IMG/VR virus record: IMGVR_UViG_3300044701_003563
Source: a virus
Strand: one strand, 5' to 3'
DNA length: 64,000 nucleotides
Shown: positions 1-64,000 of the stretch, in pieces
Numbering within the stretch: the first letter of the stretch is position 1
Layout: the number at the start of each line of letters is the position of its first letter
Made by a program: the position numbers and the translations under genes
The notes under the pieces: model-generated
What the model saw: the letters and a program-made list of their open reading frames with translations, nothing else
What the model was told of the DNA's origin: nothing
The model's database searches: none

Positions 1-197
1 GAATCAACATTTCCAGCAGATAACGTTTGCGAAACCGTTAAATTTGGATTTATTATTGCATCGCCTAAAACATGAAAAGATGCTAAAGGTTGAGTTAAAC
101 CTATTCCAACTCTTTGAGTATCAATGTCAGCATAAATTAAATTGGTATTTACCTCAAGACCATTTCTAACAACAAAGTTTTTATTGACTGAGGCCAT
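1..197 (-). CDS. Virion structural / tail-fibre-like protein, N-terminal part only (runs off the window)
   Basis: Manual translation from ATG at 197: MASVNKNFVVRNGLEVNTNLIYADIDTQRVGIGLTQP..., an N-terminus typical of cyanomyovirus fibre/structural proteins. Confidence 0.75.
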   Translation of the reverse strand, partial: MASVNKNFVVRNGLEVNTNLIYADIDTQRVGIGLTQPLASFHVLGDAIINPNLTVSQTLSAGNVD

Positions 198-243
198 GGG
201 TTTCCCTATCCACCCTTCTTTTATTCTTATTTATTTATCATAG

Positions 244-3200
244 TTATGGATTTGATTTTTGCTGAGTTGCGTCTGATATAACTTTAGCAATTAATTTTGC
301 CAATCCAACTCTGTTATCGACTGGATCTTTTCCACCTGGAATCAACTTATATGCTTCCCCCTCAATACTTAAAAGTGACCTAGTTACGTTTTGTATATCT
401 CCCTCACCAGTTCCAGTTGATGGTGCATTTCCATCTACATCAACGGAAGCATAAATTACTGGATATCCCACCCTAGACCAAGTATTTGAATTTCCATACA
501 ATTCTGAACGATTTGCAGTTGTCCATGGAGATAAAGCAATGCTTGTGTTTGGAACATATGCTTCAGCAAAATAATCAATTAATTTTTTGCCATTAGGCAT
601 AATTGTTGATGGAGTTAACCCGATTCCTGTGGAAACATCCTCTAATTGGAATGAAAAAGTTGTGGCATTTCTTACTCTATAAGAAGTATATGCTATTCCA
701 GTTCCCTCTTCAACGTATGTAGTTGTATTAAATAATCTATTTAATCTAATAGTGACTATTTCCCCGTTTACAAATGGATGATTATCAGATCTAACGGTCA
801 AAACTGATTTATCATTTATGATTATTGCTTTATACCCAGAAGGAAGATCATCGGAAATAGAAGCAGTTATTGTGTTATCCGTTTGAATAACTATTTGATC
901 TATTCTACTTCCAAAAGCAAATCCAGGATTATTAGTTGCAAATGGAGGGATGAATTGTTGTGTACCTTCGTCAACTAAATCAAAACCACTATCGGTAGAA
1001 GAATTAGTATTAGCACGAATAACATTCAATGATTTATTAATTAATCTATAATCTAAATATGGAACACCTAAATTTGGATTACTTCTTCTTGAGGTTATAA
1101 AATATAAGTTGTCATTGGCCACAATATTTGAAAATACGGATTGATCAAATGCATCATTATCAAATATAATTGTAGCAATCCCACTCTTTCCACCCGTATC
1201 ATATAATATAGATGCTTCAAAGTTTGTTGCTGCCAAATCTCTATGTCCTATAGAAGAAGTGCTATAGAAAAATAGTTCTTGAATCTCTGCTTTCTTCTCA
1301 ATGTCTCCATAAGTATAAACTTTATCAATTTTAACAACGCCACCTTTATTTGCTTCTGCCAATGTAAGCATATCATGAGTTTGACTTAACAACCCTTGAT
1401 TTGGTGGTGGCCCAGAATCATTAACATTATCCCACACTTTTTCTAATCCAAATGGCCTAGATCTTCTAGAAATTCCTCCATCCAAATAAATTGTGGATAA
1501 TCCAGAGTTTACCAATGGGGCACTATCTCTTGATATTCCTCTAAATGTAAATCCAGTTCCAGAAATACTTCCACCAGAAATTACTTGTTCTATATAAATT
1601 AAAAGATCATTTCTAAGAGTATTTGTAGTTCCATCTCCAGATTGTCCCCCAAGAAGATTTCCAGGTATTCTAATAACATCATTTACATTATATAAAGATC
1701 CACCACTTAATAACTCAACTGTAGAATAAGTTGTAACCCCAGCAGTTCTTATTCCCCCTCTAACAATTCTGAATTGAGATCCAGAACCTGTTCCAGTTAT
1801 AATAGAAGCTGTTTTTGCAGATTCATAATCGAGACTTGAATCTGGAACAGAGATTGTGGGATTAGATGTTTGTCTTAAAATTGATAAGTTTGTGGATTGA
1901 ATTCCTCCATTTACATCAACAGATCCAATTTTTACTAATGCATCATTACGAGTTCCAGTTGTTCCACCAAGATTTGACCCAGGAATTAGATAAAGTTCAT
2001 TTGTTTTATAATTTGAACCAGTGGAAACTATTGATTGAATTGTATAACTAGAAGTTATGCCAGTTGCATTCCTACGAATTATTAAAGAAGCAGCGGCATT
2101 ACTATTTCCATTTGAAAGACCTATTCTTTGATTATAAAGTAAAGTTCCAGAAATCTTATAATCTGGCCTACCATTCAATGTAATTGGAGATGGATATGGG
2201 CCATTCATTCTAAATACTGTAGAAGTTGGTGCATTTAATACTGTCCTATTCCCATTAAATCCAGAAAGTGAAGAATTAGTAATTGTAACTCCATCTCCTT
2301 GATCCAATAAATGTTGCTGATATACAAAAGATCCATCGAAAGAAAATGTTGACGTAACTATTGGACCTCTATCAAAAATGACATAATATCCTTCAGTATC
2401 TATAGTTGTATAAGAAATAGATCCAGAAGGATTTTGTGTTCCAGAAAGTGCAAAATTTTCAGTGTCTAATATTTCTGAAATAAAGTAAGTTCCTCCAAAA
2501 TCACTCTGCAAAGTAATATTTCCAGTTATAATATCCACCTGAGTTGTACCGACATTTGCAGCAGTAAATCCATGCCCTCCATTTACACGAACAATTCTAT
2601 CAGAATTTGCTAATCCAACTACTCCATTTACATCTCCATTTGGAGAATAATCATTTGGATTTATTGTTGATGGTGATATTAATTCTAAACTATTTGAAGA
2701 AGTATATTTTGCATTATAATCTCCATCAAAATTATCAGTTCCAGTGATATTAATTGATATAATATCCCCAAATATTAATGGAAGATCAAATGTTAAATTT
2801 GAAAATTCTATAGAATTAAATCTAATTATTGCTGGAGAATTTCTAAGTCCAGCAGTATAACCAAGACCAGAATTATTCTCAACAGTAGAATAATTAGAAG
2901 GATTGATTGCTTCTTGAAGACCTACTCTTGTTAATCCTCCAGTATCAGTCCTCCAAGCAATTGTATATGGACCAGGAAGAGATAATTGTTGGGAAGATGC
3001 TGTATCAGTTCCATCATTATTTACAATATCAATTTGAGAACCAACTGCAAAAGAACTTGGAATTATATTTGAAAATGTTGCTATTGCTGGATAATTTTGA
3101 TAACCAACCAATCCAACAGTGGATGTTATTGTAAAGTTTGTAGAAGCAGTACTTACGGTATTACTAATATTAAATAAATTTGCGTCTACTGTAGTAACAG

Positions 3201-6200
3201 TATATAGTTTATTATCAAATCCTGTTGAAGTATTTTGAATTTTTATTGATTGCCCATCGATTAAACCATGTGCGGTGCCTGTTCTAATTCTTACACTAGA
3301 TCCAACTAATCCAGCAATTGATCCAGAACCTTCATTAATTCCAGTAAATGATACTGGATCGGTACGTGTAATTCCAAAAGTTGTGCTAGTATATCTTTTA
3401 ACAGTATAAGTTCCATTAAATGTGGTTGAATTTTGAATTCGTACTTGATCTCCAGTTTTGAAGTCTACATCAGTCCCTCCCACAACTCTTGGAGTTCCAT
3501 TATATGTAACTGTTGGTCCAGCATTTTTTAATGTAATTAATCCATTTGGATCAATTGTGGAATTCGATATTTCTGTGTAACTAGTTGGGTTTGTTTTACC
3601 ATTAAGAGTAAATCTATCATTATCTATTTTTGTAATTGTATAAGAACCATTAAAATTAGCAGTTCCTTCTATTTGAACACTTTGATCTGTTGTAAAGGGA
3701 TGATTTGTTGATGTGACAGTTGCTGGATAATTTTCCAATCCAGCAATTCCTCCCGTTGCATTTGCATTCGTAAAATCATCAGTGTATTGAGTCGAATTCG
3801 TACTGTTTAATATAAATTGAGTTGGAGAAACGTAAGTTATTGTGAATGTATTATTAAATATTCCTAAATTTCCAGTTGTATTTTCAATTTGAACAGAATC
3901 TCCATTAATAAAAGGATGATTTGAACTTGTAGTTACAACAGCATTTGCTCTCAATCCAAGAATACCACTGTTTCCTCTAAGACCAAAGTTTGTACTGGAA
4001 GTTGATGATGACGAACTTGATGGAATTGCAATGAGACCTGTATCGTTTCCAAAATTTGATTGAATTGTAAATAAATTGTCTGCAATTAAAGCATTTCCAT
4101 TTTGATCTAAAACATTTTGTATTCCAACAGTTGATCCAACAGGAATAGAATTTGCTCCAGAACTTACAGTAATATAATAATTTGCACCAATTAAACCAAT
4201 TGTTCCCCCAGCTCCTGGATTACTATAGTCTGCAGGATTGAGTCCATTATCTGTCAATAATATACTTGTTGGAGATATAACTCTGGCATTTCTTGCCGTA
4301 TTCGTGTTTAATGCAGTTTTTCCAGTGTCTTGCAATTTAACTTGAATGTTTGATCCATTGGGTCCAAAATACGGAGACGGGAAAGAATAACTATTCGTAA
4401 ATGATATAACTGGACCTATTCCTCTAACACCTATTCCTCCAGATGTATCACGTAATGCAAAATTAGTAGAGCTATTTGATGTAGAATTTAAACTAAGTAT
4501 ATTTCCATTTACATTATTAATAGTATATGTTCCATTAAAATTAGTAGTACCATAAATGTCAATTGATGCTCCATTGACAAAAGTATATCCAGATGGAGTT
4601 ATTGTTCCATGAGTTACTTTCAATGAATCTCCAACCAATCCAACTATTGTATTAGAATTTGCATTTGAAGAACTTACATATTCATTTGGATTTGGTGTAG
4701 TTTGATTTCTAAAACTATCAGAACCGAGAAGAATTCTTGTACTATCTAGAATTCTTGCGTTTGTATATGTTTTATTGAAGAACGAAGATGGAGAATCTTG
4801 AATTTTTATAGAAATTAAACTTCCTACTGATCCAAAAGAAGACGTAGATGTTACCGTAGCAATTCCAGAAATTGTATGAATGCCTATTTTGCCAGAAGAA
4901 CCCTGTAAAGCAAGTGTCGATGGCGTTTGATTTTCTTTAAGAATAAATGCATAAGGTTCCGTAAATGAAGATTTAATTCCAGAAATTACATATGCATCGT
5001 TATAAATTGCTGATTCTCCAGTGACTCCAAATACTGTAATTGCCATTCCAACTGACAATTTATATTCAGTAATTGACTGAGAAGCAGTGCCAGAAAGATT
5101 AAAAGTATTTCCAAAATTTGTAATTAAATCTGCTGCTGTAGATACAATGCCAGTTACAGAATCGGCAAGTCTAAAAGTATTAATTCCTGCCTGTGCTACT
5201 TGCCAAATTTTATTATAGACACTATTTTCATTTCCACTTATTGAAACTAATTGTCCATTGCTAAATCCATGAGAAGGTGCGTCTACAATTGGAATTAATT
5301 TGTTGACTATGTAATAACTTCCAGACGCATTTCCAAAAGCAACACTTCCACCTTGACTTGCAAATTCAAAAGAAAATCTATCTTGACCAATGCCAGCATC
5401 TTGTACACTTGTAACTGTAAGTCCATATCCCGTATTTGTATAATCAAACACAGTTCCAGTACCAAAAATATAAACAATATCACCATTTTGTAAATAATTA
5501 TCAAGATTTAAACCTGAACCATTCCCTAAAATTGTAACTAAATAACTAGCAGTTACTCCGTTATTATTAAATTGATTAAAACCTTGTGATGAATTAAGTA
5601 AATATGGATTTACATTATCTGGAGATACTTCTCTTAAATTATAAGCAATACTTGTAATTCCAACATTTCTGAATGTTACTGGTACTACTAATTCCAATTC
5701 TGATTGGTTATATCCTACAGTTGACCCAGATCCTATAGTCGTTGCTGCAAATAATTCAGTTCTTCCAGTATTATCAATTTTAATTTGAGTTGGACTTTCT
5801 ACAGATTTTACAGTAAAAGTTGAATTCCAATCTGAATCTGTTGTTCCTCTTATAATTATAGAATCTCCAGTTATAAAAGTATGATCTGCTGATGTTTGTA
5901 ATAATGCATCAGAACCAAGTCCAACATTATTATTAACCCCATTATCCAATTGAGTAATAATTAATTTTGCAGGTAAAGGATTCTGTACTGGCCCTGCACC
6001 AAGACCTGGAGCAGAAACTTCTATCTCATAATCACTCAATACATTAATAATAGAAAGACTTTGATTATCTAAAGCAGGTTCTCCAGTTCCTGCTACAAGA
6101 ACTTTTCCCCCAATCCCAATATTTCCAGGTAATGCTGCACCTGAAGGATTGAGAGTAATAAGACATTGATCATTTGCTGGATCATACTCAACTATAGTAT

Positions 6201-9168
6201 ATGCATCTGGATATGTAATAAAGGAAATTGCAAATGCTGTATATCCAATACTTACAATGTTTGGTGCAGTATATCCAATACTTACTACACTAGTACTTGT
6301 AAATCCAATATTTGTAATCGTAGATGTCGTGTAAGCAATTCCTGCAACATTTCCATGGGTGAATCCAGCTCCTGTAACAGAAAGTATAGTATATCCTATT
6401 CCAACTATATTGGAGGTAGAGTATGCAATACCCGTAGTGCTAGAAGTGATATTAGTATATGCAATTCCAGAAATATTAAATGAACTTTGAGCTAATCCTA
6501 TTATATTTCCAGTTGTATATGCAATACCAGTAATTCTTGCAGTTGTGTACCCTATTCCTAAACTAGTTCCTTTTCTATAATATACTGAACTTATATCAAT
6601 AGGTTCATATGAAAAAGTTGCAGTTTTTGGATAATATGCATTTAAAGGTACTTGATAGTCTATGTAATTTGTGGGCGTTCCCGATACCGAATAAGTATCT
6701 ATTATACCACCCGACAATACATTAGTTACTGTAATTGTTATATTATTTGCCGATGTTCCATCCAATTCCGTTCCAGATATTAATAATTTATCCCCATTTT
6801 CATAATTTGTTCCACCATTAAGTAAAGTTAAGGAATAATTATTATTATTGAATTCATTTTTTCTTACAGTAAATGTGGCATTTGTAGTCGTTCTTTCTGC
6901 AAAATTATCACTCAATAAAGCAGTTACAGTATATTCTAAAGGTTGCACACTTGTAATTCCAACTACAAGATTATTTTCTATATTATCTTCTCCCAAAGAA
7001 GATGCAGAAATTGTAAATTTATCTCCAATTCTGTAATCAGTTCCAGCAAATCCTGGTCTCACTTGTATGATGTATCTATCGTTTAATTTATCAATTTTAA
7101 AAGATGCTCCAGTTCCAACAGTTGTATCTTCAGTAACCGTATTGTTTTGTCTTGTAAATCCAGAAGTGGAATCAGTTATTGAATACTCTATTGATTTAAA
7201 ATAATTTGCGAATCTCCAAGTAGAAGGTGGATTTTGTGATGTTGTAAAAGTATAGGAATATTTTGATAGATTTGCATATATGTATTCTTGCCCTGCCTTT
7301 TTTACAAATACGGCATCATATCCATCATTGGATTCATATCCACTAATTCCGATAACTCTAAGATTTCTATATTGTACTTCTTCTTCTATCGTTCTTGTTA
7401 CTGTTTGAATTGGTGGTCTAAAGAATAAAGATCCTTCTTCCCAAACTTCCCGTCCTCCAAAGAAATATCCAGATCCGTTAAGAACGTAAGAATTTTCTTT
7501 AGATCCAGTTCCAGAAGCAGAATTAACGTCAAATAATAATCTAACAAAACTTGGATTTATTAAAGAAGTACTAAAATTTAAACTTCCGTCAGGAGTAAAG
7601 TTATTTGTTCCAACATTGGGATTGCCTAATATTAATCTGAATGGATAATATCTTCCTGAAGTAAAGTTTAAATTAGCAGATGTGACCGAAAAAACATCAT
7701 TTAAATCACTATCTGGATTCTGTAGTAAATTATCTCTTGTGCCAGAGTTATCTGGGCAAGTAATTGTAGAATTTGATACTGTATATCCACTATAAACTTT
7801 AGAATCTGGACCAAATCCGTCAATTCCTGTTGCATCGGATCCAATCCAAAAACAGCTAGTTCCAGTTGATTGAATTCTAAAGGTGAATGATCCCGATATC
7901 TGAGGAGCAAAGTATCCAACTATCATTATAGTATAATTGGATATATCAGATCTTAATCGATCAATTTCAAAAATTGGTCCCCAAAATCCACCCTTTTGAA
8001 TCGTAGAACTTAAATTTTGGGTTGCTGGTGTTATCTGAGAATTTGGAATTTCAATACCTGCATAAGATGGATCTGTATTAAGAACAGCAGTTCCTCCTCC
8101 AGTATATCCTTCATAAATGATTTTGGGTTGACCTCCCAAATCAGCTGCTGCAGTTGCTGTTGAATTGGGAGTTCCATTAATAAACCAGTTCATACCTGGA
8201 GCGTCTTCAAATTCTCCAGTTGTAGTATTACCTAATGGAAGTGGAATAGCTTTATTAGTAAACCAACTTTCAATAGAAGACTCTGGATCTGGAGAATCTG
8301 GATCGTCTAAAAAATATCCTCTATATCTTCTAACATAAAATCCAGAGGAATTGTATTTATATTTGTCAGTTGTATAACCAACATTATTTTTAGTAGATAT
8401 TCCAATACCTATTAAATTTGAAGCGGTATTTTCTTGTTCATTAGATGCAGCAATTACATATGTCGGTAAATTTCTTCTAATTGGAGTATTTAAAAATTGA
8501 CCAATATATGAAGTATTTACAGATCCTTCTGTTATATTATTAACAGAAGCATTATTGGATCCACTATAATAAAAAGACCAAATATTTCCGTGAACGTCTT
8601 CACTATACTGTCCTGGATTATCTATAGTATCAAACGAACTAAATCTTGTTGCTGTTGACTCACTTGAAACTTTTGATGCTATATTATATCTTAATGATCC
8701 AAGGTTAAAAACGCCCTCATCACTATTAATATATTGATTTTTCCAAAGGTTTTTAAAACTTCTTTCGTTGAAATAATTTGAATCGGCTACAATAAAATGA
8801 TTTGGAAAAGTCGTAGTTTCCGTGTTTAGAGTTAAAGATTGTGTAAAAGATTTTGATCTAAATGTTTGATCAATATACGTATATAAATTTGGTGATGATT
8901 GAAACTGAGCTCCTACTTTTAATGTATATAAGTCATTCTGAAGAGTTGATGGAAATATTCCATCATAAAACATAGAAACAGTTGATCCTACTGAAATATT
9001 TCCACCTGGACTAGTTCTGGGACTAGTATAATTACTAACTCCAGAGGAATCCAAATTCATTGAATAGGAAACATCAGTAAAAAATACTATGTTTACTCCT
9101 TCAGAAAATAAATTTCCTCTGAATAAAATAGGTGATAAATTGGCAACAGAAGAACCGTAAAAGGCCAT
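244..9168 (-). CDS. Giant virion structural / adhesin-like protein (2974 aa): VWA-like motifs, PA14-like domain and many small beta-sandwich repeats
   Basis: DxSxS MIDAS-like motif (FFTDVSYSM); PA14-like segment (YTIMIVGYFAPQISGSFTFRI...YYPFRLILGN); repeated HxFxxGDxVxI...FNGTYTI units; Ser/Thr/Gly/Asn-rich. Confidence 0.75.
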   Translation of the reverse strand: MAFYGSSVANLSPILFRGNLFSEGVNIVFFTDVSYSMNLDSSGVSNYTSPRTSPGGNISVGSTVSMFYDGIFPSTLQNDLYTLKVGAQFQSSPNLYTYIDQTFRSKSFTQSLTLNTETTTFPNHFIVADSNYFNERSFKNLWKNQYINSDEGVFNLGSLRYNIASKVSSESTATRFSSFDTIDNPGQYSEDVHGNIWSFYYSGSNNASVNNITEGSVNTSYIGQFLNTPIRRNLPTYVIAASNEQENTASNLIGIGISTKNNVGYTTDKYKYNSSGFYVRRYRGYFLDDPDSPDPESSIESWFTNKAIPLPLGNTTTGEFEDAPGMNWFINGTPNSTATAAADLGGQPKIIYEGYTGGGTAVLNTDPSYAGIEIPNSQITPATQNLSSTIQKGGFWGPIFEIDRLRSDISNYTIMIVGYFAPQISGSFTFRIQSTGTSCFWIGSDATGIDGFGPDSKVYSGYTVSNSTITCPDNSGTRDNLLQNPDSDLNDVFSVTSANLNFTSGRYYPFRLILGNPNVGTNNFTPDGSLNFSTSLINPSFVRLLFDVNSASGTGSKENSYVLNGSGYFFGGREVWEEGSLFFRPPIQTVTRTIEEEVQYRNLRVIGISGYESNDGYDAVFVKKAGQEYIYANLSKYSYTFTTSQNPPSTWRFANYFKSIEYSITDSTSGFTRQNNTVTEDTTVGTGASFKIDKLNDRYIIQVRPGFAGTDYRIGDKFTISASSLGEDNIENNLVVGITSVQPLEYTVTALLSDNFAERTTTNATFTVRKNEFNNNNYSLTLLNGGTNYENGDKLLISGTELDGTSANNITITVTNVLSGGIIDTYSVSGTPTNYIDYQVPLNAYYPKTATFSYEPIDISSVYYRKGTSLGIGYTTARITGIAYTTGNIIGLAQSSFNISGIAYTNITSSTTGIAYSTSNIVGIGYTILSVTGAGFTHGNVAGIAYTTSTITNIGFTSTSVVSIGYTAPNIVSIGYTAFAISFITYPDAYTIVEYDPANDQCLITLNPSGAALPGNIGIGGKVLVAGTGEPALDNQSLSIINVLSDYEIEVSAPGLGAGPVQNPLPAKLIITQLDNGVNNNVGLGSDALLQTSADHTFITGDSIIIRGTTDSDWNSTFTVKSVESPTQIKIDNTGRTELFAATTIGSGSTVGYNQSELELVVPVTFRNVGITSIAYNLREVSPDNVNPYLLNSSQGFNQFNNNGVTASYLVTILGNGSGLNLDNYLQNGDIVYIFGTGTVFDYTNTGYGLTVTSVQDAGIGQDRFSFEFASQGGSVAFGNASGSYYIVNKLIPIVDAPSHGFSNGQLVSISGNENSVYNKIWQVAQAGINTFRLADSVTGIVSTAADLITNFGNTFNLSGTASQSITEYKLSVGMAITVFGVTGESAIYNDAYVISGIKSSFTEPYAFILKENQTPSTLALQGSSGKIGIHTISGIATVTSTSSFGSVGSLISIKIQDSPSSFFNKTYTNARILDSTRILLGSDSFRNQTTPNPNEYVSSSNANSNTIVGLVGDSLKVTHGTITPSGYTFVNGASIDIYGTTNFNGTYTINNVNGNILSLNSTSNSSTNFALRDTSGGIGVRGIGPVISFTNSYSFPSPYFGPNGSNIQVKLQDTGKTALNTNTARNARVISPTSILLTDNGLNPADYSNPGAGGTIGLIGANYYITVSSGANSIPVGSTVGIQNVLDQNGNALIADNLFTIQSNFGNDTGLIAIPSSSSSSTSSTNFGLRGNSGILGLRANAVVTTSSNHPFINGDSVQIENTTGNLGIFNNTFTITYVSPTQFILNSTNSTQYTDDFTNANATGGIAGLENYPATVTSTNHPFTTDQSVQIEGTANFNGSYTITKIDNDRFTLNGKTNPTSYTEISNSTIDPNGLITLKNAGPTVTYNGTPRVVGGTDVDFKTGDQVRIQNSTTFNGTYTVKRYTSTTFGITRTDPVSFTGINEGSGSIAGLVGSSVRIRTGTAHGLIDGQSIKIQNTSTGFDNKLYTVTTVDANLFNISNTVSTASTNFTITSTVGLVGYQNYPAIATFSNIIPSSFAVGSQIDIVNNDGTDTASSQQLSLPGPYTIAWRTDTGGLTRVGLQEAINPSNYSTVENNSGLGYTAGLRNSPAIIRFNSIEFSNLTFDLPLIFGDIISINITGTDNFDGDYNAKYTSSNSLELISPSTINPNDYSPNGDVNGVVGLANSDRIVRVNGGHGFTAANVGTTQVDIITGNITLQSDFGGTYFISEILDTENFALSGTQNPSGSISYTTIDTEGYYVIFDRGPIVTSTFSFDGSFVYQQHLLDQGDGVTITNSSLSGFNGNRTVLNAPTSTVFRMNGPYPSPITLNGRPDYKISGTLLYNQRIGLSNGNSNAAASLIIRRNATGITSSYTIQSIVSTGSNYKTNELYLIPGSNLGGTTGTRNDALVKIGSVDVNGGIQSTNLSILRQTSNPTISVPDSSLDYESAKTASIITGTGSGSQFRIVRGGIRTAGVTTYSTVELLSGGSLYNVNDVIRIPGNLLGGQSGDGTTNTLRNDLLIYIEQVISGGSISGTGFTFRGISRDSAPLVNSGLSTIYLDGGISRRSRPFGLEKVWDNVNDSGPPPNQGLLSQTHDMLTLAEANKGGVVKIDKVYTYGDIEKKAEIQELFFYSTSSIGHRDLAATNFEASILYDTGGKSGIATIIFDNDAFDQSVFSNIVANDNLYFITSRRSNPNLGVPYLDYRLINKSLNVIRANTNSSTDSGFDLVDEGTQQFIPPFATNNPGFAFGSRIDQIVIQTDNTITASISDDLPSGYKAIIINDKSVLTVRSDNHPFVNGEIVTIRLNRLFNTTTYVEEGTGIAYTSYRVRNATTFSFQLEDVSTGIGLTPSTIMPNGKKLIDYFAEAYVPNTSIALSPWTTANRSELYGNSNTWSRVGYPVIYASVDVDGNAPSTGTGEGDIQNVTRSLLSIEGEAYKLIPGGKDPVDNRVGLAKLIAKVISDATQQKSNP

Positions 9169-9204
9169 TTTATTATTTCTTTTATAATATATATTTTACT
9201 TTTA

Positions 9205-12200
9205 TTATGATGTAGAATACTGACCGTATACTCCCAAAACATAAGAAGAACTTGATGTAAATGATCCAGAAGCATCACAGAAGAAAGTAAATCCTATAAT
9301 ATAAGAATCTGAAACACTTACTGAAGTAGGAGGTATATTTCCGTTCAGCCATCTCAAGTTTGATGCTGGAATGATGGTCGAATTTATTTGAAGTTTTGTT
9401 ATCAAATTGCTAGTCCCACTTACATTAAGAACGACAGTATAGTTGTATGTTCTATTTGGAGTAGTTGGAACTGATGTTATATTTAGGGTATCAACAGAAC
9501 CTATCGTTCCATCCACTCTGAATATTGGTCCATTAGCAAATGAAACTGATATTACGTTTGAAACTGTGCTGGATGTTGTATTAACAACATCGGAGATTTG
9601 GAAGAATGTGGAAATGCCAGTTACCTGATCTCCTGCCTTATTGAAAGGATTATACCCCAATCTTGCGGGTATATTTGTGTAGAAAGATCCTGGTCTTCCT
9701 GTTCCAGTTCCATCGCCAGGACCATCTAGTAATCCAGTAGAAATTCCAGCAATATATACCTGATTAGATGCATTTGTAATTCTGGATGGAATAGACGCAT
9801 TAGTATTTAAATCTTCAGGTTGTTCTCCCTGAACTCTTGAAGCATTTAAATTAGAAACTAAAACACTACTAGAAACTGTAAAGGGTGGTGTTGATCCATC
9901 ATTAACAGTAGATCTAAATCTTGTAGATTCGACAACATCTCTTGCTACAATTCCACCGTATACATTAAATGTTGTAGTTGCAGAACCTACTATTAAATCT
10001 GCAACTCTGTTTATTCCTGCATACCATATATATCCGAAACTATTGACATTTTGAGGAACACTCCACCATAAAACATTATTATTTCTTCCTACGGCATAGT
10101 TTGTAGCACTTGAAGTTAATTTTTGGTCATAGATTATTCTTGTTCCATTACTTCTAACTGCAAAAATTGGATCCCCAAGTCCCTGATTTGGAGCTGTTCC
10201 AGGAAGTTCTGTGCCAGTACCAAAATTAATTGGGAAAACGGGTGATTGGAATTTAATGGTTGCAATACCAACAGAGTTTAGGTCCTGTCCATATTCCGAA
10301 ATAACTTTAACACCAAATCCTAAAGATGAACCAACAAAGTTAATAACCTCTTTAGTTGCAAATGCTGGAGCGCCAGATGGAGTGAGAGTTGGAAAATATT
10401 CACCAAAATCGTTTCCAGTAACAATACCTACTTTGTTGGCAGCTCCTTGAGTTAATGCAAATGTAACTGTTGTTATTCCCGTTGATTCATTATATTGCTG
10501 CGTAATGTTTACATTATTGCCAGATTCAAATCTAAGAATTCTGGTTAATTCAGCATCAACTAATGCAGAGGATGTTACATCAACGCCATACAAACTGTCA
10601 TTTATCCATCCATATTCTTGCCATTTTATTTGATTATCTGTAGGATCTGTGGCATATACCCACCCAACATTACCTCCAATCTGAGGAAGTGCATTTAAAA
10701 CTCTATCTCCAACGTTTGCTGCAGTTGTTGGTCTTGTTGTCGATATTCCAATTTCTCTGGAAATATCCAAATCACCTCTAATATTCAGTTTTCTCAATTC
10801 TAATCCATTCTCTGAAGTGGAAGTTATCTTCTCATTAAATATTGTTGGACCATTAAATTCGGAAATAAGATTTGATTCTTTTCCTCCATTAACTTTAATA
10901 GATCTGTTTACAACAATTTCTTCTGGTGTAGTTATATTATATCCACCTTCAGAAGTTAATTCTAGAGGTTCTTCTCCAGTTACTGTTGGGATAGGAGACT
11001 CAAAAATCTGATCCTTTCCAGTACTTGTTAATTTTCTGTTATTATTATAAAAATCTCCATCACTATTCATTGCTGAATATAAGATAGTTCCTCCATCAAT
11101 TTTGGTGGATTGGGACAATATTACTTCTTGAGGACTTAATACTCTATCTTGTCTTTCGGGCAATGCAGTTGAATAATTACCTGGACCAAATCCAAGATAT
11201 TCAAAAGTATGTCCAGATGCACGAATAATTGAATTTCTTCTAAACTCGATTGGGAATACTTTAATTTTTTGAACTGTAGAATTCCTTTGATGAGTTTCTC
11301 TTTTAGTTCCAAGTAAAGCTCTAATAACACTAATACTATTACTTGTAACTCTTTGAGATATTCTCATTATCTCATTGTTAACCAATAAATAATCGCCAAG
11401 TTTTAATTCACTAATTAAAGTTGAGTTATATAAAACAAGAGGAGTGGAGTCACTGGAAGTGTTATTAAGTTGAGTACCTACATATCCAGTAAATTTATCA
11501 TAAATATACTTCAATCTTCCAGATGAGTATTCATCTCTTAAATTAATATCCCCTCCACTTGCAGCATAATTTACTGGAATTGCTTTAATAGTTCCACTAG
11601 TCGATTGTGAAGAATTTGATTTTCCTACATTAATTCTTACACTTAATTGACTATTAACTCTAGTTACAACAAAGTTTTTATCATTATAAAAACTATTAGT
11701 AGCTCCATAAAGTGATATTGTTGATCCAGATTTAAATGGATGTGTTGTAGTAAAACCAACAGTTCCTACACCACTAATTCGATCATAAGAGATCGAATTT
11801 ACATTTAACGCAGTTCCAGAAATATTTCCAATGGCATTATCAGATGCATCTCCAATTGAAGGTAAAACTTGAGTTAAAGTTTTTTGGGATTCCACTTCAA
11901 TTTGTTTGGGGAATCCAGTTTTAACAGAAGTAACAATATAATTACCATTATATTGATCATAAGTTTTTGATACTGATTTTACTGACGAAACATTAATTAC
12001 AATTCCTTGCGAATTATTAATATTTGATACCGTAAACAATGCTGAATTTGAATTTGTCCATGATGCACCTGTAGATAATCCTACAGCAGATAATGTGTTT
12101 CCTATTCCGTATGCACTTCCGCCATCTAATATAGTAACAGAATTTACAACCCCACTTGCATTAATATTAACAATTGCTGTTGCCTTTGTTCCCGTAGTTG

Positions 12201-15200
12201 AACCAGCGAATCCAACTAAAGAAATATTATAATATGTTCCAGGAACATAATTTTGTCCAGAATTGGTAATTGATACTTCTAGAATAGAATTTAAATTATG
12301 CTCTCTTGATGTATAAATTGTGTGTGAAGTTCCAGAGGAAGAACCGATATCGAAAATGTCAAACCCAAATTTAAGGTCTTGTAGATTTTTATAAAGTGTT
12401 TCTTTTGTTATGCTATTCTGGGGATCATTTATTGAAACTTGTCCGATAGGATCTGGCAATGCATAACAGAAAGATTCAGTTGGGTCTGAATTTGGATTAT
12501 CTCTATTTAATTGTGGGTAAAGATTTTGAATTGGTTGAGAGAATGATAACTCAGTAAATGGAGATACTGAAGGTGAATTGGAAGAATTTGTTAAGGTTAT
12601 ATGATAAATTCCATCTTGCCTGTCTTTTTCATAAGGTTGTATTTCTTCACTTCTAAAAATTTGATATGTATTTTTTAATTTTCTATTTACATATCTTGGT
12701 AAAGATTCTGGATCTCTTGTATTAATATTGTTATCAAATAACCCAGGATTAACTGGCAAAAGATAAGAAAATTCTCTAGAACTACTTACATCAATTACTT
12801 CAAATGTTCCATTATATCCTTTATTAAATTCTCCTTCAGGATTGTTGTCGGTAATAATATTATAAATTGAAACTTGAGAACCTTCGTTTAAGTTGTGGGG
12901 GAGTTCGGTCGTGACTGTAACAGTGTTAGATACCCAAACTGCATTTGAAATATATCTAAGATTTCTTAATTCAGTGGGGTTTGTCAAAGTTACCGATGCT
13001 TGTGGAAAATATTTTGATAATTCTACAACATCTGATGCATTTGTTGATGATGAATCTTGTAAAATATATCCATCCAAAGGAGGTCTAGAAGTAAATGTAC
13101 TGTCTTTTGGAAGAACATATCTAAATTTATAAATTTTATCATCATTAGACCTTTTATCTGGAGTTCTTTTTATAAAAGTTCTGGAAGAAACTACTTCTGG
13201 GAATGGTCCAGATGGATATAAGGACTGATATTTAGTAAAGACTGTGTTAGTCAATGGATTACATAAAATATACCACCCAGCTGTTTTTCCTCCTAAAGAT
13301 ACAACAGCAGATGAGTCAAATTTTAATGGACTTCCAGGATCATTTGGTTTTTTGTCTGTAACTCTACTAATAACATCTATTATTCCACCTTTATTATTAA
13401 AGACTACTTGCTCAGCACCATTAATAGCATCTTGTTGATTTGATGATAATTTGATAGTTCTTAATGAGTCATTAATTACATAATAAGTTTTTCCAGGGGA
13501 AATGCCATCTGGAAGTGATCCACTCTTTGGCACTAATGTAACAGATTCTCCTGGTCTAAATGAATGTTCAGAAATAAATTCTATTGTATTATTTACGATA
13601 GAATTGATGCCAACATTGCTTTGTCCTACTCTGTATGTTTTTTCTGCAACAATATTGAAAAGATCTGGATTGGCAGTAGTACTTTGAGTATCACCCATAA
13701 CAACGTCTGCGGTGAAAATACCCAGACCAGATGAAGGATCATTTATTTGAAGGTATAATTTTTCATTTTTTGAAGCACCAAATCTATATCCATTTAAAAT
13801 ATAATCTGGTGGGCTATTGATATCATTCTCATTGTAAATATACAATCTAGATGCGTTGTTGATTGTACGAGTTAATTGAACGTCTATAGGAACATACTCA
13901 AGAGTTTGCTCTTCAGAATCTATTTCTTTTGGTGCTACAATATGAGTAATATAACCGCAATCATCTCTTATGAAAGATGAATCTCTAAATCCGTTTGAGA
14001 CTAAAGATTTGGCTCCAAAGTTGGAGTTTGAGTTTGTAATTGAATGATCACCACCAGATTCTGCTAAGAAATGATTTGCAAAACCAATAGCAAATACAGA
14101 AACTAACTGTAAGAAAGCATTATTAGATGCTTTAATGTGATAGTTTTCATATGAAGGTTTAAATCTAGATAAGGAATTTGTATGTCCATTTGGTTCATTT
14201 GAAATATAAATTCCCTGTGCTTTATCATATCTTACGAAAGCTCTATCATCTTTTTGAAGTCCAATTCCAGTGAACTGTGCAACAACCATGCTTTGGAATC
14301 CTGTGGCATTTTTTCCATCGGCATGTAATCCACACATTCCATATACTGATCTAAGAGAACAGTTAAAAATATATGGAGATGCTGAACTTACAGTATCTAC
14401 AGTAATACTTACTCTTGCATTTGATGCATTGGGGTTTATTTGCTCTGGTACTGTTGCAACAATATATTTAAATGTTTGATTATCTACAACTTCAGAAACA
14501 GCATATTGTCCATTATAACCAGGCTCAGTAACTCCACTAATTTGTATAGCAGTATCTACACTTAATTCATTTACTTCTCTATCTAAAGTAACAGTAATTT
14601 CAGTTGTTCCTACTATTCCATTTCCAGATCTTATTTGACTTATTCCTACTTCAGATCCTCTAGAACCAACCACTCGGAATTCATCAACAACTGGTTCAAT
14701 ATCAACATCTGATGGATAGTCTGGGGATATTGTTCTACCTGCGCCATATCCTAATCCAATTTTTTCATAATACATTTGTAGATCAGTTCGATCTGTAGAA
14801 TATGTTAAAAAGTCATCTTCAATTTTAACCGAATTTATTCCATCCGCATATTCAAATACTGTTAATTTGTGGTGAGAGAAGTTTGGTACAGTTTGATTTC
14901 CAGTATAATCCGAAAAAATTAATCCATTAGGATCTCCATCTAAAACAGTAAACTGCCAAAAATAACAACCACCAGTTACTCTGAAAAGAGCAGTTCTTTC
15001 AATCTCATTATTTTCTGGATTTGGAACATATAGGGGACGAATTTTAGTTTTTCTAAGATCTAATCCCACAATAGATGTACCTCTTGGTACAATAACTCCA
15101 CCATAAACACTGTTAAATTTATAGAGATCATTTACTGAATCTAAAATATCAAAATTACTTTCAAAATCTAACTCTAAACTTGCATTGATATTTACCAATC

Positions 15201-15495
15201 CACTTCTGGTAGAAAATAAACTTGATCCAGTTGGTATATATCCTGGCCTGTTATCAATATAATGATCTCCTGGATATAACAAGATTGTAGTTTTTAAAAA
15301 TCTATCGTTTTTCTTTCCTCTTTGATAAGAAAATCTAGCTGCCTCAAGAAGTGCCCTTTGGATAGTTTTAAAGGGTCTAGTTAAAGAATTGCCCTGATTT
15401 TCTACACTATCTGTAGAGTCTAAACTATTTGGATCTACATAAATGATATTTCCCTTTACATTCTTCAGAAAATTGCTTAATCTAGAGAGACCCAT
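9205..15495 (-). CDS. Conserved cyanomyovirus large virion structural protein (2096 aa, fibre/baseplate-associated)
   Basis: N-terminus MGLSRLSNFLKNVKGNIIYVDPN...RPFKTIQRALLEAARFSY is typical of T4-like cyanophage structural proteins; beta-rich; late-promoter-like CTAAATA upstream (15526-15532). Confidence 0.8.
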   Translation of the reverse strand: MGLSRLSNFLKNVKGNIIYVDPNSLDSTDSVENQGNSLTRPFKTIQRALLEAARFSYQRGKKNDRFLKTTILLYPGDHYIDNRPGYIPTGSSLFSTRSGLVNINASLELDFESNFDILDSVNDLYKFNSVYGGVIVPRGTSIVGLDLRKTKIRPLYVPNPENNEIERTALFRVTGGCYFWQFTVLDGDPNGLIFSDYTGNQTVPNFSHHKLTVFEYADGINSVKIEDDFLTYSTDRTDLQMYYEKIGLGYGAGRTISPDYPSDVDIEPVVDEFRVVGSRGSEVGISQIRSGNGIVGTTEITVTLDREVNELSVDTAIQISGVTEPGYNGQYAVSEVVDNQTFKYIVATVPEQINPNASNARVSITVDTVSSASPYIFNCSLRSVYGMCGLHADGKNATGFQSMVVAQFTGIGLQKDDRAFVRYDKAQGIYISNEPNGHTNSLSRFKPSYENYHIKASNNAFLQLVSVFAIGFANHFLAESGGDHSITNSNSNFGAKSLVSNGFRDSSFIRDDCGYITHIVAPKEIDSEEQTLEYVPIDVQLTRTINNASRLYIYNENDINSPPDYILNGYRFGASKNEKLYLQINDPSSGLGIFTADVVMGDTQSTTANPDLFNIVAEKTYRVGQSNVGINSIVNNTIEFISEHSFRPGESVTLVPKSGSLPDGISPGKTYYVINDSLRTIKLSSNQQDAINGAEQVVFNNKGGIIDVISRVTDKKPNDPGSPLKFDSSAVVSLGGKTAGWYILCNPLTNTVFTKYQSLYPSGPFPEVVSSRTFIKRTPDKRSNDDKIYKFRYVLPKDSTFTSRPPLDGYILQDSSSTNASDVVELSKYFPQASVTLTNPTELRNLRYISNAVWVSNTVTVTTELPHNLNEGSQVSIYNIITDNNPEGEFNKGYNGTFEVIDVSSSREFSYLLPVNPGLFDNNINTRDPESLPRYVNRKLKNTYQIFRSEEIQPYEKDRQDGIYHITLTNSSNSPSVSPFTELSFSQPIQNLYPQLNRDNPNSDPTESFCYALPDPIGQVSINDPQNSITKETLYKNLQDLKFGFDIFDIGSSSGTSHTIYTSREHNLNSILEVSITNSGQNYVPGTYYNISLVGFAGSTTGTKATAIVNINASGVVNSVTILDGGSAYGIGNTLSAVGLSTGASWTNSNSALFTVSNINNSQGIVINVSSVKSVSKTYDQYNGNYIVTSVKTGFPKQIEVESQKTLTQVLPSIGDASDNAIGNISGTALNVNSISYDRISGVGTVGFTTTHPFKSGSTISLYGATNSFYNDKNFVVTRVNSQLSVRINVGKSNSSQSTSGTIKAIPVNYAASGGDINLRDEYSSGRLKYIYDKFTGYVGTQLNNTSSDSTPLVLYNSTLISELKLGDYLLVNNEIMRISQRVTSNSISVIRALLGTKRETHQRNSTVQKIKVFPIEFRRNSIIRASGHTFEYLGFGPGNYSTALPERQDRVLSPQEVILSQSTKIDGGTILYSAMNSDGDFYNNNRKLTSTGKDQIFESPIPTVTGEEPLELTSEGGYNITTPEEIVVNRSIKVNGGKESNLISEFNGPTIFNEKITSTSENGLELRKLNIRGDLDISREIGISTTRPTTAANVGDRVLNALPQIGGNVGWVYATDPTDNQIKWQEYGWINDSLYGVDVTSSALVDAELTRILRFESGNNVNITQQYNESTGITTVTFALTQGAANKVGIVTGNDFGEYFPTLTPSGAPAFATKEVINFVGSSLGFGVKVISEYGQDLNSVGIATIKFQSPVFPINFGTGTELPGTAPNQGLGDPIFAVRSNGTRIIYDQKLTSSATNYAVGRNNNVLWWSVPQNVNSFGYIWYAGINRVADLIVGSATTTFNVYGGIVARDVVESTRFRSTVNDGSTPPFTVSSSVLVSNLNASRVQGEQPEDLNTNASIPSRITNASNQVYIAGISTGLLDGPGDGTGTGRPGSFYTNIPARLGYNPFNKAGDQVTGISTFFQISDVVNTTSSTVSNVISVSFANGPIFRVDGTIGSVDTLNITSVPTTPNRTYNYTVVLNVSGTSNLITKLQINSTIIPASNLRWLNGNIPPTSVSVSDSYIIGFTFFCDASGSFTSSSSYVLGVYGQYSTS

Positions 15496-15558
15496 TTTAT
15501 TAACGTACTTGTTTTCGTTACTGATTATTTAGTCGAAAACAAAATAGAAATTTATTTT

Positions 15559-15717
15559 TTATTTTATTAAATACTCTACGGTGTCAGCAATGTCTTGCAT
15601 TGCTAATCTAAGATCTTCTCTTTGCCCAGTTTCTTGTTTACAGATTGGTCTTCTATCATCAACAAGAGACCATCTCCACAAGTTCATATCTTTACAGTGC
15701 CAGAGATTAATTTTCAT
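15559..15717 (-). CDS. Small hypothetical protein (52 aa, MKINLWHCKDM...)
   Basis: ORF-track ORF trimmed to the ATG at 15717 because its upstream part overlaps tRNA-Pro. Confidence 0.6.
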   Translation of the reverse strand: MKINLWHCKDMNLWRWSLVDDRRPICKQETGQREDLRLAMQDIADTVEYLIK

Positions 15718-15734
15718 TTGATGATAGATTTTAT

Positions 15735-15811
<77 letters not shown>

Positions 15812-15886
15812 TGGAGCCCCCTATCGGATTTGAACCGATGACCAACGGTTTACAAAACCGTTGCTCTACCACTGAGCTAAAGAGGC
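15812..15886 (-). tRNA. tRNA-Thr(TGT), CCA encoded
   Basis: GCCTCTT...AGGGGGCTCCA; anticodon arm ACGGT-TTTGTAA-ACCGT; abuts tRNA-Pro with no spacer. Confidence 0.95.
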
Positions 15887-15970
15887 AATTGGGGGCGTCC
15901 GTATAAACTGGACCTTTTGTACTCCCCCTTTGTCTTAGGAGATTGCAACCGATTTCTCAGTTACTTGTAT

Positions 15971-15999
15971 ACTATAAGACACTTGTGGTTTTTTGTCAA
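15971..15999 (-). promoter_or_regulatory. Sigma70-type promoter for the Thr/Pro tRNAs
   Basis: TTGACA-N17-TATAGT. Confidence 0.8.
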
Positions 16000-16003
16000 G
16001 TCC

Positions 16004-16288
16004 TCAATCTTTTGGAACGAGGTCTGGGTAATCAACTTCAATTGGAAATAAACATGGGTGTGCTTCTTCTGCTATTAAATATGAAGAAGACATATAAAGA
16101 TCATGTGGTGTGAATACTTTATATTTATTAGCTTCCATCTCTAAAGTTGGATCCCAAAGAGAGATTTCTGGAATATCATCGAATGTATAAGGATAGTTTT
16201 CAATAAAATACATTTTAACAACGTATTTTTTTGATCCAGGTTCTTGTGGATCATACCAGCAAAAACAAGTACTTACTCGGTATATCAT
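16004..16288 (-). CDS. Hypothetical cyanophage protein
   Basis: 94-aa ORF preceded by T4-type late promoter TATAAATA (16313-16320). Confidence 0.7.
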   Translation of the reverse strand: MIYRVSTCFCWYDPQEPGSKKYVVKMYFIENYPYTFDDIPEISLWDPTLEMEANKYKVFTPHDLYMSSSYLIAEEAHPCLFPIEVDYPDLVPKD

Positions 16289-16312
16289 AAGATTCTTGGA
16301 TCTTATTTTAAG

Positions 16313-16320
16313 TATTTATA
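16313..16320 (-). promoter_or_regulatory. T4-type late promoter
   Basis: Exact TATAAATA immediately 3' of tRNA-Leu(TAA). Confidence 0.65.
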
Positions 16321-16321
16321 G

Positions 16322-16404
16322 TAGGACGAGGGGGACTTGAACCCCCACAGGCAATGCCCGACAGATTTTAAGTCTGGTGTGTCTACCGATTCCACCACCG
16401 TCCC
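16322..16404 (-). tRNA. tRNA-Leu(TAA)
   Basis: GGGACGG...TCGTCCTA; anticodon loop CTTAAAA; long variable arm. Confidence 0.93.
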
Positions 16405-16408
16405 GAGG

Positions 16409-16480
16409 TGCTTCTGCAGGGACTTGAACCCCGTTCACTCCGTTATAAGCAGAGGGCCTTAACCTATAGGCGACAGAAGC
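16409..16480 (-). tRNA. tRNA-Ile(TAT)
   Basis: GCTTCTG...CAGAAGCA; anticodon arm CTCTG-CTTATAA-CGGAG; T-loop GTTCAAGTC. Confidence 0.88.
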
Positions 16481-16497
16481 ATTTCTCGTATATGACA

Positions 16498-16526
16498 ATC
16501 ATAGCAGGTCTTGCTTTGATTGTCAA
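16498..16526 (-). promoter_or_regulatory. Sigma70-type promoter inside the tRNA cluster, embedded in an inverted repeat
   Basis: TTGACA-N17-TATGAT; TGACAATCA...TGATTGTCA palindrome. Confidence 0.75.
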
Positions 16527-16527
16527 G

Positions 16528-16608
16528 TGCCCCTAGTCAGATTTGAACTGACAAACCCGTAGGCGGTTGATTTTGAGTCAACTGTGTTTACCGTTTCACC
16601 ACAGGGGC
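16528..16608 (-). tRNA. tRNA-Leu(CAA)
   Basis: GCCCCTG...TAGGGGCA; anticodon arm GTTGA-CTCAAAA-TCAAC; long variable arm. Confidence 0.92.
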
Positions 16609-16684
16609 TGGTGCTCCTTGAGGGGATCGAACCCACCTGATACCGATTATGAGTCGGGTGCTTTCACCAGATAGCTAAAGGAGC
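16609..16684 (-). tRNA. tRNA with CAT anticodon (probably Ile2/lysidine type, possibly Met), CCA encoded
   Basis: GCTCCTT...AAGGAGCACCA; anticodon CCGA-CTCATAA-TCGG; C4-G69 and C5-G68 pairs as in TilS substrates; lacks the initiator 3 G-C anticodon-stem pairs. Confidence 0.88.
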
Positions 16685-16713
16685 AAGAATACTCGGAAAC
16701 CGAGTATTTAAAT

Positions 16714-16905
16714 TCAACTTGAGTAAGTGGGAGGATTATACTTCAAGTATTCAAAGAAAGTTAATTTCATTTCTTTTTGAGTCATACCGCAATGTTTTGC
16801 TGCAGCAGGAAGAGTCATTTTGCAATTGAATAATGCTTCGTTTGCTTCTCTTACATTTTCTGGAGTTGTCTTTGTTGGGATTTCTTTAAGTTCTTTGTAA
16901 TTCAT
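16714..16905 (-). CDS. Small conserved hypothetical protein (possible helix-turn-helix)
   Basis: 63 aa, MTLPAAAKHCGMTQKEMKLTF segment. Confidence 0.65.
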   Translation of the reverse strand: MNYKELKEIPTKTTPENVREANEALFNCKMTLPAAAKHCGMTQKEMKLTFFEYLKYNPPTYSS

Positions 16906-17070
16906 TCAGTCAATAAAACCTTGAATTTGTTTCAGCTTTGCATGTGCAATGCATTCTACCATAGTCCAGTATGCTTCACCACTTAGAGGGAAATTTTCCT
17001 GTGTGAAGTGTGCTGCTACGTCTTCTTGCATTGCGACAAGATCATTGCTGACTTCTCTATCCACTTGCAT
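16906..17070 (-). CDS. Small hypothetical protein (MQVDREVSND...)
   Basis: ATG at 17070, downstream of a sigma70 promoter. Confidence 0.65.
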   Translation of the reverse strand: MQVDREVSNDLVAMQEDVAAHFTQENFPLSGEAYWTMVECIAHAKLKQIQGFID

Positions 17071-17101
17071 TGAGGGGGGTCCGTCAGTTGAGTACCTACA
17101 T

Positions 17102-17130
17102 ATTGTACTACACCCCTTGCCCGTCGTCAA
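17102..17130 (-). promoter_or_regulatory. Sigma70-type promoter
   Basis: TTGACG-N17-TACAAT. Confidence 0.7.
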
Positions 17131-17135
17131 GCCCC

Positions 17136-17972
17136 ATGAAAGTTGCGTTGATCCTTACTGGACATATGAGAGACTGGGAAGATTTTTTCCCAACTATTAA
17201 ACAGGAAATACTTGATAGATACAATCCCGATGTATATATCTCATCATTTAATCATAATTTGGATAGTATAAGAGAATATGACACTGAAGAAGGTCATATT
17301 ATTGATGATCGAAAGGATGATTTGGAATATTTTAATATAGCAAAAATCTTGGAATATTATAAACCAAAAAAATATATTTTTAGAGATGATAATTATCAGT
17401 TAGATTTTAAGTTTAACACCATTTCCATTGAAAGAATTCCTAGAGAGTGGGCAGAAAGAAATATTTTAAGTTGGCATACAGTATATCTCTCCCTTGAATT
17501 AATAAATTTGGAAGATTATGATATTATTATTAGAGCTAGGCCAGATGTATATGTTAGAAATATAAAATTGTATAGAAACGAAAACTTAGTAATACCAGAT
17601 TTATGCGTAGATCCAGGTCCATGTACAATAAATGAAGGATTATATCCAGATTTCGCATATGGAAATTCAAAATATATGCAAAAATATCTTGCAACTTACG
17701 AAAAGTTACAAGAAATGCATTCAAAGGGGTTGACTGATATTTCGGTAAGAGAAATGACCCTAATGGATTATGTCAAAAAATATATTGGTTTGGATAATAT
17801 TTGCATGGATCCCGAAATAGAATGGAGATATAAAGATACCGAATGGTCAACCCAATTAAGAGAGATGCAATTTATGACTCAAATGGACAATCCATTGGGA
17901 TGGTTTGAACATGGGCAAATTACTCAGGAAGAACTTGATTTTATAATGAAAGCCACTGAGACGGGTGAGTAG
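17136..17972 (+). CDS. Putative glycosyltransferase-like protein
   Basis: MKVALILTGHMR N-terminus and YDIIIRARPD motif, typical of phage and capsule-cluster glycan-modifying proteins. Confidence 0.55.
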   Translation: MKVALILTGHMRDWEDFFPTIKQEILDRYNPDVYISSFNHNLDSIREYDTEEGHIIDDRKDDLEYFNIAKILEYYKPKKYIFRDDNYQLDFKFNTISIERIPREWAERNILSWHTVYLSLELINLEDYDIIIRARPDVYVRNIKLYRNENLVIPDLCVDPGPCTINEGLYPDFAYGNSKYMQKYLATYEKLQEMHSKGLTDISVREMTLMDYVKKYIGLDNICMDPEIEWRYKDTEWSTQLREMQFMTQMDNPLGWFEHGQITQEELDFIMKATETGE

Positions 17973-18624
17973 ATCCTTGATGATGATAGAAAGAATCTTC
18001 AGATAAAGTTATTCTAATATCTCCAGCAACAACAATTCGTTCATCTGCTCTATCAATATATTGTTGAGTGAAGTGTCCAATATTGCTTGGAAAAATTACA
18101 ACAGTTCCTTCAACAGGAGTAATCGTATAGACACTACAATTGTATCTATTATATTGCTTAATTAAATTATGCTTTTCTGCAGTTTCAAAAAGTCCACGTA
18201 TGCATTCATTTTTATTATCTCCCTGAACAGAAACGCAAAATTTATCTGAAGTTGGATCTGTTTTGAGATAATAAACAAAACTTAAATTCGATTCGTTATG
18301 CGTATGTGGGGATACTGATGGAGTTTCATTATCTCCATGATAACCTACCCAAGTTTTGACTACATGGTAAGATAATTTTGAATGATCAACTGAGAGTGTA
18401 TCAAAATAACCATCAACATTCCTTTTCAATTCGGAAAAAAAATCGGAATAGTTTTCATTCAAATGTGCAAAAATTTTACCAGAGCATTCTGGACTTTCAT
18501 GTACATATCCATTAAACCAATAATCACGAAGTTCATCAAGATATTTTTCTTTAAATTCTTTGTGTGTTCTAATTGTACCTTGATAAACAATTAGAGGACA
18601 TACCTCATGAATTGTATTCTCCAT
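17941..18624 (-). CDS. Putative 2OG-Fe(II) oxygenase
   Basis: PHTH...LSFVYYL, PVEGTVVIFPSNIGH and ERIVVA jelly-roll motifs. Confidence 0.8.
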   Translation of the reverse strand: MENTIHEVCPLIVYQGTIRTHKEFKEKYLDELRDYWFNGYVHESPECSGKIFAHLNENYSDFFSELKRNVDGYFDTLSVDHSKLSYHVVKTWVGYHGDNETPSVSPHTHNESNLSFVYYLKTDPTSDKFCVSVQGDNKNECIRGLFETAEKHNLIKQYNRYNCSVYTITPVEGTVVIFPSNIGHFTQQYIDRADERIVVAGDIRITLSEDSFYHHQGSTHPSQWLSL

Positions 18625-19267
18625 CAAATATCAGACCTTCATTAATAGTACTACCACTATTATCTCCTGGATATGCCATTGGCGTCAACCCCTCATATTC
18701 TGAAATATTTTTCTCAACATCAATTCGTTCTGCCATAATTTGATAGTAACAATTTATTGGTCCGCCCAAATTATTTTTAACAATTACTCTTGTTCCCCAT
18801 TGGACTGCTTCAACAAATAATTCTTGATATACACCAATCGGTGTTAAAGTAACATTTATAGTATCTAAATTAACTAATTTTGGCCAATAGTCGGGAAGTT
18901 TAATAACATTTCCTTCTGCCAATTTTCCTTTAATATAAACATCAGCATCTGGACCTTCTAAACATACATGCCTTAATCTATGCCCATCTCTTGTTGGATG
19001 GGGAATATCAAAACTTTTTTTAGCATTCCAAACGCAAGATCTTGATGATAATGTCCCACCACATCCATCAGTCCATCTCAAATCATTAACGAAAACTCTA
19101 TCATGATAATATAATTGGCACCCATTGAAAACATCAAAACTTCTATTGTCATCCCCCGTATATGGAAGTAGAGGTCTTATAAAACTTCCATATGGTATTG
19201 CCCATATTTGTTTTGGTCTGCAGTTCGGTTTTGCAACCGTTCTTGGAGTCATATTTGTTCCAGCCAT
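18605..19267 (-). CDS. Baseplate/spike-associated structural protein (paralog of the next gene)
   Basis: C-terminal KSFDIPHPT...RLRHVCLEGP..VYIKG domain; lies in the gp5 operon. Confidence 0.6.
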   Translation of the reverse strand: MAGTNMTPRTVAKPNCRPKQIWAIPYGSFIRPLLPYTGDDNRSFDVFNGCQLYYHDRVFVNDLRWTDGCGGTLSSRSCVWNAKKSFDIPHPTRDGHRLRHVCLEGPDADVYIKGKLAEGNVIKLPDYWPKLVNLDTINVTLTPIGVYQELFVEAVQWGTRVIVKNNLGGPINCYYQIMAERIDVEKNISEYEGLTPMAYPGDNSGSTINEGLIFDGEYNS

Positions 19268-19269
19268 AA

Positions 19270-20088
19270 TTATGCCCTCTTAAGATTAGTTGTTTGATCT
19301 TCACGTTGGTCGTAATTCCATCCAACAATAGAATATTCTGTATTGTCTCCTGGATAATCTTGGGGATTAAATCCTTTATATTCGGGGATTAATTTATCAC
19401 CATCTTTTCTTTCACCATAAATGTGATAGAAGCAATTGATTGGCATACCTCCTTTTGATTGAAGATACACTTTATTCTCATCGATTCTTTTTACGATTAC
19501 ATCTTGATGGGCACCGATTGGAGTCAAATTTACAGTGATTGTTGTGTGATCAACTAACCCCCTCCAATATTCTGGTAATTCAATGTAATCTTTACTTGCA
19601 ACTTTTCCTCTAATATAAACATCATTACTTGGACCTTCTGGGCAAGTATGTCTCAATCTCCATCCATTTTTTGTTGGATGTTTAATATCAAAATTCTTTT
19701 TCAACGATAGAATGTGAGCACCGCACCTAGAAACAACTTCTCCCTGTGCTACTATATTAAATCCAGCACAAACATTTCCAGCTACATCAACGTTGCCAAA
19801 AAAACCAGAATTTCCAATAGTTGCTAAAGAATATGGATTATTCAATGCTGGTCCACCCCAACATAAAGCACCTGGGGCAAAAGTAGGTGGAGAATCTAAA
19901 TTTGTATTTGGACCAATCATTACAGTTGCCCAAACATTTGGCCAAATAAAAGGATTTCCAAATACAGACGGACCCTCAATAAAACTAGAACCTCTAATTC
20001 TTGCTGGTCCCAACAATAAAGCTGGGGGATATCCAGCTCCCACATTCAATTGATGGGATGCTGTAATATCGTCTACTGCGTATGCCAT
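19270..20088 (-). CDS. Baseplate/spike-associated structural protein
   Basis: Same C-terminal KNFDIKHPT...RLRHTCPEGP..VYIRG domain; beta-helix-like GNVDVAGNV segment. Confidence 0.6.
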   Translation of the reverse strand: MAYAVDDITASHQLNVGAGYPPALLLGPARIRGSSFIEGPSVFGNPFIWPNVWATVMIGPNTNLDSPPTFAPGALCWGGPALNNPYSLATIGNSGFFGNVDVAGNVCAGFNIVAQGEVVSRCGAHILSLKKNFDIKHPTKNGWRLRHTCPEGPSNDVYIRGKVASKDYIELPEYWRGLVDHTTITVNLTPIGAHQDVIVKRIDENKVYLQSKGGMPINCFYHIYGERKDGDKLIPEYKGFNPQDYPGDNTEYSIVGWNYDQREDQTTNLKRA

Positions 20089-20091
20089 AAA

Positions 20092-20769
20092 TTAACCAAA
20101 ATAATTTTGCTTAAGTAACATTGTTAAAGTTGTAACTGGATTCAATTTATCAGGTTTAAATTGACATCCAGCTGTTAATCCAGATACGAAATTTCCAATA
20201 AAATTTAATGAAGTATTTGATGCTATATTAATAGATTTGGGGCAAAATATTGTTATTCCCTTTTGAGCCTTAACATCAAAGTTTCCAGTTTTAATATTTA
20301 CCGATTCATTTGAATCAAGATTTATTGTTCCTCTTGTCAGATCTGGTCCTTCTGCTCTTATATCTATGTCCATTGCAGACATACGAATTCTGCCCTTAGG
20401 AGCACGAATAATTATATCTCCATTTTCTGCCAGTAAGAAAAATCCAACTCCAGGCCAATCCCCACCTACAGCACTTGCACCAATTTTTCCAGCATGATCT
20501 GAAGCACACCAAATTTGATATGGACCAGGAGAACGATTTGATGTCCATCCTGGCCTTGCCCCGTCATTATCCATTGTCATATAATGCCTAGAGTCATGTG
20601 CTTGAAGCATCACCCCAGAAGTTACGTCAGCATCAACTTTACTTCCACTTGCCAAATGGAGATGTCCAAATTCTATTTGACCATTTTTATTTCCATATAC
20701 TAAATGATTCTGATTTGTTTTAGCTCCACTTTGAGATGTTTTCTTTTGCTCATTAATTTTTTTTGTCAT
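20092..20769 (-). CDS. gp5 C-terminal-like beta-helical spike protein
   Basis: AENGDIIIRAPKGRIRMSAMDIDIRAEG...INLDSNESVNIK beta-helix pattern; immediately follows gp5. Confidence 0.55.
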   Translation of the reverse strand: MTKKINEQKKTSQSGAKTNQNHLVYGNKNGQIEFGHLHLASGSKVDADVTSGVMLQAHDSRHYMTMDNDGARPGWTSNRSPGPYQIWCASDHAGKIGASAVGGDWPGVGFFLLAENGDIIIRAPKGRIRMSAMDIDIRAEGPDLTRGTINLDSNESVNIKTGNFDVKAQKGITIFCPKSINIASNTSLNFIGNFVSGLTAGCQFKPDKLNPVTTLTMLLKQNYFG

Positions 20770-23700
20770 TAAGGTCTCCTAGAAATTTTTCCTACACAAT
20801 CTATAATTTGGATCAAAGACACATTGGGATCTGTTCCAATTCTTTCGTCAGTTAATTCATTTAGATCATTACCAATTCTCTTAACTCCAAATATTGGCTT
20901 AATAACTGCATTAATTCCAGTATTGGATCTAATAAAGATTTTAGGTACACTTGTAAATCCTATTCCTGGATTTACAATATTTACCGATTCAAGTCTTCCA
21001 AACTTATCATATTTCGGTTCTAATATAGAACCAGAATTTGGTTGCAATTCAATTTTATCATTTGCTGAATAATTAATTCCAGGATTTGCTATTAAAACAT
21101 CATTTAATATCAAAACGACAGGATAAGATCCATCACTAGAAGATGGATTAGTGATTTGATTACTTAAATCAACTATATTTGTATTTGGTGTAGTTATCAG
21201 TCCATTGTTTTGGATTGTTATCCCCGTTTCTTGTCCAAATCCAGTTAATGATTGAAGTTCATTGCCTTCATTATCATATACTCCAGCAAGTGTTCCTGTT
21301 GGTAAATATGCCACATTTCCAACAAGAACAGGAATTGTAGTATTTGGTGGATAAACACTATATCCACTATTTTCATCGAATATTATTGTATCTTCTGGAT
21401 TTGAAAACTTAACCCCATCGGCATAAATGGATCCATCTGGTGCTGGCAAATAACCAACTCCAGGATCTATAACAACAACTTCCTGGATCGGAGAACCATC
21501 TGGACCAGAAAAAGTTCCTGGAACACTTACTCCACCAGCAGATGATCCCAAATCTTCTGCTGATCTTATTACGCCCGCATTAGAATTTAATGGGACTCCA
21601 TTTGCGACTGCAGGAGAATTTAAAGAATTTGCTCCTGCGACTAAAGGTATTCCAGAATTTCCACTACAGACATTTATTCCAGCAACTTGTACAGGATATC
21701 CCCCAGAAGTTGCTAAATTGCCAGTGCATTGTAAATCTACTCTAAGTATAGTTCCGCCATTTCCACCGACTGTGGCGAGTTCTCCATTTAAAATGACGGG
21801 AACCCCATTTACAGTGACTGGAGATCCAGAGGTGGCTCCAATTTTTACAAATGATACTGCTGTTATATTTCCATTTGGTGTTGTTATTGACCCAGTTCCA
21901 TCTGGATTAGATTCAATTTTAGTTCCATTTGGCAATGTAGTAATATTTTTTCCAAATTGATCTTCAGAATTTGGAGAATTATTTAACAAATTTGAGATAT
22001 TTTTTACGTCGGCAGTAAATATTCCCTCACCAACAAATCTACTGTTTATAACCTGACCAGTTCCTTTGAAAGAACCTTGACCAGAACCAACTAATAAAGT
22101 ATCGAATCCACTAAAGGATCCACCTAAACTAAAATCTTGACCCAAATTAGTTTTTCCATTTAATGTTCCATTGCCTTTGAAAGATCCATTTTCATATGTG
22201 CCTCTTCCATTAAATTCTCCAGTATATGGACCTTGCAAAATAACAATATTTTCTACGCCTTCAAATAATGGTATATCTACACTTGCTATTATATTTTGAT
22301 TGTTTGTCAGTCCTTGAAGTTGAGATCCTCCATTACCTCCAACATTAACTGGTGTTCCTCCAGTTCCACCGAGAACTAAAGGTCCAGCATTTGTAATGAC
22401 TGGAGTTCCATCACCACCTACAAATAATGAAAACCCAGTTCCTCCATCAGTCACAGGTCTTTGATTATATGTTAATGGATTTCCCCCAGATCCCCCAACG
22501 GTAATAGGAGTTCCGCCATTTCCCCCAACATTTACTGGGACATTTGAATATGTTAAAGGTTCTCCAGTCCCTAAAGGAGTTGCTCCAGATGGAGGTGAAA
22601 TTGGATTTACTGTAAAAGTTGGCAGGGTTGATTTTGAATTTATCTTTAAAGGAACATCCCTTACAGTAGGTTCTGTTTGTGTATTTGCAGAATCTGGATT
22701 TCTACTAGTTTCTCCACCAGTTCCTCCAAAAAACGTATTATCATTCTCTAATCTTGCATATAAAACGGTTCCACTTCCAGGACCATCATCACTTAATACT
22801 ACAGTTGGTGATGATGTATATCCTGTTCCCCCATCAATAATATCTACTCCCAATATTTCTCCCTGTGGGCTAATAATTGGATTTCCAATCGCACCAATTC
22901 CACCACCACCTATAAACTTAACTTTTGGTGGTTTTGCTTTCTTTGGTTTTTTGGAGTTTGCAAGACATGCTGATACACCACCAGTTACTCCACCACTAAA
23001 TGCGTTTAATTGTATTATGTTACTTAGATTTGGTATGCTAATATTACTAGATGAATCACCATACCAAAAACTCCAACCATCTCCAGCACTACAATCAGCA
23101 TCTTCATCACAAGTCAAAAATGCAATGATTCCCAAAATCGAACTCAGTGCATTAAATATTCCACTCATTATTCCACTAAGGCCCCCCAAAATAGATCCCA
23201 AAACATCACCTATTTGAGAAAGAGCATTTGCTATTGGGCCCAATATTCCGCCCAATAAACTTCCCATAAATGACTCAATTAAACATTGTGCGGTATCCAT
23301 GGCCTTGCCAAGAAGACCATTTAAGAGTTTAAATACTGCACCCAAAAGACCTTTAATTATCTTATTAAAAACACATGCTAAGATATCAACAACTACTTGA
23401 GCACCTTCATTAGCTGCTGGTGTTAAGTTTGGGGGAAGATTTGCTTGGATTAAAATTAAAGTTTTATTGAGAATATTTTCTGCAAATCCTCTCATTTTAT
23501 CAATAATGCCTTTCATGAGATCAGTTACTAATAATGCGACATCTTCGATAAGTGAATTGATGCCATTTATTACATCAGAAACTGCTCCAGCAAAAGTATC
23601 TGCAGCTGCTTTTATCTTATTAATAAGTGCCTGAACATCCTTTATAACTTTTTGAATTGCAGAAAGAGCACCTCCCGATTTTGCATCACATGCATATGTT

Positions 23701-24308
23701 TTTGGAAGATAATGAGTTCGTTGTTCTTTTAAAATGTCAATATCTCTAACATCCAATACATAATTTCCTCCAGCAGATTCACTAAAAGGAACTCCCGCGT
23801 CTGGACCTTCTCCTAATAAATTTTTAGTGGCAACATCATCGGATCCATTTCTTCCAACAAATCCAGTTCTTGAGAAAAATCCTTTATCTGGATCTCCACC
23901 AAAAAGTCTTGTCTGTGCATGATTTGGCAGCAATCCAAATATAATGGGCTCTGTTGCTTCTACACCATCTTTGTAAAAACCAAATACATAATTTCCTTGT
24001 CTTAAATTTGGAGTTTGGACAGACCCCCCATGACCACTTCCAGCAGTTACTGGAAGTGAGACTTCTGCCATATAAAGCTCTTCATCTGGAGTTCCTTTTT
24101 CTTTATCCTCCAAATCTCTACCAAAAATTCTTACTTTATACCTATATCCATAACCTTGAAAATCATCTCTAGATCTAAGGCTATGTTTTCCATCTTCTCT
24201 AGCAAGATTCTCAACCCATGTAGATTCGTCAACTATTTGACCAAACCACATGTAAGTCAAATTCACTCCACTTGAATCGGAATTAAATAAAGTTCCTTGT
24301 CCTGACAT
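20769..24308 (-). CDS. gp5: Baseplate hub subunit (gp5-like, N-terminal OB-fold; no lysozyme domain evident)
   Basis: WFGQIVD...YRYKVRIFG...LPVTAGSG...LRQGNYVFGFYKDG...PIIFG; C-terminal IIDCVG. Confidence 0.8.
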   Translation of the reverse strand: MSGQGTLFNSDSSGVNLTYMWFGQIVDESTWVENLAREDGKHSLRSRDDFQGYGYRYKVRIFGRDLEDKEKGTPDEELYMAEVSLPVTAGSGHGGSVQTPNLRQGNYVFGFYKDGVEATEPIIFGLLPNHAQTRLFGGDPDKGFFSRTGFVGRNGSDDVATKNLLGEGPDAGVPFSESAGGNYVLDVRDIDILKEQRTHYLPKTYACDAKSGGALSAIQKVIKDVQALINKIKAAADTFAGAVSDVINGINSLIEDVALLVTDLMKGIIDKMRGFAENILNKTLILIQANLPPNLTPAANEGAQVVVDILACVFNKIIKGLLGAVFKLLNGLLGKAMDTAQCLIESFMGSLLGGILGPIANALSQIGDVLGSILGGLSGIMSGIFNALSSILGIIAFLTCDEDADCSAGDGWSFWYGDSSSNISIPNLSNIIQLNAFSGGVTGGVSACLANSKKPKKAKPPKVKFIGGGGIGAIGNPIISPQGEILGVDIIDGGTGYTSSPTVVLSDDGPGSGTVLYARLENDNTFFGGTGGETSRNPDSANTQTEPTVRDVPLKINSKSTLPTFTVNPISPPSGATPLGTGEPLTYSNVPVNVGGNGGTPITVGGSGGNPLTYNQRPVTDGGTGFSLFVGGDGTPVITNAGPLVLGGTGGTPVNVGGNGGSQLQGLTNNQNIIASVDIPLFEGVENIVILQGPYTGEFNGRGTYENGSFKGNGTLNGKTNLGQDFSLGGSFSGFDTLLVGSGQGSFKGTGQVINSRFVGEGIFTADVKNISNLLNNSPNSEDQFGKNITTLPNGTKIESNPDGTGSITTPNGNITAVSFVKIGATSGSPVTVNGVPVILNGELATVGGNGGTILRVDLQCTGNLATSGGYPVQVAGINVCSGNSGIPLVAGANSLNSPAVANGVPLNSNAGVIRSAEDLGSSAGGVSVPGTFSGPDGSPIQEVVVIDPGVGYLPAPDGSIYADGVKFSNPEDTIIFDENSGYSVYPPNTTIPVLVGNVAYLPTGTLAGVYDNEGNELQSLTGFGQETGITIQNNGLITTPNTNIVDLSNQITNPSSSDGSYPVVLILNDVLIANPGINYSANDKIELQPNSGSILEPKYDKFGRLESVNIVNPGIGFTSVPKIFIRSNTGINAVIKPIFGVKRIGNDLNELTDERIGTDPNVSLIQIIDCVGKISRRP

Positions 24309-24313
24309 AAAGA

Positions 24314-24526
24314 TTAATCTTCGTAAATTCTACACTCTAAAGCATCTGGATTTGAATCACAATATAATTCAAGAGATGATGGATCGTGATGATCTTCTGG
24401 ATGTCTTTCATGATACATCTCTAATTGCTCCAATTCACCTTCAATATGCCTGCGAGTTTGAGGTGAAGTCGTGGGATTATCAAGAATATCTTTGTCTACT
24501 TCAATGTGCTTTTCTATGCTTTCCAT
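24314..24526 (-). CDS. cp12: CP12 Calvin-cycle inhibitor (cyanophage type)
   Basis: C-terminal LELYCDSNPDALECRIYED with a Cys pair. Confidence 0.93.
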   Translation of the reverse strand: MESIEKHIEVDKDILDNPTTSPQTRRHIEGELEQLEMYHERHPEDHHDPSSLELYCDSNPDALECRIYED

Positions 24527-24544
24527 AAGATTCCTCCTTAGTTA

Positions 24545-25885
24545 CTATTTTCTGTAAATTGTATCTCTAACTAAATGCAAACCCGTCCACGATCCCTTAT
24601 CTGTAATTCTATGACAAAGATCCATTATCATATATAGTCCACTTTTATTCTTACTTGGCCTTTGTGTTTTTGAATCCCCAATTTCTGGGAAATCGCAAAA
24701 AATCATATCTCCCACATGTAAAGTCAAATCTATTGCTATAGTTATATCTAATCTTATCGTTCCTAATTGATTATATCTATTTGTTGACTGCCTCAATATT
24801 TCATCCATGTCGAAATTAATTTCTTTGGATTCTTTTTTCTGTTCCCCCCAAGTCCTTCCCGTTGGCAAAGTTCCAGTATCAAACATTTTACTAGAATATC
24901 TTGTAACATTATTTTGGAAATTTATATCAGTTGCAATTTTCCAAAATTCTTTACCACCATTATTAACTATAAGATTTTGTGCCTTGTAATCGAAATCATC
25001 CTTTGAATATTTGTTCTTAAAAGGTTCAAAAGTTTCTAAATTACGTTTAAATAAAGATCCAGAAACTAAATGATCATCTAAATCTATACTTGTTTTCTCT
25101 ACGTGATTGATAATTTTTGCATCATATCCATTAGGAATTTCATTCGTATTTGATAAAATAAATTTCTTCACTGGAGCCTGAGAAAATAATATGTCTACGG
25201 ATTTAAAATAATATCCTCCAGCATTACGAACATTATCATTAGCAATTTCATAAAATAAATATCCCGCCAATATTCCTTGCCCTCCAATTCCTTCAGGGAC
25301 AGTTCTTTTACATAACCAAGTTACTTTATGAAATGGCTTTTCATTCCCACCTAAAAAATTAAAATCATTTTTTGACGCATCTGTGTATATTGATTTTTTT
25401 GTTCCTAATACATCTTTCAGAATCGTAAATACATTATCAGATATTTTTCGTTCATATTTTTTTACAACTCTTTTATCAATTAAATGATTATCCATAGATT
25501 CTTTTGAATAAAACCATGTATTAACAGAAGTCATAGTTGTACTTCCACCATTCATGGCTTCTCTAGAATTATTAGAAGTTCTTAATTGATAGTCACCTTT
25601 AAAAATTAATTTTATAATTTTACCATCTAAAAATTGCCTTACTACAAGTTCAGTTTTTTCCCCAACACTGTTATTGAATCCAGATTCACTTAATGCCTTC
25701 CCCCCACCATAACCAGTATCAATATATGCTACATTAACTCTAACTGTGCTATCAAGCAAACTTTCATATATTGCTAAGGAAATTACTCCTTCTCTAATGT
25801 CTACACTTTTTCCAGAATAATTTGAAGTTATATCAAATACATCTATTTGACATTCTCCACCCTGAGCAGCTGCATTTACTCCCAT
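24545..25885 (-). CDS. Baseplate hub protein (gp27-like)
   Basis: IYESLLDSTVRV...GYLFYE...GYYFKSVD...SGLYMIMDLCH pattern; position next to gp5. Confidence 0.65.
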   Translation of the reverse strand: MGVNAAAQGGECQIDVFDITSNYSGKSVDIREGVISLAIYESLLDSTVRVNVAYIDTGYGGGKALSESGFNNSVGEKTELVVRQFLDGKIIKLIFKGDYQLRTSNNSREAMNGGSTTMTSVNTWFYSKESMDNHLIDKRVVKKYERKISDNVFTILKDVLGTKKSIYTDASKNDFNFLGGNEKPFHKVTWLCKRTVPEGIGGQGILAGYLFYEIANDNVRNAGGYYFKSVDILFSQAPVKKFILSNTNEIPNGYDAKIINHVEKTSIDLDDHLVSGSLFKRNLETFEPFKNKYSKDDFDYKAQNLIVNNGGKEFWKIATDINFQNNVTRYSSKMFDTGTLPTGRTWGEQKKESKEINFDMDEILRQSTNRYNQLGTIRLDITIAIDLTLHVGDMIFCDFPEIGDSKTQRPSKNKSGLYMIMDLCHRITDKGSWTGLHLVRDTIYRK

Positions 25886-25886
25886 T

Positions 25887-28800
25887 TTACTGTCTTCTTA
25901 AATTATAAGAGTTGTCTGTTTGTTCAGGTTTTGCTCCTGATGATACTTTCATTTGCCCTCTAGAAGTATTCTGCTGTGGGACTGTAATATATTTAATCTT
26001 TTCTTGATAATATACTGTTCCAGATTCAAATGGATTTTCATAGTCTGCAAATTTATTTATTTGCTTTTCTTTAATATTAGATGATCCTATTTGACCACCA
26101 CCCTGCGCCTTTACAATTTTTGGTTTGCCCGATGGTTTTGCTGCAGATGGTTTTTTGGATTTATTTCCAAATCCGAAGAAAGATGAAACCGATGAAGCAA
26201 TGCTAGAAACAAGATTTCCTCCTGCCTTTTGTGCTTTAGCAATAGGACTTTTCTTTTCTTCTTTTGCTTTTTTCTTTGCAATTTCTGCTTGTGCTTTTTT
26301 CTCTTCCCTTCTTCTTGCAGTTATTCTTGCACCTTCACCACCTAATAAAGAATTAACAAACTTGTCAAAAATTGGACCAGGATCACCACCATCAACTGCA
26401 TTAACATGGAAAGATACGTGATCATAGACACCACCCTGCATACTGTCACTAGATCCAGAAGCACCCTGCCATCCAACAACTGTTCCTGCTGGGATTTTTT
26501 CACCATTTTTAAATTTCTTAAATGGTTTATTTCCATGTCCCATCATAACTTCAAACATTTTTCCAGTTCTTGGGTCCTTATAAAAATAAGATCCAACATT
26601 TCCAAATCCAGCAGAACCTTCTGCACCTTTATAAACTCTTCTTTGAGTGCCATCAACATCTATAGATTTCCTTCCAGCATTTCTTCCTCCTGGAATTTTA
26701 TCTAAGTAGACCAATTCATATGGGAAAGAAATTTCTACACCTCTATTTCCATATGGCCCACTCTTATCATTATCGCCAAAGCTTTTTCCAATTTCACCTC
26801 TTCTTCCAAACAATTCAAGGTCAGCACCAGTATCTTGACCATCGGTATTTGGAACTCCTAATCTTCCATATCTTTTATCCTTTGTTGATCCTGCAATCTG
26901 CTGATCCTTTTCAATGTCACCAGGATCTCCACCAGCTTCTGTGGGTCTTTCTCCATCCTTTGATTTTTCATCTCTTTCAAGTTTTGCTATTGCATTTGGA
27001 CTTGCATCAAATCCTTGCAACCTGCCACTTTTTCCAGTTCTTATAATTTTTGCTTCGTCACTTCTTCTCCATTGATTAATTCCCTTATCATGGCGTCCCA
27101 ATCTATTTTCAATATAATCAGCGAGTTCAGTGTAATCTCCTTTAGCCAATCCAGATTTAACTCTTTCAGAAACACCAGATGGAAGGCTTCCATAATTAAA
27201 TGCTATTGACATAAGAGGAATTCTAACATGTGCTGGAAGTTTATCTAAAGATTCTTTGCCCAATTGTTGAACAACTCTATCTTTATGCCTTTCCATATCA
27301 TGTTTTTTCAATGCATATGCTTGCTCTTTTGTAATTTTATCCCCTGCCTTTACTGGTCTTCCATTTATTTTTGTAGCACCAAATCCAATTGTCGGAACCC
27401 CCCATCCATAAATTGCATCTGGATATGCTTCAAGTCTAAGACCTTCATAACTTCCAAGTATATCTAAAGTTAAATCTTCTTCACCTTTTGATCCTGGTTT
27501 TGATTTTGATGGTTTTCCAGGTATCAATGTCTCAGTTGGCTCTGCTTCAATGTCTACTGGATCATTCCCAGGAGGGGCACCACCTCCCCCTCCACCACCA
27601 GAAGGGGCACCACCTCCCCCTCCACCACCACTTCCGCCTCCCCGAGAAGGAGACGTACTGTAATCAGTTACAGAATCAATTGTAGAGTCTGAAGACATTG
27701 TTGCTAAAGTATCTCCCCCAGAATCTTTATCATCACCTTTATAATCAAAGTGACCTCCATGAGATCCTGGGTAATCATTAACTATCCAACCATATGTCTT
27801 TCCATGTCTTCTCATCCATGGTTCTGATGTTCCATGAATATCTAAAGCGTTCCCTCCAAGATGATTTGAATTTGGAACTCCACCAACTTTCCTATTATGA
27901 GCAACACTTCTTTTTCCACTTGCAACGTCAGATCCCTTTACAGCACCTTTTGAGTCCTGCATCATTTCACCAAATGCTTTTATTCCACCCTTAGAAAGAA
28001 TTAAAGGTCTTCCATTACCATCAGTAACTCCTTTAATTGCAAATCCTCTTCCCGTTTGGGGGTGACTTGCTGGGATTACTTTTACTCTTTGATTCTTATC
28101 ATCTTCTTTTTCATCTTCCTTCTCATCTTCTTTTTCTGCCTTTGATTCTTCATTTTTGATAGCTAACTCAAGATTTGACGATGTTTCTTTTGATGAACTT
28201 GGATTGGAAGAATCAATTTCTTCTGCATGTTTTTCATCTGGATAATGCTGACTTAAATATGCTCCTCCTCTTGTTGTTTCTTGTATCCTTGAGATTAAAT
28301 CTGGAGCGATTTTATTTAGAGAAATTTTATTTTCAATTGAGTTAAGGGATTTAAAAAAATCAATTCCCAAAAGATTAACACTATCTTTATCTACGACAAA
28401 CTCACCTTCATGAAGTTGATAAGTTCCTTCCTTGGAAACAAAACTACCATGGAATGCAGATTTTAAAATATTAGTTGGATTTATTAATTTGTTATCTTGA
28501 TATGCTTGGAAATGCAAATGAGTTTGCATAAAATCAGGAGCGGATCCCAGTGGTATCAACTTACCAAGTTTTTGACCCGATTGGACTGTATCTCCTGGTT
28601 TTAATCCAGGTGTCATGTGCAAGTATGTTACTTTTAATCCACCTCCATGATCAATCGATAAGTTTGATGTATATCCAGACCTTTGATATGGATAATCTGG
28701 GGTAGAATTAATTACTTTTCCAGATCTATATGCAACTACTGGTATTTTAGGATCACCATAAGGTGGATTTTCAACAACATCAACTCCAGCATGTGGTCCA

Positions 28801-31800
28801 TAAGATCTTGGTGCTCCCCATACTTGCCCAGAATCAGTTCCTACCCTTCCCTTAGGAAGTGGAAATGTTTTAGGTCCAGAAGGTTTATTTGATTTATCAC
28901 CTGCATCAGCGTTGGATTCGGGTTTTTGGGGTTTTCCTGGTTTTATAGTTACATTTACTCCAAGAGATGGAACCTCAGCAACTGGTGGATTTTTTCTTCC
29001 GTATGCTATCGCAGCTGGTCCAGCAAAATAACCAAATCTGTGTCCATGTCTTACTATAAAACTATGTCCAGAAGAGGGCATACCAATACTTGTTGCCCAA
29101 AAATCTGTTCTTCCACCAATAAATTCTTTTGCAGATTGCTGCAATCCTGGATTCTTTATATTTTTAGATGCTTCTTCTACTATTTTTTTACCTCTTCCTT
29201 TACCATTTTTATGAGACTCTACGGCTTTTATAGCACTTTCTTTATCAACAATTGCTGCCCATAATGCTGGGTTACTTTCATGAACAGGTGAATACTGTTT
29301 TGGTGCTATAATATGTCCTTTAATAGTATTAGAAGATTGCCCAAAATTTAATTTTGATAATAATCTGTTATAAATTGACTGAGCAACATCTGCTTGTCCT
29401 TGAGGATTTCCATTTTCAAGAGAAGCAATAGCAGCAAGAGCCCAAAAATCTGCTCCACCACCAGATACTTCAACACCTCTAGATCCAGCTCCAGCTCCAG
29501 ATTTAATATCACCAACAACTTCTGTCGCCGATGCTAAAGACATCTCTCGTAAAGTAGCACCGCTTGAGGTTACTTTAGTAGTTCCAGTAGAAGAATCTGT
29601 GGATGATCCTTTCTTTAATTGTTTAAAGTATCCTTTTATCATCTTGCGGAGTTTATTTCCTCCACTATTGTTTTGGTCAGATTGTTGAAGTTTATCTAAA
29701 TCCCATCTCTGTGGTTTTCCAGAAAGAATTCCAGTACTAGTTCCAAATCTTTCCCATTCTCCATGAGTTCTTACATTAGAATCAATTGTAGATTCGTCCC
29801 ATCCCCAAGCAACTGCTAATCTTGCTGCTTCAAGTGCCATAGCACTTACTTGGGCAGATGTTGGGGGGTACTTTCCAAAATTATTTGGGCCCGTCCCTTC
29901 TCCACCCATTGCAGCAATAGAAAGACCTACCGAATTTGTATTTCCTCCTCCAGTATGCGTTCCCTTATCTTCACCATAAGGTGTGTATCTAACAGCACGA
30001 CCATCCCCCAAAAATGTAGTGTGATAATTACTAAATGGAGTAGAATACGATCCTGCGGTCCAATGTAAAAATATTTTTCTACTTTTATTTCCTTTGCCGC
30101 CATTAAATCCAGATGTTGTTTTTACAGGAGCTCCTCCAGGTTGTCCATGGGGAGTATCATCGTAATTACCACCAGAATCATCTCCAGGTGTTACTTCAGC
30201 ACCTCCACCAAAATTTGGATCACTTCCTCCACCACTACTTCCACCTCTAGAGTCATCAACACTTTTTTTAGAAATAGAAATTTTTGATCTTAAAATTTCT
30301 TTTCTAATATCAGTTAATGCATCATTTGCACCCTTTTCCATTATAACTGACAAAGTATCTGAAACTTCCTCTACAGACTTTTCAGTAAATCTTATGTTTG
30401 TAAAATCTTGATTTACAGTTTCTGCAATTCCACCTGTTGCCAATCTCTGAACTTCTCCACCCACATCTGAAACAAGATTCAAAGATTTTGTAGTTGATAA
30501 TTTTTGAGCTAGAAAAACAAGTCCTTTAGAAATTCTTGAATAAAAAGATTTGTCTGGTTTTTGTCCCATCGCAATATCAACTGAGATGCCCATCAATTCA
30601 CCTACAAATGGAATTTTTTTGAAAGTAGATGAAGTATCTTTTAATGATTTTAAAGCACCACCAGATGGTCCATCTATAGTTGGCTCAGATTCTTGTGTTT
30701 GTTGAGGTTGTTCTTTACTTCCCCAAGTAAAAGGATTCCACCAAACCATTTGATTGTTTGATTTAATACCTTCAGTACTTCCTCCCCCAGTACCTTTCCC
30801 TGCTCCAGTTGGATCTGGGAAAAGTTTTGATATTTCATTATAACCACCAACATCTTTTCCTACTTGTGTTTCTTGTGGTTTTTGTCTTGTCGGTCTTATA
30901 ACTCCACCGTTCTCATACTTTCTAATTATTCCACCAAGACTGTATCCAGCATTTGGAATTGTTGGTTCCTTTGGAACTGCTTTATTTGCCCCAGTAGCTT
31001 TATCTGCAATACCACTTGCTGCCCATGCACCTGCACCAGCACCTATTGCCCCGCCTATTATACCACCTAAAACAGTTCCAAGACCTGGAATAATACTTCC
31101 TATTGCTGCTCCAACGACTGCCCCACCTTTGGCACCAGCAAGTGCTCCACCAACTCCAGCAGCAGTTCCAACTCCAGCTTGTAAATTACTTTGTCCAGAT
31201 GCTTTTCTGCTGGTAAAATCCCATGCTGCCATTGCTACAGCAGCAATTGGTCCAGCAGCTTTACCTAAAAACTTTCCAGCTCCCTTTACAAATTGCCCAC
31301 CACCTTTTCCACCTACCTTTATCGCAAGTCTCGTAAGTGCTCTTCCACCACCCCTGGCAAAAATTCCTCCAGTTGCTTTATTTGCAAAAGATGAAACGCC
31401 TTTTGTTAACCTTTGAGCAACTTTTCCTCCTCCCTTTCCTCCTAGTTTTATTGCTATTCTTTTTATTGATCTACCGACTCCTCCCTTAAGAACACCCTTT
31501 GCCCCTCTCGCTGCTTGAGCACCTCCTTTTCCTTTGTTGCCTTTTTTAAGAAAATCAAAAATATCAAATCCCATATCACCAGCAAGCATTGCTGCCAATA
31601 TGGTAAGATCAATCATCCTATTAAATTTCTTCTCAAAGTCTTGAATTTCTTTATCAGTTCTTGCTCCCGATATTACTGCTAATGTTTTTGTTAAACCATT
31701 AACTAACCTTATTCCACCAGCTACAAATTTAGTTAAAATATTTGCCAGTCCGCCAAAGACTTCCATGGCAAAATATGCTACTTGCATAATCTTGCCAAAA

Positions 31801-32345
31801 GTTTTTATAAGTGCGGGAACTAATGGAATAATTTTATCATATAACCAACCCAATGTAGTGAAGAAAATAAATCTCTTTACTATATCAAAAAGTGAAGTTT
31901 TTGGTAAAGATTTAGAGAGATTTTCTTTTACATCAAACTTTTTGGGGGATTCTAATTTTTCTTCTTGCGATTTAAATCTTTCCCTTTCAGCATCCGTTCT
32001 TTTTTTGGATTGATTTTTTTTGAAAAATTCTAATTTATTTTTCAATAATAAATCAATTTTAATTACTTTTTTTTCGATCGATTGTACAATTTTTAAAATA
32101 TCATTACTGGAAGAAGTTTTTTGGGGTGCTTCTTCTTTCTTTTTAAAAGCATCATAAACTCCACTAGCAAAATCAAACCCCTGAGAAATATTTCTCTTTG
32201 TCAATTTAGAAGAATTTTCGGTCGGAATTTTTTTTGTTTTTTGAGCTGTAGTAATTGCGCCAGTATTTTTAACTGTGTTTTTTCCCAAAAACTTGGAAGA
32301 TTTTATTGCTGTGCCAGTTATTTTTACTAAAGCTCCTGCAGCCAT
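25887..32345 (-). CDS. Tape-measure/hub-like tail protein with multiple peptidoglycan hydrolase domains
   Basis: Helical/hydrophobic N-terminal third, then amidase, SleB-like, M23, M15, GH24 and M23-like motifs. Confidence 0.8.
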   Translation of the reverse strand: MAAGALVKITGTAIKSSKFLGKNTVKNTGAITTAQKTKKIPTENSSKLTKRNISQGFDFASGVYDAFKKKEEAPQKTSSSNDILKIVQSIEKKVIKIDLLLKNKLEFFKKNQSKKRTDAERERFKSQEEKLESPKKFDVKENLSKSLPKTSLFDIVKRFIFFTTLGWLYDKIIPLVPALIKTFGKIMQVAYFAMEVFGGLANILTKFVAGGIRLVNGLTKTLAVISGARTDKEIQDFEKKFNRMIDLTILAAMLAGDMGFDIFDFLKKGNKGKGGAQAARGAKGVLKGGVGRSIKRIAIKLGGKGGGKVAQRLTKGVSSFANKATGGIFARGGGRALTRLAIKVGGKGGGQFVKGAGKFLGKAAGPIAAVAMAAWDFTSRKASGQSNLQAGVGTAAGVGGALAGAKGGAVVGAAIGSIIPGLGTVLGGIIGGAIGAGAGAWAASGIADKATGANKAVPKEPTIPNAGYSLGGIIRKYENGGVIRPTRQKPQETQVGKDVGGYNEISKLFPDPTGAGKGTGGGSTEGIKSNNQMVWWNPFTWGSKEQPQQTQESEPTIDGPSGGALKSLKDTSSTFKKIPFVGELMGISVDIAMGQKPDKSFYSRISKGLVFLAQKLSTTKSLNLVSDVGGEVQRLATGGIAETVNQDFTNIRFTEKSVEEVSDTLSVIMEKGANDALTDIRKEILRSKISISKKSVDDSRGGSSGGGSDPNFGGGAEVTPGDDSGGNYDDTPHGQPGGAPVKTTSGFNGGKGNKSRKIFLHWTAGSYSTPFSNYHTTFLGDGRAVRYTPYGEDKGTHTGGGNTNSVGLSIAAMGGEGTGPNNFGKYPPTSAQVSAMALEAARLAVAWGWDESTIDSNVRTHGEWERFGTSTGILSGKPQRWDLDKLQQSDQNNSGGNKLRKMIKGYFKQLKKGSSTDSSTGTTKVTSSGATLREMSLASATEVVGDIKSGAGAGSRGVEVSGGGADFWALAAIASLENGNPQGQADVAQSIYNRLLSKLNFGQSSNTIKGHIIAPKQYSPVHESNPALWAAIVDKESAIKAVESHKNGKGRGKKIVEEASKNIKNPGLQQSAKEFIGGRTDFWATSIGMPSSGHSFIVRHGHRFGYFAGPAAIAYGRKNPPVAEVPSLGVNVTIKPGKPQKPESNADAGDKSNKPSGPKTFPLPKGRVGTDSGQVWGAPRSYGPHAGVDVVENPPYGDPKIPVVAYRSGKVINSTPDYPYQRSGYTSNLSIDHGGGLKVTYLHMTPGLKPGDTVQSGQKLGKLIPLGSAPDFMQTHLHFQAYQDNKLINPTNILKSAFHGSFVSKEGTYQLHEGEFVVDKDSVNLLGIDFFKSLNSIENKISLNKIAPDLISRIQETTRGGAYLSQHYPDEKHAEEIDSSNPSSSKETSSNLELAIKNEESKAEKEDEKEDEKEDDKNQRVKVIPASHPQTGRGFAIKGVTDGNGRPLILSKGGIKAFGEMMQDSKGAVKGSDVASGKRSVAHNRKVGGVPNSNHLGGNALDIHGTSEPWMRRHGKTYGWIVNDYPGSHGGHFDYKGDDKDSGGDTLATMSSDSTIDSVTDYSTSPSRGGGSGGGGGGGAPSGGGGGGGAPPGNDPVDIEAEPTETLIPGKPSKSKPGSKGEEDLTLDILGSYEGLRLEAYPDAIYGWGVPTIGFGATKINGRPVKAGDKITKEQAYALKKHDMERHKDRVVQQLGKESLDKLPAHVRIPLMSIAFNYGSLPSGVSERVKSGLAKGDYTELADYIENRLGRHDKGINQWRRSDEAKIIRTGKSGRLQGFDASPNAIAKLERDEKSKDGERPTEAGGDPGDIEKDQQIAGSTKDKRYGRLGVPNTDGQDTGADLELFGRRGEIGKSFGDNDKSGPYGNRGVEISFPYELVYLDKIPGGRNAGRKSIDVDGTQRRVYKGAEGSAGFGNVGSYFYKDPRTGKMFEVMMGHGNKPFKKFKNGEKIPAGTVVGWQGASGSSDSMQGGVYDHVSFHVNAVDGGDPGPIFDKFVNSLLGGEGARITARRREEKKAQAEIAKKKAKEEKKSPIAKAQKAGGNLVSSIASSVSSFFGFGNKSKKPSAAKPSGKPKIVKAQGGGQIGSSNIKEKQINKFADYENPFESGTVYYQEKIKYITVPQQNTSRGQMKVSSGAKPEQTDNSYNLRRQ

Positions 32346-32363
32346 TTTTCTTTAATTCCTCTG

Positions 32364-35300
32364 CTAAATGTGATTAATGAATCCTAAAGTATCCATAATT
32401 CGTTTTCTTTCAATTGCAGCACTTTTGTTTGTACAAATTGAATTAAATGCAACTTCTTGTTGCCCTTGGACTGCTCCTCCTGGTACTGATTGAGTGGGTA
32501 GGTTTTCGGTGATGGGTGGCAATTTAATCATTGATGGTAATCCACCACCATTAGATGTATATGGTTTTATTTTATTCCCAACATTATTTGGTTTTACGCC
32601 AATTTTAGATGCAGCAGAATTTGAATCTGTTGATCCAACTATACTATCTAGGAAACCTTTACCAACTCTATCGACAGTATCTTTAGGAACTACATATTCT
32701 CCAGGTTGTAAAGCAGTTAGTTGTCTGTCTGCAGTTCCTCCTGGCATATTCATACCAGTATTTTCCATTATCATTCCCCTCGCAAAAAATGATGAAAAAT
32801 CCTTTCCACTTCCAAATGCTTTCAATCCATAAGCATCTGCACTTCTCCCCTGTCTTTCTAAAGAATTTGCTCTCATGGCACGAAGTTCATCTGCCTGCTG
32901 TTGCATCAAGGATTTTTTAACAGGTGCTAACAAAGTTGATGGAGAAGGTTGAATTGACTTTGGGGGAGAAGGAACAACCTGTGGCATTTGTGGTAATGTA
33001 GGTGCTATTGGAGCAGATTGTGGTTGTGGGAATGCTTGATTTCTTCTCCCTCCAAATAAATTAGTAAGTGGTGAAAATATATTTCTTGCCCTTTCACCTA
33101 AGGATCCAAGTCCAGATCCAAATTGCTGGAATGGTTGAATGCTATCTGGTCTTGATTGTGGTGTACTTAAATTAACTCCAAATTGAGAACCAAGCATAGA
33201 CTCTAATTGATTCTGATAATATTTTTCGGGATTTGCAATATTAACTCTACCTCCACCAAAATTAACTAATCCACCCCCTTGCATTCTAGCAGCCTTAGAT
33301 GTAAGAGTATCTTTGTATAATCTACTCGTTTGCTTTTTATTTTTTTCATCAGAATCTTTTTTCTTATTTACTGGATCTTTTGCTGTAGAAATGTCCCAGA
33401 TATCTTTTCCTAATAATGCTACATCAGATACCATAGATGCTGCTTCAGCAATTGCAGGAATTGCAGCACCAACTCCAGTCAATGACGCACCAGATGTTGC
33501 AAGTGTTGTTGCTCCAGATGCAGCACCAAATCCAGCTAAGGCAGCACCAAATTTATCACCCCTCTCTGCTCTTGCCGCAGCATCAGCAGCACTTGCAGCA
33601 ACGCCTAAACCAGGAACCATTCTTCCACCAAACTTGCCAAATGCCCCACCAATTTTCATCATTTTTGGATTTTTTGCTATTCCAGATCCAATATTTGAAA
33701 CTCGTTTAGGGATTCCTCCAAAAAAATTTGCTGCAGATTTTAAATATTTTCCTTTTTCAAGTGATTCTTTTGTTGTTTTTACTCCAGAATTTATTCCAGA
33801 TATTGTATCGGAAACATTTCCCCAAAATCCTTTCTTTTGATTTTCTGATGGAGATTTTTTTCCAGTAATAGTAGAAACTCCAGATTTTATACCTGAAGAT
33901 TTGCTAGTAGTTTTTTTAATAGCTTTTCTAGCAATGTCTCTCTTTCTATTTTGTTGAAAAAACCCACCAATCCCTGACGTAATTTTTTTAATTATTCCAC
34001 CACCAGCTTTCTGTTGAATCGGTGGAGGTGGGGCATCAGTAGTTGTTTTAATCGGCAAGTTTGTTGCAGAATCTATTGATGGAGGAGGTGGTGCTGAAGG
34101 TGTGGGAGTTGAAAGATTTAAATTACTTCCATAAGCCTTTTTAGGATCTACTTTTAACTTACTTGTATCAATTTTTGGCAAATTATAATTAGATGCTCTT
34201 ACTCCCAATGCACCCAATGTGTCACCTTGTCTATCAAGTGACCTTGCTCTCATTTCACGAAGTTCCCTTAAACTATCAGATATAGATTGCTTCTTAGGTT
34301 GCTGAACATTTAATTTTACATTTGGATTAAATGCCGTACTTACAAGGTTCTTATTTTGACTTGGTTTAAAATTATAATTTGTTTTTATTGGATTTATTTT
34401 CAATCCCAAATCTGCACCAAATGGACCTCTATTCTTTGGAACATTTTTAGCAACAGGTTTGTTTGCGTTGAAAGATTTATTTCTATTAAAAATAAATTTA
34501 TTATAAAAATCTAGAATTTTATCGTTGAAGTTTTTATTTGAATTTTCTAATTTAGATGCTCTCAGTCCATAAGCATCATTCGTTCTTCCCTGCCTTTCTA
34601 AGGAATCAGATCTCATTCCATAAAGTTCTCTCAATATTTCCATTATATTTTTTGTTTTTCCAGAAGACAATCCACCACCTTGCTTCTTAACGATGCCACC
34701 ACCTTGCTTTTTAACGATTCCACCACCTTGCTTGCCAACCCACCCTCTAGGATCTATTGCCCATCTTTTTGGTTTTGGTGCTGCAGGTTTTGGTGCTGCA
34801 GGTTTTGGTGCTGCAGATGCTGGAGGAGCAAAGAAATTTCCAATAGATGACATTGCCCTGGAAGCAATGTTCATTATTGGATTTCTTGGTGCTGGTGCTG
34901 CAGGTTTTGGTGCTGCTGGTGCAAAACCTTTGCCATAGTTTACACCACCAGATAATCCTTGAATTCTTCGTAGATTATCTTGAGTTTCGGCAAGATGATT
35001 ATATCCACCATTTATATTGTAAGTAAATGATTTGCTATCACCCTTTTTTGCCATATCGGCAAAATTAACACCAAATGTTTTCTCTCTATCTTCAAGATAA
35101 TATAGTGTGGATAATGCTTGAACTTTTGGATCTTTAGATAAAAGATCTGGATTTTTAATTACATCAACTCCCTTATGACCATTTCTTGCTAACCATTTAT
35201 TAAATCCCTGATAATTATCTCTTCCAGTTAATTGTATTGCTCCTCTTCCACGGAAATTATATGCATCATCTGCATTTTTATTTCCAATCATTCCAGAATA

Positions 35301-38126
35301 ACCAGAAAAATAATGATAACCTTCCTTTCCTTTCGGATCTCTTGGATCCGAATTGTACATTTCTTTAGCTCTACTAAAATTCTTAGATTCCACAAGTAAC
35401 CTTGCGGTCAATTGATCCATGAATTTTTTATCTCCCCAACCCTTCTCCTTAAATCTTCCACTTTGAAGCATTCTATAAAGAAGAGGGATTGACTGTGCTA
35501 ATGTTGGATCAAATTTATGATCTGGATCACCAGACATTTTTTTTCCAAGATCTAATACCGAAGTTCCACCAACTATACCACCAGAAGCATATCCACCAAC
35601 AATTCCTCCATTGGAAAATCCAACCCCAGTTTTGGTTTTTATTTTATCAGAATCAACTTTATTTGGTTTTCTTCCCGATAACCATTCTGGAATATTGACT
35701 CCAAATTTTTGAAATATAGAAGTTTGATGTTCTGGAGTTAAAATTGCTTCTCCTTTTCTTACAGCAATTGTAGTATCTTCTCTATTCTTATTTCCGAGAA
35801 GACCCATTCCTCCACCCATCATTGAACCAAGTGGTCCACCAAATGCACCAATTCCACCACCACTTATTACTTTTGATAATACACTCTGATCTTTTTCAGT
35901 AAGAACTGCATCACCAGTTTTTGCTTTTATGAGAGTATTATCTTTTCCAGCGCCAGTAATTGGAATTCCATTTGTCAAGTCTGTTCCAATCACGCCACCA
36001 GAAGCAAATCCTCCTGTTTTTGTCTGGGAATTTTGATTTTTTACTTGCTGTGAAATTAATGGACCAGACTTTTCTGCAATGATTGATGCAAGTCCTCCAA
36101 TTCCACCTAAAGCAATAAATTTAGGATCTTGATTTAATCCAGTTGCTTTTGCTTGTTTTGAAAGTTTATCTAATTCTGATTGTATTTTTGGATTTTTAAG
36201 AATACCACCTTTTACTATATCCGATGCGCCTTTTAATCCAGATAGTCCAACTGTTAATGGTAAAGTGGATAATTTTACAGTATTTTTTATTCCACTTTTT
36301 ACTAAATCTCCAGCTCCAGAAGCAACTTTCCCAAATCCCGAAAATGCTTTACCTGCCAATCCAGCAGCACTAGATACTGCCTTCCCTAAATTTTCTGCAC
36401 CAAATTTTCCTGCTTTAAATGCTAATCCTAAAGGACTAAATTCAAGTGCTTTTTTAGATGCCTTTCCTCCAAGTTCTAAACCTTTGCCCAAATTTTCGGC
36501 ACCAAATTTTCCTGCTTTTAGCAGTAATCCCAAAGGACTAAATTCAAGTGCTTTTTTAGATGCCTTTCCTCCAAGTTCTAAACCCTTACCTACTAATCCA
36601 GCACCGCCAGATACTGCCTTTCCTAAATTTTCTGCACCAAATTTTCCCGATTGAAATGCTAATCCAAGTGGTGTATATTTTAAAGCTTCTAATAATGGGA
36701 AAGATTTTTTATTTCTTTCTCCTACAACTCCACCAGATTCAAATTTAGGTACTGAAGATTTTTGATTTTTATCTTTCCCAAACGCACCGAATTGATTTGC
36801 TAACAAAGATATTGGATTAAATTTAGATGCTTTTTTAGTAGCACTTAACCCAGCTTCTTTAATGCCATCAAAATTTTCTAAACCTTTTTTAGCTGCAAGG
36901 AATGGAAGATATGCTGGTCCTCCAAGTAAAAGTTCAAGTGGAATAGGAAGTCCAAATTCTTTAACTTTTTTCTCAGAAGGAGAAGATTTTTCAGAACCAA
37001 TTAATCCACCTTTAGCATATCCACTTGTAGAGGGTGTTTCTGGTTTTGGTATTGGAGCAGTTTCTTCCTTGCTTGGAGTATCTACTTCAGTGTTTTTATT
37101 TCCACCTAAGGCACGAGCTGCACCAGCAACAGCCAATCCACCCGCAGCAAGTAAAGCAAGTTTACCTTTACCTCCCATTTTTCCTATTAATGGAAGGAGT
37201 TTTTGGGCAATAACTATGCCCATTTTAATAGTAAATCCAGCTAATTTACCAATAAGACCAGTAACTAATCTTCCTATTGAAGTTCCGAATGCCAGATAGG
37301 AACCAACTAAAAGAAGCCAATGATCTGAAAGAAATTTTACAATTGTGTTAAAAGTTTTTTGGTTTGCAGGATCACTAAACCATTTAATAAACATATTAAA
37401 TGCTTTTCCAAGCAAAACCCATACTATAAAGTTTTTAATTCTGTCAAATATATCCTGGAGTGGAGATAATGCTTTAGAAGCTGCACCTATAATTGTCTTT
37501 AAACCTTTACCAAGTCCACCTTCTAATCGTTTTTCACTTTCTGATCTTCTTCCTCTCTCTCTACCTTTTCTATCTTCTTCAGAACTTTTTTGATCAAATT
37601 TAAATCCATCTTGAAGAGTTTTTAATATTGATCCTAAAGTCTTATCAATACTTTGTAACAATTTTATTAAAGAAATCCTTTCTCCCCTTTTTTCAGTAGG
37701 AGCAGAAATATTTTCTTTTTTTGATTGTGGTAATAAATTTTGAGGGGGTTCTTTCTGTTCAAAAGAAGGTGGAAGTAAATTTTGTGCTGGCTTTATATTT
37801 GCAGCAGGGCTTTTTCTTTGCTTTTGAACAAAAGTACTTATTGAAGTTACTTTTGATGCGTTTACTTTTGTTTTATTTACTTTCTTTTTCTTTACACCAG
37901 TTGTAAATACTGTAGACTTATCTTCAGATTTTACTCTTTTTAATTCATCCGTAATTAATTTAGATTGATCTGAAGTATATTTTGTATCACTCATGCGAGC
38001 AGCAATAGATGCTTCTCTTAATGATCGAAAATAATCTTCCCAATTAAGTTCGTATTCATCTTGAAGACCCAGCAAGTCAATAAGATATTGATCTATTACT
38101 TGAGTTGCTGGGCTTTTAGAATCCAT
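32364..38126 (-). CDS. Tape-measure-like tail protein with a GH19 (chitinase/lysozyme) domain
   Basis: LLVESKNF...FRGRGAIQLTGRDNY...INGGYNHL; repeated F/YxxGG[LIV] motifs; follows gp26-gp51. Confidence 0.8.
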   Translation of the reverse strand: MDSKSPATQVIDQYLIDLLGLQDEYELNWEDYFRSLREASIAARMSDTKYTSDQSKLITDELKRVKSEDKSTVFTTGVKKKKVNKTKVNASKVTSISTFVQKQRKSPAANIKPAQNLLPPSFEQKEPPQNLLPQSKKENISAPTEKRGERISLIKLLQSIDKTLGSILKTLQDGFKFDQKSSEEDRKGRERGRRSESEKRLEGGLGKGLKTIIGAASKALSPLQDIFDRIKNFIVWVLLGKAFNMFIKWFSDPANQKTFNTIVKFLSDHWLLLVGSYLAFGTSIGRLVTGLIGKLAGFTIKMGIVIAQKLLPLIGKMGGKGKLALLAAGGLAVAGAARALGGNKNTEVDTPSKEETAPIPKPETPSTSGYAKGGLIGSEKSSPSEKKVKEFGLPIPLELLLGGPAYLPFLAAKKGLENFDGIKEAGLSATKKASKFNPISLLANQFGAFGKDKNQKSSVPKFESGGVVGERNKKSFPLLEALKYTPLGLAFQSGKFGAENLGKAVSGGAGLVGKGLELGGKASKKALEFSPLGLLLKAGKFGAENLGKGLELGGKASKKALEFSPLGLAFKAGKFGAENLGKAVSSAAGLAGKAFSGFGKVASGAGDLVKSGIKNTVKLSTLPLTVGLSGLKGASDIVKGGILKNPKIQSELDKLSKQAKATGLNQDPKFIALGGIGGLASIIAEKSGPLISQQVKNQNSQTKTGGFASGGVIGTDLTNGIPITGAGKDNTLIKAKTGDAVLTEKDQSVLSKVISGGGIGAFGGPLGSMMGGGMGLLGNKNREDTTIAVRKGEAILTPEHQTSIFQKFGVNIPEWLSGRKPNKVDSDKIKTKTGVGFSNGGIVGGYASGGIVGGTSVLDLGKKMSGDPDHKFDPTLAQSIPLLYRMLQSGRFKEKGWGDKKFMDQLTARLLVESKNFSRAKEMYNSDPRDPKGKEGYHYFSGYSGMIGNKNADDAYNFRGRGAIQLTGRDNYQGFNKWLARNGHKGVDVIKNPDLLSKDPKVQALSTLYYLEDREKTFGVNFADMAKKGDSKSFTYNINGGYNHLAETQDNLRRIQGLSGGVNYGKGFAPAAPKPAAPAPRNPIMNIASRAMSSIGNFFAPPASAAPKPAAPKPAAPKPKRWAIDPRGWVGKQGGGIVKKQGGGIVKKQGGGLSSGKTKNIMEILRELYGMRSDSLERQGRTNDAYGLRASKLENSNKNFNDKILDFYNKFIFNRNKSFNANKPVAKNVPKNRGPFGADLGLKINPIKTNYNFKPSQNKNLVSTAFNPNVKLNVQQPKKQSISDSLRELREMRARSLDRQGDTLGALGVRASNYNLPKIDTSKLKVDPKKAYGSNLNLSTPTPSAPPPPSIDSATNLPIKTTTDAPPPPIQQKAGGGIIKKITSGIGGFFQQNRKRDIARKAIKKTTSKSSGIKSGVSTITGKKSPSENQKKGFWGNVSDTISGINSGVKTTKESLEKGKYLKSAANFFGGIPKRVSNIGSGIAKNPKMMKIGGAFGKFGGRMVPGLGVAASAADAAARAERGDKFGAALAGFGAASGATTLATSGASLTGVGAAIPAIAEAASMVSDVALLGKDIWDISTAKDPVNKKKDSDEKNKKQTSRLYKDTLTSKAARMQGGGLVNFGGGRVNIANPEKYYQNQLESMLGSQFGVNLSTPQSRPDSIQPFQQFGSGLGSLGERARNIFSPLTNLFGGRRNQAFPQPQSAPIAPTLPQMPQVVPSPPKSIQPSPSTLLAPVKKSLMQQQADELRAMRANSLERQGRSADAYGLKAFGSGKDFSSFFARGMIMENTGMNMPGGTADRQLTALQPGEYVVPKDTVDRVGKGFLDSIVGSTDSNSAASKIGVKPNNVGNKIKPYTSNGGGLPSMIKLPPITENLPTQSVPGGAVQGQQEVAFNSICTNKSAAIERKRIMDTLGFINHI

Positions 38127-38301
38127 TTTTGTTTGCTGTCTTGCGTTTTAATTCTTCTTCTTCAAGATGCTCTTCTAACATCATAACATAGATGTCTCTT
38201 TCCCAAGGCATCATATTTTCTATTTCAGTCAAAGAATATTTATGGAATTGGATTAAGGCAAAATTTAATCTATAATAATTTTCCAAATCCATATGAGACA
38301 T
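38116..38301 (-). CDS. gp51: Baseplate hub assembly catalyst
   Basis: LENYYRLNFALIQFHKYSLTEIENMMPWERDIYV. Confidence 0.9.
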   Translation of the reverse strand: MSHMDLENYYRLNFALIQFHKYSLTEIENMMPWERDIYVMMLEEHLEEEELKRKTANKNGF

Positions 38302-38303
38302 GC

Positions 38304-39026
38304 CTACGCGAAAAAAGCAGAAAGTCCCTCCAGAATGACTTCACTCTTAACTTTTGTGTTTGGATTTGTTATTTTTACCTTATGAGTCAATTTGGGCATA
38401 GTTTCAAAGAATGTTTCAATTTGCTTAAATTGAACAGAATTCATTTGATCCAGGAAGTCTACAAGTTCTTTTTTAGTGACATCTGCAGAATCCCAAACCT
38501 CTTCTTCAGTGTAAATTTTATCGATGCATGAGGCAATCAATTCAAAAGATTGCTCCACATTATTGTCTTGAGAAAAATCAAAATTTGTTTTAATAAATTG
38601 ATCCAAGGATGGATACTTCATTTCCATAGTAATAGAATCATCTACTTTGATTTTTGTAGTATGCTTTTCGTTTTTTTCAACTTCAATTTGATTGATGGGA
38701 ATTTCAATAGGAACTTGCGTCACATTATCGTCTGGACAGATAATATTAACTTCAACGACTTCTCCTACAGACTTTCCTCTAATATTTAAAAACAAATATT
38801 CAATGTCAAATGTCGGTAAAGATTCAACTTTTATACTTTTTGGAGATTCAATACAATTTTTAATTACTTGCTTCACTGCTGTAGTAATTTCTTTATTATC
38901 TTCAGATTCTAAAGCAAGAACTAAAAGCTTTTCTTCTCTAACCAAAAATGGTCTATATGAAACTTTTTGACCAGAAGAAGGTAAAGATAATTCGTATGAT
39001 GGTGTAGAAATTTTAGGTAATGGCAT
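38304..39026 (-). CDS. gp26: Baseplate hub subunit
   Basis: MPLPKISTPSYELSLPSSG..YRPFLVREEK...FDIEYLFLNIRGKSVGE. Confidence 0.92.
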   Translation of the reverse strand: MPLPKISTPSYELSLPSSGQKVSYRPFLVREEKLLVLALESEDNKEITTAVKQVIKNCIESPKSIKVESLPTFDIEYLFLNIRGKSVGEVVEVNIICPDDNVTQVPIEIPINQIEVEKNEKHTTKIKVDDSITMEMKYPSLDQFIKTNFDFSQDNNVEQSFELIASCIDKIYTEEEVWDSADVTKKELVDFLDQMNSVQFKQIETFFETMPKLTHKVKITNPNTKVKSEVILEGLSAFFA

Positions 39027-39067
39027 AATTAGTTAAACCAATTCAGGCAATGTGTTTATTATATATA

Positions 39068-39880
39068 TCAGTATCTAAGGAATCCTGCAACACTGTCAAT
39101 AACGGCTCTAGTCGTGTCAACAATATTCTCATCAACTCTTCTTCTCAATGGATTAAGAGTTGCTGGGAGATTATTAAGTAATGGATTATCTCTGACCTGA
39201 CTGGCAATATTATAAACGTATCTATTGACAGTATATCTTGTGAATGAAAAAGAAACCGTACATTTTAAAATTTGAGAAGAATCATAAGAAACTGGCATCG
39301 ATGCTATGGAAATTGGATAGGCTTTATGAAATCTATATGACAAATAAGTTCCAGTAAAATCTCGTTCAAACTTATTAATAAAAATATCAGTTTGATAGTC
39401 TGTTGGAAAAGCAACTCTATAAAAATAATTTCCATCTTCACTTGATGGTCTGTCTCCAACTGGAATAATCGACTCATCTACTACATGTTGTATCCAATTT
39501 TCAAAAAACCAAATTATGTTATGACTATTTCCCGAACCACCAGCTCCTCTAGCTCCATAATGATCAACATAAAATGTAAAGTCCATTCTTTCATCAAATT
39601 GCCTCCTATATGGATGTCTTTCTGTAACTCCAGTATAGTCCGAAAGAATTTCATTAGTAGCAAGTTGGGACCCAGGAAGAGAAGCTTCTGAACAGAGAAA
39701 TGATATGTTTTCTTCAAGGCTCTTAAAATCTAATCCTCTTTCTTTTATCCACGATTTAGATTTTTCTGTAGGATAAAACCAACATTGATAAAACGATGTT
39801 AAGGAAGGTTTTGCAAATATACCTTTCCAATAAGTTACATCTGTCCTTGCAACATCTGGTTTAGGTGCTCGTAAAGGCAT
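39068..39880 (-). CDS. Tail tube-like protein (gp54 / gp19 family)
   Basis: LCSEASLPGS...FTFYVD...FFENW...AYPISIASMPVSYDSSQILKCTVSFSF. Confidence 0.8.
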   Translation of the reverse strand: MPLRAPKPDVARTDVTYWKGIFAKPSLTSFYQCWFYPTEKSKSWIKERGLDFKSLEENISFLCSEASLPGSQLATNEILSDYTGVTERHPYRRQFDERMDFTFYVDHYGARGAGGSGNSHNIIWFFENWIQHVVDESIIPVGDRPSSEDGNYFYRVAFPTDYQTDIFINKFERDFTGTYLSYRFHKAYPISIASMPVSYDSSQILKCTVSFSFTRYTVNRYVYNIASQVRDNPLLNNLPATLNPLRRRVDENIVDTTRAVIDSVAGFLRY

Positions 39881-39881
39881 C

Positions 39882-39889
39882 TATAAATA
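39882..39889 (+). promoter_or_regulatory. T4-type late promoter for gp4
   Basis: TATAAATA. Confidence 0.7.
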
Positions 39890-39913
39890 CGATTAAAGAC
39901 TTATATAATATGT

Positions 39914-40369
39914 ATGCGAGAAAGAGAAGGTAAATATCATCAAGGAAAATTTCACCCAAGGAATCCAGAAAAATACAAGGGCGATGTAAATAATATTATA
40001 TACAGATCTTCATGGGAATTGAAATTCATGAAGTATTGTGATAGAAAAGAAAATATACTTGAGTGGGGAAGTGAGGAATTTTTTATACCTTATTATGACC
40101 CAACTACAGAAAGAGTTCGTAGATATTTCCCAGATTTCTATATGAAAATTGAAGAATCTGATGGAAAAATAAGTAGATACATTATAGAAGTTAAACCAAA
40201 AAGGCAGACGGTAAAGCCACAAAAAACTACAGGAAAAAGAAATAAAACATACATTAATGAAGTATTAACTTACGAAAAAAATAAAGCAAAATGGAAGGCA
40301 GCACAAGATTTTTGTGAAAGCAGATTAATTCATTTTAAGGTAATAACGGAAGACGATTTGGGACTATAA
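39914..40369 (+). CDS. gp4: Head completion nuclease
   Basis: GKFHPRNPEKYKGD..NIIYRSSWE...YFPDF...IEVKP. Confidence 0.93.
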   Translation: MREREGKYHQGKFHPRNPEKYKGDVNNIIYRSSWELKFMKYCDRKENILEWGSEEFFIPYYDPTTERVRRYFPDFYMKIEESDGKISRYIIEVKPKRQTVKPQKTTGKRNKTYINEVLTYEKNKAKWKAAQDFCESRLIHFKVITEDDLGL

Positions 40370-40378
40370 ATATAAATA
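40365..40378 (+). promoter_or_regulatory. Overlapping tandem T4-type late promoters for gp48
   Basis: TATAAATATAAATA. Confidence 0.7.
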
Positions 40379-40395
40379 CTGCAATAAACTAAAAA

Positions 40396-41619
40396 ATGGC
40401 TCTTCCAATAGGTTGGAAACAAGAAGGATCATCTTATAGAATCGGAGTAATAGGATCTCAAAATGTTCAGACGGAACTTATAACAACCTTAGACGGAAAG
40501 CAGCAAATAGTTCAAAAGGGAACTAGTAATGTAATATACGAAAGAAATTTAAATGATACATCCTGGACCACAAAAAATAATGCTTTAGATCAGCAAATAG
40601 GATCAAATAAAACAACATTACAATCAACTGCAAATGGATTGACATATAGATTAATCTCATCCAATGGTTCAGACGCACAGAAAACTGCAGCTAATAATTC
40701 AAATTCATTCAAATCTCAATCTAATAGTGGAATAGATCCCACTAATTTGGAGCAAGATGCGAGAAAAGTAGAACCAACAGTAACCCAACAATCCCAAACT
40801 ACTGCGGCTGGAAAAAGATTCCAGTATCCAGTCAATATGACTGATGCTCAAGATAAAGTAAGATTTACTGCGGTCGAAATTATACCAGGAAAAAAATCTG
40901 AATTTCTTATTAAAGATGCTTCAATCTATATTGCAGTTCAAGGACCAATAACAGATACAAATGTTGTTAAATGGGGTGAGGGAACATTAAATCCAGCAGA
41001 GCAGGCTGGATTAGATAAAGCTAGACAATTAATAGCAGAAGGAAAAGAACCTACCGTAGTTGCACAAGAATCTCAAACACAAGCAGCAAACTTTCTTCAG
41101 CAGCAACAAGCTGAAATGAGAGAACTTGCTGCTGGAGCTGCTGTCGGAAGACCTGATATATTAGCAAGAACAGCAGCAAAAATATTAAACCCCAACCTTG
41201 AGTTGTTATTTCAAGGTCCACAGTTAAGACAGTTCCAAATGACTTTTAAGATGAGTGCAAGGGATAAAACTGAAGCAGCTACCATAAAAACAATTATAAA
41301 ATATTTTAAGAGGCATATGGCAGTAAGAAGAGATGCCAGTGCTGCCTTTTTAAAAGCACCTCACGTATTCACAATTCAGTATTTAAAAGGATCCCAAATT
41401 CACCCATCAATTGGGAAAATAAGTCCAAAAATTTCTGGCAAAACAAAAGCATGTGCGTTACTTTCTTTTACTACTGATTATACTCCACTTGGACAGTATG
41501 CAACATATAATGATTCGGAAGGAACTATGGTGGCATATACATTAAACTTACAGTTTCAAGAAATAGAACCACTTTATGATACAGATTACTTTGAAGACAA
41601 TCATGCAATAGGTTACTAA
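40396..41619 (+). CDS. gp48: Baseplate tail-tube cap
   Basis: NPNLELLFQGPQLRQFQMTFKMSAR...IIKYFK...LQFQEIEP. Confidence 0.88.
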   Translation: MALPIGWKQEGSSYRIGVIGSQNVQTELITTLDGKQQIVQKGTSNVIYERNLNDTSWTTKNNALDQQIGSNKTTLQSTANGLTYRLISSNGSDAQKTAANNSNSFKSQSNSGIDPTNLEQDARKVEPTVTQQSQTTAAGKRFQYPVNMTDAQDKVRFTAVEIIPGKKSEFLIKDASIYIAVQGPITDTNVVKWGEGTLNPAEQAGLDKARQLIAEGKEPTVVAQESQTQAANFLQQQQAEMRELAAGAAVGRPDILARTAAKILNPNLELLFQGPQLRQFQMTFKMSARDKTEAATIKTIIKYFKRHMAVRRDASAAFLKAPHVFTIQYLKGSQIHPSIGKISPKISGKTKACALLSFTTDYTPLGQYATYNDSEGTMVAYTLNLQFQEIEPLYDTDYFEDNHAIGY

Positions 41620-41620
41620 A

Positions 41621-42412
41621 ATGTCAGATAACAACTATTTCAGATATATTCCAGATTTTGAATACATCTCAAGAGGTCCAGGCAAAATAGGTTCCTCAGA
41701 CTTCATCAAAGTTAAAAATTTTTTCGTGAGGGGAAGCATAAGAGAAGATTTGTTTAATAACCTCACAGTATTTGATCGTTATATTATTGAAGGCGATGAT
41801 AGACCAGATAATGTTGCATATAAAGTTTATGAAGATCAAAATCTTGACTGGGTTATTTTACTATCAAATAATATTATTGACATATATTCTGAATGGCCAT
41901 TATCTCAATTAAATTTTGAAGCATATCTAATGGAAAAATATGGCAATTTTCAAGAATTATATTCACCAAGATATTATGAAACTTTAGAAATAAAAGATAG
42001 TCAAGGAGTTGTCATAGTTCCAGCTGGACTTCAAGTTTCAAATCAATACATTGATTTTGAACAAACTATTATAGAAAAGCAAGAAGTATTTGATCCTAGA
42101 ACTGAAATAACTACGATTGTTGACGTAGAAGTTCCAAACACAAATTATTTGAAACTTAAACCAACATACTTTCAATTTTTTGACTATGGAACTGGTAAAG
42201 ATGTTCTCTACAATAGTGTGATAAAAGAAGTATCAAATTATGAGTATGAATTAAAAATTAACGAAGAAAAAAGACAGATCTTTGTTTTAAAGAGAGAATA
42301 TTTGGGAATTCTTATAGATCAAATGGAAGAAAATCTTGAATACAAAAAAGGTTCCAAACAGTATGTGTCTGGAACCTTGAAAAGAGGATCTACTGTAGAT
42401 TTTGAAGATTAA
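41621..42412 (+). CDS. gp53: Baseplate wedge subunit
   Basis: YFRYIPDFEY...GDDRPDNVAYKVY...DWVILLSNNI...EWPL. Confidence 0.9.
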   Translation: MSDNNYFRYIPDFEYISRGPGKIGSSDFIKVKNFFVRGSIREDLFNNLTVFDRYIIEGDDRPDNVAYKVYEDQNLDWVILLSNNIIDIYSEWPLSQLNFEAYLMEKYGNFQELYSPRYYETLEIKDSQGVVIVPAGLQVSNQYIDFEQTIIEKQEVFDPRTEITTIVDVEVPNTNYLKLKPTYFQFFDYGTGKDVLYNSVIKEVSNYEYELKINEEKRQIFVLKREYLGILIDQMEENLEYKKGSKQYVSGTLKRGSTVDFED

Positions 42413-43360
42413 TCAATCATCAAGAAGACCTTGGAACTTGCGAAGATAATCGTCTTCATCATCATTTTCTTCTAGATCAGTTTGTTTTGCAGGAGCAACA
42501 TCCTTACTCTTCTTGTAAGAATTTTCAAGTTCCCTCAGAACATCTTCCTCACTAGTTTTCTTAGGAGCATAAGATTCATACTCTTCCTCTTCATCGTGAG
42601 TAGATGCTTTGGGAGCAACACGATTGATGCCAAGGACATAATTCATGCGCTTCTCAAGTTCTTCATAGGACTTGAATTGATCAGGAGCAAGGATTGCAGA
42701 AAGAGAATACTCTTTCTTCCAGATTGCTTCCAGTGCTTCATCGTCTTCAAGAAGAGGACCAGCAGTATCAAATTCAGATTTGTCGTAGTTCCAGTAACCT
42801 TCCACCTTACGAATCTTCAGACGGAAGTTTGCTCCTGCCCAAAAATCAAAAGGATTGATGGGTTCTTCGTCTTCAAACTCTGGTTGCATTGCATTCAGGA
42901 TCTTATCAAAGATCTTTTTACCATACTTGAAGAGAAATACTTTACCTTCATTCTGAGGATTTGCGGGATCCTTTACAACGTAGATGTTGCTGTAGTAGGA
43001 CAGTTTACGCTTTTGCTTACGGACTGTTTCCTGATCTTTAGGATCACCAGTGTTCCAAAGACCACGATTCAGTTTTGCAACGGGATCTTCTTTGCTAATT
43101 GTGGTGAGAGAATTTTCGATGTACCATCCACCAGGACCTTGGAATCCATGAGAATACATCTTCACCCAAGGAAGATCTTCATCGGGAGGGGCAGGCAGGA
43201 ATCGGATAACGGCAGAACCAACACCGTCCTTACCCATTGCAGGTTTCCAGAGACGATCATCAGTGCCATTTCCACTATTCAGTTTTTCAACTTCTTTCAC
43301 CAGTTTTTCGGTGAGAGAACCAAGAGAGGATTGCTTTTTGAGTTTAGAAAAATCAGACAT
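42413..43360 (-). CDS. gp32: Single-stranded DNA-binding protein
   Basis: DDRLWKP...AVIRFLPAP...HGFQGPGGWYIENSLTT...YGKKIFDKI; acidic C-terminus. Confidence 0.96.
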   Translation of the reverse strand: MSDFSKLKKQSSLGSLTEKLVKEVEKLNSGNGTDDRLWKPAMGKDGVGSAVIRFLPAPPDEDLPWVKMYSHGFQGPGGWYIENSLTTISKEDPVAKLNRGLWNTGDPKDQETVRKQKRKLSYYSNIYVVKDPANPQNEGKVFLFKYGKKIFDKILNAMQPEFEDEEPINPFDFWAGANFRLKIRKVEGYWNYDKSEFDTAGPLLEDDEALEAIWKKEYSLSAILAPDQFKSYEELEKRMNYVLGINRVAPKASTHDEEEEYESYAPKKTSEEDVLRELENSYKKSKDVAPAKQTDLEENDDEDDYLRKFQGLLDD

Positions 43361-43403
43361 GTGTTTTACGGATTGTTTGAGATTTGGCCTTTACGACGAC
43401 TTT

Positions 43404-43432
43404 ATCCTACCAGTGGCAAGAAGGGATGTCAA
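43404..43432 (-). promoter_or_regulatory. Sigma70-type promoter for gp32
   Basis: TTGACA-N17-TAGGAT, lying within the last codons of the upstream gene. Confidence 0.75.
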
Positions 43433-44135
43433 GCCCTGTATCTAAAAATATAGTGTTTATATCATCTTTATATATTTCTTTATATCCATGAGAAATTATT
43501 TTTTTTCTTATCAATTTACATTCTTCTATGTAATCCAAAAAGTTTTGATATTTTTCATTTAATTCTTTTAATTCTATTATAATCATTTTTGGTTTCCAAA
43601 AATCAATAGAAAAAGATTTCATAACATCGTACTCATTCCCTTCAACATCAACTACTAAGATATCAAAATTTTTTGGTACATTGTGTTCTTTTAAAATTAC
43701 TTCCAGTCTATATTGAGGAACCTTTACAATATCATAAGATATATGACTCATCCATTCTATGTCTGGAGTTCTTAAAACTTCAGACATATCTGATGTTGAA
43801 TATTGATAATATAAACAATCTTGACTATCTTTGTCCATTGATCTACTGTAAGAGTTATAGAAATTTATTTCTCCCTCAACAGACCCAATAGAACAACGAA
43901 TTACTTCGGCTTTGTTATAATAATGCCTATTATAACAAAGTTCATACGACCTTTGAATTGGTTCTATGTATAATCCATTCCACCCAAAATCAGAAAGTCC
44001 ACTTGTATTGGAGCAGAATTCTCCGTCATAAGCTCCAACTTCAACAAAAAACCCCTCATAAGGAAATCCAAAAACATGCTCATAGATATTTGAAAGATTT
44101 TCTATTTGACATGTATTACTTATATTATACGTCAT
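43407..44135 (-). CDS. FkbM-family methyltransferase
   Basis: FFVEVGAYDG..SNT...GWNGLYIEP...FDILVVDVEGNE. Confidence 0.88.
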   Translation of the reverse strand: MTYNISNTCQIENLSNIYEHVFGFPYEGFFVEVGAYDGEFCSNTSGLSDFGWNGLYIEPIQRSYELCYNRHYYNKAEVIRCSIGSVEGEINFYNSYSRSMDKDSQDCLYYQYSTSDMSEVLRTPDIEWMSHISYDIVKVPQYRLEVILKEHNVPKNFDILVVDVEGNEYDVMKSFSIDFWKPKMIIIELKELNEKYQNFLDYIEECKLIRKKIISHGYKEIYKDDINTIFLDTGLDIPSCHW

Positions 44136-44143
44136 AATTTATT

Positions 44144-44470
44144 TTATGATAAAACATCTTTCATGACTTTAATCATGGATTCCATATTATTAAAAATCAC
44201 ACCAATATCTATATTCTCTTGCATTCCCATCATCACTGCTTGCCTTTGAATTTTTTCTTTAAATTCAATTGCTTCTGGGTCATCAGAAAGAGATAATCTG
44301 GTATATAAAATCCTTTGCTTTTCAAGAAGTTTTTCAAGTAACCCAACATGAAACTTCTTTTCATCTAAATTCATTGTTGGAAATTTAAAAATATTTTTAT
44401 AGATATCTTCCTGGAGAATTGTAATCTCAGTCATTTCTGCTCGTACAATTTCAGAATTAAAAAAACTCAC
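44144..44470 (-). CDS. DUF1825-like conserved protein
   Basis: MSFFNSEIVRAEM...KQRILYTRLSLSDDPEA. Confidence 0.8.
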   Translation of the reverse strand: MSFFNSEIVRAEMTEITILQEDIYKNIFKFPTMNLDEKKFHVGLLEKLLEKQRILYTRLSLSDDPEAIEFKEKIQRQAVMMGMQENIDIGVIFNNMESMIKVMKDVLS

Positions 44471-45063
44471 TTGATAAACTCCTTAATTATATTTTTGTAC
44501 TTATCCATGTCAATATGTATAAAAGGAGAATACTTTTCTATCTTCATGGAAGTAAATTCCCATATTGGATCGATAAGATTCTTGTCATAATTTGATTTGT
44601 ATTTTAAAACCCTGTTGAGAATAACAAGAGTTTCTAATGAAACTTTTCCAGATAGATAAAGTTTAATTATACGTGGGTGTTTAGATCCAATGACTTTGAA
44701 GTTGGAAACAAAATCTCCATCAGAAAATATAACATCCAATTCTTCTTTGAAGATATAAGTTAAAGATTGAAGTTTCTTTTGCCAGTTCTTATAGTTCTGC
44801 TCTCCATTCTTAATGATTTCCCCAATCCATAAGGTCTGGGGATCATCACAAGATGCAAAATTGGCAACAAAAAAGTTTTTAATTTCTTCTTCAGTTTTTG
44901 TTCTGGACATTTTTTCAAACCAGAACCTGTCTTTTCGATTGTAAAAAGATTGCAAAGAAGCTTTCACTTTACCATTGTATTTGTGAAAATCATATTTTTT
45001 CTGAGTAAAGTGATTCTTAATTGCAATATAAGTCCTATAACATTCTAACGGATTAAGATTCAA
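44467..45063 (-). CDS. gp59: Helicase loader
   Basis: YIAIKNHFT..KYDFHKYNGK...RKDRFWFEK. Confidence 0.88.
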   Translation of the reverse strand: MNLNPLECYRTYIAIKNHFTQKKYDFHKYNGKVKASLQSFYNRKDRFWFEKMSRTKTEEEIKNFFVANFASCDDPQTLWIGEIIKNGEQNYKNWQKKLQSLTYIFKEELDVIFSDGDFVSNFKVIGSKHPRIIKLYLSGKVSLETLVILNRVLKYKSNYDKNLIDPIWEFTSMKIEKYSPFIHIDMDKYKNIIKEFIK

Positions 45064-45326
45064 AATACCAATCGTGCTTTAGAGGTTTTCTTTAGAAAAT
45101 TAAGATGAATTGCTTCGCATTTAATCTTTTCTTTCAATGGTTTTGAAAGAAGTTTTGGAACTGATTCCAAATCAATTTTATTTCTATCGCAGAAATAAAT
45201 GATAGCATCAATGTAAGAAACTTTTTCTTCTTGAACAACTTTCTCAATTTCTTGAGCAAACCTGGACGGACAATAAAATTTTTCCTGTAGGACTTTTTTA
45301 ATTTCCTGTTTATATTCTTTATCCAT
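45060..45326 (-). CDS. gp33: Late promoter transcription co-activator
   Basis: FAQEIEKVV...SYIDAI...LSKPLKEKIKCEA..LNFLK; start taken at MDKEY. Confidence 0.88.
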   Translation of the reverse strand: MDKEYKQEIKKVLQEKFYCPSRFAQEIEKVVQEEKVSYIDAIIYFCDRNKIDLESVPKLLSKPLKEKIKCEAIHLNFLKKTSKARLVF

Positions 45327-45357
45327 TGTATTTTCTAAATTTAAATCTATGAAATTG

Positions 45358-46056
45358 TCAAATACACTCATAATCCATTACCTTATCATTAACAAATTTT
45401 TTGATATATTTAAGCAAGAGATTAAAATATTTTTTCTTATCGTACTCTTCATAAACACGGAGTTCGCCATCTCGGCAACCCATGATAATAACAAATTTTT
45501 TAACAGAAAGACCTGTTAATTCATGAAGCATACATGCATACGCACAACATTGGACGAAATAATCTTCAATCCATTTTCTTGGTTTTGGATACTTTGAGGT
45601 TTTGAAGTCAATTATTGCTAATTCTGGTATTCCATTATCTCCAGTATATTCTCCGATACAATCGGTAGTTCCAGCAATCCCGAGAGATGAGCTATAAAGG
45701 GAACCTTCAAGTGCGTGAATATTATTTATGTTGTTTAGGGCAGGAACCATAATCTGAAATAGCATTTCAGACATAGGAAGAACATCAGAATTGCAATCAA
45801 GATTTTTAAGATATTGTTCAGTAAGTGTATGAGTATCTGTTCCAATAGAAGTAGATTCTTTACAGATACGATTTGCTTCTTTTTCTCCTACCTTTTCTCT
45901 CCATTCAGAAAATTTTTCTTTATTATAATGGCTGGTGACTGAAGTAATCGACACCAGCCTTTGGAGATTTTCTTGTCCTGGGATTTTATAATATCGAATT
46001 CCATCTATAGTTTCCCTTTTAAGATTGGGAAGATTCAAATCAACATGTGTAAACAT
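45358..46056 (-). CDS. PD-(D/E)XK exonuclease
   Basis: SITSVTS...WREKVG...GTTDCIGEY...IIDFKTS...YFVQ. Confidence 0.88.
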   Translation of the reverse strand: MFTHVDLNLPNLKRETIDGIRYYKIPGQENLQRLVSITSVTSHYNKEKFSEWREKVGEKEANRICKESTSIGTDTHTLTEQYLKNLDCNSDVLPMSEMLFQIMVPALNNINNIHALEGSLYSSSLGIAGTTDCIGEYTGDNGIPELAIIDFKTSKYPKPRKWIEDYFVQCCAYACMLHELTGLSVKKFVIIMGCRDGELRVYEEYDKKKYFNLLLKYIKKFVNDKVMDYECI

Positions 46057-46814
46057 TAAAGATCAAGCTCCGTTTTTTTAGTAAGGTATTCTTTAACAAG
46101 TCCAGATCTTACAATGTCATCAACTTCAAAATGAATCATTTCAAAGGAAGGCATTTGCTGCAAGATCCTCATAAAATCAACAACTCCAGATCGTTCGTAT
46201 TGTTTTGTGAGATCACTTTGCCTTGTGTCTCCACAGAACATGATCTTAGAGTTTTCTCCAACTCTTGTAATTATACTATCAAGCTCATGAAAGTTCAAGT
46301 TTTGAAATTCATCAACAATAATAATCGCATTTTCAAATGTCGTTCCACGAATAAATGAAGTTGACCAAAAACTAATAGTTCCTTGTGTCTTCAGATTTGC
46401 ATAGAGCATCTCTTCTGCAGCTTCATCATACACATCAAACATTGCTTTTACCATGTTTTTATATGGGATCTGATAAAGATCTGCTTTGTCATCATGAGAT
46501 CCTGGAAGAAATCCAATTTCCCTTGTGGGAACTAGTGACCTTACCAAATAAATCTTTTCGTATGGTGATCTTTCATCCAAAACATCACATAAAGAATTAT
46601 AGAGTGTGATAAATGTTTTTCCAGTTCCTGCTGCGCCATATGCAACTAAATGTTTATTTTCTTCATAGGCATTGAATAATCGTTCTTGATTATCTGTTAA
46701 GGGGGTAATATCTTTTAAAAGATCTACATTGATTGGTTTTTTTCTTCTTAATTGTTTCGGTGTCAACCCAACACCAACTTGATTTTCGGTCGGTCCCCTT
46801 CTTTTTCTTGCCAT
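46056..46814 (-). CDS. phoH: PhoH-family ATPase
   Basis: GAAGTGKT Walker A; IGFLPG; STSFIRGTTF; IVDEFQN; CGD..QSDL. Confidence 0.95.
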   Translation of the reverse strand: MARKRRGPTENQVGVGLTPKQLRRKKPINVDLLKDITPLTDNQERLFNAYEENKHLVAYGAAGTGKTFITLYNSLCDVLDERSPYEKIYLVRSLVPTREIGFLPGSHDDKADLYQIPYKNMVKAMFDVYDEAAEEMLYANLKTQGTISFWSTSFIRGTTFENAIIIVDEFQNLNFHELDSIITRVGENSKIMFCGDTRQSDLTKQYERSGVVDFMRILQQMPSFEMIHFEVDDIVRSGLVKEYLTKKTELDL

Positions 46815-46822
46815 AGAATTTC

Positions 46823-47074
46823 TTACCTTCTAATTTGATTTTTGGATCCAGCAGATTTTGCAGCTTTATCTAAAACTTCTTTCCAACCAGAATGTTTATT
46901 TTCAAGTTTATCACGCCATTCACCAACTTCCCCTGCTGAAGGGCAAGTTGATGGATCAGACCAATCCCGTGTCCATTCTGGGTTATCTTTTTTCCATTGA
47001 TCCCAATCATGGATACTCATTTCCACTTCTTTTTGTTCACCAGTTGTAATGTGAATAACAGGATATGTTGCCAT
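46823..47074 (-). CDS. Conserved small cyanophage protein
   Basis: MATYPVIHITTGEQKEV...; AATAAATA late-promoter-like site upstream. Confidence 0.75.
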   Translation of the reverse strand: MATYPVIHITTGEQKEVEMSIHDWDQWKKDNPEWTRDWSDPSTCPSAGEVGEWRDKLENKHSGWKEVLDKAAKSAGSKNQIRR

Positions 47075-47093
47075 TTTCTAATAATAATGTGTA

Positions 47094-47768
47094 TCAGTAT
47101 TTATTATGTGTATTCCACTCCAATGCTTCTGCAACATTGGGAAATTGTCCAGCAAAAATACACTGACATTCTTTAGCAATATCCATATGCTCCTGCTGTG
47201 TTCCATTTTCAGAACGAAGTTGAATATAATGAATCCAAGAACGACAAGAACCAGTCATGTAAATTCGTGTAGGAGTTGCAAGAGGAAGAATGAATCTAGC
47301 ACATTCTTTAGCAATACCATCATTCAACATTTGCTTATAAAGATCCATTCCTCTTTTGAAATAATCTTGATTCAACATTTCATACTTTTGAAGAACGAAA
47401 GGATCTACATCATCAATACTATTCTGACGATTCTTGGTGTCCTGACGACGAAGTTCAGGAACGGGAATATTCCCAAGCAAAGAGCTATCAGCATACCTCT
47501 GTGAGAACTCCTGGAAGGTGAATGAACGATGCCTGAGGATCTGGGCAGCAATGCCCCTGGTAGTGTTGATCTCCAGGGTCATAAAGGCATGTTCAAAGAT
47601 GCTCCAGTGCTCATGCTTGATACAATACCGAAGCAATCCAGCAGCAGTATCAAAGTTGAGTTGATTGTTTGGGTTGCTGACACGGGCAATGTAAGAGATT
47701 ACCTCTTGAGCATTCTGTTCAATCAGATCACCAGCACCCTGAGTGATAGCAATTAGTTTTGTATTCAT
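47094..47768 (-). CDS. thyX: Flavin-dependent thymidylate synthase
   Basis: HEHWSIFE; QILRHRSFTFQEFSQRY signature. Confidence 0.95.
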   Translation of the reverse strand: MNTKLIAITQGAGDLIEQNAQEVISYIARVSNPNNQLNFDTAAGLLRYCIKHEHWSIFEHAFMTLEINTTRGIAAQILRHRSFTFQEFSQRYADSSLLGNIPVPELRRQDTKNRQNSIDDVDPFVLQKYEMLNQDYFKRGMDLYKQMLNDGIAKECARFILPLATPTRIYMTGSCRSWIHYIQLRSENGTQQEHMDIAKECQCIFAGQFPNVAEALEWNTHNKY

Positions 47769-47953
47769 TCTTCAATCTCCCAACTATCTTTTTCTTTTTT
47801 ACGAAGTTTTTTGAGTTCCTTCATCATATCTTTAATCTCCTGATATGCAACTTCGGGAGACATTTTATCAGATACTTCAAGTCCAACAATATATTGAACT
47901 TTATCTCCAAATCGAGCAAGTGCTCTTTCAAATTCAGTTAATGTTTCGTACAT
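47765..47953 (-). CDS. Small conserved hypothetical protein
   Basis: FERALARFGDKVQYIVGLE...AYQEIK. Confidence 0.7.
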   Translation of the reverse strand: MYETLTEFERALARFGDKVQYIVGLEVSDKMSPEVAYQEIKDMMKELKKLRKKEKDSWEIEE

Positions 47954-47955
47954 TT

Positions 47956-48105
47956 TTAATCCTCCTCGTAGTATTCAATGTCATCATCAAGATCTGGTGG
48001 AAGAAAAGTTTGAAAATCATTTGATTCGGTTTTAACTTCTTCTTTAAGCATGGAAATAAGAATTTCCATGTTTTCTATTATCCACGAAACCTTTTCTTTA
48101 TCCAT
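47956..48105 (-). CDS. Small acidic hypothetical protein (49 aa, not in ORF track)
   Basis: Manual translation MDKEKVSWIIENMEILISMLKEEVK...DDDIEYYEED, downstream of a sigma70 promoter. Confidence 0.6.
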   Translation of the reverse strand: MDKEKVSWIIENMEILISMLKEEVKTESNDFQTFLPPDLDDDIEYYEED

Positions 48106-48129
48106 GAAATATATTTGTTCGACATGTAC

Positions 48130-48168
48130 ATTTTACACAAAAAAAGAGAGGGAGTCAAGTCCCTCTCT
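48130..48168 (-). terminator. Intrinsic terminator overlapping a sigma70 promoter
   Basis: GAGAGGGA-CTTGAC-TCCCTCTC-T7; the loop supplies the -35 of TTGACT-N17-TAAAAT. Confidence 0.8.
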
Positions 48169-48174
48169 AATTTA

Positions 48175-48282
48175 TTAAGCAACTTGTGGTTGCTTTGCCA
48201 TATTCAATTGTGCTTCTTTAAGTTTTTCGTCTTTTTCTTTTTTATCTTTAATAATCTGAAGAGGATTTAATTTGACAATCAT
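48175..48282 (-). CDS. Small basic peptide (35 aa) translationally coupled to DUF4278
   Basis: MIVKLNPLQIIKDKKEKDEKLKEAQLNMAKQPQVA; ATGA start/stop overlap. Confidence 0.6.
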   Translation of the reverse strand: MIVKLNPLQIIKDKKEKDEKLKEAQLNMAKQPQVA

Positions 48283-48437
48283 TTTGCCACCTCCCCATTA
48301 TTGCAAGGACGATAGGGAATTCCACGGTATGTATTTTGTGGATGTGCTGGTGCATGTGTTTTAGAATACCACTTACGATATTCTTCTTTAGGTGTGTCGG
48401 TATTATACTGACAACCCCTATAGGTTGCTTGTGACAT
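48279..48437 (-). CDS. DUF4278-family small protein (two YRG motifs)
   Basis: MSQATYRGCQY...NTYRGIPY; strong SD (TAAGGAG); directly downstream of glutamine riboswitch aptamers. Confidence 0.85.
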   Translation of the reverse strand: MSQATYRGCQYNTDTPKEEYRKWYSKTHAPAHPQNTYRGIPYRPCNNGEVAK

Positions 48438-48469
48438 TAGGTTTTCTCCTTAGTTTTTAGGTTAAAGAG

Positions 48470-48640
48470 CGTTCCTTCAGTCGGCTTTTGCGTCTATTTT
48501 GCACTCCTTCGGAGATATTTGCTTCACCTCCCAAATCAAATCATTTCGGATCTGCTTTGGCAATGAGTATGCATTAACCCGAGAAACAATCAATTGTGCT
48601 TGTAAACAAGTTAGAATGAGTGCTTCCATAGATGAACGAT
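48470..48640 (-). ncRNA. Glutamine riboswitch aptamer 2 (glnA / Downstream-peptide family) with a greatly enlarged P2 loop
   Basis: ATCGTTCA-TCTAT...ATAGA-CGCAAAAGCCGACTGAAGGAACG. Confidence 0.8.
48477..48629 (-). CDS. 50-aa ORF nested within riboswitch aptamer 2
   Basis: MEALILTCLQAQLIVSRVNAYSLPKQIRNDLIWEVKQISPKECKIDAKAD*. Confidence 0.55.
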   Translation of the reverse strand: MEALILTCLQAQLIVSRVNAYSLPKQIRNDLIWEVKQISPKECKIDAKAD

Positions 48641-48641
48641 C

Positions 48642-48693
48642 CGTTCCGAGTCGGCTTACTTCCGTTTGCTATTTGCAAATAGCAAATGAACGT
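48642..48693 (-). ncRNA. Glutamine riboswitch aptamer 1
   Basis: ACGTTCA-TTTGCTATTT/AAATAGCAAA-CGGAAGTAAGCCGACTCGGAACG. Confidence 0.8.
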
Positions 48694-48699
48694 AGAGGC

Positions 48700-48751
48700 A
48701 TTCTAATCCTCATTATTTATGTAGTCAAGTCAGTTTGTAACACTTGTTACA
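48700..48751 (-). promoter_or_regulatory. Sigma70 promoter with an embedded late promoter and an upstream NtcA-like box
   Basis: TTGACT-N17-TAGAAT (48728-48700); CATAAATA in the spacer; TGTA-N8-TACA at 48736-48751. Confidence 0.65.
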
Positions 48752-48752
48752 A

Positions 48753-49079
48753 TTACCTTTCAATATAACTCAATGTATGATTGGTTGCGTAGAGTTGTTG
48801 AATGATTATATCACATCCAATTTTTGGTTGACAATCACCACAAGTATAAACATCACATGCTGCCTTTCCTTCCTCTGGCCATGTATGAATACTAATATGA
48901 CTTTCTGAAAGTAAACAAATTACCGTAACCCCTTGAGGATCAAACTTCTTATAAATCGTTTGACATACAGTTGCTCCACTTGCTGCCGCTGCATTTTCAA
49001 GTAGATCAATAAGAAAATGCTCATCGTTCAAAAGAACGAATGAGCATCCGTAGAGATTGAGTAAGTAATGCTTGCCCAT
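48753..49079 (-). CDS. speD: S-adenosylmethionine decarboxylase proenzyme
   Basis: GKHYLLNLYGC...FDPQGVT...LLSESHISIHTWPE...DVYTCG. Confidence 0.92.
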   Translation of the reverse strand: MGKHYLLNLYGCSFVLLNDEHFLIDLLENAAAASGATVCQTIYKKFDPQGVTVICLLSESHISIHTWPEEGKAACDVYTCGDCQPKIGCDIIIQQLYATNHTLSYIER

Positions 49080-49285
49080 TATTCTGGATTATTCTCCATA
49101 TATTCATTTACTAATTTTTGGACGATATCTTCTCTTCCGTCGAGTTTATTTATAGTATGGATATTAGATTTTTTAAATTTTCTAATTTTTTTATATCTTT
49201 TAATTAATTTAGTTACTTCTGCTTGATTGATAATAGATTGAATTTTTCCAACCTCTTCTTCCTTTTTATCCGAGAATCCTTTCAT
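49079..49285 (-). CDS. Hypothetical protein
   Basis: 68-aa ORF, tightly packed in the operon. Confidence 0.65.
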   Translation of the reverse strand: MKGFSDKKEEEVGKIQSIINQAEVTKLIKRYKKIRKFKKSNIHTINKLDGREDIVQKLVNEYMENNPE

Positions 49286-49587
49286 TTCTTTTTATTTTTA
49301 CTTTTTGATTGATACCCCCAAAGTTTTGGGTTAACTTTTCCATATCCCCATCCAATGTCCCGAACAACTCCAGGACCAAACTTATCATAATATAAATCAA
49401 ATATTTTTACTCTTGTACCTCTACAAAGGTCCATAAAAATTTTATTTTCTATCTCATACTTTATAATGTATGCATCAAGAGGCCATGATGGATCTTTCAA
49501 TTGTTCCATGGTTGCGTTTTCAACTAAAATAGTGCAACCATATTTTGGAGGCAGATTTTTCTTTTCTTCAGAAGACCAAGATTCCAT
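49282..49587 (-). CDS. Conserved cyanophage hypothetical protein
   Basis: IFDLYYDKFG...GYGKVNPKLWG; start at MESW with GGAGG SD. Confidence 0.7.
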   Translation of the reverse strand: MESWSSEEKKNLPPKYGCTILVENATMEQLKDPSWPLDAYIIKYEIENKIFMDLCRGTRVKIFDLYYDKFGPGVVRDIGWGYGKVNPKLWGYQSKSKNKKK

Positions 49588-49613
49588 TTTTACGTCTACC
49601 TCCGTATTTACAT

Positions 49614-50198
49614 TCAAGACCTTCCTCCCCAAGTAATTTCAGGATAGGCTTGGGATATAATGTCCTTTGTTATTTTATATTTATTTTGCAACTTCTTATC
49701 TTTTACCAAAATCATAATTTCAGCTTCAAACGGATGCAATCCAGAAAGCATGTTAATAAACATGGTTTCTTTTTTCATTTGAGTAATTTGATTATTGCCG
49801 TTTCTGCAATAAATATAAAAATTTTGATATTCATTACGAATGGAAGTTTTGTTTTTTTCTTCTACAAAATCTTCAGTTCCATAATAACCACTGGTCTTTA
49901 AACCTTGATTCTTAGTTTTACTATTGACAAGATCACTAAGGTTTCCGCCAACAGAAGTTTGCTCATCAACACCAGCATAAGGAACATCTCCCTCTGGCAA
50001 AATAGAGACAACACTCTCATCAAAATTCATAATAAGAATCGTAGTGAGAGCAGGATTTTTATATGCTTGGAGAGTCTCTACTTTTTGAGCTACTGTTCTT
50101 TGCTTAGAAACAGCTCCAAGAATTTCGTGCATGAATGGATTTGGCTGAAGTTTTGGAACAGACCATTCAATCTTCGTCTTCGTCTTCGTTGTAGTCAT
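49614..50198 (-). CDS. Conserved T4-like phage hypothetical protein
   Basis: PNPFMHEIL...NFDESVVSILPEGDVPY...ETMFINMLSGLHP.EAE. Confidence 0.8.
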   Translation of the reverse strand: MTTTKTKTKIEWSVPKLQPNPFMHEILGAVSKQRTVAQKVETLQAYKNPALTTILIMNFDESVVSILPEGDVPYAGVDEQTSVGGNLSDLVNSKTKNQGLKTSGYYGTEDFVEEKNKTSIRNEYQNFYIYCRNGNNQITQMKKETMFINMLSGLHPFEAEIMILVKDKKLQNKYKITKDIISQAYPEITWGGRS

Positions 50199-50409
50199 AG
50201 TATGATTCAGGATAAAAATTAACAGCTATAGTTTGATCTGGCAATATATTGCCATTTTCGTCGAGCATTTCTGGATGTATGTTATGAGGCAACTTAAAGA
50301 ATTTTTCATTTAAAAATTCTTTTGCTATCCAACCAACAACTCCCCCAAGAATAAAAAACATTACTGTGAATAAAACAGTAAAGGTTACAACAAAAGGCAG
50401 TACTTCCAT
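50167..50409 (-). CDS. Small membrane protein
   Basis: One transmembrane helix followed by HPEMLDENGN motif. Confidence 0.75.
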   Translation of the reverse strand: MEVLPFVVTFTVLFTVMFFILGGVVGWIAKEFLNEKFFKLPHNIHPEMLDENGNILPDQTIAVNFYPESYYDYNEDEDED

Positions 50410-50429
50410 TGGTTTTCCTCCTTAGAGAG

Positions 50430-50633
50430 TTACTTTTTTTTAATATCAATTCCGAAATCAAAGTTTATTTGTATCTCTCTTTTTAGGAGAGATAATGTTT
50501 TTTCAAATCTAAAATTAAATGTTTTAGATTTGAAAACTTTTTTCCCTCCATGTTGCCGTAACATTAATTCAAACCCCCGATTTATGTGAGGTTCTTCTTT
50601 ATTTAGATCTGTTTTATCATTGTTTTCTTGCAT
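50430..50633 (-). CDS. Hypothetical protein
   Basis: INRGFELMLR motif; packed in the operon. Confidence 0.65.
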   Translation of the reverse strand: MQENNDKTDLNKEEPHINRGFELMLRQHGGKKVFKSKTFNFRFEKTLSLLKREIQINFDFGIDIKKK

Positions 50634-50875
50634 CAACTTACTATTTTATTTTCTTTTAAAAATTTTACGGTTTCAATACATCCCCCCAGAGAAACATCAT
50701 TATCTAAAATTACCTGAGGAAAGGAAGATTCACTTCCAAATTTTTCTAAAAATTCTTCTTTAGTAAAGTCTTCATCCAAATAATAAATCGTGTGATCAAC
50801 ATTTGTCAAACCCAATACCCTTTGAATTTTTTCACAGTATGGGCATCCATTTTTTGAATATACAGTAAATTTCAT
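50633..50875 (-). CDS. nrdC: Glutaredoxin
   Basis: CPYC active site; SFPQV; LGGC. Confidence 0.92.
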   Translation of the reverse strand: MKFTVYSKNGCPYCEKIQRVLGLTNVDHTIYYLDEDFTKEEFLEKFGSESSFPQVILDNDVSLGGCIETVKFLKENKIVS

Positions 50876-50923
50876 TTTAGTTTTAAGGTTGAGATGGAAT
50901 TATAGCACATAAAAAACAAATGA

Positions 50924-53203
50924 TCAAATGACTTTTAACTGGTCTATAGTTTTAAATTGTGCATTTGATCTCCACCATTCTAAGGAAATATTAAATGAAT
51001 TTTGATGATGATGATCAGTTTCTCCAGTTCTTATTCCAGTGGCATTAAAATAACTTGAAGGGCAATTTTGAATATCCTCAACAAATAATGGGAACGAATA
51101 AACTTTCCCAAAGTTTGAATATATTATAGTTTCAATCACAGGTATTCTAGCCCATTCCTCTCTGGCAAACATATCCTGTCCAACATAATCTAGAGTAAAG
51201 GTATCATTTGGATAATATGTTTCTACCAATTTTCTTGCATGTTCTCTACTTATTAAGTAGGCACATCCAGACCAATCACACCAACATCTGTTTCTGAATC
51301 CAATGCTGAATCTGTGAAAATCTTCTCGCAATAAACACAACTGAACACATTCCCAATCCTCTGGCAGAGAATTAAAAAATTCTTTCCATGTAAAGTTCCA
51401 ATACTTTACAGTTTGAAATCCCAAGTCATCCTCACAAATAAAAGTATACGGTTCATTGGTTTCATAATACCATTCTTTAATGGCCTTCAAATGGGAAGTA
51501 ACTGGACCTCTACTTCCAATACTTAATCTGTGTAAAAGTTGAGATTCTATTTTATGTTCTTCATCATTATATCTTTTATATATTCTGGGAGTTACATTTT
51601 CAATCCCATATTCTTCAAATTTTTTATGTAAAATATTTCTTCTATCTTCCGTTTCTTCTATGCTTATATAATTTACAGATGGAAATCCTTCAAACTTTAT
51701 CTTATTATCATCAATTACATTATGAATAAAACAGAGTTCACTAATATCAAAATCTTTGATCGTTTCATTAACTGCTTGTTTTACCCCAGGAAACCAATCA
51801 TATCTTCCATCATCTGGATAATAATCATGTCCTGCCAATATTCCACCAGGCTTTACTTTTGAAATCCAATTTTGAATATCTCTTTTTACATCTTCATATT
51901 CATGAGAAGCATCCAAGAAAACAAATTTTAAAGACTTATCTTTGAATTTTTTTGATGCTTCTTCGGATGTCATTTTTAGAGGAAAATAATATTTTTCAAC
52001 TGGCTTCATATTTGCCATGAATGTTTCATAAAGAGTTGGCAAAGATTCTTTTTCCGAATTATTTAAATGCTCTATGCTACCTTCCCACGTATCAATAACG
52101 TATAAAGTAATATCTTTTTTGGAATTAGCAATTTCTACAGCAAGGCAGGAAGTTGATCTACCTTTCCATGCACCAACTTCAACAAAAATATCACCATCTT
52201 TCGCCAAATTAACTACGTTCTTATACAAATTTGGATATGAAAACCAGTTTTCTCCAAAAATACTATCATCTTGCCAATAATGATCTAATGCTATTTCATC
52301 TTCAATATTTTCTAAATCTATTCTGTTTTCATTTAAAGAATTAGAAACCTTTTTATTAATTTTCATTATTCTATTATGCCACCATTTAAGAACTTCATTT
52401 TGAACTTCTTGTAATTTTTCCTCATCATGTAAAAGAAGTTTGCATTTATGAACTACTTCATCCCAACTTCTGCCCAAAATCCATGGAGGAGATTCTTCAT
52501 ATTTAAAAGTTTGCGATATTTCATTAACGGATCCAACTACGCATGGTATAGACCCACACATTGATGCTTCGTACAATCTATAGCAATCTAAAGTAGAATT
52601 TCCTCGTCCACAAGGAACAAATTTTGATTGAAGATATCTTTCAATCATATCATCTTTTGAAGTATTAGTGGCATAGGTATGAGAATGTATTTGGGAAAAT
52701 TTATCCAACATCTCCCATCTATCATTTTTCATATCTCCCACCCATCCCCAATTATAAGATCTATTTTTTATTTTTGGTATTTTTTCAAATGAATCTGGGA
52801 AAAAATCCATAAAATCTAAACCAGCATCATTACAATAACCCAAAGGGATATGAGCAGTATTTTCAAAATACTCATATCCTTCATGATGATATTGTCTGAG
52901 ATAAAGATTACAATATTTTGATAATCTATTGTAATGATTTAAATCTTCATTCTTATATTCATCGGATAATTGAATTATTATTTTGGGGTTTACTATGTTT
53001 ACAATGTTTATGATTTCATTAAATGATTTCTTTCTACAATTAAAAACTAAAACATCAAACAATCCATGAACATTTTCTATTGTAGGTGAGAAGGTCAATT
53101 CTTTATTTTTGTCCGATGGCAATAAAGTATCTACAATATAATCAGTTTCCCATACCTTTTCTTTATTTTCATCCAAAAACAAAACTCTAATATCTTCAAT
53201 CAT
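50924..53203 (-). CDS. Three-domain fusion: exostosin/GT47-like + class I SAM methyltransferase + GT25-like glycosyltransferase
   Basis: SKFVPCGRGN..DCYRLYEA; FVEVGAWKGRS...VFLDASHEY...GGILAGHDY; VNYISI...SHLKAI...ICEDD. Confidence 0.78.
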   Translation of the reverse strand: MIEDIRVLFLDENKEKVWETDYIVDTLLPSDKNKELTFSPTIENVHGLFDVLVFNCRKKSFNEIINIVNIVNPKIIIQLSDEYKNEDLNHYNRLSKYCNLYLRQYHHEGYEYFENTAHIPLGYCNDAGLDFMDFFPDSFEKIPKIKNRSYNWGWVGDMKNDRWEMLDKFSQIHSHTYATNTSKDDMIERYLQSKFVPCGRGNSTLDCYRLYEASMCGSIPCVVGSVNEISQTFKYEESPPWILGRSWDEVVHKCKLLLHDEEKLQEVQNEVLKWWHNRIMKINKKVSNSLNENRIDLENIEDEIALDHYWQDDSIFGENWFSYPNLYKNVVNLAKDGDIFVEVGAWKGRSTSCLAVEIANSKKDITLYVIDTWEGSIEHLNNSEKESLPTLYETFMANMKPVEKYYFPLKMTSEEASKKFKDKSLKFVFLDASHEYEDVKRDIQNWISKVKPGGILAGHDYYPDDGRYDWFPGVKQAVNETIKDFDISELCFIHNVIDDNKIKFEGFPSVNYISIEETEDRRNILHKKFEEYGIENVTPRIYKRYNDEEHKIESQLLHRLSIGSRGPVTSHLKAIKEWYYETNEPYTFICEDDLGFQTVKYWNFTWKEFFNSLPEDWECVQLCLLREDFHRFSIGFRNRCWCDWSGCAYLISREHARKLVETYYPNDTFTLDYVGQDMFAREEWARIPVIETIIYSNFGKVYSFPLFVEDIQNCPSSYFNATGIRTGETDHHHQNSFNISLEWWRSNAQFKTIDQLKVI

Positions 53204-53231
53204 TTTACAAATCACTTATTTTTTAACTTAT

Positions 53232-54122
53232 TTATTCCTTTGATCTAAGCTTCGCATAATCAAAAATCTTTTGAGGAACATTGATCTCAAGTGCTTCTTC
53301 AAATCCTTTAAACCCTGGAGCAGAGTTTGCCTCACAAATTTTATAACCATCCTCATGAAATAAAAGATCAACACCAGCAATATCAAGATCAAGAACCTTA
53401 GCAACTTGAATTGCCAAAAGTTCCATCTGATCATCTACTTCAATACCTTCACCAACTCCACCTCTGGATATATTTGCTTTAAAAGATCCATCAACTGATT
53501 TCCTTTGCATCGCACCAATAACCCTACCACCTACAACAATCACACGAATATCTCGTCCCTTCGATTGATCAATATATTCTTGAACAATCATGGAACTTTT
53601 AAAATCTATTGATGAAATAAGTTCTGAAAGATCTTCAAATTGCTTTGCATTTTCACAAAGATAAACTCCAGCACCGTGAGATCCCGTGACAACTTTCATA
53701 ACGCAGGGAAAACCTACTTGCTTTTCAACTAAGTCACTATTACTTGGAAACCGAGTAAGCATTGTTTTGGGAATGGGAAGACCCGCCTGCCCAAAAATTT
53801 GCATAGCATACATCTTATCCTTTGCAGCTTCAATCGAATTTGAATTGGGAAGTGTAGGGACATTCAACCTTTCAAACTGACGAAGCACGGAAAGATTATA
53901 ATATCCAGTACTACTTCCAGTACGAGCAAGAACTACATCAGGAAGAGCAACAGCATCATTAAGATATCGAATTGATTTACGATCATCCCGCGATACAATC
54001 AAATCCAATTCATCTGCATAAACTACAGAAAAATCGATACCATATTTATTTGATTCTTCTATAAATCGATCTCTCTCATAAGTTTCCTTTGTGAGACGAT
54101 TACATAACATCCAGAGTTTCAT
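53232..54122 (-). CDS. rimK: RimK-family ATP-grasp glutamate ligase
   Basis: FPCVMKVVTGSHGAGV; IVQEYI...DIRVIVVGG; FKANISRGG; AGVDLL; CEANSAPGF. Confidence 0.9.
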   Translation of the reverse strand: MKLWMLCNRLTKETYERDRFIEESNKYGIDFSVVYADELDLIVSRDDRKSIRYLNDAVALPDVVLARTGSSTGYYNLSVLRQFERLNVPTLPNSNSIEAAKDKMYAMQIFGQAGLPIPKTMLTRFPSNSDLVEKQVGFPCVMKVVTGSHGAGVYLCENAKQFEDLSELISSIDFKSSMIVQEYIDQSKGRDIRVIVVGGRVIGAMQRKSVDGSFKANISRGGVGEGIEVDDQMELLAIQVAKVLDLDIAGVDLLFHEDGYKICEANSAPGFKGFEEALEINVPQKIFDYAKLRSKE

Positions 54123-54151
54123 AAAAATATAAAAGTTTTACATAATTATAA

Positions 54152-54226
54152 TTATATGTCTTGTGCAATAGACAATACAAACATGAAAATCCCGAAAGCA
54201 ATAAAAGTTGCGAGTATTAGAAGCAT
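54152..54226 (-). CDS. Putative 24-aa single-transmembrane peptide
   Basis: MLLILATFIAFGIFMFVLSIAQDI; ATG abuts the psbD terminator. Confidence 0.45.
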   Translation of the reverse strand: MLLILATFIAFGIFMFVLSIAQDI

Positions 54227-54254
54227 AAAAAAAAGGAGTTCTTGTGGAACTCCT
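54227..54254 (-). terminator. Intrinsic terminator after psbD
   Basis: GGAGTTC-CACAA-GAACTCC-T8. Confidence 0.85.
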
Positions 54255-54263
54255 CTATTTATT

Positions 54264-55325
54264 TTAAAGTGCGTTACCTCTTGGTAGAACTTCCTCAGGG
54301 AACACAAAGTTCTCATGAGGTTGGTCTACTGGTGCCATCCAGGCACGAAGACCTTCATTGAGTAGAATATTCTTTGTGTAGAACGTTTCAAACTCAGGAT
54401 CTTCTGCTGCACGAATCTCCTGACTCACAAAATCGTAAGCACGAAGATTAAGGGCAAGACCAATGATACCAATGCTGGAAGTCCAAAGACCCATGACAGG
54501 CACAAATAACATGAAGAAATGAAGCCAACGCTTATTGCTAAAAGCAATACCGAAGATCTGACTCCAGAATCTGTTAGCCGTAACCATAGAATACGTCTCT
54601 TCCTCTTGAGTCGGTTCAAATGCCTTGAATGTGTTTGCTTGTTCACTGTCTTCAAATAGTGTGTTTTCTACAGTTGCTCCGTGAATAGCACAGAGCAGTG
54701 CTCCACCCAGTATACCAGCAACTCCCATCATATGGAAGGGGTTGAGGGTCCAGTTGTGGAAACCCTGAAGAAACAGAAGGAACCTGAAGATTGCTGCGAC
54801 TCCAAAAGAGGGAGCAAAGAACCAACTGGATTGACCCAGTGGATACATCAGGAACACAGAAACGAATACTGCAATAGGACCAGAGAATGCGATTGCATTG
54901 TAAGGACGAATGCCTACAAGACGGGCAATCTCAAACTGACGAAGCATAAATCCAATTAGAGCGAAAGCCCCGTGGAGTGCCACAAAAGGCCAGAGTCCCC
55001 CAAGTTGGAACCACCTGACGATATCCCCTTGAGACTCAGGACCCCAGAGAAGCATAAGAGAATGACCCATAGAATCTGCTGGAGTAGAAACTGCCGCAGT
55101 AAGAAAGTTTGCACCCTCCAGATAGGAACTTGCCAACCCGTGAGTATACCAACTCGTAACGAAAGTTGTCCCAGTAAGCCAACCACCAAGAGCAAGGTAA
55201 GCAGTGGGAAAAAGAAGAAGTCCAGACCAGCCAACAAAAACGAAACGATCTCTTTTAAGCCAGTCATCGAGTACATCGAACCATCCTCTCTGTGAATTTG
55301 ATTGTGTTAGTGCTGATGAAACCAT
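54264..55325 (-). CDS. psbD: Photosystem II D2 protein
   Basis: [23 protein letters not shown]...[10 protein letters not shown]. Confidence 0.99.
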
Positions 55326-55346
55326 ATCCTCCTCATTTATTTACAG

Positions 55347-55380
55347 TATTTATCTTAACACTTCTTAACAAAGAAGTCAA
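55347..55380 (-). promoter_or_regulatory. psbD promoter (sigma70 plus overlapping late element)
   Basis: TTGACT-N17-TAAGAT overlapping GATAAATA. Confidence 0.75.
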
Positions 55381-55393
55381 TGAGTATTAGTGC

Positions 55394-55516
55394 TCATCCC
55401 CAATAAATCTGACCGAGAGTGAACAGGACAAACACAAGGATCGTAAATACCATCATACCTACTCCTGCCCAGATTACCCAGGGTTCCATAGGTTCGTGTT
55501 GAGGATTATGAGACAT
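55394..55516 (-). CDS. Putative 40-aa single-transmembrane peptide between psbA and psbD
   Basis: MSHNPQHEPMEPWVIWAGVGMMVFTILVFVLFTLGQIYWG. Confidence 0.55.
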   Translation of the reverse strand: MSHNPQHEPMEPWVIWAGVGMMVFTILVFVLFTLGQIYWG

Positions 55517-55543
55517 AAAAAAAGAGGGTTGTTATACCCTCTT
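55517..55543 (-). terminator. Intrinsic terminator after psbA
   Basis: GAGGGT-ATAACA-ACCCTC-T7. Confidence 0.85.
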
Positions 55544-55569
55544 AATTATATCAGTTATTCAGTTTTATA

Positions 55570-56649
55570 TCAACCAATGGCAGGAGCAGTCAGAGCAACA
55601 GGAGTTGACTCAGCAGCAGCAAGGTCCAGAGGGAAGTTGTGAGCATTGCGCTCGTGCATTACTTCCATTCCAAGTCCAGCACGGTTCAGAACATCTGCCC
55701 AAGTGTTGAGCACACGACCCTGACCATCAATGATGCTCTGGTTGAAGTTGAAACCATTCAGGTTGAATGCCATGGTGCTAACACCAAGAGCAGTAAACCA
55801 GATGCCTACAACAGGCCAGGCAGCAAGGAAGAAGTGCAGTGAACGAGAGTTGTTGAACGAAGCATATTGGAAGATCAGACGACCGAAATACCCGTGAGCA
55901 GCAACAATGTTGTAGGTCTCTTCTTCTTGACCGAACTTGTAACCATAGTTCTGAGATTCGGTTTCAGTAGTTTCACGAACCAGTGAAGAAGTCACCAGTG
56001 AACCGTGCATAGCACTGAAGAGTGAACCACCGAACACACCAGCAACTCCAAGCATGTGGAAGGGGTGCATCAGGATATTGTGTTCTGCTTGGAAGACAAG
56101 CATGTAGTTAAACGTACCAGAGATACCCAAAGGCATCGCATCAGAGAAAGAACCTTGACCGAAAGGATAGACCAGGAATACAGCAGATGCAGCAGCAACA
56201 GGAGCACTATAAGCAACGCAGATCCAAGGACGCATACCCAGACGATAGGAGAGTTCCCATTCACGTCCCATGTAAGCATAGATGCCGATGAGGAAGTGAA
56301 ATACAACAAGTTGGAAAGGTCCACCGTTATAAAGCCATTCATCAAGAGATGCAGCTTCCCAGATGGGGTAGAAGTGCAGACCAATCGCATTAGAAGAAGG
56401 AACAACGGCACCAGAGATGATGTTGTTTCCGTACATCAGAGAACCAGCAACTGGTTCACGAATTCCATCAATGTCCACAGGAGGAGCACCGATGAATGCG
56501 ATAATGAAGCAAGTCGTAGCAGCAAGCAAGCAAGGGATCATAAGGACTCCAAACCAACCAACATAGATGCGGTTATCGGTGGAGGTGATCCAATTGCAGA
56601 ACTGTTCCCAAGTATTCGATTGTCGTTGTTGTGAAATTGTAGCAGTCAT
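55570..56649 (-). CDS. psbA: Photosystem II D1 protein (intron-less)
   Basis: MTATISQQR...[15 protein letters not shown]...HNFPLDLA; start at MTAT. Confidence 0.99.
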
Positions 56650-56654
56650 TGTTT

Positions 56655-56767
56655 TAAAAAGTAGTAAGACCATCAGGGACATGGTGGAGTTACTATGCTC
56701 CCCGCACCCTCAGCGGGGATATGAGAGACGTATTTACCCTCCCTTAGGTCTCGGTTAACGGGAGCAC
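56655..56767 (-). ncRNA. Structured psbA 5' UTR, PhotoRC-II-like RNA motif
   Basis: ACCGAGACC...GTCTCTCATATCCCCGCTGAGGGTGCGGGGA...ACCAT-GTCCCTG-ATGGT hairpins upstream of cyanophage psbA. Confidence 0.65.
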
Positions 56768-56805
56768 AATCTTTAAGAAACTTTACATTCCTTAACTTGT
56801 TGATG

Positions 56806-56839
56806 TATTTATAATAACACTGTCAGCAATCCCTGTCAA
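56806..56839 (-). promoter_or_regulatory. psbA promoter (sigma70 plus overlapping late promoter)
   Basis: TTGACA-N17-TATTAT overlapping TATAAATA. Confidence 0.8.
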
Positions 56840-56865
56840 TAGGTCCAATTGCCTAAGTGGCACAG

Positions 56866-56894
56866 TATAAATAGAAACCACCTTTTTATAAATA
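56866..56894 (+). promoter_or_regulatory. Two T4-type late promoters
   Basis: TATAAATA at 56866-56873 and 56887-56894. Confidence 0.7.
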
Positions 56895-56919
56895 TTTGAG
56901 TGTTATTTGGAGCACCGCA

Positions 56920-57033
56920 GTGGCAAAATCTGCAAACAAGGGCAAAAAAGGTTCTGCTGGCGGAAAGCAGTCAAAACAAAATTCTGGCAATGCTACTGCC
57001 AAGAAAGCAAAGAATGGTGGGAAGAAAAAATAA
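56920..57033 (+). CDS. 37-aa Lys/Gly-rich basic peptide
   Basis: GTG start with GGAG SD; MAKSANKGKKGSAGGKQSKQNSGNATAKKAKNGGKKK. Confidence 0.6.
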   Translation: MAKSANKGKKGSAGGKQSKQNSGNATAKKAKNGGKKK

Positions 57034-57045
57034 TTTACTTTTAAT

Positions 57046-57339
57046 ATGAAATTTAAATATCCAACATTAGATAATATAGTTCCAATATTAGTTGCATTTG
57101 TTGCAGCATCTATTGTTGGAATGACATTTACTAATTTTGTAATTTGCAATTTTAAAATAACTTATAGTATACAATATTTGTATTTAATAAAGGCATTTGA
57201 TCGAAATGGAGCAACAAAGCCACCAAGTAAATGTGACGATAACACTTCAGAATCTATACAAACTTTAATGTCTTTGCTTGCTACTATTATTGCACTTAAA
57301 GCAGATCTTAAGAAAAAACCAGAAGAACATGATAATTGA
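57046..57339 (+). CDS. Hypothetical membrane protein
   Basis: Two hydrophobic segments flanking a region with two Cys. Confidence 0.6.
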   Translation: MKFKYPTLDNIVPILVAFVAASIVGMTFTNFVICNFKITYSIQYLYLIKAFDRNGATKPPSKCDDNTSESIQTLMSLLATIIALKADLKKKPEEHDN

Positions 57340-57748
57340 AACATTAGAAGCAATTGGTATTTTAATTTCTATAGGTTCTTCATTAAAAGATCTTAAAGAC
57401 AAATTCTTCAATTCTAAAAGAAGAAAAGAAATTGCAGAATGGACTTATGATCTTGGCAGTATCGTAGAAGATATAGCAATTCATTTAAATAAAAATGAAT
57501 ATCCACACCAAACATGTGCAAGAATGGCATATATTGCGGATATTTTTTCAGAAGTTGTGGGTGATGCGATCACTTCAAATGAAGAAAATCTTTTAAAAGA
57601 ATTGTTACAATCTGCCATAAATATCGAAAGGACTTTTGGAGAATATAGTTCTCTTGAGGAATTTGATAAAACAAGTTACGTTCAAGAATTATATTCAATT
57701 TCTGGTTCTATTTTAGGTATTGCTGATTCATTAAAACATAAAAAATGA
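57329..57748 (+). CDS. Hypothetical protein
   Basis: ORF from MIIETLEAIG; helical. Confidence 0.6.
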   Translation: MIIETLEAIGILISIGSSLKDLKDKFFNSKRRKEIAEWTYDLGSIVEDIAIHLNKNEYPHQTCARMAYIADIFSEVVGDAITSNEENLLKELLQSAINIERTFGEYSSLEEFDKTSYVQELYSISGSILGIADSLKHKK

Positions 57749-57903
57749 ATGTACTCACTGGTGGAGATGTTGTCTGGTCTGTTATTATTCTTCTTTCAGT
57801 TGGTTTAGCTGGCACATCTTGGGTAATCTATAAAGTTCTTATCTGGGATAATGAGGAAACTAATTCTTCCGATCATAATCATCATTCGTCTTCTGACCAA
57901 TGA
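57745..57903 (+). CDS. Small single-transmembrane protein (52 aa)
   Basis: MNVLTGGDVVWSVIILLSVGLAGTSWVIYKVLIWD...; ATGA overlap with the upstream gene. Confidence 0.55.
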   Translation: MNVLTGGDVVWSVIILLSVGLAGTSWVIYKVLIWDNEETNSSDHNHHSSSDQ

Positions 57904-58018
57904 TGGTTTTTTTAATGAAAACAGAAACGTCAGGAGCAAACTTCAACCACCAGAAGTTCGTTCTTCAATTCGTAGAGTTTGGAAAAAAGGAGCAAAGAAA
58001 TGTACGACTACAAAGTAA
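57851..58018 (+). CDS. Small basic hypothetical protein (55 aa)
   Basis: MRKLILPIIIIIRLLTNDGFFNENR...; overlaps its neighbours. Confidence 0.4.
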   Translation: MRKLILPIIIIIRLLTNDGFFNENRNVRSKLQPPEVRSSIRRVWKKGAKKCTTTK

Positions 58019-58356
58019 AAAGCATTAAAAGAGTTATTGACGGTGATACTGTCGAAGTTGAAATCGATTTGGGGTTTCATTTGACTCTTTGTGATAAAGT
58101 TCGTTTAGCAGGAGTTAATACTCCAGAAACAAGAACCACAGATCCAGAAGAAAAAGAAAAAGGTCTCAAATCCAAAGCATGGATGCAAGACCGTTTGAGT
58201 AATATTGAGGGTAAAGAGTTAATCGTAAAATTCGTAAAAGAAGAAAAGTACGGAAGATTACTGGGTTGGTTATATTTTGTTGGAGAACCTAATACCCTCA
58301 ACGAACAATTAATTAATGAAGGGTTAGCAGAACCTTATATGACAGATCAACTGTAA
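58000..58356 (+). CDS. Thermonuclease (SNase-like)
   Basis: RVIDGDTV...VRLAGVNTPE...KYGRLLG. Confidence 0.9.
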   Translation: MYDYKVKSIKRVIDGDTVEVEIDLGFHLTLCDKVRLAGVNTPETRTTDPEEKEKGLKSKAWMQDRLSNIEGKELIVKFVKEEKYGRLLGWLYFVGEPNTLNEQLINEGLAEPYMTDQL

Positions 58357-59588
58357 TCATGATGAAATGATGTATCATGATGATCATCATAAACCATTGG
58401 AATTTCATAATTATGTGATCCAAAATCATCAATAACATCGTAAGAATTGTCGATGTGCTGATCCCCATGAAATTCATCGGGGATATTTTCATGCCAATTA
58501 TTTCCTGGATGTTCTTCTACAAATCGATCAATAACATCTGCAATTGAATTTCCATCATTTTCAGCGTTGTTATGAGGTCCCGAGTTACCTGGAGCATCCT
58601 GATCTCCATTTCCCCATCCATTATTTCCTCCTTTACCTCCTCCATTATTAGGAGGATTTTCAGAATTATTATCTTGCCCTCCGTCATTTTTTGAATCACC
58701 TGGAGGTTGGTTTGATTCGGGGTCTTGTCCATCTTGATGATTGCCTTTGCCTGGATTGTCTGATGCTCCAGTTTCTCCATCCCAAGGTGAGTTTCCAACT
58801 TCTTTATCATTGCCAGGATTACCTCTGCCTGGATCTTCTGGATCTTCGGGGTCTTCGGGATCCTCTGGGTCTTCTGGATCTTCTGGATCTTCGGGATCTT
58901 CTGGATCTTCTGGATCTTCGGGATCCTCTGGGTCTTCTGGATCTTCTGGATCTTCGGGATCTTCTGGATCTTCTGGATCTTCGGGATCTTCTGGGTCTTC
59001 TGGATCTTCTGGGTCTTCGGGATCTTCTGGATCTTCGGGATCTTCTGGATCTTCTGGATCTTCTGGATCTTCGGGATCCTCTGGGTCTTCTGGGTCTTCT
59101 GGATCTTCGGGGTCTTCGGGGTCTTCGGGATCTACAGGAGGATCTACAGGAGGATCTACAGGAGGATTTACAGGCGGTTCTTGTTCTGGTAGATCGCCAA
59201 CAACAATGCTGTCGTCAACATTATTCCCACCCCCAAAAGATATAGTATCAAGATTAAAAGAGATTCCATTTGTCTGAACTGGTGTGATATCTATTCCGTA
59301 AGCTTTAAATGCTTCTGCTGGAGTAATATTTCTTAGAACCACATTATCTCCAGAAGAACCATAAGATTCCAATGTAGGATTAAAAAGATCTGTATCTGTT
59401 GTAACTTCAACTGCACCAACATTACTTGATGGTGCAGTTTCTACTGGAGTGTTATCTACTCCCTCACCTACTGGTGTATATCCACCAGGAAAACGAGCAG
59501 CAGCAGTAGGATCATGTGGTATTTGATCCTGAGATTGCTGACTCGTCTTGAGTGTTTCTTCGCCTTGTAATCCTAACTGATCTTCCAT
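58347..59588 (-). CDS. Highly acidic low-complexity protein with a (DPE)n tract
   Basis: 413-aa ORF with about 33 DPE repeats and a GNNGWGNGDQDAPGNS motif. Confidence 0.75.
   Translation of the reverse strand: MEDQLGLQGEETLKTSQQSQDQIPHDPTAAARFPGGYTPVGEGVDNTPVETAPSSNVGAVEVTTDTDLFNPTLESYGSSGDNVVLRNITPAEAFKAYGIDITPVQTNGISFNLDTISFGGGNNVDDSIVVGDLPEQEPPVNPPVDPPVDPPVDPEDPEDPEDPEDPEDPEDPEDPEDPEDPEDPEDPEDPEDPEDPEDPEDPEDPEDPEDPEDPEDPEDPEDPEDPEDPEDPEDPEDPEDPEDPEDPEDPEDPGRGNPGNDKEVGNSPWDGETGASDNPGKGNHQDGQDPESNQPPGDSKNDGGQDNNSENPPNNGGGKGGNNGWGNGDQDAPGNSGPHNNAENDGNSIADVIDRFVEEHPGNNWHENIPDEFHGDQHIDNSYDVIDDFGSHNYEIPMVYDDHHDTSFHHDYS
58830..59132. repeat. 9-bp tandem repeat (about 33 copies) encoding DPE
   Basis: GGATCTTCT/GGGTCTTCG/GGATCCTCT variants that differ at synonymous positions. 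Confidence 0.95.
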
Positions 59589-59606
59589 AATTTTTATGTT
59601 GTTTAG

Positions 59607-60239
59607 TTATTTATTTTTCATTCCCATTTCCCAGAGGTATCCCTCTGCTTTTCTACGTTTTGCCAATCCAGGTTCCACTGATGTACCTGGATTTCTGTAC
59701 ATATAAAGTACTTCTGGAACTTTATGCCATTGTTTATTTTTCAAAACAAATGAAATGGTTGCGAAGTTTTTATTCCCGTAGAAGTTAGGTCCCATATTAT
59801 AACAAAAGGAAAGAAGTGCTCCTCTTTGATTATCAGTCATTTCATTCCAAAATGGAATCTTTTGCAATGCTGGAAGATATTCTTTTTTTAAAGTTTTAGC
59901 AAGAAGTTCATCTGCTTCTTGCTGCGTAATTCTATCTCCAATTCTGAATGAAGTTCCATTCAATCTCTTCGTAGAACCCCACCCAATTGTAATGGGCAAT
60001 CCACCACTCAAAGGATCATAATACGCCTTCAATTCACATCCTTCAAACTGCTTTATCAAATCAACGCCAGATTTTGGAAGATCTACAAGATAATTTACCT
60101 TTGGACCATCTCTATAAATTCTTGCAAATTCATCCAGGATTTCTTTATGAACTGACTTCTGCAAAAAATCCCATGCTTTCTTTTGATGTGGCAAACCTTT
60201 AAAATTTTCTGCCGCATCTTCAAATTCTATGGTTTCCAT
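59607..60239 (-). CDS. GH24 lysozyme (endolysin)
   Basis: LIKQFEGCELKAYYD...ITIGWGST...ALLSFCYNMG...GLAKRRKAE. Confidence 0.92.
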   Translation of the reverse strand: METIEFEDAAENFKGLPHQKKAWDFLQKSVHKEILDEFARIYRDGPKVNYLVDLPKSGVDLIKQFEGCELKAYYDPLSGGLPITIGWGSTKRLNGTSFRIGDRITQQEADELLAKTLKKEYLPALQKIPFWNEMTDNQRGALLSFCYNMGPNFYGNKNFATISFVLKNKQWHKVPEVLYMYRNPGTSVEPGLAKRRKAEGYLWEMGMKNK

Positions 60240-60904
60240 ACTCTACCCCATCCCGCATTCGGACCATCACATAACCAACGATACTTCAAGTCATTTACTT
60301 TGTAAACTGCACCTTTACCATTTGTAACTGGTCCAGTATAACGATCATTCCAAGATCCATAAGGATCATTTACAACATAATCGCCTTGAGGTGTTTTACC
60401 AATCACGACAACCATATGTCCACCAGTAGGATATGACAATGATCCCCTATGCTTAACACCAATTACAACTGGTCTTTGTTCTTTCAATTCCCTATCAAGA
60501 TCTGCAAATCCTAAGTTATTTCTAAATTCGGAATTGAGACCAAAAGATTGAAGTGCTCTTGTTTGTGCTCCGTGATCTGTGGTGTCACCAAAAGAAAATA
60601 ATTTTTTTAAGTAAGTATCATCTCCCTTTGGTCCCTTAAGAGTTCCTGGTTTAAAATATTCTAAGAACATTGCAGAACACGAAGAGTTGCATGTTCTATT
60701 TGGTTGAGTAAAGTTATCGGTTTGAGGAAACCAAGGAACATCTAATATTGCTTTTGCTATCTTTGTTCTAAAAATTCTAACCCAATTTGACTGATCATCC
60801 AAAAATTCTGCGGGCAACTTTGCCTCTAATTCATCAATCGCAGCCTTATGTTTTGGATTCTCTTCATCGTAATGCACGAAAAAATCATGCAGATCTATTT
60901 TCAT
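60227..60904 (-). CDS. C39-like cysteine peptidase
   Basis: VPWFPQTDN...RTCNSSC...GGHMVVVIG...VNDPYG. Confidence 0.85.
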   Translation of the reverse strand: MKIDLHDFFVHYDEENPKHKAAIDELEAKLPAEFLDDQSNWVRIFRTKIAKAILDVPWFPQTDNFTQPNRTCNSSCSAMFLEYFKPGTLKGPKGDDTYLKKLFSFGDTTDHGAQTRALQSFGLNSEFRNNLGFADLDRELKEQRPVVIGVKHRGSLSYPTGGHMVVVIGKTPQGDYVVNDPYGSWNDRYTGPVTNGKGAVYKVNDLKYRWLCDGPNAGWGRVWKP

Positions 60905-60929
60905 TTCTTATATCTCAACAACCTACCCG

Positions 60930-60961
60930 TATTTATAAAAAAAGGAGGGATTAAACCCTCC
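60930..60961 (-). terminator. Intrinsic terminator fused to a late promoter
   Basis: GGAGGG-TTTAAT-CCCTCC-T7 running into TATAAATA. Confidence 0.8.
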
Positions 60962-60974
60962 ATAGTTTTGTATT

Positions 60975-61493
60975 TCACACAGAAACTATTTGCCTCGACT
61001 TTACATATTCAAGGAGTTTGGTTGGTGTTGTTTCTTCGTAAGGATCTTCAATTGCATCATCACACTTTCCAGATTCGATGAACATTTTTTCAACTACCAT
61101 ATCATCGACAACCATCGCATAACGCCAAGACCTTTCACCAAAACCACAGTTATACTTTCCTACAAGCATACCCATGTAATCTGTGAAATCGGCATTTCCA
61201 TCTGGAATCATCTTCACATTTTCAATTCCAAGTTCTTTTGCCCAAGCATTCATAACAAACCCATCATTTACAGAAATGCAAAAGATGTCATCAATACCTT
61301 GCTTTTTGAACTCATCATAAAGATCATCAAATCCAGGAAGTTGATAATTTGTACAGGTTGGAGTAAATGCACCAGGAAGGCTAAAAATAATTACTCTTTT
61401 TCCGCCAATAATATCCGAAGTTTTTTTAGTAATAAATTCTCCGTCTTCTCGGAAGACGAATTCATATTCGGCAAGACGCTTATTAGGTTCCAT
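60975..61493 (-). CDS. Peroxiredoxin (Prx5 type)
   Basis: FSLPGAFTPTC; SVNDGFVMNAW; RSWRYAM. Confidence 0.92.
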   Translation of the reverse strand: MEPNKRLAEYEFVFREDGEFITKKTSDIIGGKRVIIFSLPGAFTPTCTNYQLPGFDDLYDEFKKQGIDDIFCISVNDGFVMNAWAKELGIENVKMIPDGNADFTDYMGMLVGKYNCGFGERSWRYAMVVDDMVVEKMFIESGKCDDAIEDPYEETTPTKLLEYVKSRQIVSV

Positions 61494-61510
61494 AAATTAC
61501 TCTCCTAATT

Positions 61511-61630
61511 TCAGAAAATACCTGGAATAATCTGACCAGTGGTGAGATATGTGCCTACAGCAACGACGAAACCGAGCATTGCCAGGCGAGCATTGAGGAT
61601 CTCTGCCTCAGGGGTGAATCCGAATTTCAT
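61511..61630 (-). CDS. hli: High-light-inducible protein (39 aa, not in ORF track)
   Basis: MKFGFTPEAEILNARLAMLGFVVAVGTYLTTGQIIPGIF. Confidence 0.92.
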   Translation of the reverse strand: MKFGFTPEAEILNARLAMLGFVVAVGTYLTTGQIIPGIF

Positions 61631-61827
61631 TTTGTTTCTCCTCTTTTAGTAGTGTTTTGAATAACAATAAATTTGTCTTTTTTTAAGGTGCCTGCGATGC
61701 AAACTTTAAGTTCATCATCGCTAGACCAATCGCATTCGTCTTGAAGTTGTTGAAGAGCAATTGTCAGATCTACTAACCAATTACTTTTAGACATTACATT
61801 TTCTTCTGGTTCAAGATTTCCAATCAT
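61627..61827 (-). CDS. Hypothetical protein
   Basis: 66-aa ORF coupled to its neighbours. Confidence 0.65.
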   Translation of the reverse strand: MIGNLEPEENVMSKSNWLVDLTIALQQLQDECDWSSDDELKVCIAGTLKKDKFIVIQNTTKRGETK

Positions 61828-61913
61828 CAGTAAGTTTCAGCAAGGTTCTCCACAGCATAGCATAGAGTCACTAAAAAAGCAACCGAAGTCACTGTCCAAA
61901 TAAGTTCAGTCAT
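61827..61913 (-). CDS. 28-aa hydrophobic peptide
   Basis: MTELIWTVTSVAFLVTLCYAVENLAETY; TGATG overlaps on both sides. Confidence 0.55.
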   Translation of the reverse strand: MTELIWTVTSVAFLVTLCYAVENLAETY

Positions 61914-62116
61914 CAGAAGATTCCGAAGAAGAGTTTGCCAGTGCTGATATAAGAAATAGCACCAGCAATAATGCCGACCATTGCCCAACGTCCATTATAC
62001 ATCTCGGTAGTTTGCATAGGGGTCATAAGACCTTTGCGGTGATATTCTTGGTAAACCATTTCAGGTTCTTTGGCCCACATATTTTGTTGACCAAATTCAT
62101 TCGTGGTTACTGTCAT
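61913..62116 (-). CDS. hli: High-light-inducible protein
   Basis: MTVTTNEFGQQNMWAKEP...EMYNGRWAMVG...TGKLFFGIF. Confidence 0.92.
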   Translation of the reverse strand: MTVTTNEFGQQNMWAKEPEMVYQEYHRKGLMTPMQTTEMYNGRWAMVGIIAGAISYISTGKLFFGIF

Positions 62117-62143
62117 TGTAGTTTTGTAACGATTTACAACAAT

Positions 62144-62172
62144 AGTATATAGGTTTTGTAAAGTTTTGTCAA
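62144..62172 (-). promoter_or_regulatory. Sigma70 promoter of the hli operon with an HLR1-like direct repeat
   Basis: TTGACA-N17-TATACT; TTGACAAA-AC-TTTACAAA. Confidence 0.7.
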
Positions 62173-63089
62173 GAACCAATCTGTACGGGTTTCCTAACCT
62201 GTGTCTCGATCCAAGTATCAATTGATACCTTTGGAGACCATCCAAAGGTTTTTTTAATCCTATTATTATCTGCAAGAGTTTCTCTTGACTCCCCTGGTCT
62301 TGGAGAAATTTTGATTTGATTATCAGAAATCATGTTGGCAATTTCATTTATTGAATAATTTTTTCCAGTACCAACATTATAAATTCTACCAAATGCATTT
62401 GGTTCTAGATTAGAAATTGCAGCCATAATATTTGCATTTACAACATCAGATACGTGTGTAAAATCTCTACGTTGTTCACCATCACCCACAATTGTCAATG
62501 ATTCTCCATTTTCTGCTTGTCTTAAGAACAATCCAATTACAGGAGCATAGTGTCCCTTAAGTGGTTGTCTTTCACCATAAACATTAAAATATCTGAATAT
62601 GATCGTTTCCAATCCGTACAATTCATAATACATTTCACAAAGTTTTTCACCAGAAACTTTTGATACAGAATATGGATTCAAGCAATCTTCAATCATAGTT
62701 TCTACACATGGAGGAATGTTTCTTCCATATGCTGAGGATGTGGATGAATAAATGACTCTTTTAACTCCTGCTTCTCTTGCACATTGAAGAACCGTACAAG
62801 TCCCTACACAATTTGTTGCAACTGCAAGAATGGGATTTTCAATCGCAGGTTGAATTCGTGATTCTGCGGCAAGGTGAAATACTACATCAACAGCATCGTA
62901 AAGAGACCGAGTATTAGTATAATCGGCAATATCAAATTTAGCATTAATCGCGCTTTCATTCCAATAAAACTCCTCGTTACATTCAGAACTCTCATTGTCA
63001 ATTACGACAACTTCATGACCCATTTCCAAAAGTTTATCTACAAGATTGGAACCAATAAAACCAGCTCCACCAGTTACTAATGCTTTCAT
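62169..63089 (-). CDS. NAD-dependent epimerase/dehydratase
   Basis: VTGGAGFIGS; YSVSK (YxxxK); FRYFNVYG; RDFTHVSDV. Confidence 0.93.
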   Translation of the reverse strand: MKALVTGGAGFIGSNLVDKLLEMGHEVVVIDNESSECNEEFYWNESAINAKFDIADYTNTRSLYDAVDVVFHLAAESRIQPAIENPILAVATNCVGTCTVLQCAREAGVKRVIYSSTSSAYGRNIPPCVETMIEDCLNPYSVSKVSGEKLCEMYYELYGLETIIFRYFNVYGERQPLKGHYAPVIGLFLRQAENGESLTIVGDGEQRRDFTHVSDVVNANIMAAISNLEPNAFGRIYNVGTGKNYSINEIANMISDNQIKISPRPGESRETLADNNRIKKTFGWSPKVSIDTWIETQVRKPVQIGS

Positions 63090-63122
63090 ATATTAAAAAG
63101 TAATCTATTTTATGTAGTCAAT

Positions 63123-63149
63123 AAAAAACCACCCCAAGAAGAGGTGGTT
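63123..63149 (-). terminator. Intrinsic terminator after the porin gene
   Basis: ACCACCTC-TTCTT-GGGGTGGT-T5. Confidence 0.8.
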
Positions 63150-63172
63150 CCACTCAGGTTATGAGTGATTTA

Positions 63173-64000
63173 TCAGAACGTGAACTTGGTCTGAATTACA
63201 CCACCCCACTTGCTGCTGTCCTGGTAACGCTGATTGTTGTCAACATAGAACAGAGCAGGAGTGATGCTGATGTTATCGGTAACTTGGAACTTGTAGAAGA
63301 ACTCAAGCATCGTAGCATCAGATACGCCAGCGGTTTCAGCAGAAGGTGCTTGACCGACAGCAATACCAGCAGTATTACCAGCAACAAAAGCATCTGCCCA
63401 CTGAAGACCAACGAACCAGGAATCCGAATCGGTAGCATCGGTAGCACCAGTAGTACCACTTACGAAGTTATATCCGTAACCAGCACTGATGGAGGGAACC
63501 CAACCAGATTCAGAAGGTTGCCAATATGCGTTAAGAGCAATGGCATTAGACTCCTGACCATCTACAAGAGCACCATTGGCACCCAGGAGACCATTGTAGG
63601 TGCGAGGACGGGTGCCCTCAGAACCATAACGATAACCAGCACCAACACCCCAGTTAGATCCTTTGTAACCGAGTTGGGCAATGAAGTTCAGAGCACCTTC
63701 GGAATCAAAGACACCAGTGGAACTATCTTCACCATTCTCGGCAACATAGTTCAGACCAGCAACGAATCCACCTTTGCCGACATACTGAGCACCAACACCA
63801 GCACCAGTTGCCTTGTTATAGACACCAGGAGCACCAGCAACTTGGAAGAAGTCAAGGATTTCCGACTTATAAGCAGAAGGAACCCATGCCATCTCAGTGT
63901 TACGGACCTTAGGACCAGCAGTAATAGTCACACTATCACCAACAGGGAACTGATAGTAGAGACGATCAAGAACAACATTGTCTCCAGTCAGAGCAGTAGT
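63173..64000 (-). CDS. Cyanobacterial-type outer-membrane porin (Som / iron-uptake / OprB-like), 5' end outside the window
   Basis: Frame is open to 64000 (DRLYYQFPVGD...); EFFYKFQVTDNISITPALFY; C-terminal TKFTF. Confidence 0.88.
   Translation of the reverse strand, partial: TTALTGDNVVLDRLYYQFPVGDSVTITAGPKVRNTEMAWVPSAYKSEILDFFQVAGAPGVYNKATGAGVGAQYVGKGGFVAGLNYVAENGEDSSTGVFDSEGALNFIAQLGYKGSNWGVGAGYRYGSEGTRPRTYNGLLGANGALVDGQESNAIALNAYWQPSESGWVPSISAGYGYNFVSGTTGATDATDSDSWFVGLQWADAFVAGNTAGIAVGQAPSAETAGVSDATMLEFFYKFQVTDNISITPALFYVDNNQRYQDSSKWGGVIQTKFTF

Follow-up and report, generated by a model that had tools for sequence, protein, structure and literature searches.

The central ~1,500 residues of a giant viral protein probably form one long arm of self-nested barrels, built by recursive insertion of a single domain type. 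The protein (P0001, 2974 aa) is encoded at 244..9168 on the minus strand of the window, the whole stretch of 64,000 nucleotides that was analysed (IMG/VR record IMGVR_UViG_3300044701_003563), with residue i beginning at nucleotide 9168-3(i-1). Domain insertion is mostly one level deep. In this protein, seven levels counted from the tip of the arm, a side branch, and a rule of gain and loss at mirror positions are supported by structure prediction and by comparison of relatives. Levels 8-15, in which strands s8-s1 would pair with bodies b8-b15, are suggested by the sequence. That all 15 levels are real is the favoured reading, though with less confidence than the arm itself.

The barrels would be small and six-stranded, of the type seen in the FCCH domain of E1 enzymes and domain II of translation factors. 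After an N-terminal base bearing a PA14/GLEYA-type domain, the chain would set out a first strand every 10 residues, from s1 to s15, and reverse direction at the tip, with s15 and b1 forming a barrel there. It would then return through bodies b1 to b15, each closing around the adjacent strand so that s(16-k) pairs with b(k). With such an out-and-back course, the chain would cross each barrel-barrel junction twice, and the N- and C-terminal parts would meet at the arm's foot. From b3, near the tip, a two-barrel side branch of the same construction is predicted to grow. The arm is expected to be stiff and roughly 40-50 nm long.

An array of strands and an array of headless bodies

An earlier note on this DNA described ~15 consecutive units of ~10 residues followed by ~15 tandem bodies that lack a first strand. 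The coordinates it gave map to aa 847-999 (6172-6630) and aa 1000-2348 (2125-6170). The decapeptide array, delimited here by its period-10 score and the models, occupies aa 848-999 (6172..6627, minus strand) and comprises strands s1-s15. Its identity at a lag of 10 residues is 0.30, against 0.10 ± 0.024 in shuffled sequences (0 of 10,000 shuffles reach 0.30), with further peaks at lags 20 and 30. A position-specific score locates 11 strong xIxGIxYTxx units at aa 868-979, spaced by 10 residues except for one unit of 12. The other four units, two before (848-867) and two after (980-999), are degenerate, keeping the pattern of a hydrophobic residue at position 5 and tyrosine at position 7. The described number of units is therefore clear for 11 and less so for four, and the count of 15 depends on the two degenerate N-terminal units (s1 and s2; aa 848-867), which are placed in no model. 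No tandem repeat was found in the array at the DNA level, which suggests that the array is old and maintained at the protein level. The proposal that the decapeptide repeat is a store of detached first strands is largely supported.

An iterated HMM recovers the body units that had been described, and filling two weak-scoring slots yields 15 main-chain bodies, from b1 (aa 1000-1082) to b15 (aa 2265-2343). Two extra bodies lie inside the branch at aa 1166-1349. All are on the minus strand. Body b1 (5923..6171), delimited by model ranges, is contiguous with s15, and b2 (aa 1083-1154; 5707..5922) is predicted to be completed by s14 (aa 980-989) with b1 looped out. Beyond the branch, the rest of b3 and bodies b4-b7 span aa 1350-1738 (3955..5121) according to the models. 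Bodies b8-b15, of the headless type by HMM and by balanced counts in homologs, span aa 1739-2343 (2140..3954).

The missing first strand is seen when the bodies are compared with unrelated proteins (P0120, P0172, and P0053) in which this barrel forms canonical tandem arrays. There, ~20 residues separate the end of a unit from the next His motif, compared with ~15 in the bodies here, and by-eye reading of the alignment finds three strand-like hydrophobic runs in the canonical stretch and two in this one. When the bodies are scored with an HMM built on the canonical unit, the four with the highest scores (b2, b8, b9, and b11) align from profile position 7-10, past the first strand; alignments of the rest start further along the profile, or their scores are close to zero. 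Both the number of bodies and their headless character hold as described. Placing the matching decapeptide in front of each body gave no gain in score against this thin HMM, which did not recognise the decapeptide as strand 1. The least conserved body is b1, with a mean identity of 25% compared with 41-62% for most others (33% for b7). Together with s15, b1 is modelled as the sole contiguous complete barrel among the main-chain 15, at the tip of the rod.

Mirror register in structure models and homologs

Two AlphaFold2 models were built from an alignment of 24 sequences. Model 1 covers aa 898-1586, with strands 6-15 and bodies 1-5, and model 2 covers aa 848-2026 (1,179 residues). Their quality is moderate, with mean pLDDT of 73 and 67 and pTM of 0.51 and 0.40, respectively. 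Pairing of strands with bodies was taken from the first and last residues aligned by VIA-align and from the confidence profiles, not from a contact map. The expectation set before modelling was that only strands with partner bodies in the fragment would become ordered, which for model 1 means strands 11-15. The five strands without partner bodies (aa 898-946) have pLDDT of 33-40 and form no strands. From aa 947 onward, pLDDT rises to 79-92, with strands at aa 948-955, 958-965, 973-975, 978-985, and 990-998. Modelling of fragments had been proposed in the earlier note, and the boundary between disorder and order at aa 947 is as nesting predicts. Strands s9-s12, s14, and s15 form in the models solely where the fragment includes the bodies they pair with; s13 is weak, with three residues in model 1 and low confidence in model 2.

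Individual barrels were identified by superposition. Residues 214-292 of the UBA6 FCCH domain align with 80..258 of model 1, composed of s14 and b2, over 75 residues (rmsd 1.8 Å, Z 10.7, 20% identity), and the best FCCH match in model 2 has a Z of 9.4. The FCCH domains of UBA6 (9qic/7sol) and UBA1 (6dc6) superpose on the predicted barrel with Z of 10.0-10.7, rmsd of 1.8-1.9, and 74-75 of 79 residues aligned. The s15 and b1 barrel, at 92..175 of model 1 and 141..226 of model 2, matches endosialidase and E1 FCCH barrels with Z of 9.1-9.4 (9.1 for the endosialidase barrel on model 1). Deeper levels appear as discontinuous ranges, each holding ~70-80 aligned residues: 49..684/688 (model 1) and 99..735 (model 2) for s11 with b5, and 75..893 (model 2) for s9 with b7. 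The pairings s11-b5 and s9-b7 are read off the model, and s13-b3, s12-b4, and s10-b6 follow from the register. Model 2 closes seven levels in mirror register. As modelled, the protein would be a case of recursive domain insertion, with seven levels and a branch in which barrels are assembled from distant chain segments with the same fold between them.

The outer levels behave differently in prediction. Only s9-s15 are ordered in model 2; s5-s8 have pLDDT of 23-40, though b8-b11 are present and folded at pLDDT ~60-80, so that the expected closure failed for four levels. Prediction of a complex between aa 840-899 (s1-s5) and aa 1955-2346 (b11-b15), run without controls, gave ipSAE of 0.00-0.01, a result that speaks in neither direction on nesting. 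The earlier proposal that strand i completes body 16-i, inserted in the β1-β2 loop, stands for the inner seven levels, where both AlphaFold2 and mirror-placed indels agree with it, and is left unclosed by the model for the outer eight. A depth of 15 consequently draws on count parity and on the homology of the bodies.

Within b3 lies the side branch, at aa 1166-1349 (5122..5673, minus strand), delimited by model ranges and by its presence or absence in relatives. It opens with a first strand of its own (aa 1166-1176) and continues with an inner domain and the greater part of the body of an outer barrel, which reaches ~aa 1368. VIA-align places it at 269..471 of model 1 (Z 5.7) and 317/319..521 of model 2 (Z 8.7-8.9), with 79-83 residues aligned across ~200, and model confidence in the inner domain is low. 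A short b3 strand (aa 1156-1162) precedes the branch, which puts it in the β2-β3 loop. The two-domain nested branch that had been noticed in the third body is therefore supported by models and homologs, at a location unlike that of the main nest in the β1-β2 loop. The ~200-aa branch is present in one and absent from the other of two pairs of close relatives, P0007/P0010 (94% identical) and P0003/P0004 (81%), with the array unchanged, as expected if the branch brings its own first strand. The variable tip and the optional branch may have a role in host contact.

Comparison of homologs provides the evidence for coupling of strands to bodies. There are 25 homologs of full-length type (2629-3357 aa), all metagenomic, and the numbers of strands and main-chain bodies are balanced in 27 of 27 homologs, which fall into classes of 13, 15, and 17 levels. 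Between P0008 and P0013 (74% identical), the array differs by +20 aa and the bodies by +156 aa, with no other indel of at least 14 aa. P0015 compared with P0007 has +20 aa in the array and +163 aa in the bodies, at levels 7-8. P0025, a 13-level homolog that lacks the branch, compared with P0018, P0020, and P0004, has an array shorter by ~20 aa and bodies shorter by ~150 to 160 aa. The strand indels fall at the 5th to 8th strands from the end of the array and the body indels at b5-b8, a match within one unit. Three separate events thus gain or lose two strands together with two bodies, and the pairs belong to three different clades of a tree made from the C-terminal 620 aa. Equal gain and loss among homologs, as the nesting proposal had foreseen, is borne out. 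A HMMER search of aa 860-1160 against 1.84 billion representatives added little to the family (P0029, P0040, and the 574-aa P0030) and no new nest depths; the other matches were mostly unrelated DotG-type AGYSA decapeptide proteins, together with a few canonical tandem arrays of this barrel. Under the mirror register, the s6-s7 linker (10-15 aa) should change in length along with the b9|b10 junction. The rho for this pair is 0.72, and b12|b13 (0.75), b1|b2 (0.70), and others reach similar values. Phylogeny and the misalignment of P0025 and P0029 both confound this comparison, which is non-discriminating as a register test and was set aside.

Alternatives to a fully nested arm

The disorder of s1-s8 in the 1,179-residue model, in which b8-b11 nonetheless fold, together with the degeneracy of s1 and s2, would fit a nest of the inner seven or eight levels only. 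Residues 848-929 would then be a linker that is flexible or has a different fold, and b8-b15 would be open five-stranded barrels or completed in another way. This is unlikely. Bodies b8-b15 are headless like b2, which the model completes with s14, and the eight strands that are left face exactly eight bodies. Conservation of the strong units s3-s8 equals that of s9-s13 (59% mean identity), which is not expected of a mere linker. In P0015, the additional strands and bodies fall at levels 7-8, counts are balanced in all 27 homologs, and AlphaFold2 fails where sequence separation is greatest, with a shallow alignment to work from. Equal counts and coupled indels would be just as expected if strands were exchanged between chains, each closing bodies in a partner chain of a domain-swapped dimeric or trimeric fibre, and single-chain prediction is blind to the difference between pairing within and between chains. 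Many phage fibres are trimeric. However, the contiguous s15 and b1 form a complete barrel at the turn, and mirror register is natural for a hairpin within one chain, whereas in a parallel swapped oligomer this order would require antiparallel chains. Exchange between chains is accordingly judged quite improbable.

Hardly credible is a decapeptide array that folds by itself as a β-helix or solenoid, of the pentapeptide or DotG/IcmE type, with the bodies following as beads on a string. The array has a weak period-10 similarity to the Pfam family PF25296 'Decapeptide' (E 0.09), at 13.1 bits far under the cut-off of 45. The only sequence-level match in the PDB is DotG in 7muc (E 2.5e-07), and homolog clusters P0015-P0017 carry a precomputed PF25296 match. 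The DotG/IcmE decapeptide region shares with the array a 10-residue period and a glycine, aromatic, and serine or threonine in each unit (G-Y-[ST]), and this is all that is shared. Repeats of the DotG type, AGY[ST]Axx[LI]xx, are amphipathic and charged and lack barrel bodies; the xIxGIxYTxx units here are uncharged, and true PF25296-like arrays (P0028, P0031, P0065, and P0081) differ from them. With a sub-threshold score and no accompanying barrel bodies, DotG/IcmE was rejected as kin and is regarded as a look-alike. Autonomous folding is disfavoured further because decapeptides without partners are disordered in both models and those with partners are ordered, because the numbers of strands and bodies change in step, and because the bodies lack a first strand. 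The nested arm within a single chain is therefore preferred.

A fibre-type protein and its analogues

The gene lies inside a tail fibre and baseplate module. It begins 36 nt downstream of the gene for a 2096-aa tail fibre protein (9205..15495, minus strand; phrog_529, 1295 bits), and the window also encodes a gp5-like hub, a tail protein (phrog_350), gp48, and gp32. The same two-gene arrangement is found beside the distant homolog P0024 (L001/L002), with an upstream gene product of 2135 aa. The BFVD entries that match it come from cyanophages and are named as 'fiber', 'tail fiber-like', or baseplate proteins. The protein itself has no PHROG family at E <= 0.01, and thus no match to a known phage structural family by that search; its similarity to the neighbouring tail fibre protein by BLASTP is not significant. 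Searches by tblastn with the whole protein and its N-terminal 840 aa found no match among 50,697 deposited phage genomes, and no cultured phage carrying the gene was found. From the gene context and the BFVD matches, and jointly with the nested-arm model, the protein is probably a structural, fibre-type component of a marine T4-like cyanomyovirus, presumably sited in the virion and working as a fibre.

Flanking the nest are several other domains, all on the minus strand. The N-terminal base carries a PA14/GLEYA-type sugar-binding domain at aa 412-523 (7600..7935), where the GLEYA match passes the Pfam gathering score (E 3.3e-07, 31 bits compared with a cut-off of 26.2) and PA14 falls under its own (18.2 bits compared with 24). 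The Pfam search of the frame found no VWA domain. Directly ahead of the nest are two copies of a ~75-aa module at aa 690-845 (6634..7101), recognised from the sequence and the family consensus; two copies of a similar module, read in the same way, also follow the nest. A lone barrel of the array's type, found by HMM, sits outside the nest in the C-terminal part at aa 2777-2860 (589..840). In the ESM Atlas, the first 410 aa and the last 415 aa of the protein scored below 0.9, which was uninformative.

The best structural match to the individual barrels is the FCCH domain of the E1 enzymes UBA1 and UBA6 (PF16190), which is itself an inserted domain. The same barrel occurs in phage proteins, namely the endosialidases of K1F and phi92 and the C-terminal domain of the T1 tail tube. 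In E1 and those phage proteins the barrel is contiguous, whereas 14 of the 15 main-chain barrels here would be split after strand 1. At the sequence level, the PF16190 match at aa 1742-1795 is below threshold (E 0.64, 10.6 bits compared with 29.5), and among the homologs, cluster P0003 carries a precomputed match to PF16190.

The closest architectural parallel is the Si3 insertion in the β' subunit (RpoC2) of cyanobacterial RNA polymerase, for which crystal and cryo-EM structures show recursively inserted sandwich-barrel hybrid motifs (SBHM) (PMC10895346). A 2026 ECOD-wide survey of 2.7 million classified domains calls Si3 'six-level nested', with six being the extreme (PMC13114784). In both Si3 and the present protein, one small β domain is inserted into copies of itself so that domains are assembled from distant chain segments, and an elongated arm emerges with both chain ends at its foot. 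The differences are several. The fold is SBHM in Si3 and an FCCH or EF-Tu domain II-like barrel here, and the published depth is six, compared with seven modelled and 15 proposed. The split here is always after the first strand, which reduces each N-terminal half to one unit of a regular repeat of 10 residues. Si3 is an insertion in an enzyme, the present protein is of a phage particle type, and its depth varies among relatives by paired two-level steps. Among the best 50 VIA-align rows for either model, there is no SBHM or RNA polymerase chain; barrels of the FCCH and EF-Tu domain II type fill the rows. Si3 is treated as an analogue, not a relative. Nothing relevant, and no published phage case, came from literature searches on nested or recursive insertion in phage fibres, FCCH in phages, or decapeptide repeats in such fibres.

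Seven modelled to 15 proposed levels from one barrel type would exceed the published limit of six, and with all 15 real, this would be the deepest self-nested protein known. If the architecture is true, 14 barrels close only once residues 100 to 1,500 positions downstream exist, so that the arm would have to fold from the tip outward in the manner of a zipper. It would offer a natural system for long-range, ordered folding and bears on how very long-range folding contacts arise. It would also show how stiff rods of adjustable length, with both ends together, can be designed from a single chain. For the annotation of giant phage proteins, the implication is that cutting domains along the chain yields wrong fragments. 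Length would evolve solely via paired, mirror-placed modules of strand plus body, giving the 13, 15, and 17 levels seen in nature. The resulting rule, equal numbers of strands and bodies with changes at mirror positions, is testable and holds across the 27 relatives found in nature. For ocean cyanophages, the architecture is relevant to variation in fibre length and tip decoration, and so possibly to host range.

A decapeptide array and its barrel bodies

The nest protein, a product of 2,974 residues (244..9168, minus strand), contains the two repeat regions described in the earlier note, which translate to residues 847-999 for an array of about 15 ten-residue units and 1000-2348 for about 15 tandem bodies. 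The array is a real period-10 repeat. Its lag-10 identity is 0.30; shuffled sequences give 0.10, and not one among 10,000 is as high. Eleven units, at residues 868-979, fit xIxGIxYTxx strongly, and four degenerate units (two before, two after) retain the hydrophobic and tyrosine positions. No DNA-level repeat underlies the array. With an iterated HMM, bodies of ~70-85 residues are located: fifteen on the main chain (residues 1000-2343), as claimed, two within residues 1166-1349, and one lone copy at residues 2777-2860. The lone barrel (589-840, minus strand) lies beyond the nest, towards the C-terminus, and has a decapeptide-like GIAYT motif within it. Where unrelated proteins carry this domain in canonical tandem arrays, every unit is preceded by an additional segment, which we read from sequence as the first strand. 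The bodies that score best, b2, b8, b9, and b11, match the canonical-unit profile from position 7-10 onward only, and it is for these that the claim of headless bodies, made for all, holds.

Two AlphaFold2 models address how strands and bodies pair, read out through ordered versus disordered strands as an internal control and through VIA-align range ends rather than contact maps. For residues 898-1586 (strands 6-15, bodies 1-5; 24-sequence alignment, mean pLDDT 72.9), the prediction set in advance was that strands 11-15 alone would be ordered, with the boundary at residue 950. Residues 898-946 have a pLDDT of 33-40 and no secondary structure, while residue 947 onward forms five strands at pLDDT 79-92, as expected. 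Contiguous solved barrels superpose on split ranges of this model: the FCCH domains of UBA6/UBA1 on model residues 80-258 (Z 10.7, rmsd 1.8 Å, 75 residues), a range in which strand 14 joins body 2 around a looped-out body 1, and an endosialidase barrel on 92-175, strand 15 plus body 1. Range 49-684 joins strand 11 to body 5; 269-471 holds the outer barrel of the branch within the third body. For residues 848-2026 (mean pLDDT 67, pTM 0.40), order was expected from strand 5 onward; only strands 9-15 are ordered. The ranges of this model, 141-226 (strand 15, body 1), 99-735 (strand 11, body 5), 75-893 (strand 9, body 7), and 319-521 (branch), keep the mirror register, where strand 16-k pairs with body k, and extend it to seven levels. 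The nested pairing proposed for all fifteen levels is modelled for the inner seven; strands 5-8 stay disordered.

Covariation among relatives and other readings

Homologs of the nest protein number 25 by word-index search, and an exhaustive HMMER search contributes another three, of which two are full-length. In pairwise alignments, array indels are always matched by body indels. The metagenomic homologs P0008 and P0013 (74% identical) differ by +20 residues in the array and +156 in the bodies, with no further indel of ≥14 residues; P0015 differs from P0007 by +20 and +163; and P0025 differs from three relatives by about -20 and about -150 to -160. Counted from the turn, strand indels are at levels 5-8 and body indels at b5-b8, agreeing within one unit, as mirror pairing but not same-order pairing predicts for these alignments. 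A tree built on the C-terminal 620 residues places the three contrasts in different clades, which makes them separate events or exchanges. Balanced classes of 13, 15, or 17 levels account for 27/27 proteins, with strands and bodies gained and lost in equal numbers, the check the earlier note had proposed. Within pairs of proteins 94% and 81% identical, one has the ~200-residue branch and the other lacks it; the two 13-level lineages differ in the same way, each time with the array unchanged. A branch that supplies its own first strand would behave like this, which, with the model ranges, supports the claim of a nested branch in the third body.

An autonomous beta-helix formed by the decapeptides is suggested by the weak PF25296/DotG resemblance of the array. 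It is disfavoured, since DotG-type arrays from a large search have a different, charged motif without bodies, decapeptides lacking a partner body are disordered in the models, and strand and body counts co-vary. Giant metagenomic proteins (P0028, P0031, P0038, P0065, and P0081; ≤3,663 residues) contain dozens of DotG-type AGY[ST]Axx[LI]xx decapeptides. These proteins are no relatives of the nest-protein array and were retrieved through the common period-10 G-Y-S/T. Nesting of the inner half alone is a possible reading because strands 5-8 are disordered in the longer model although bodies 8-11 are there. A run of three recycles on 1,179 residues, with strands so nearly identical, may have been too limited to go further, or the outer half may really differ. 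Exchange of strands between chains is also possible, as single-chain models do not discriminate.

Gene setting in a T4-like cyanomyovirus

The window is DNA of a T4-like cyanomyovirus and includes psbA and psbD (54264-56682) and genes for gp32, gp48, a gp5-like hub, and a tail protein. DNA of the gp32 region is ~73% identical to Synechococcus phages S-SCSM1 and S-SM2. The nest protein matches no PHROG family and none of 50,697 deposited phage genomes, and a GLEYA/PA14 domain (residues 412-523) is all that curated Pfam families match in it; Pfam gives no VWA domain at E ≤ 1. A 2,096-residue gene matching tail fibre family phrog_529 (9205-15495, minus strand) lies 36 nt upstream, and this gene pair recurs beside a distant homolog on metagenome contigs. 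The neighbour contains three isolated copies of the nest-type barrel (residues 289-370, 847-931, and 1233-1317) and no decapeptide array. Six clustered tRNA genes (Pro, Thr, Leu-UAA, Ile-UAU, Leu-CAA, Met; 15737-16684, minus strand) immediately precede the fibre genes on the upstream side.

Other large minus-strand genes accompany these. A 2,152-residue protein (25887-32345) carries five different peptidoglycan-hydrolase domains in series (Amidase_2, Hydrolase_2, Peptidase_M23, Peptidase_M15, and phage lysozyme). For a T4-like cyanophage, this is an unusually rich lytic toolkit in a single virion-module protein. A 1,920-residue protein (32364-38126) has a GH19/chitinase-like endolysin segment at residues ~910-1066 as its one assigned part. 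A 763-residue protein (50924-53215), in which two glycosyltransferase-type domains accompany a methyltransferase domain, adjoins a phrog_2599 gene and psbD/psbA.

A probable spine-and-return arm

The Si3 arm of cyanobacterial RNA polymerase is an established case of recursive insertion (PMC10895346); its six levels, compared with the seven modelled here, are named as the extreme in a 2026 survey (PMC13114784). No published phage protein with this build was found in the literature. Particular to the nest protein are its depth and the split immediately after strand 1, through which the N-halves become a decapeptide repeat.

The nest protein probably works as a spine-and-return arm. On its way out the chain would lay down the first strands as a spine, and on its return it would close one barrel per level, so that each inter-barrel joint would be double-stranded and both chain ends would meet at the foot. 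Two copies of a ~75-residue module (G..Y..GD...I.G..L.G....NDL.I.V) directly precede the nest (6634-7101, minus strand) and two similar ones follow (1489-2031, minus strand), which would flank the foot symmetrically. At 10 residues, and thus at most ~3.3 nm, per level, the rod would be ~40-50 nm long. Since the tip barrel, strand 15 plus body 1, is alone foldable on its own, folding should go outward from the tip. The tip barrel is also the least conserved (25% identity), and its variability, together with the optional branch nearby, suggests a possible role in host contact.

What the first reader, a model, noticed from the sequence alone, without database searches (positions are those of the whole stretch)
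48470..48640. A protein-coding ORF inside a glutamine riboswitch aptamer
Seen: two tandem aptamers precede a DUF4278 gene. In aptamer 1, P2 is a short perfect hairpin. In aptamer 2, the P2 stem (TCTAT/ATAGA) encloses about 130 nt. An ATG starting in the 5' P2 strand opens an uninterrupted 50-codon frame (48629-48477, MEALILTCLQAQLIV...KECKIDAKAD*). This frame reads through the 3' P2 strand and conserved core and stops at the TGA of GCCGAC-TGA-AGGAACG. Established: glutamine riboswitches (glnA and Downstream-peptide classes) control gifB/DUF4278-type genes. Inference: aptamer folding and translation of the nested ORF should be mutually exclusive. This would give a two-output switch (nested peptide when Gln is low, DUF4278 when high) or a ribosome-dependent reset of the riboswitch. 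The ORF is absent from the ORF track.
Basis: partly seen in the sequence, partly recalled or inferred. Interest (0 to 1): 0.87.

Follow-up and report, generated by a model that had tools for sequence, protein, structure and literature searches.

The report
Gene nested inside phage glutamine riboswitch
In this cyanophage a real 50-codon gene sits inside one hairpin of a double glutamine-sensing RNA switch, so the sensor cannot be folded while that gene is being translated; hundreds of related phages share the layout and I found no paper that describes it.

Summary
On the minus strand, a glutamine-riboswitch RNA (48692-48469) heads a small operon with a DUF4278/IF17-like gene. One of its hairpins (UCUAU/AUAGA) closes around a 50-codon ORF (48629-48477).

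- **The ORF is a real gene.** It matches phrog_504. It has 190 protein clusters and 343 confirmed loci in IMG/VR. dN/dS is 0.11 in frame, against 0.74 and 2.9 in the shifted frames. In an ORF-blind sample, all 50 distinct inserts are open through the whole insert.
- **The RNA constraint persists.** The last five codons, which are also sensor core, do not vary even at third positions.
- **The two units are nested, not side by side.** Following earlier notes of this scan, I tested and confirmed this. They share one P3 helix, and the linchpin pair joins unit 1 to the 3' end of unit 2 (G-C 79, C-G 61, no exceptions).
- **The gene overlaps the sensor.** It starts in the inner P2 strand, reads through the shared P3 strand and stops in the outer core.

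The proposed glutamine-dependent choice between the nested gene and the DUF4278 gene is inferred, not shown. This scan found the same layout before in at least 80 other genomes. I found no published description.

The parts
48737..48750 (-). NtcA-type box GTA-N8-TAC, 3 nt after the speD stop (context)
   Evidence: Read. Such a box lies within 130 nt upstream in 133 of 156 distinct related leaders, against 4.4% of shuffles.
48700..48728 (-). Sigma-70-type promoter TTGACT-17-TAGAAT. The predicted start falls at the first bases of the sensor.
   Evidence: The same layout is seen in the related leaders printed.
48688..48692 (-). Outer P1, 5' strand (CGUUC)
   Evidence: RNAalifold pairs it with the last GAACG in 30 insert-free relatives. 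The sequence never varies, so the partner is assigned from the linchpin and P3 covariation.
48665..48686 (-). P2 hairpin of the outer core (perfect 9-bp stem, UGCA loop)
   Evidence: All 5 pairs tested in this helix show compensatory changes in relatives.
48657..48665 (-). Outer J2/3 (ACGGAAGUA), with linchpin G at 48662
   Evidence: G or C at this site covaries perfectly with the base after the last GGAACG: G-C 79, C-G 61, of 140. In one search the same pair is CG 18, GC 12.
48649..48656 (-). Shared P3 helix, strand 1 (AGCCGACU)
   Evidence: It pairs antiparallel with 48486-48479. The end pairs covary, and the short 5-bp versions in relatives pair perfectly. Local P3 hairpins fail.
48634..48646 (-). 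Inner P1: GAACG, loop GAU, CGUUC. G48641 is the partner of the inner linchpin C48490.
   Evidence: Predicted in the MFE fold and by RNAalifold. The C-G combination is present in 133 of 140.
48493..48632 (-). Inner P2. Closing helix UCUAU (48632-48628) with AUAGA (48497-48493). Extension GCACUC (48623-48618) with GAGUGC (48506-48501). The helix encloses the gene.
   Evidence: The closing helix is kept in every insert-bearing relative, with many compensatory forms. The extension is 95% paired.
48477..48629 (-). Nested gene, 50 codons plus TGA, family phrog_504
48487..48493 (-). Inner J2/3 (ACGCAAA), with C48490; it is also part of codons 46-48
   Evidence: Codons 46-48 (GAC GCA AAA) are almost invariant, third positions included, in 56 ORFs.
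48479..48486 (-). Shared P3 helix, strand 2 (AGCCGACU). It carries the end of codon 48, codons 49-50 and the first base of the stop codon.
48469..48478 (-). Outer J3/1 GAAG (48478-48475), outer P1 3' strand GAACG (48474-48470), linchpin C48469
48446..48469 (-). Hairpin hiding the ribosome-binding site: CUCUUUA (48469-48463) with UAAGGAG (48452-48446)
   Evidence: MFE fold. The same hairpin is predicted in all leaders of this linker type.
48279..48437 (-). DUF4278/IF17-like gene (52 aa, two YRG motifs), phrog_5049
   Evidence: Of 147 distinct downstream genes in relatives, 142 carry YRG.
48175..48282 (-). Third small ORF (35 aa, basic), start overlapping the DUF4278 stop (ATGA)
   Evidence: The same overlap is present in 79 of 147 relatives.
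48145..48168 (-). Intrinsic terminator ending the micro-operon

Best explanation
Shown. The stretch lies within a sensor of about 224 nt (48692-48469) that starts a three-gene micro-operon of a T4-like cyanophage. The sensor is a nested double glutamine-riboswitch RNA.

- The outer core has the canonical glnA-type consensus. It is assembled from the 5' pieces of 'aptamer 1' (P1 strand, P2, ACGGAAGUA) and the 3' pieces of 'aptamer 2' (GAAG, GAACG, linchpin C).
- The inner core sits at the other end of a shared P3 helix, in permuted order.
- The inner core's P2 closes around a genuine 50-codon gene that is under purifying selection.
- The gene's AUG lies in the P2 5' strand, four bases after the inner P1 strand. 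Its last five codons and stop codon are the inner J2/3, the 3' strand of the shared P3 and the first bases of the outer J3/1.

Inferred. A ribosome that starts on or runs through the gene must open inner P1, P2 and the shared P3. Its footprint also covers the outer P1 strand. Conversely, the folded sensor buries the AUG, which has no Shine-Dalgarno sequence.

The most likely consequence is as follows. At high glutamine the fold is locked. The nested gene is then shut, and the linchpin pair G48662-C48469 pulls the first base out of the CUCUUUA/UAAGGAG hairpin, so the IF17-like gene is translated. At low glutamine the fold breathes and ribosomes load on the nested gene, which keeps the sensor open. 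The function of the peptide is unknown.
For: **The gene is real.**
- It has 190 clusters in the protein database and 343 tblastn-confirmed loci in IMG/VR.
- It matches phrog_504.
- Indels are in frame.
- Third codon positions vary most.
- dN/dS is 0.11 in frame, against 0.74 and 2.87 in the shifted frames.
- All 50 distinct inserts from an ORF-blind sample are open through the whole insert.
- AlphaFold2 gives a helical hairpin at pLDDT 84.

**The RNA constraint is intact.**
- Codons 46-48 and 50 are almost invariant even at third positions, although dS is about 1.25. Codon 49 varies only through pair-preserving changes in the shared P3 helix.
- P2 is kept, with compensatory forms.

**The architecture is nested.**
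-, compared.

**The AUG is always in the P2 strand.**
- In all 98 distinct insert-bearing inner hairpins examined it lies 3-9 nt after CGUUCA. It also holds in the 35 unit-1 and 53 unit-2 inserts of the ORF-blind sample.

**The expression platform is present.**
- The hairpin over the ribosome-binding site abuts the linchpin C.
- The published gifB model describes glutamine-ON control through that C (PMC6212724; PMC11477058).
Against: - No binding or expression data exist for this RNA.
- The inner core departs from the consensus (ACGCAAA instead of ACGGAAGUA; a single C instead of GAAG), so it may not bind glutamine.
- P1 never varies, so its partners are assigned indirectly.
- The hairpin over the ribosome-binding site is weak (about -4.5 kcal/mol) and is predicted only for this linker type.
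- The stop codon lies 39 nt before the next AUG, so termination could feed the DUF4278 gene instead of opposing it.
- Presence and absence of the insert is patchy among close relatives. This also fits a passenger cassette.
Confidence: 0.55

Rival explanations
1. Translational coupling rather than opposition. Ribosomes finishing the nested gene at UGA 48479 sit on the outer P1 strand, right next to the hairpin over the ribosome-binding site. They would help open it or re-initiate 39 nt downstream. The nested gene and the DUF4278 gene would then be made together, and the sensor would mainly set how many ribosomes enter the first gene.
For: - The stop falls at this same core position in 46 of 50 distinct inserts.
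- In P-RSM4, three small genes follow each other with short gaps made of sensor core.
- The third ORF is coupled by an ATGA overlap.
Against: - That UGA/UAA is also present in insert-free sensors, so it need not have been selected for coupling.
- Two nested-ORF families stop before or inside the 3' P2 strand.
- The DUF4278 gene has its own strong AAGGAG site.
Confidence: 0.2
2. Passenger cassette. P2 loops are far from the ligand pocket and tolerate insertions, so small phage genes have settled there and are shuffled by recombination between the repeated core sequences. On this view there is no selected regulatory cross-talk.
For: - Clean presence/absence at one site among relatives.
- Among 120 junction loci the states are: neither hairpin 41, inner only 37, outer only 20, both 13.
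- The phrog_13397 family occurs in either hairpin.
Against: - Every one of the inserts starts its ORF inside the P2 5' strand, with no Shine-Dalgarno site of its own, and fills the whole loop.
- The ORF overlaps invariant core. Expression therefore cannot be independent of folding, even if the arrangement began as a passenger.
Confidence: 0.17
3. Two independent side-by-side aptamers, as the first reader drew them, each with its own P1, P2, P3 and linchpin.
For: - Each unit alone gives a sub-threshold Rfam hit of 32-34 bits.
- P1 sequences are identical, so side-by-side P1 pairing is equally possible on sequence alone.
- Unit 1 can fold first during transcription.
Against: - Under the tandem drawing the linchpin pairs are only 60% paired and the local P3 pairs 60-69%.
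- Under the nested drawing the linchpin pairs are 100% paired with compensatory changes, and the shared P3 end pairs covary.
- The 5-nt P3 strands found in relatives cannot form local hairpins.
Confidence: 0.05
4. The insert is a non-coding structured RNA domain, and the open frame is incidental.
For: A 6-bp extension of P2 is conserved.
Against: - dN/dS is 0.11 in one frame only.
- Indels are in frame.
- All inserts are open in the ORF-blind sample.
- RNAalifold finds no conserved structure in the remaining ~110 nt.
Confidence: 0.02

Closest known systems
Glutamine-I riboswitch (glnA RNA, Rfam RF01739), e.g. the Synechocystis gifB/IF17 leader (PMC6212724)
   Same: - Same conserved core pieces: CGUUCA, ACGGAAGUA, GAAG, GGAACG and the linchpin C.
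- Same kind of downstream gene (DUF4278/IF17-like).
- An NtcA-type box lies upstream.
- A pairing that hides the ribosome-binding site starts at the linchpin C.
   Different: - The canonical core is split between two units.
- A second, permuted core shares its P3 helix.
- One hairpin holds a translated gene.
- It is phage-borne.
- Rfam's gathering score is not reached.
Tandem glnA RNAs noted in marine metagenomes (Weinberg et al. 2010, PMC2864571)
   Same: Two glnA-like units lie in a row before one gene. These are probably the same RNAs.
   Different: They were described only as tandem. The shared helix, the cross-wired linchpin pairs and the nested genes are not mentioned in the papers I could read.
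Group I introns carrying homing-endonuclease ORFs in peripheral loops (from my own knowledge)
   Same: A protein-coding ORF sits in a peripheral loop of a structured, functional RNA and sometimes runs into the structural elements. Folding and translation compete.
   Different: There is no splicing and no mobility enzyme. The RNA is a metabolite sensor, and the ORF encodes a 50-aa helical protein.
Leader ORFs inside sensing mRNA leaders, e.g. mgtL in the Salmonella mgtA Mg2+ leader (from my own knowledge)
   Same: A translated ORF lies within a ligand-sensing leader. Ribosome position decides which RNA structure forms.
   Different: Those are short sensor peptides whose amino-acid sequence matters little beyond a few codons. 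Here the product is a conserved protein family (phrog_504) under purifying selection.

Membership tests
Glutamine-I riboswitch (RF01739) | Match to the Rfam covariance model at the gathering score (35 bits) | tested here: inconclusive
   - There is no hit at the gathering threshold.
- Unit 1 scores 32.6 bits, E 2.8e-5.
- Insert-free unit 2 of S-CREM1 and S-PM2 scores 33.5 and 33.3 bits.
- The S-CREM1 authors report one 99-nt, 44-bit hit spanning both units.
- The model cannot span the 130-nt insert.
Glutamine-I riboswitch (RF01739) | P1 CGUUC/GAACG with the flanking conserved A and GAAG | tested here: met
   Read directly. GAAG is present only at the 3' end of unit 2, which fits the outer core.
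Glutamine-I riboswitch (RF01739) | J2/3 with two G residues, and the long-range linchpin G-C pair (G23-C60 in the solved RNA; PMC11477058, PMC6212724) | tested here: met
   ACG[G/C]AAGU of unit 1 against the base after GGAACG of unit 2 gives G-C 79 and C-G 61, with no exception. One search gives CG 18 and GC 12.
Glutamine-I riboswitch (RF01739) | P2 and P3 helices supported by covariation | tested here: met
   P2 of both cores covaries. P3 exists, but as a helix between the two units rather than a local hairpin.
Glutamine-I riboswitch (RF01739) | Selective binding of L-glutamine | not testable with these tools
   This needs in-line probing, ITC or a similar assay on the 224-nt RNA.
DUF4278 / IF17-like proteins (PF14105) | Match to the Pfam model at its cut-off (25.3 bits) | tested here: inconclusive
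   The score is 21.6 bits, E 2.9e-4. The protein has two YRG motifs. It matches phrog_5049 at E 3.7e-10. Of 147 downstream genes in relatives, 142 carry YRG.
phrog_504 (phage protein family of unknown function) | Match to the PHROG profile | tested here: met
   The window's peptide scores E 5.5e-5. Marine variants nested at the same site score 9e-9 to 8e-13.
Protein-coding gene | Purifying selection in one frame, with in-frame indels and no disruptions in homologues | tested here: met

The most novel reading that the evidence does not exclude
A ribosome-gated, two-output riboswitch. A nested double glutamine sensor can assemble only when the gene inside its own hairpin is not being translated, and when folded it buries that gene's start codon. 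Glutamine level and ribosome traffic together would then decide between two phage proteins, the nested peptide and an IF17-like glutamine-synthetase regulator. In the tandem leaders sampled from cyanomyovirus contigs, about 60% use this design, with interchangeable gene cassettes in either hairpin.
Probability: 0.4. Interest if true: 0.9.

Novelty: new variant of a known kind. Interest (0 to 1): 0.8.

Why it matters
- **A new arrangement for riboswitches.** Riboswitches are treated as non-coding leaders. Here a metabolite sensor and a translated gene occupy the same nucleotides. This gives a natural system in which ribosome traffic and ligand binding compete on one RNA.
- **A redrawn topology.** The published 'tandem' glutamine riboswitch is redrawn as a nested, P3-sharing double core. 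That changes how cooperative binding should be modelled.
- **Riboswitches are not rare in phages.** A 2017 survey found only two glutamine aptamers in cyanophage genomes and concluded that phages rarely use riboswitches (PMC5473149). This locus class is in fact common in cyanomyoviruses. It is missed because the cores are split and interrupted.
- **A link to host nitrogen control.** The locus joins phage infection to host nitrogen signalling through an NtcA-type box, glutamine sensing and an IF17-like protein.

Tried and rejected
- **My own covariance model.** I built it from 42 insert-free inner units. It scores insert-free relatives at 65-68 bits, but it aligns only the 3' half in the window, because the search cannot span the insert. 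It therefore gives no formal whole-sensor score.
- **Fold and feature searches for the peptide.** Foldseek of the AlphaFold2 model against the PDB gave nothing below E 7. The ESM Atlas gave only unnamed clusters. Pfam gave nothing.
- **Search in cellular genomes.** A scan for the peptide found none. A DNA pattern for the whole nested layout found only two MAG contigs, which are probably mis-binned phage DNA, and no cyanobacterial genome.
- **Local P3 hairpins and side-by-side linchpin pairs.** Both were tested and rejected.
- **A signal-peptide or lipoprotein reading of the N-terminus.** I rejected this for the window's peptide, because only seven residues precede the Cys and the model shows a helix from residue 2.
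- **Papers not held.** Ames & Breaker 2011 and Ren et al. 2015 could not be read. What I say about the solved structure comes from PMC11477058 and PMC6212724.
- **Literature searches.** Searches for an ORF inside an aptamer found nothing.

Full report
**What the window is.** The record is an IMG/VR virus contig of 127,876 bases, estimated 61% complete. It carries psbA/psbD-type neighbours, a PhotoRC-II RNA and a tRNA cluster. Its closest named relatives are T4-like cyanomyoviruses of the family Kyanoviridae. Everything described below lies on the minus strand.

**Checking the observation.**
- CGUUCA lies at 48638-48633.
- UCUAU (48632-48628) pairs with AUAGA (48497-48493) and encloses 130 nt.
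- The ATG at 48629 lies inside the 5' strand of that helix.
- The frame stays open for 50 codons and stops at TGA 48479-48477, within GAC-UGA-AGGAACG.
- Rfam at its gathering threshold reports no glutamine riboswitch anywhere in the window.
- With E-value reporting, unit 1 (48694-48638) matches RF01739 at 32.6 bits, E 2.8e-5.
- The gene that follows (48437-48279) matches Pfam DUF4278 at E 2.9e-4 and phrog_5049.

**Is the ORF a gene?** It is.
- *Presence and absence in relatives.* An alignment with five isolates shows that S-PM2 and S-CREM1 have the same leader without the insert. DSL-LC03, DSL-LC02 and S-SRM01 have the insert. In all four insert-bearing phages the frame is open (50, 51, 50 and 55 codons). 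One indel of 3 nt is in frame, and the other frames are closed.
- *How widespread it is.* The peptide has 190 clusters in the protein database, nearly all of 50 residues. It has 343 tblastn-confirmed loci in IMG/VR. It belongs to phrog_504.
- *Selection.* In 56 distinct 50-codon ORFs, variability across codons 6-40 follows the coding pattern: third position 1.23 bits, first 0.83, second 0.50. In the 50 closest of these, pooled Nei-Gojobori dN/dS over codons 3-44 is 0.11 in frame, against 0.74 and 2.87 in the shifted frames. dS is about 1.25 and therefore near saturation, so the ratio is approximate.
- *An ORF-blind sample.* To avoid selecting for intact ORFs, I fetched 120 loci by a 17-nt RNA junction motif that lies upstream of the insert. 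All 50 distinct inserts found this way are open in this frame through the whole insert. In 46 the stop falls at the same core position. Frames +1 and +2 are closed in 50 of 50. Only 2.3% of shuffled inserts are open.
- *Structure.* AlphaFold2 with 46 homologues gives a helical hairpin (residues 2-20 and 25-38, mean pLDDT 84) with a poorly ordered tail. That tail includes the five residues dictated by the RNA core.
- *RNA structure in the insert.* RNAalifold finds no conserved structure in the insert beyond a 6-bp extension of P2.

**Is the RNA still a sensor?** It appears to be.
- Codons 46-48 and 50, which are also sensor core, barely vary in 56 ORFs, even at third positions. Synonymous sites elsewhere are close to saturation.
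- Codon 49 (GCC) does vary. It sits in the shared P3 helix, where changes keep the pairing.
- The P2 closing helix is kept in every insert-bearing relative, in many compensatory forms.
- Insert-free versions of the same unit score 33-34 bits on RF01739.

**The topology had to be revised.** Earlier follow-ups of this scan on other genomes said that the two units are nested and share a helix. I tested this on my own loci.
1. The eight bases after ACGGAAGUA in unit 1 pair antiparallel with the eight bases before GAAGGAACG in unit 2.
   - The end pairs covary (A-U, G-U, G-C; and U-A, G-C, A-U).
   - Relatives with 5-nt strands pair perfectly in four different compensatory versions.
   - Those 5-nt strands cannot form local hairpins.
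2. The variable base in ACG[G/C]AAGU of unit 1 pairs with the base after the last GGAACG of unit 2. The counts are G-C 79 and C-G 61, with no exception in 140 distinct RNAs. The base after the GGAACG of unit 1 is almost always G whichever variant is present, and it matches the C of ACGCA in unit 2 in 133 of 140.
3. On 30 insert-free RNAs, RNAalifold itself predicts the outer P1 and the inner GAACG-loop-CGUUC hairpin.
4. In the formal pair count, the nested drawing gives 100% pairing at both linchpin pairs, with compensatory changes at the outer one (the inner pair never varies), and covarying P3 end pairs. The side-by-side drawing gives 60% at its linchpin pairs and 60-69% at its local P3 pairs.

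P1 never varies, so its partners follow from these neighbouring pairs and not from covariation of P1 itself.

The result is as follows.
- The outer core has the full canonical consensus: CGUUCA, P2, ACGGAAGUA, P3, GAAG, GAACG and the linchpin C.
- The inner core is in permuted order. Its P1 is closed by the GAU loop. Its J2/3 (ACGCAAA) and J3/1 (a single C) are non-canonical.
- This also explains why the S-CREM1 authors obtained one 99-nt, 44-bit RF01739 hit across both units.

**What the gene overlaps.** In the window the gene lies in P2 of the inner core.
- Its AUG is four bases after the inner P1 strand.
- Codons 46-48 carry the inner J2/3.
- The last base of codon 48, codons 49-50 and the U of the stop codon form the 3' strand of the shared P3 helix.
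- The GA of the stop codon begins the outer J3/1.
- The outer P1 strand and the linchpin C48469 follow within a ribosome footprint.

Translation therefore cannot coexist with either core. This is a structural argument, not a measurement.

**The expression platform.**
- C48469 is the first base of CUCUUUA, which pairs with UAAGGAG, the ribosome-binding site of the DUF4278 gene. The pairing appears in the MFE fold and in all leaders of this linker type.
- This matches the published proposal for gifB, in which glutamine binding captures that C and frees the ribosome-binding site. There the switch turns translation of the IF17 gene on (PMC6212724; PMC11477058).
- I therefore think the most likely behaviour is a glutamine-dependent choice. 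When folded, the IF17-like gene is on and the nested gene is off. When unfolded, the reverse holds.
- Two rivals remain open: coupling by termination and re-initiation, and a passenger cassette with unavoidable but unselected interference.

**How general it is.**
- Among the 120 junction loci, 41 have no insert, 37 have a gene in the inner hairpin, 20 in the outer hairpin and 13 in both. The other nine are cut off at a contig end or could not be classified.
- Other families occupy the outer hairpin. These are phrog_6471, phrog_13397 and a 67-69-residue family with a signal-peptide-like start.
- One of them (phrog_6471) ends on the UAA inside ACGGAAGUAAG.
- phrog_13397 occurs in either hairpin.
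- Named isolates have the layout:
  - P-SSM2 has gene PCMG_00321.
  - P-RSM4 and S-TIM4 have PRSM4_205 and PRSM4_206, listed as 'T4-like gene clusters 429 and 430'.
- No cyanobacterial genome carries it in the scans I could run.

**Novelty.**
- The papers I could read describe glnA RNAs as sometimes tandem (PMC2864571).
- They report only two glutamine aptamers in cyanophage genomes (PMC5473149).
- They annotate the S-CREM1 element as a plain riboswitch (PMC9964418).
- None mentions a gene inside the sensor or a shared helix.
- Ames & Breaker 2011 and Ren et al. 2015 were not available to me.
- This scan has reported the same layout before in at least 80 other genomes, so the window is one more member of that class.

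Noticed in passing
window 48737-48750 (-): An NtcA-type box, GTA-N8-TAC, lies just upstream of the -35 element. Such a box lies within 130 nt upstream of the sensor in 133 of 156 distinct related leaders, against 4.4% of shuffles. It mostly starts 60-70 nt before the sensor.
   Followed up: partly
window 48695-48711 (-) and 48714-48720 (-): An inverted repeat (GAGG...CCTC) brackets the -10 hexamer. A repeat like this, with different covarying arm sequences, is found in 132 of 156 related leaders. A late-promoter-like ATAAATA sits just upstream. If late transcripts start there, the repeat could be a 5' hairpin. From memory, it resembles the promoter-stem-loop cassettes of T4-type phages.
   Followed up: partly
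L207:470-676 and 701-877 (P-RSM4); L045, L131, L145, L195 and others: Other gene families nest in the outer hairpin. These are phrog_6471, phrog_13397 and an unassigned 67-69-aa family with a hydrophobic N-terminus. phrog_6471 ends on the UAA inside ACGGAAGUAAG. phrog_13397 occurs in either hairpin, which suggests cassette swapping.
   Followed up: partly
window 48175-48282 (-) and 48145-48168 (-): A 35-aa basic ORF overlaps the DUF4278 stop (ATGA) and is followed by a strong terminator. The same overlap is present in 79 of 147 relatives.
   Followed up: partly
L208 (JBIPLY010000594.1) and L209 (JANRKK010000030.1): The only 'cellular' genomes with the nested layout are two MAG contigs binned as Acetobacteraceae and Alphaproteobacteria. 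These are probably mis-binned cyanophage DNA.
   Followed up: no
window 56685-56776 (-) and 15738-16684 (-): There is a PhotoRC-II RNA at 74.5 bits and a cluster of six tRNA genes.
   Followed up: no
window 48469 versus relatives with GGAACG-G: The two linchpin versions (G-C and C-G) go with different linkers to the DUF4278 gene. Only the G-C type, with its CUCUUUA linker, shows a clear hairpin over the ribosome-binding site in simple folding. The expression platform of the other type is unexplained.
   Followed up: partly
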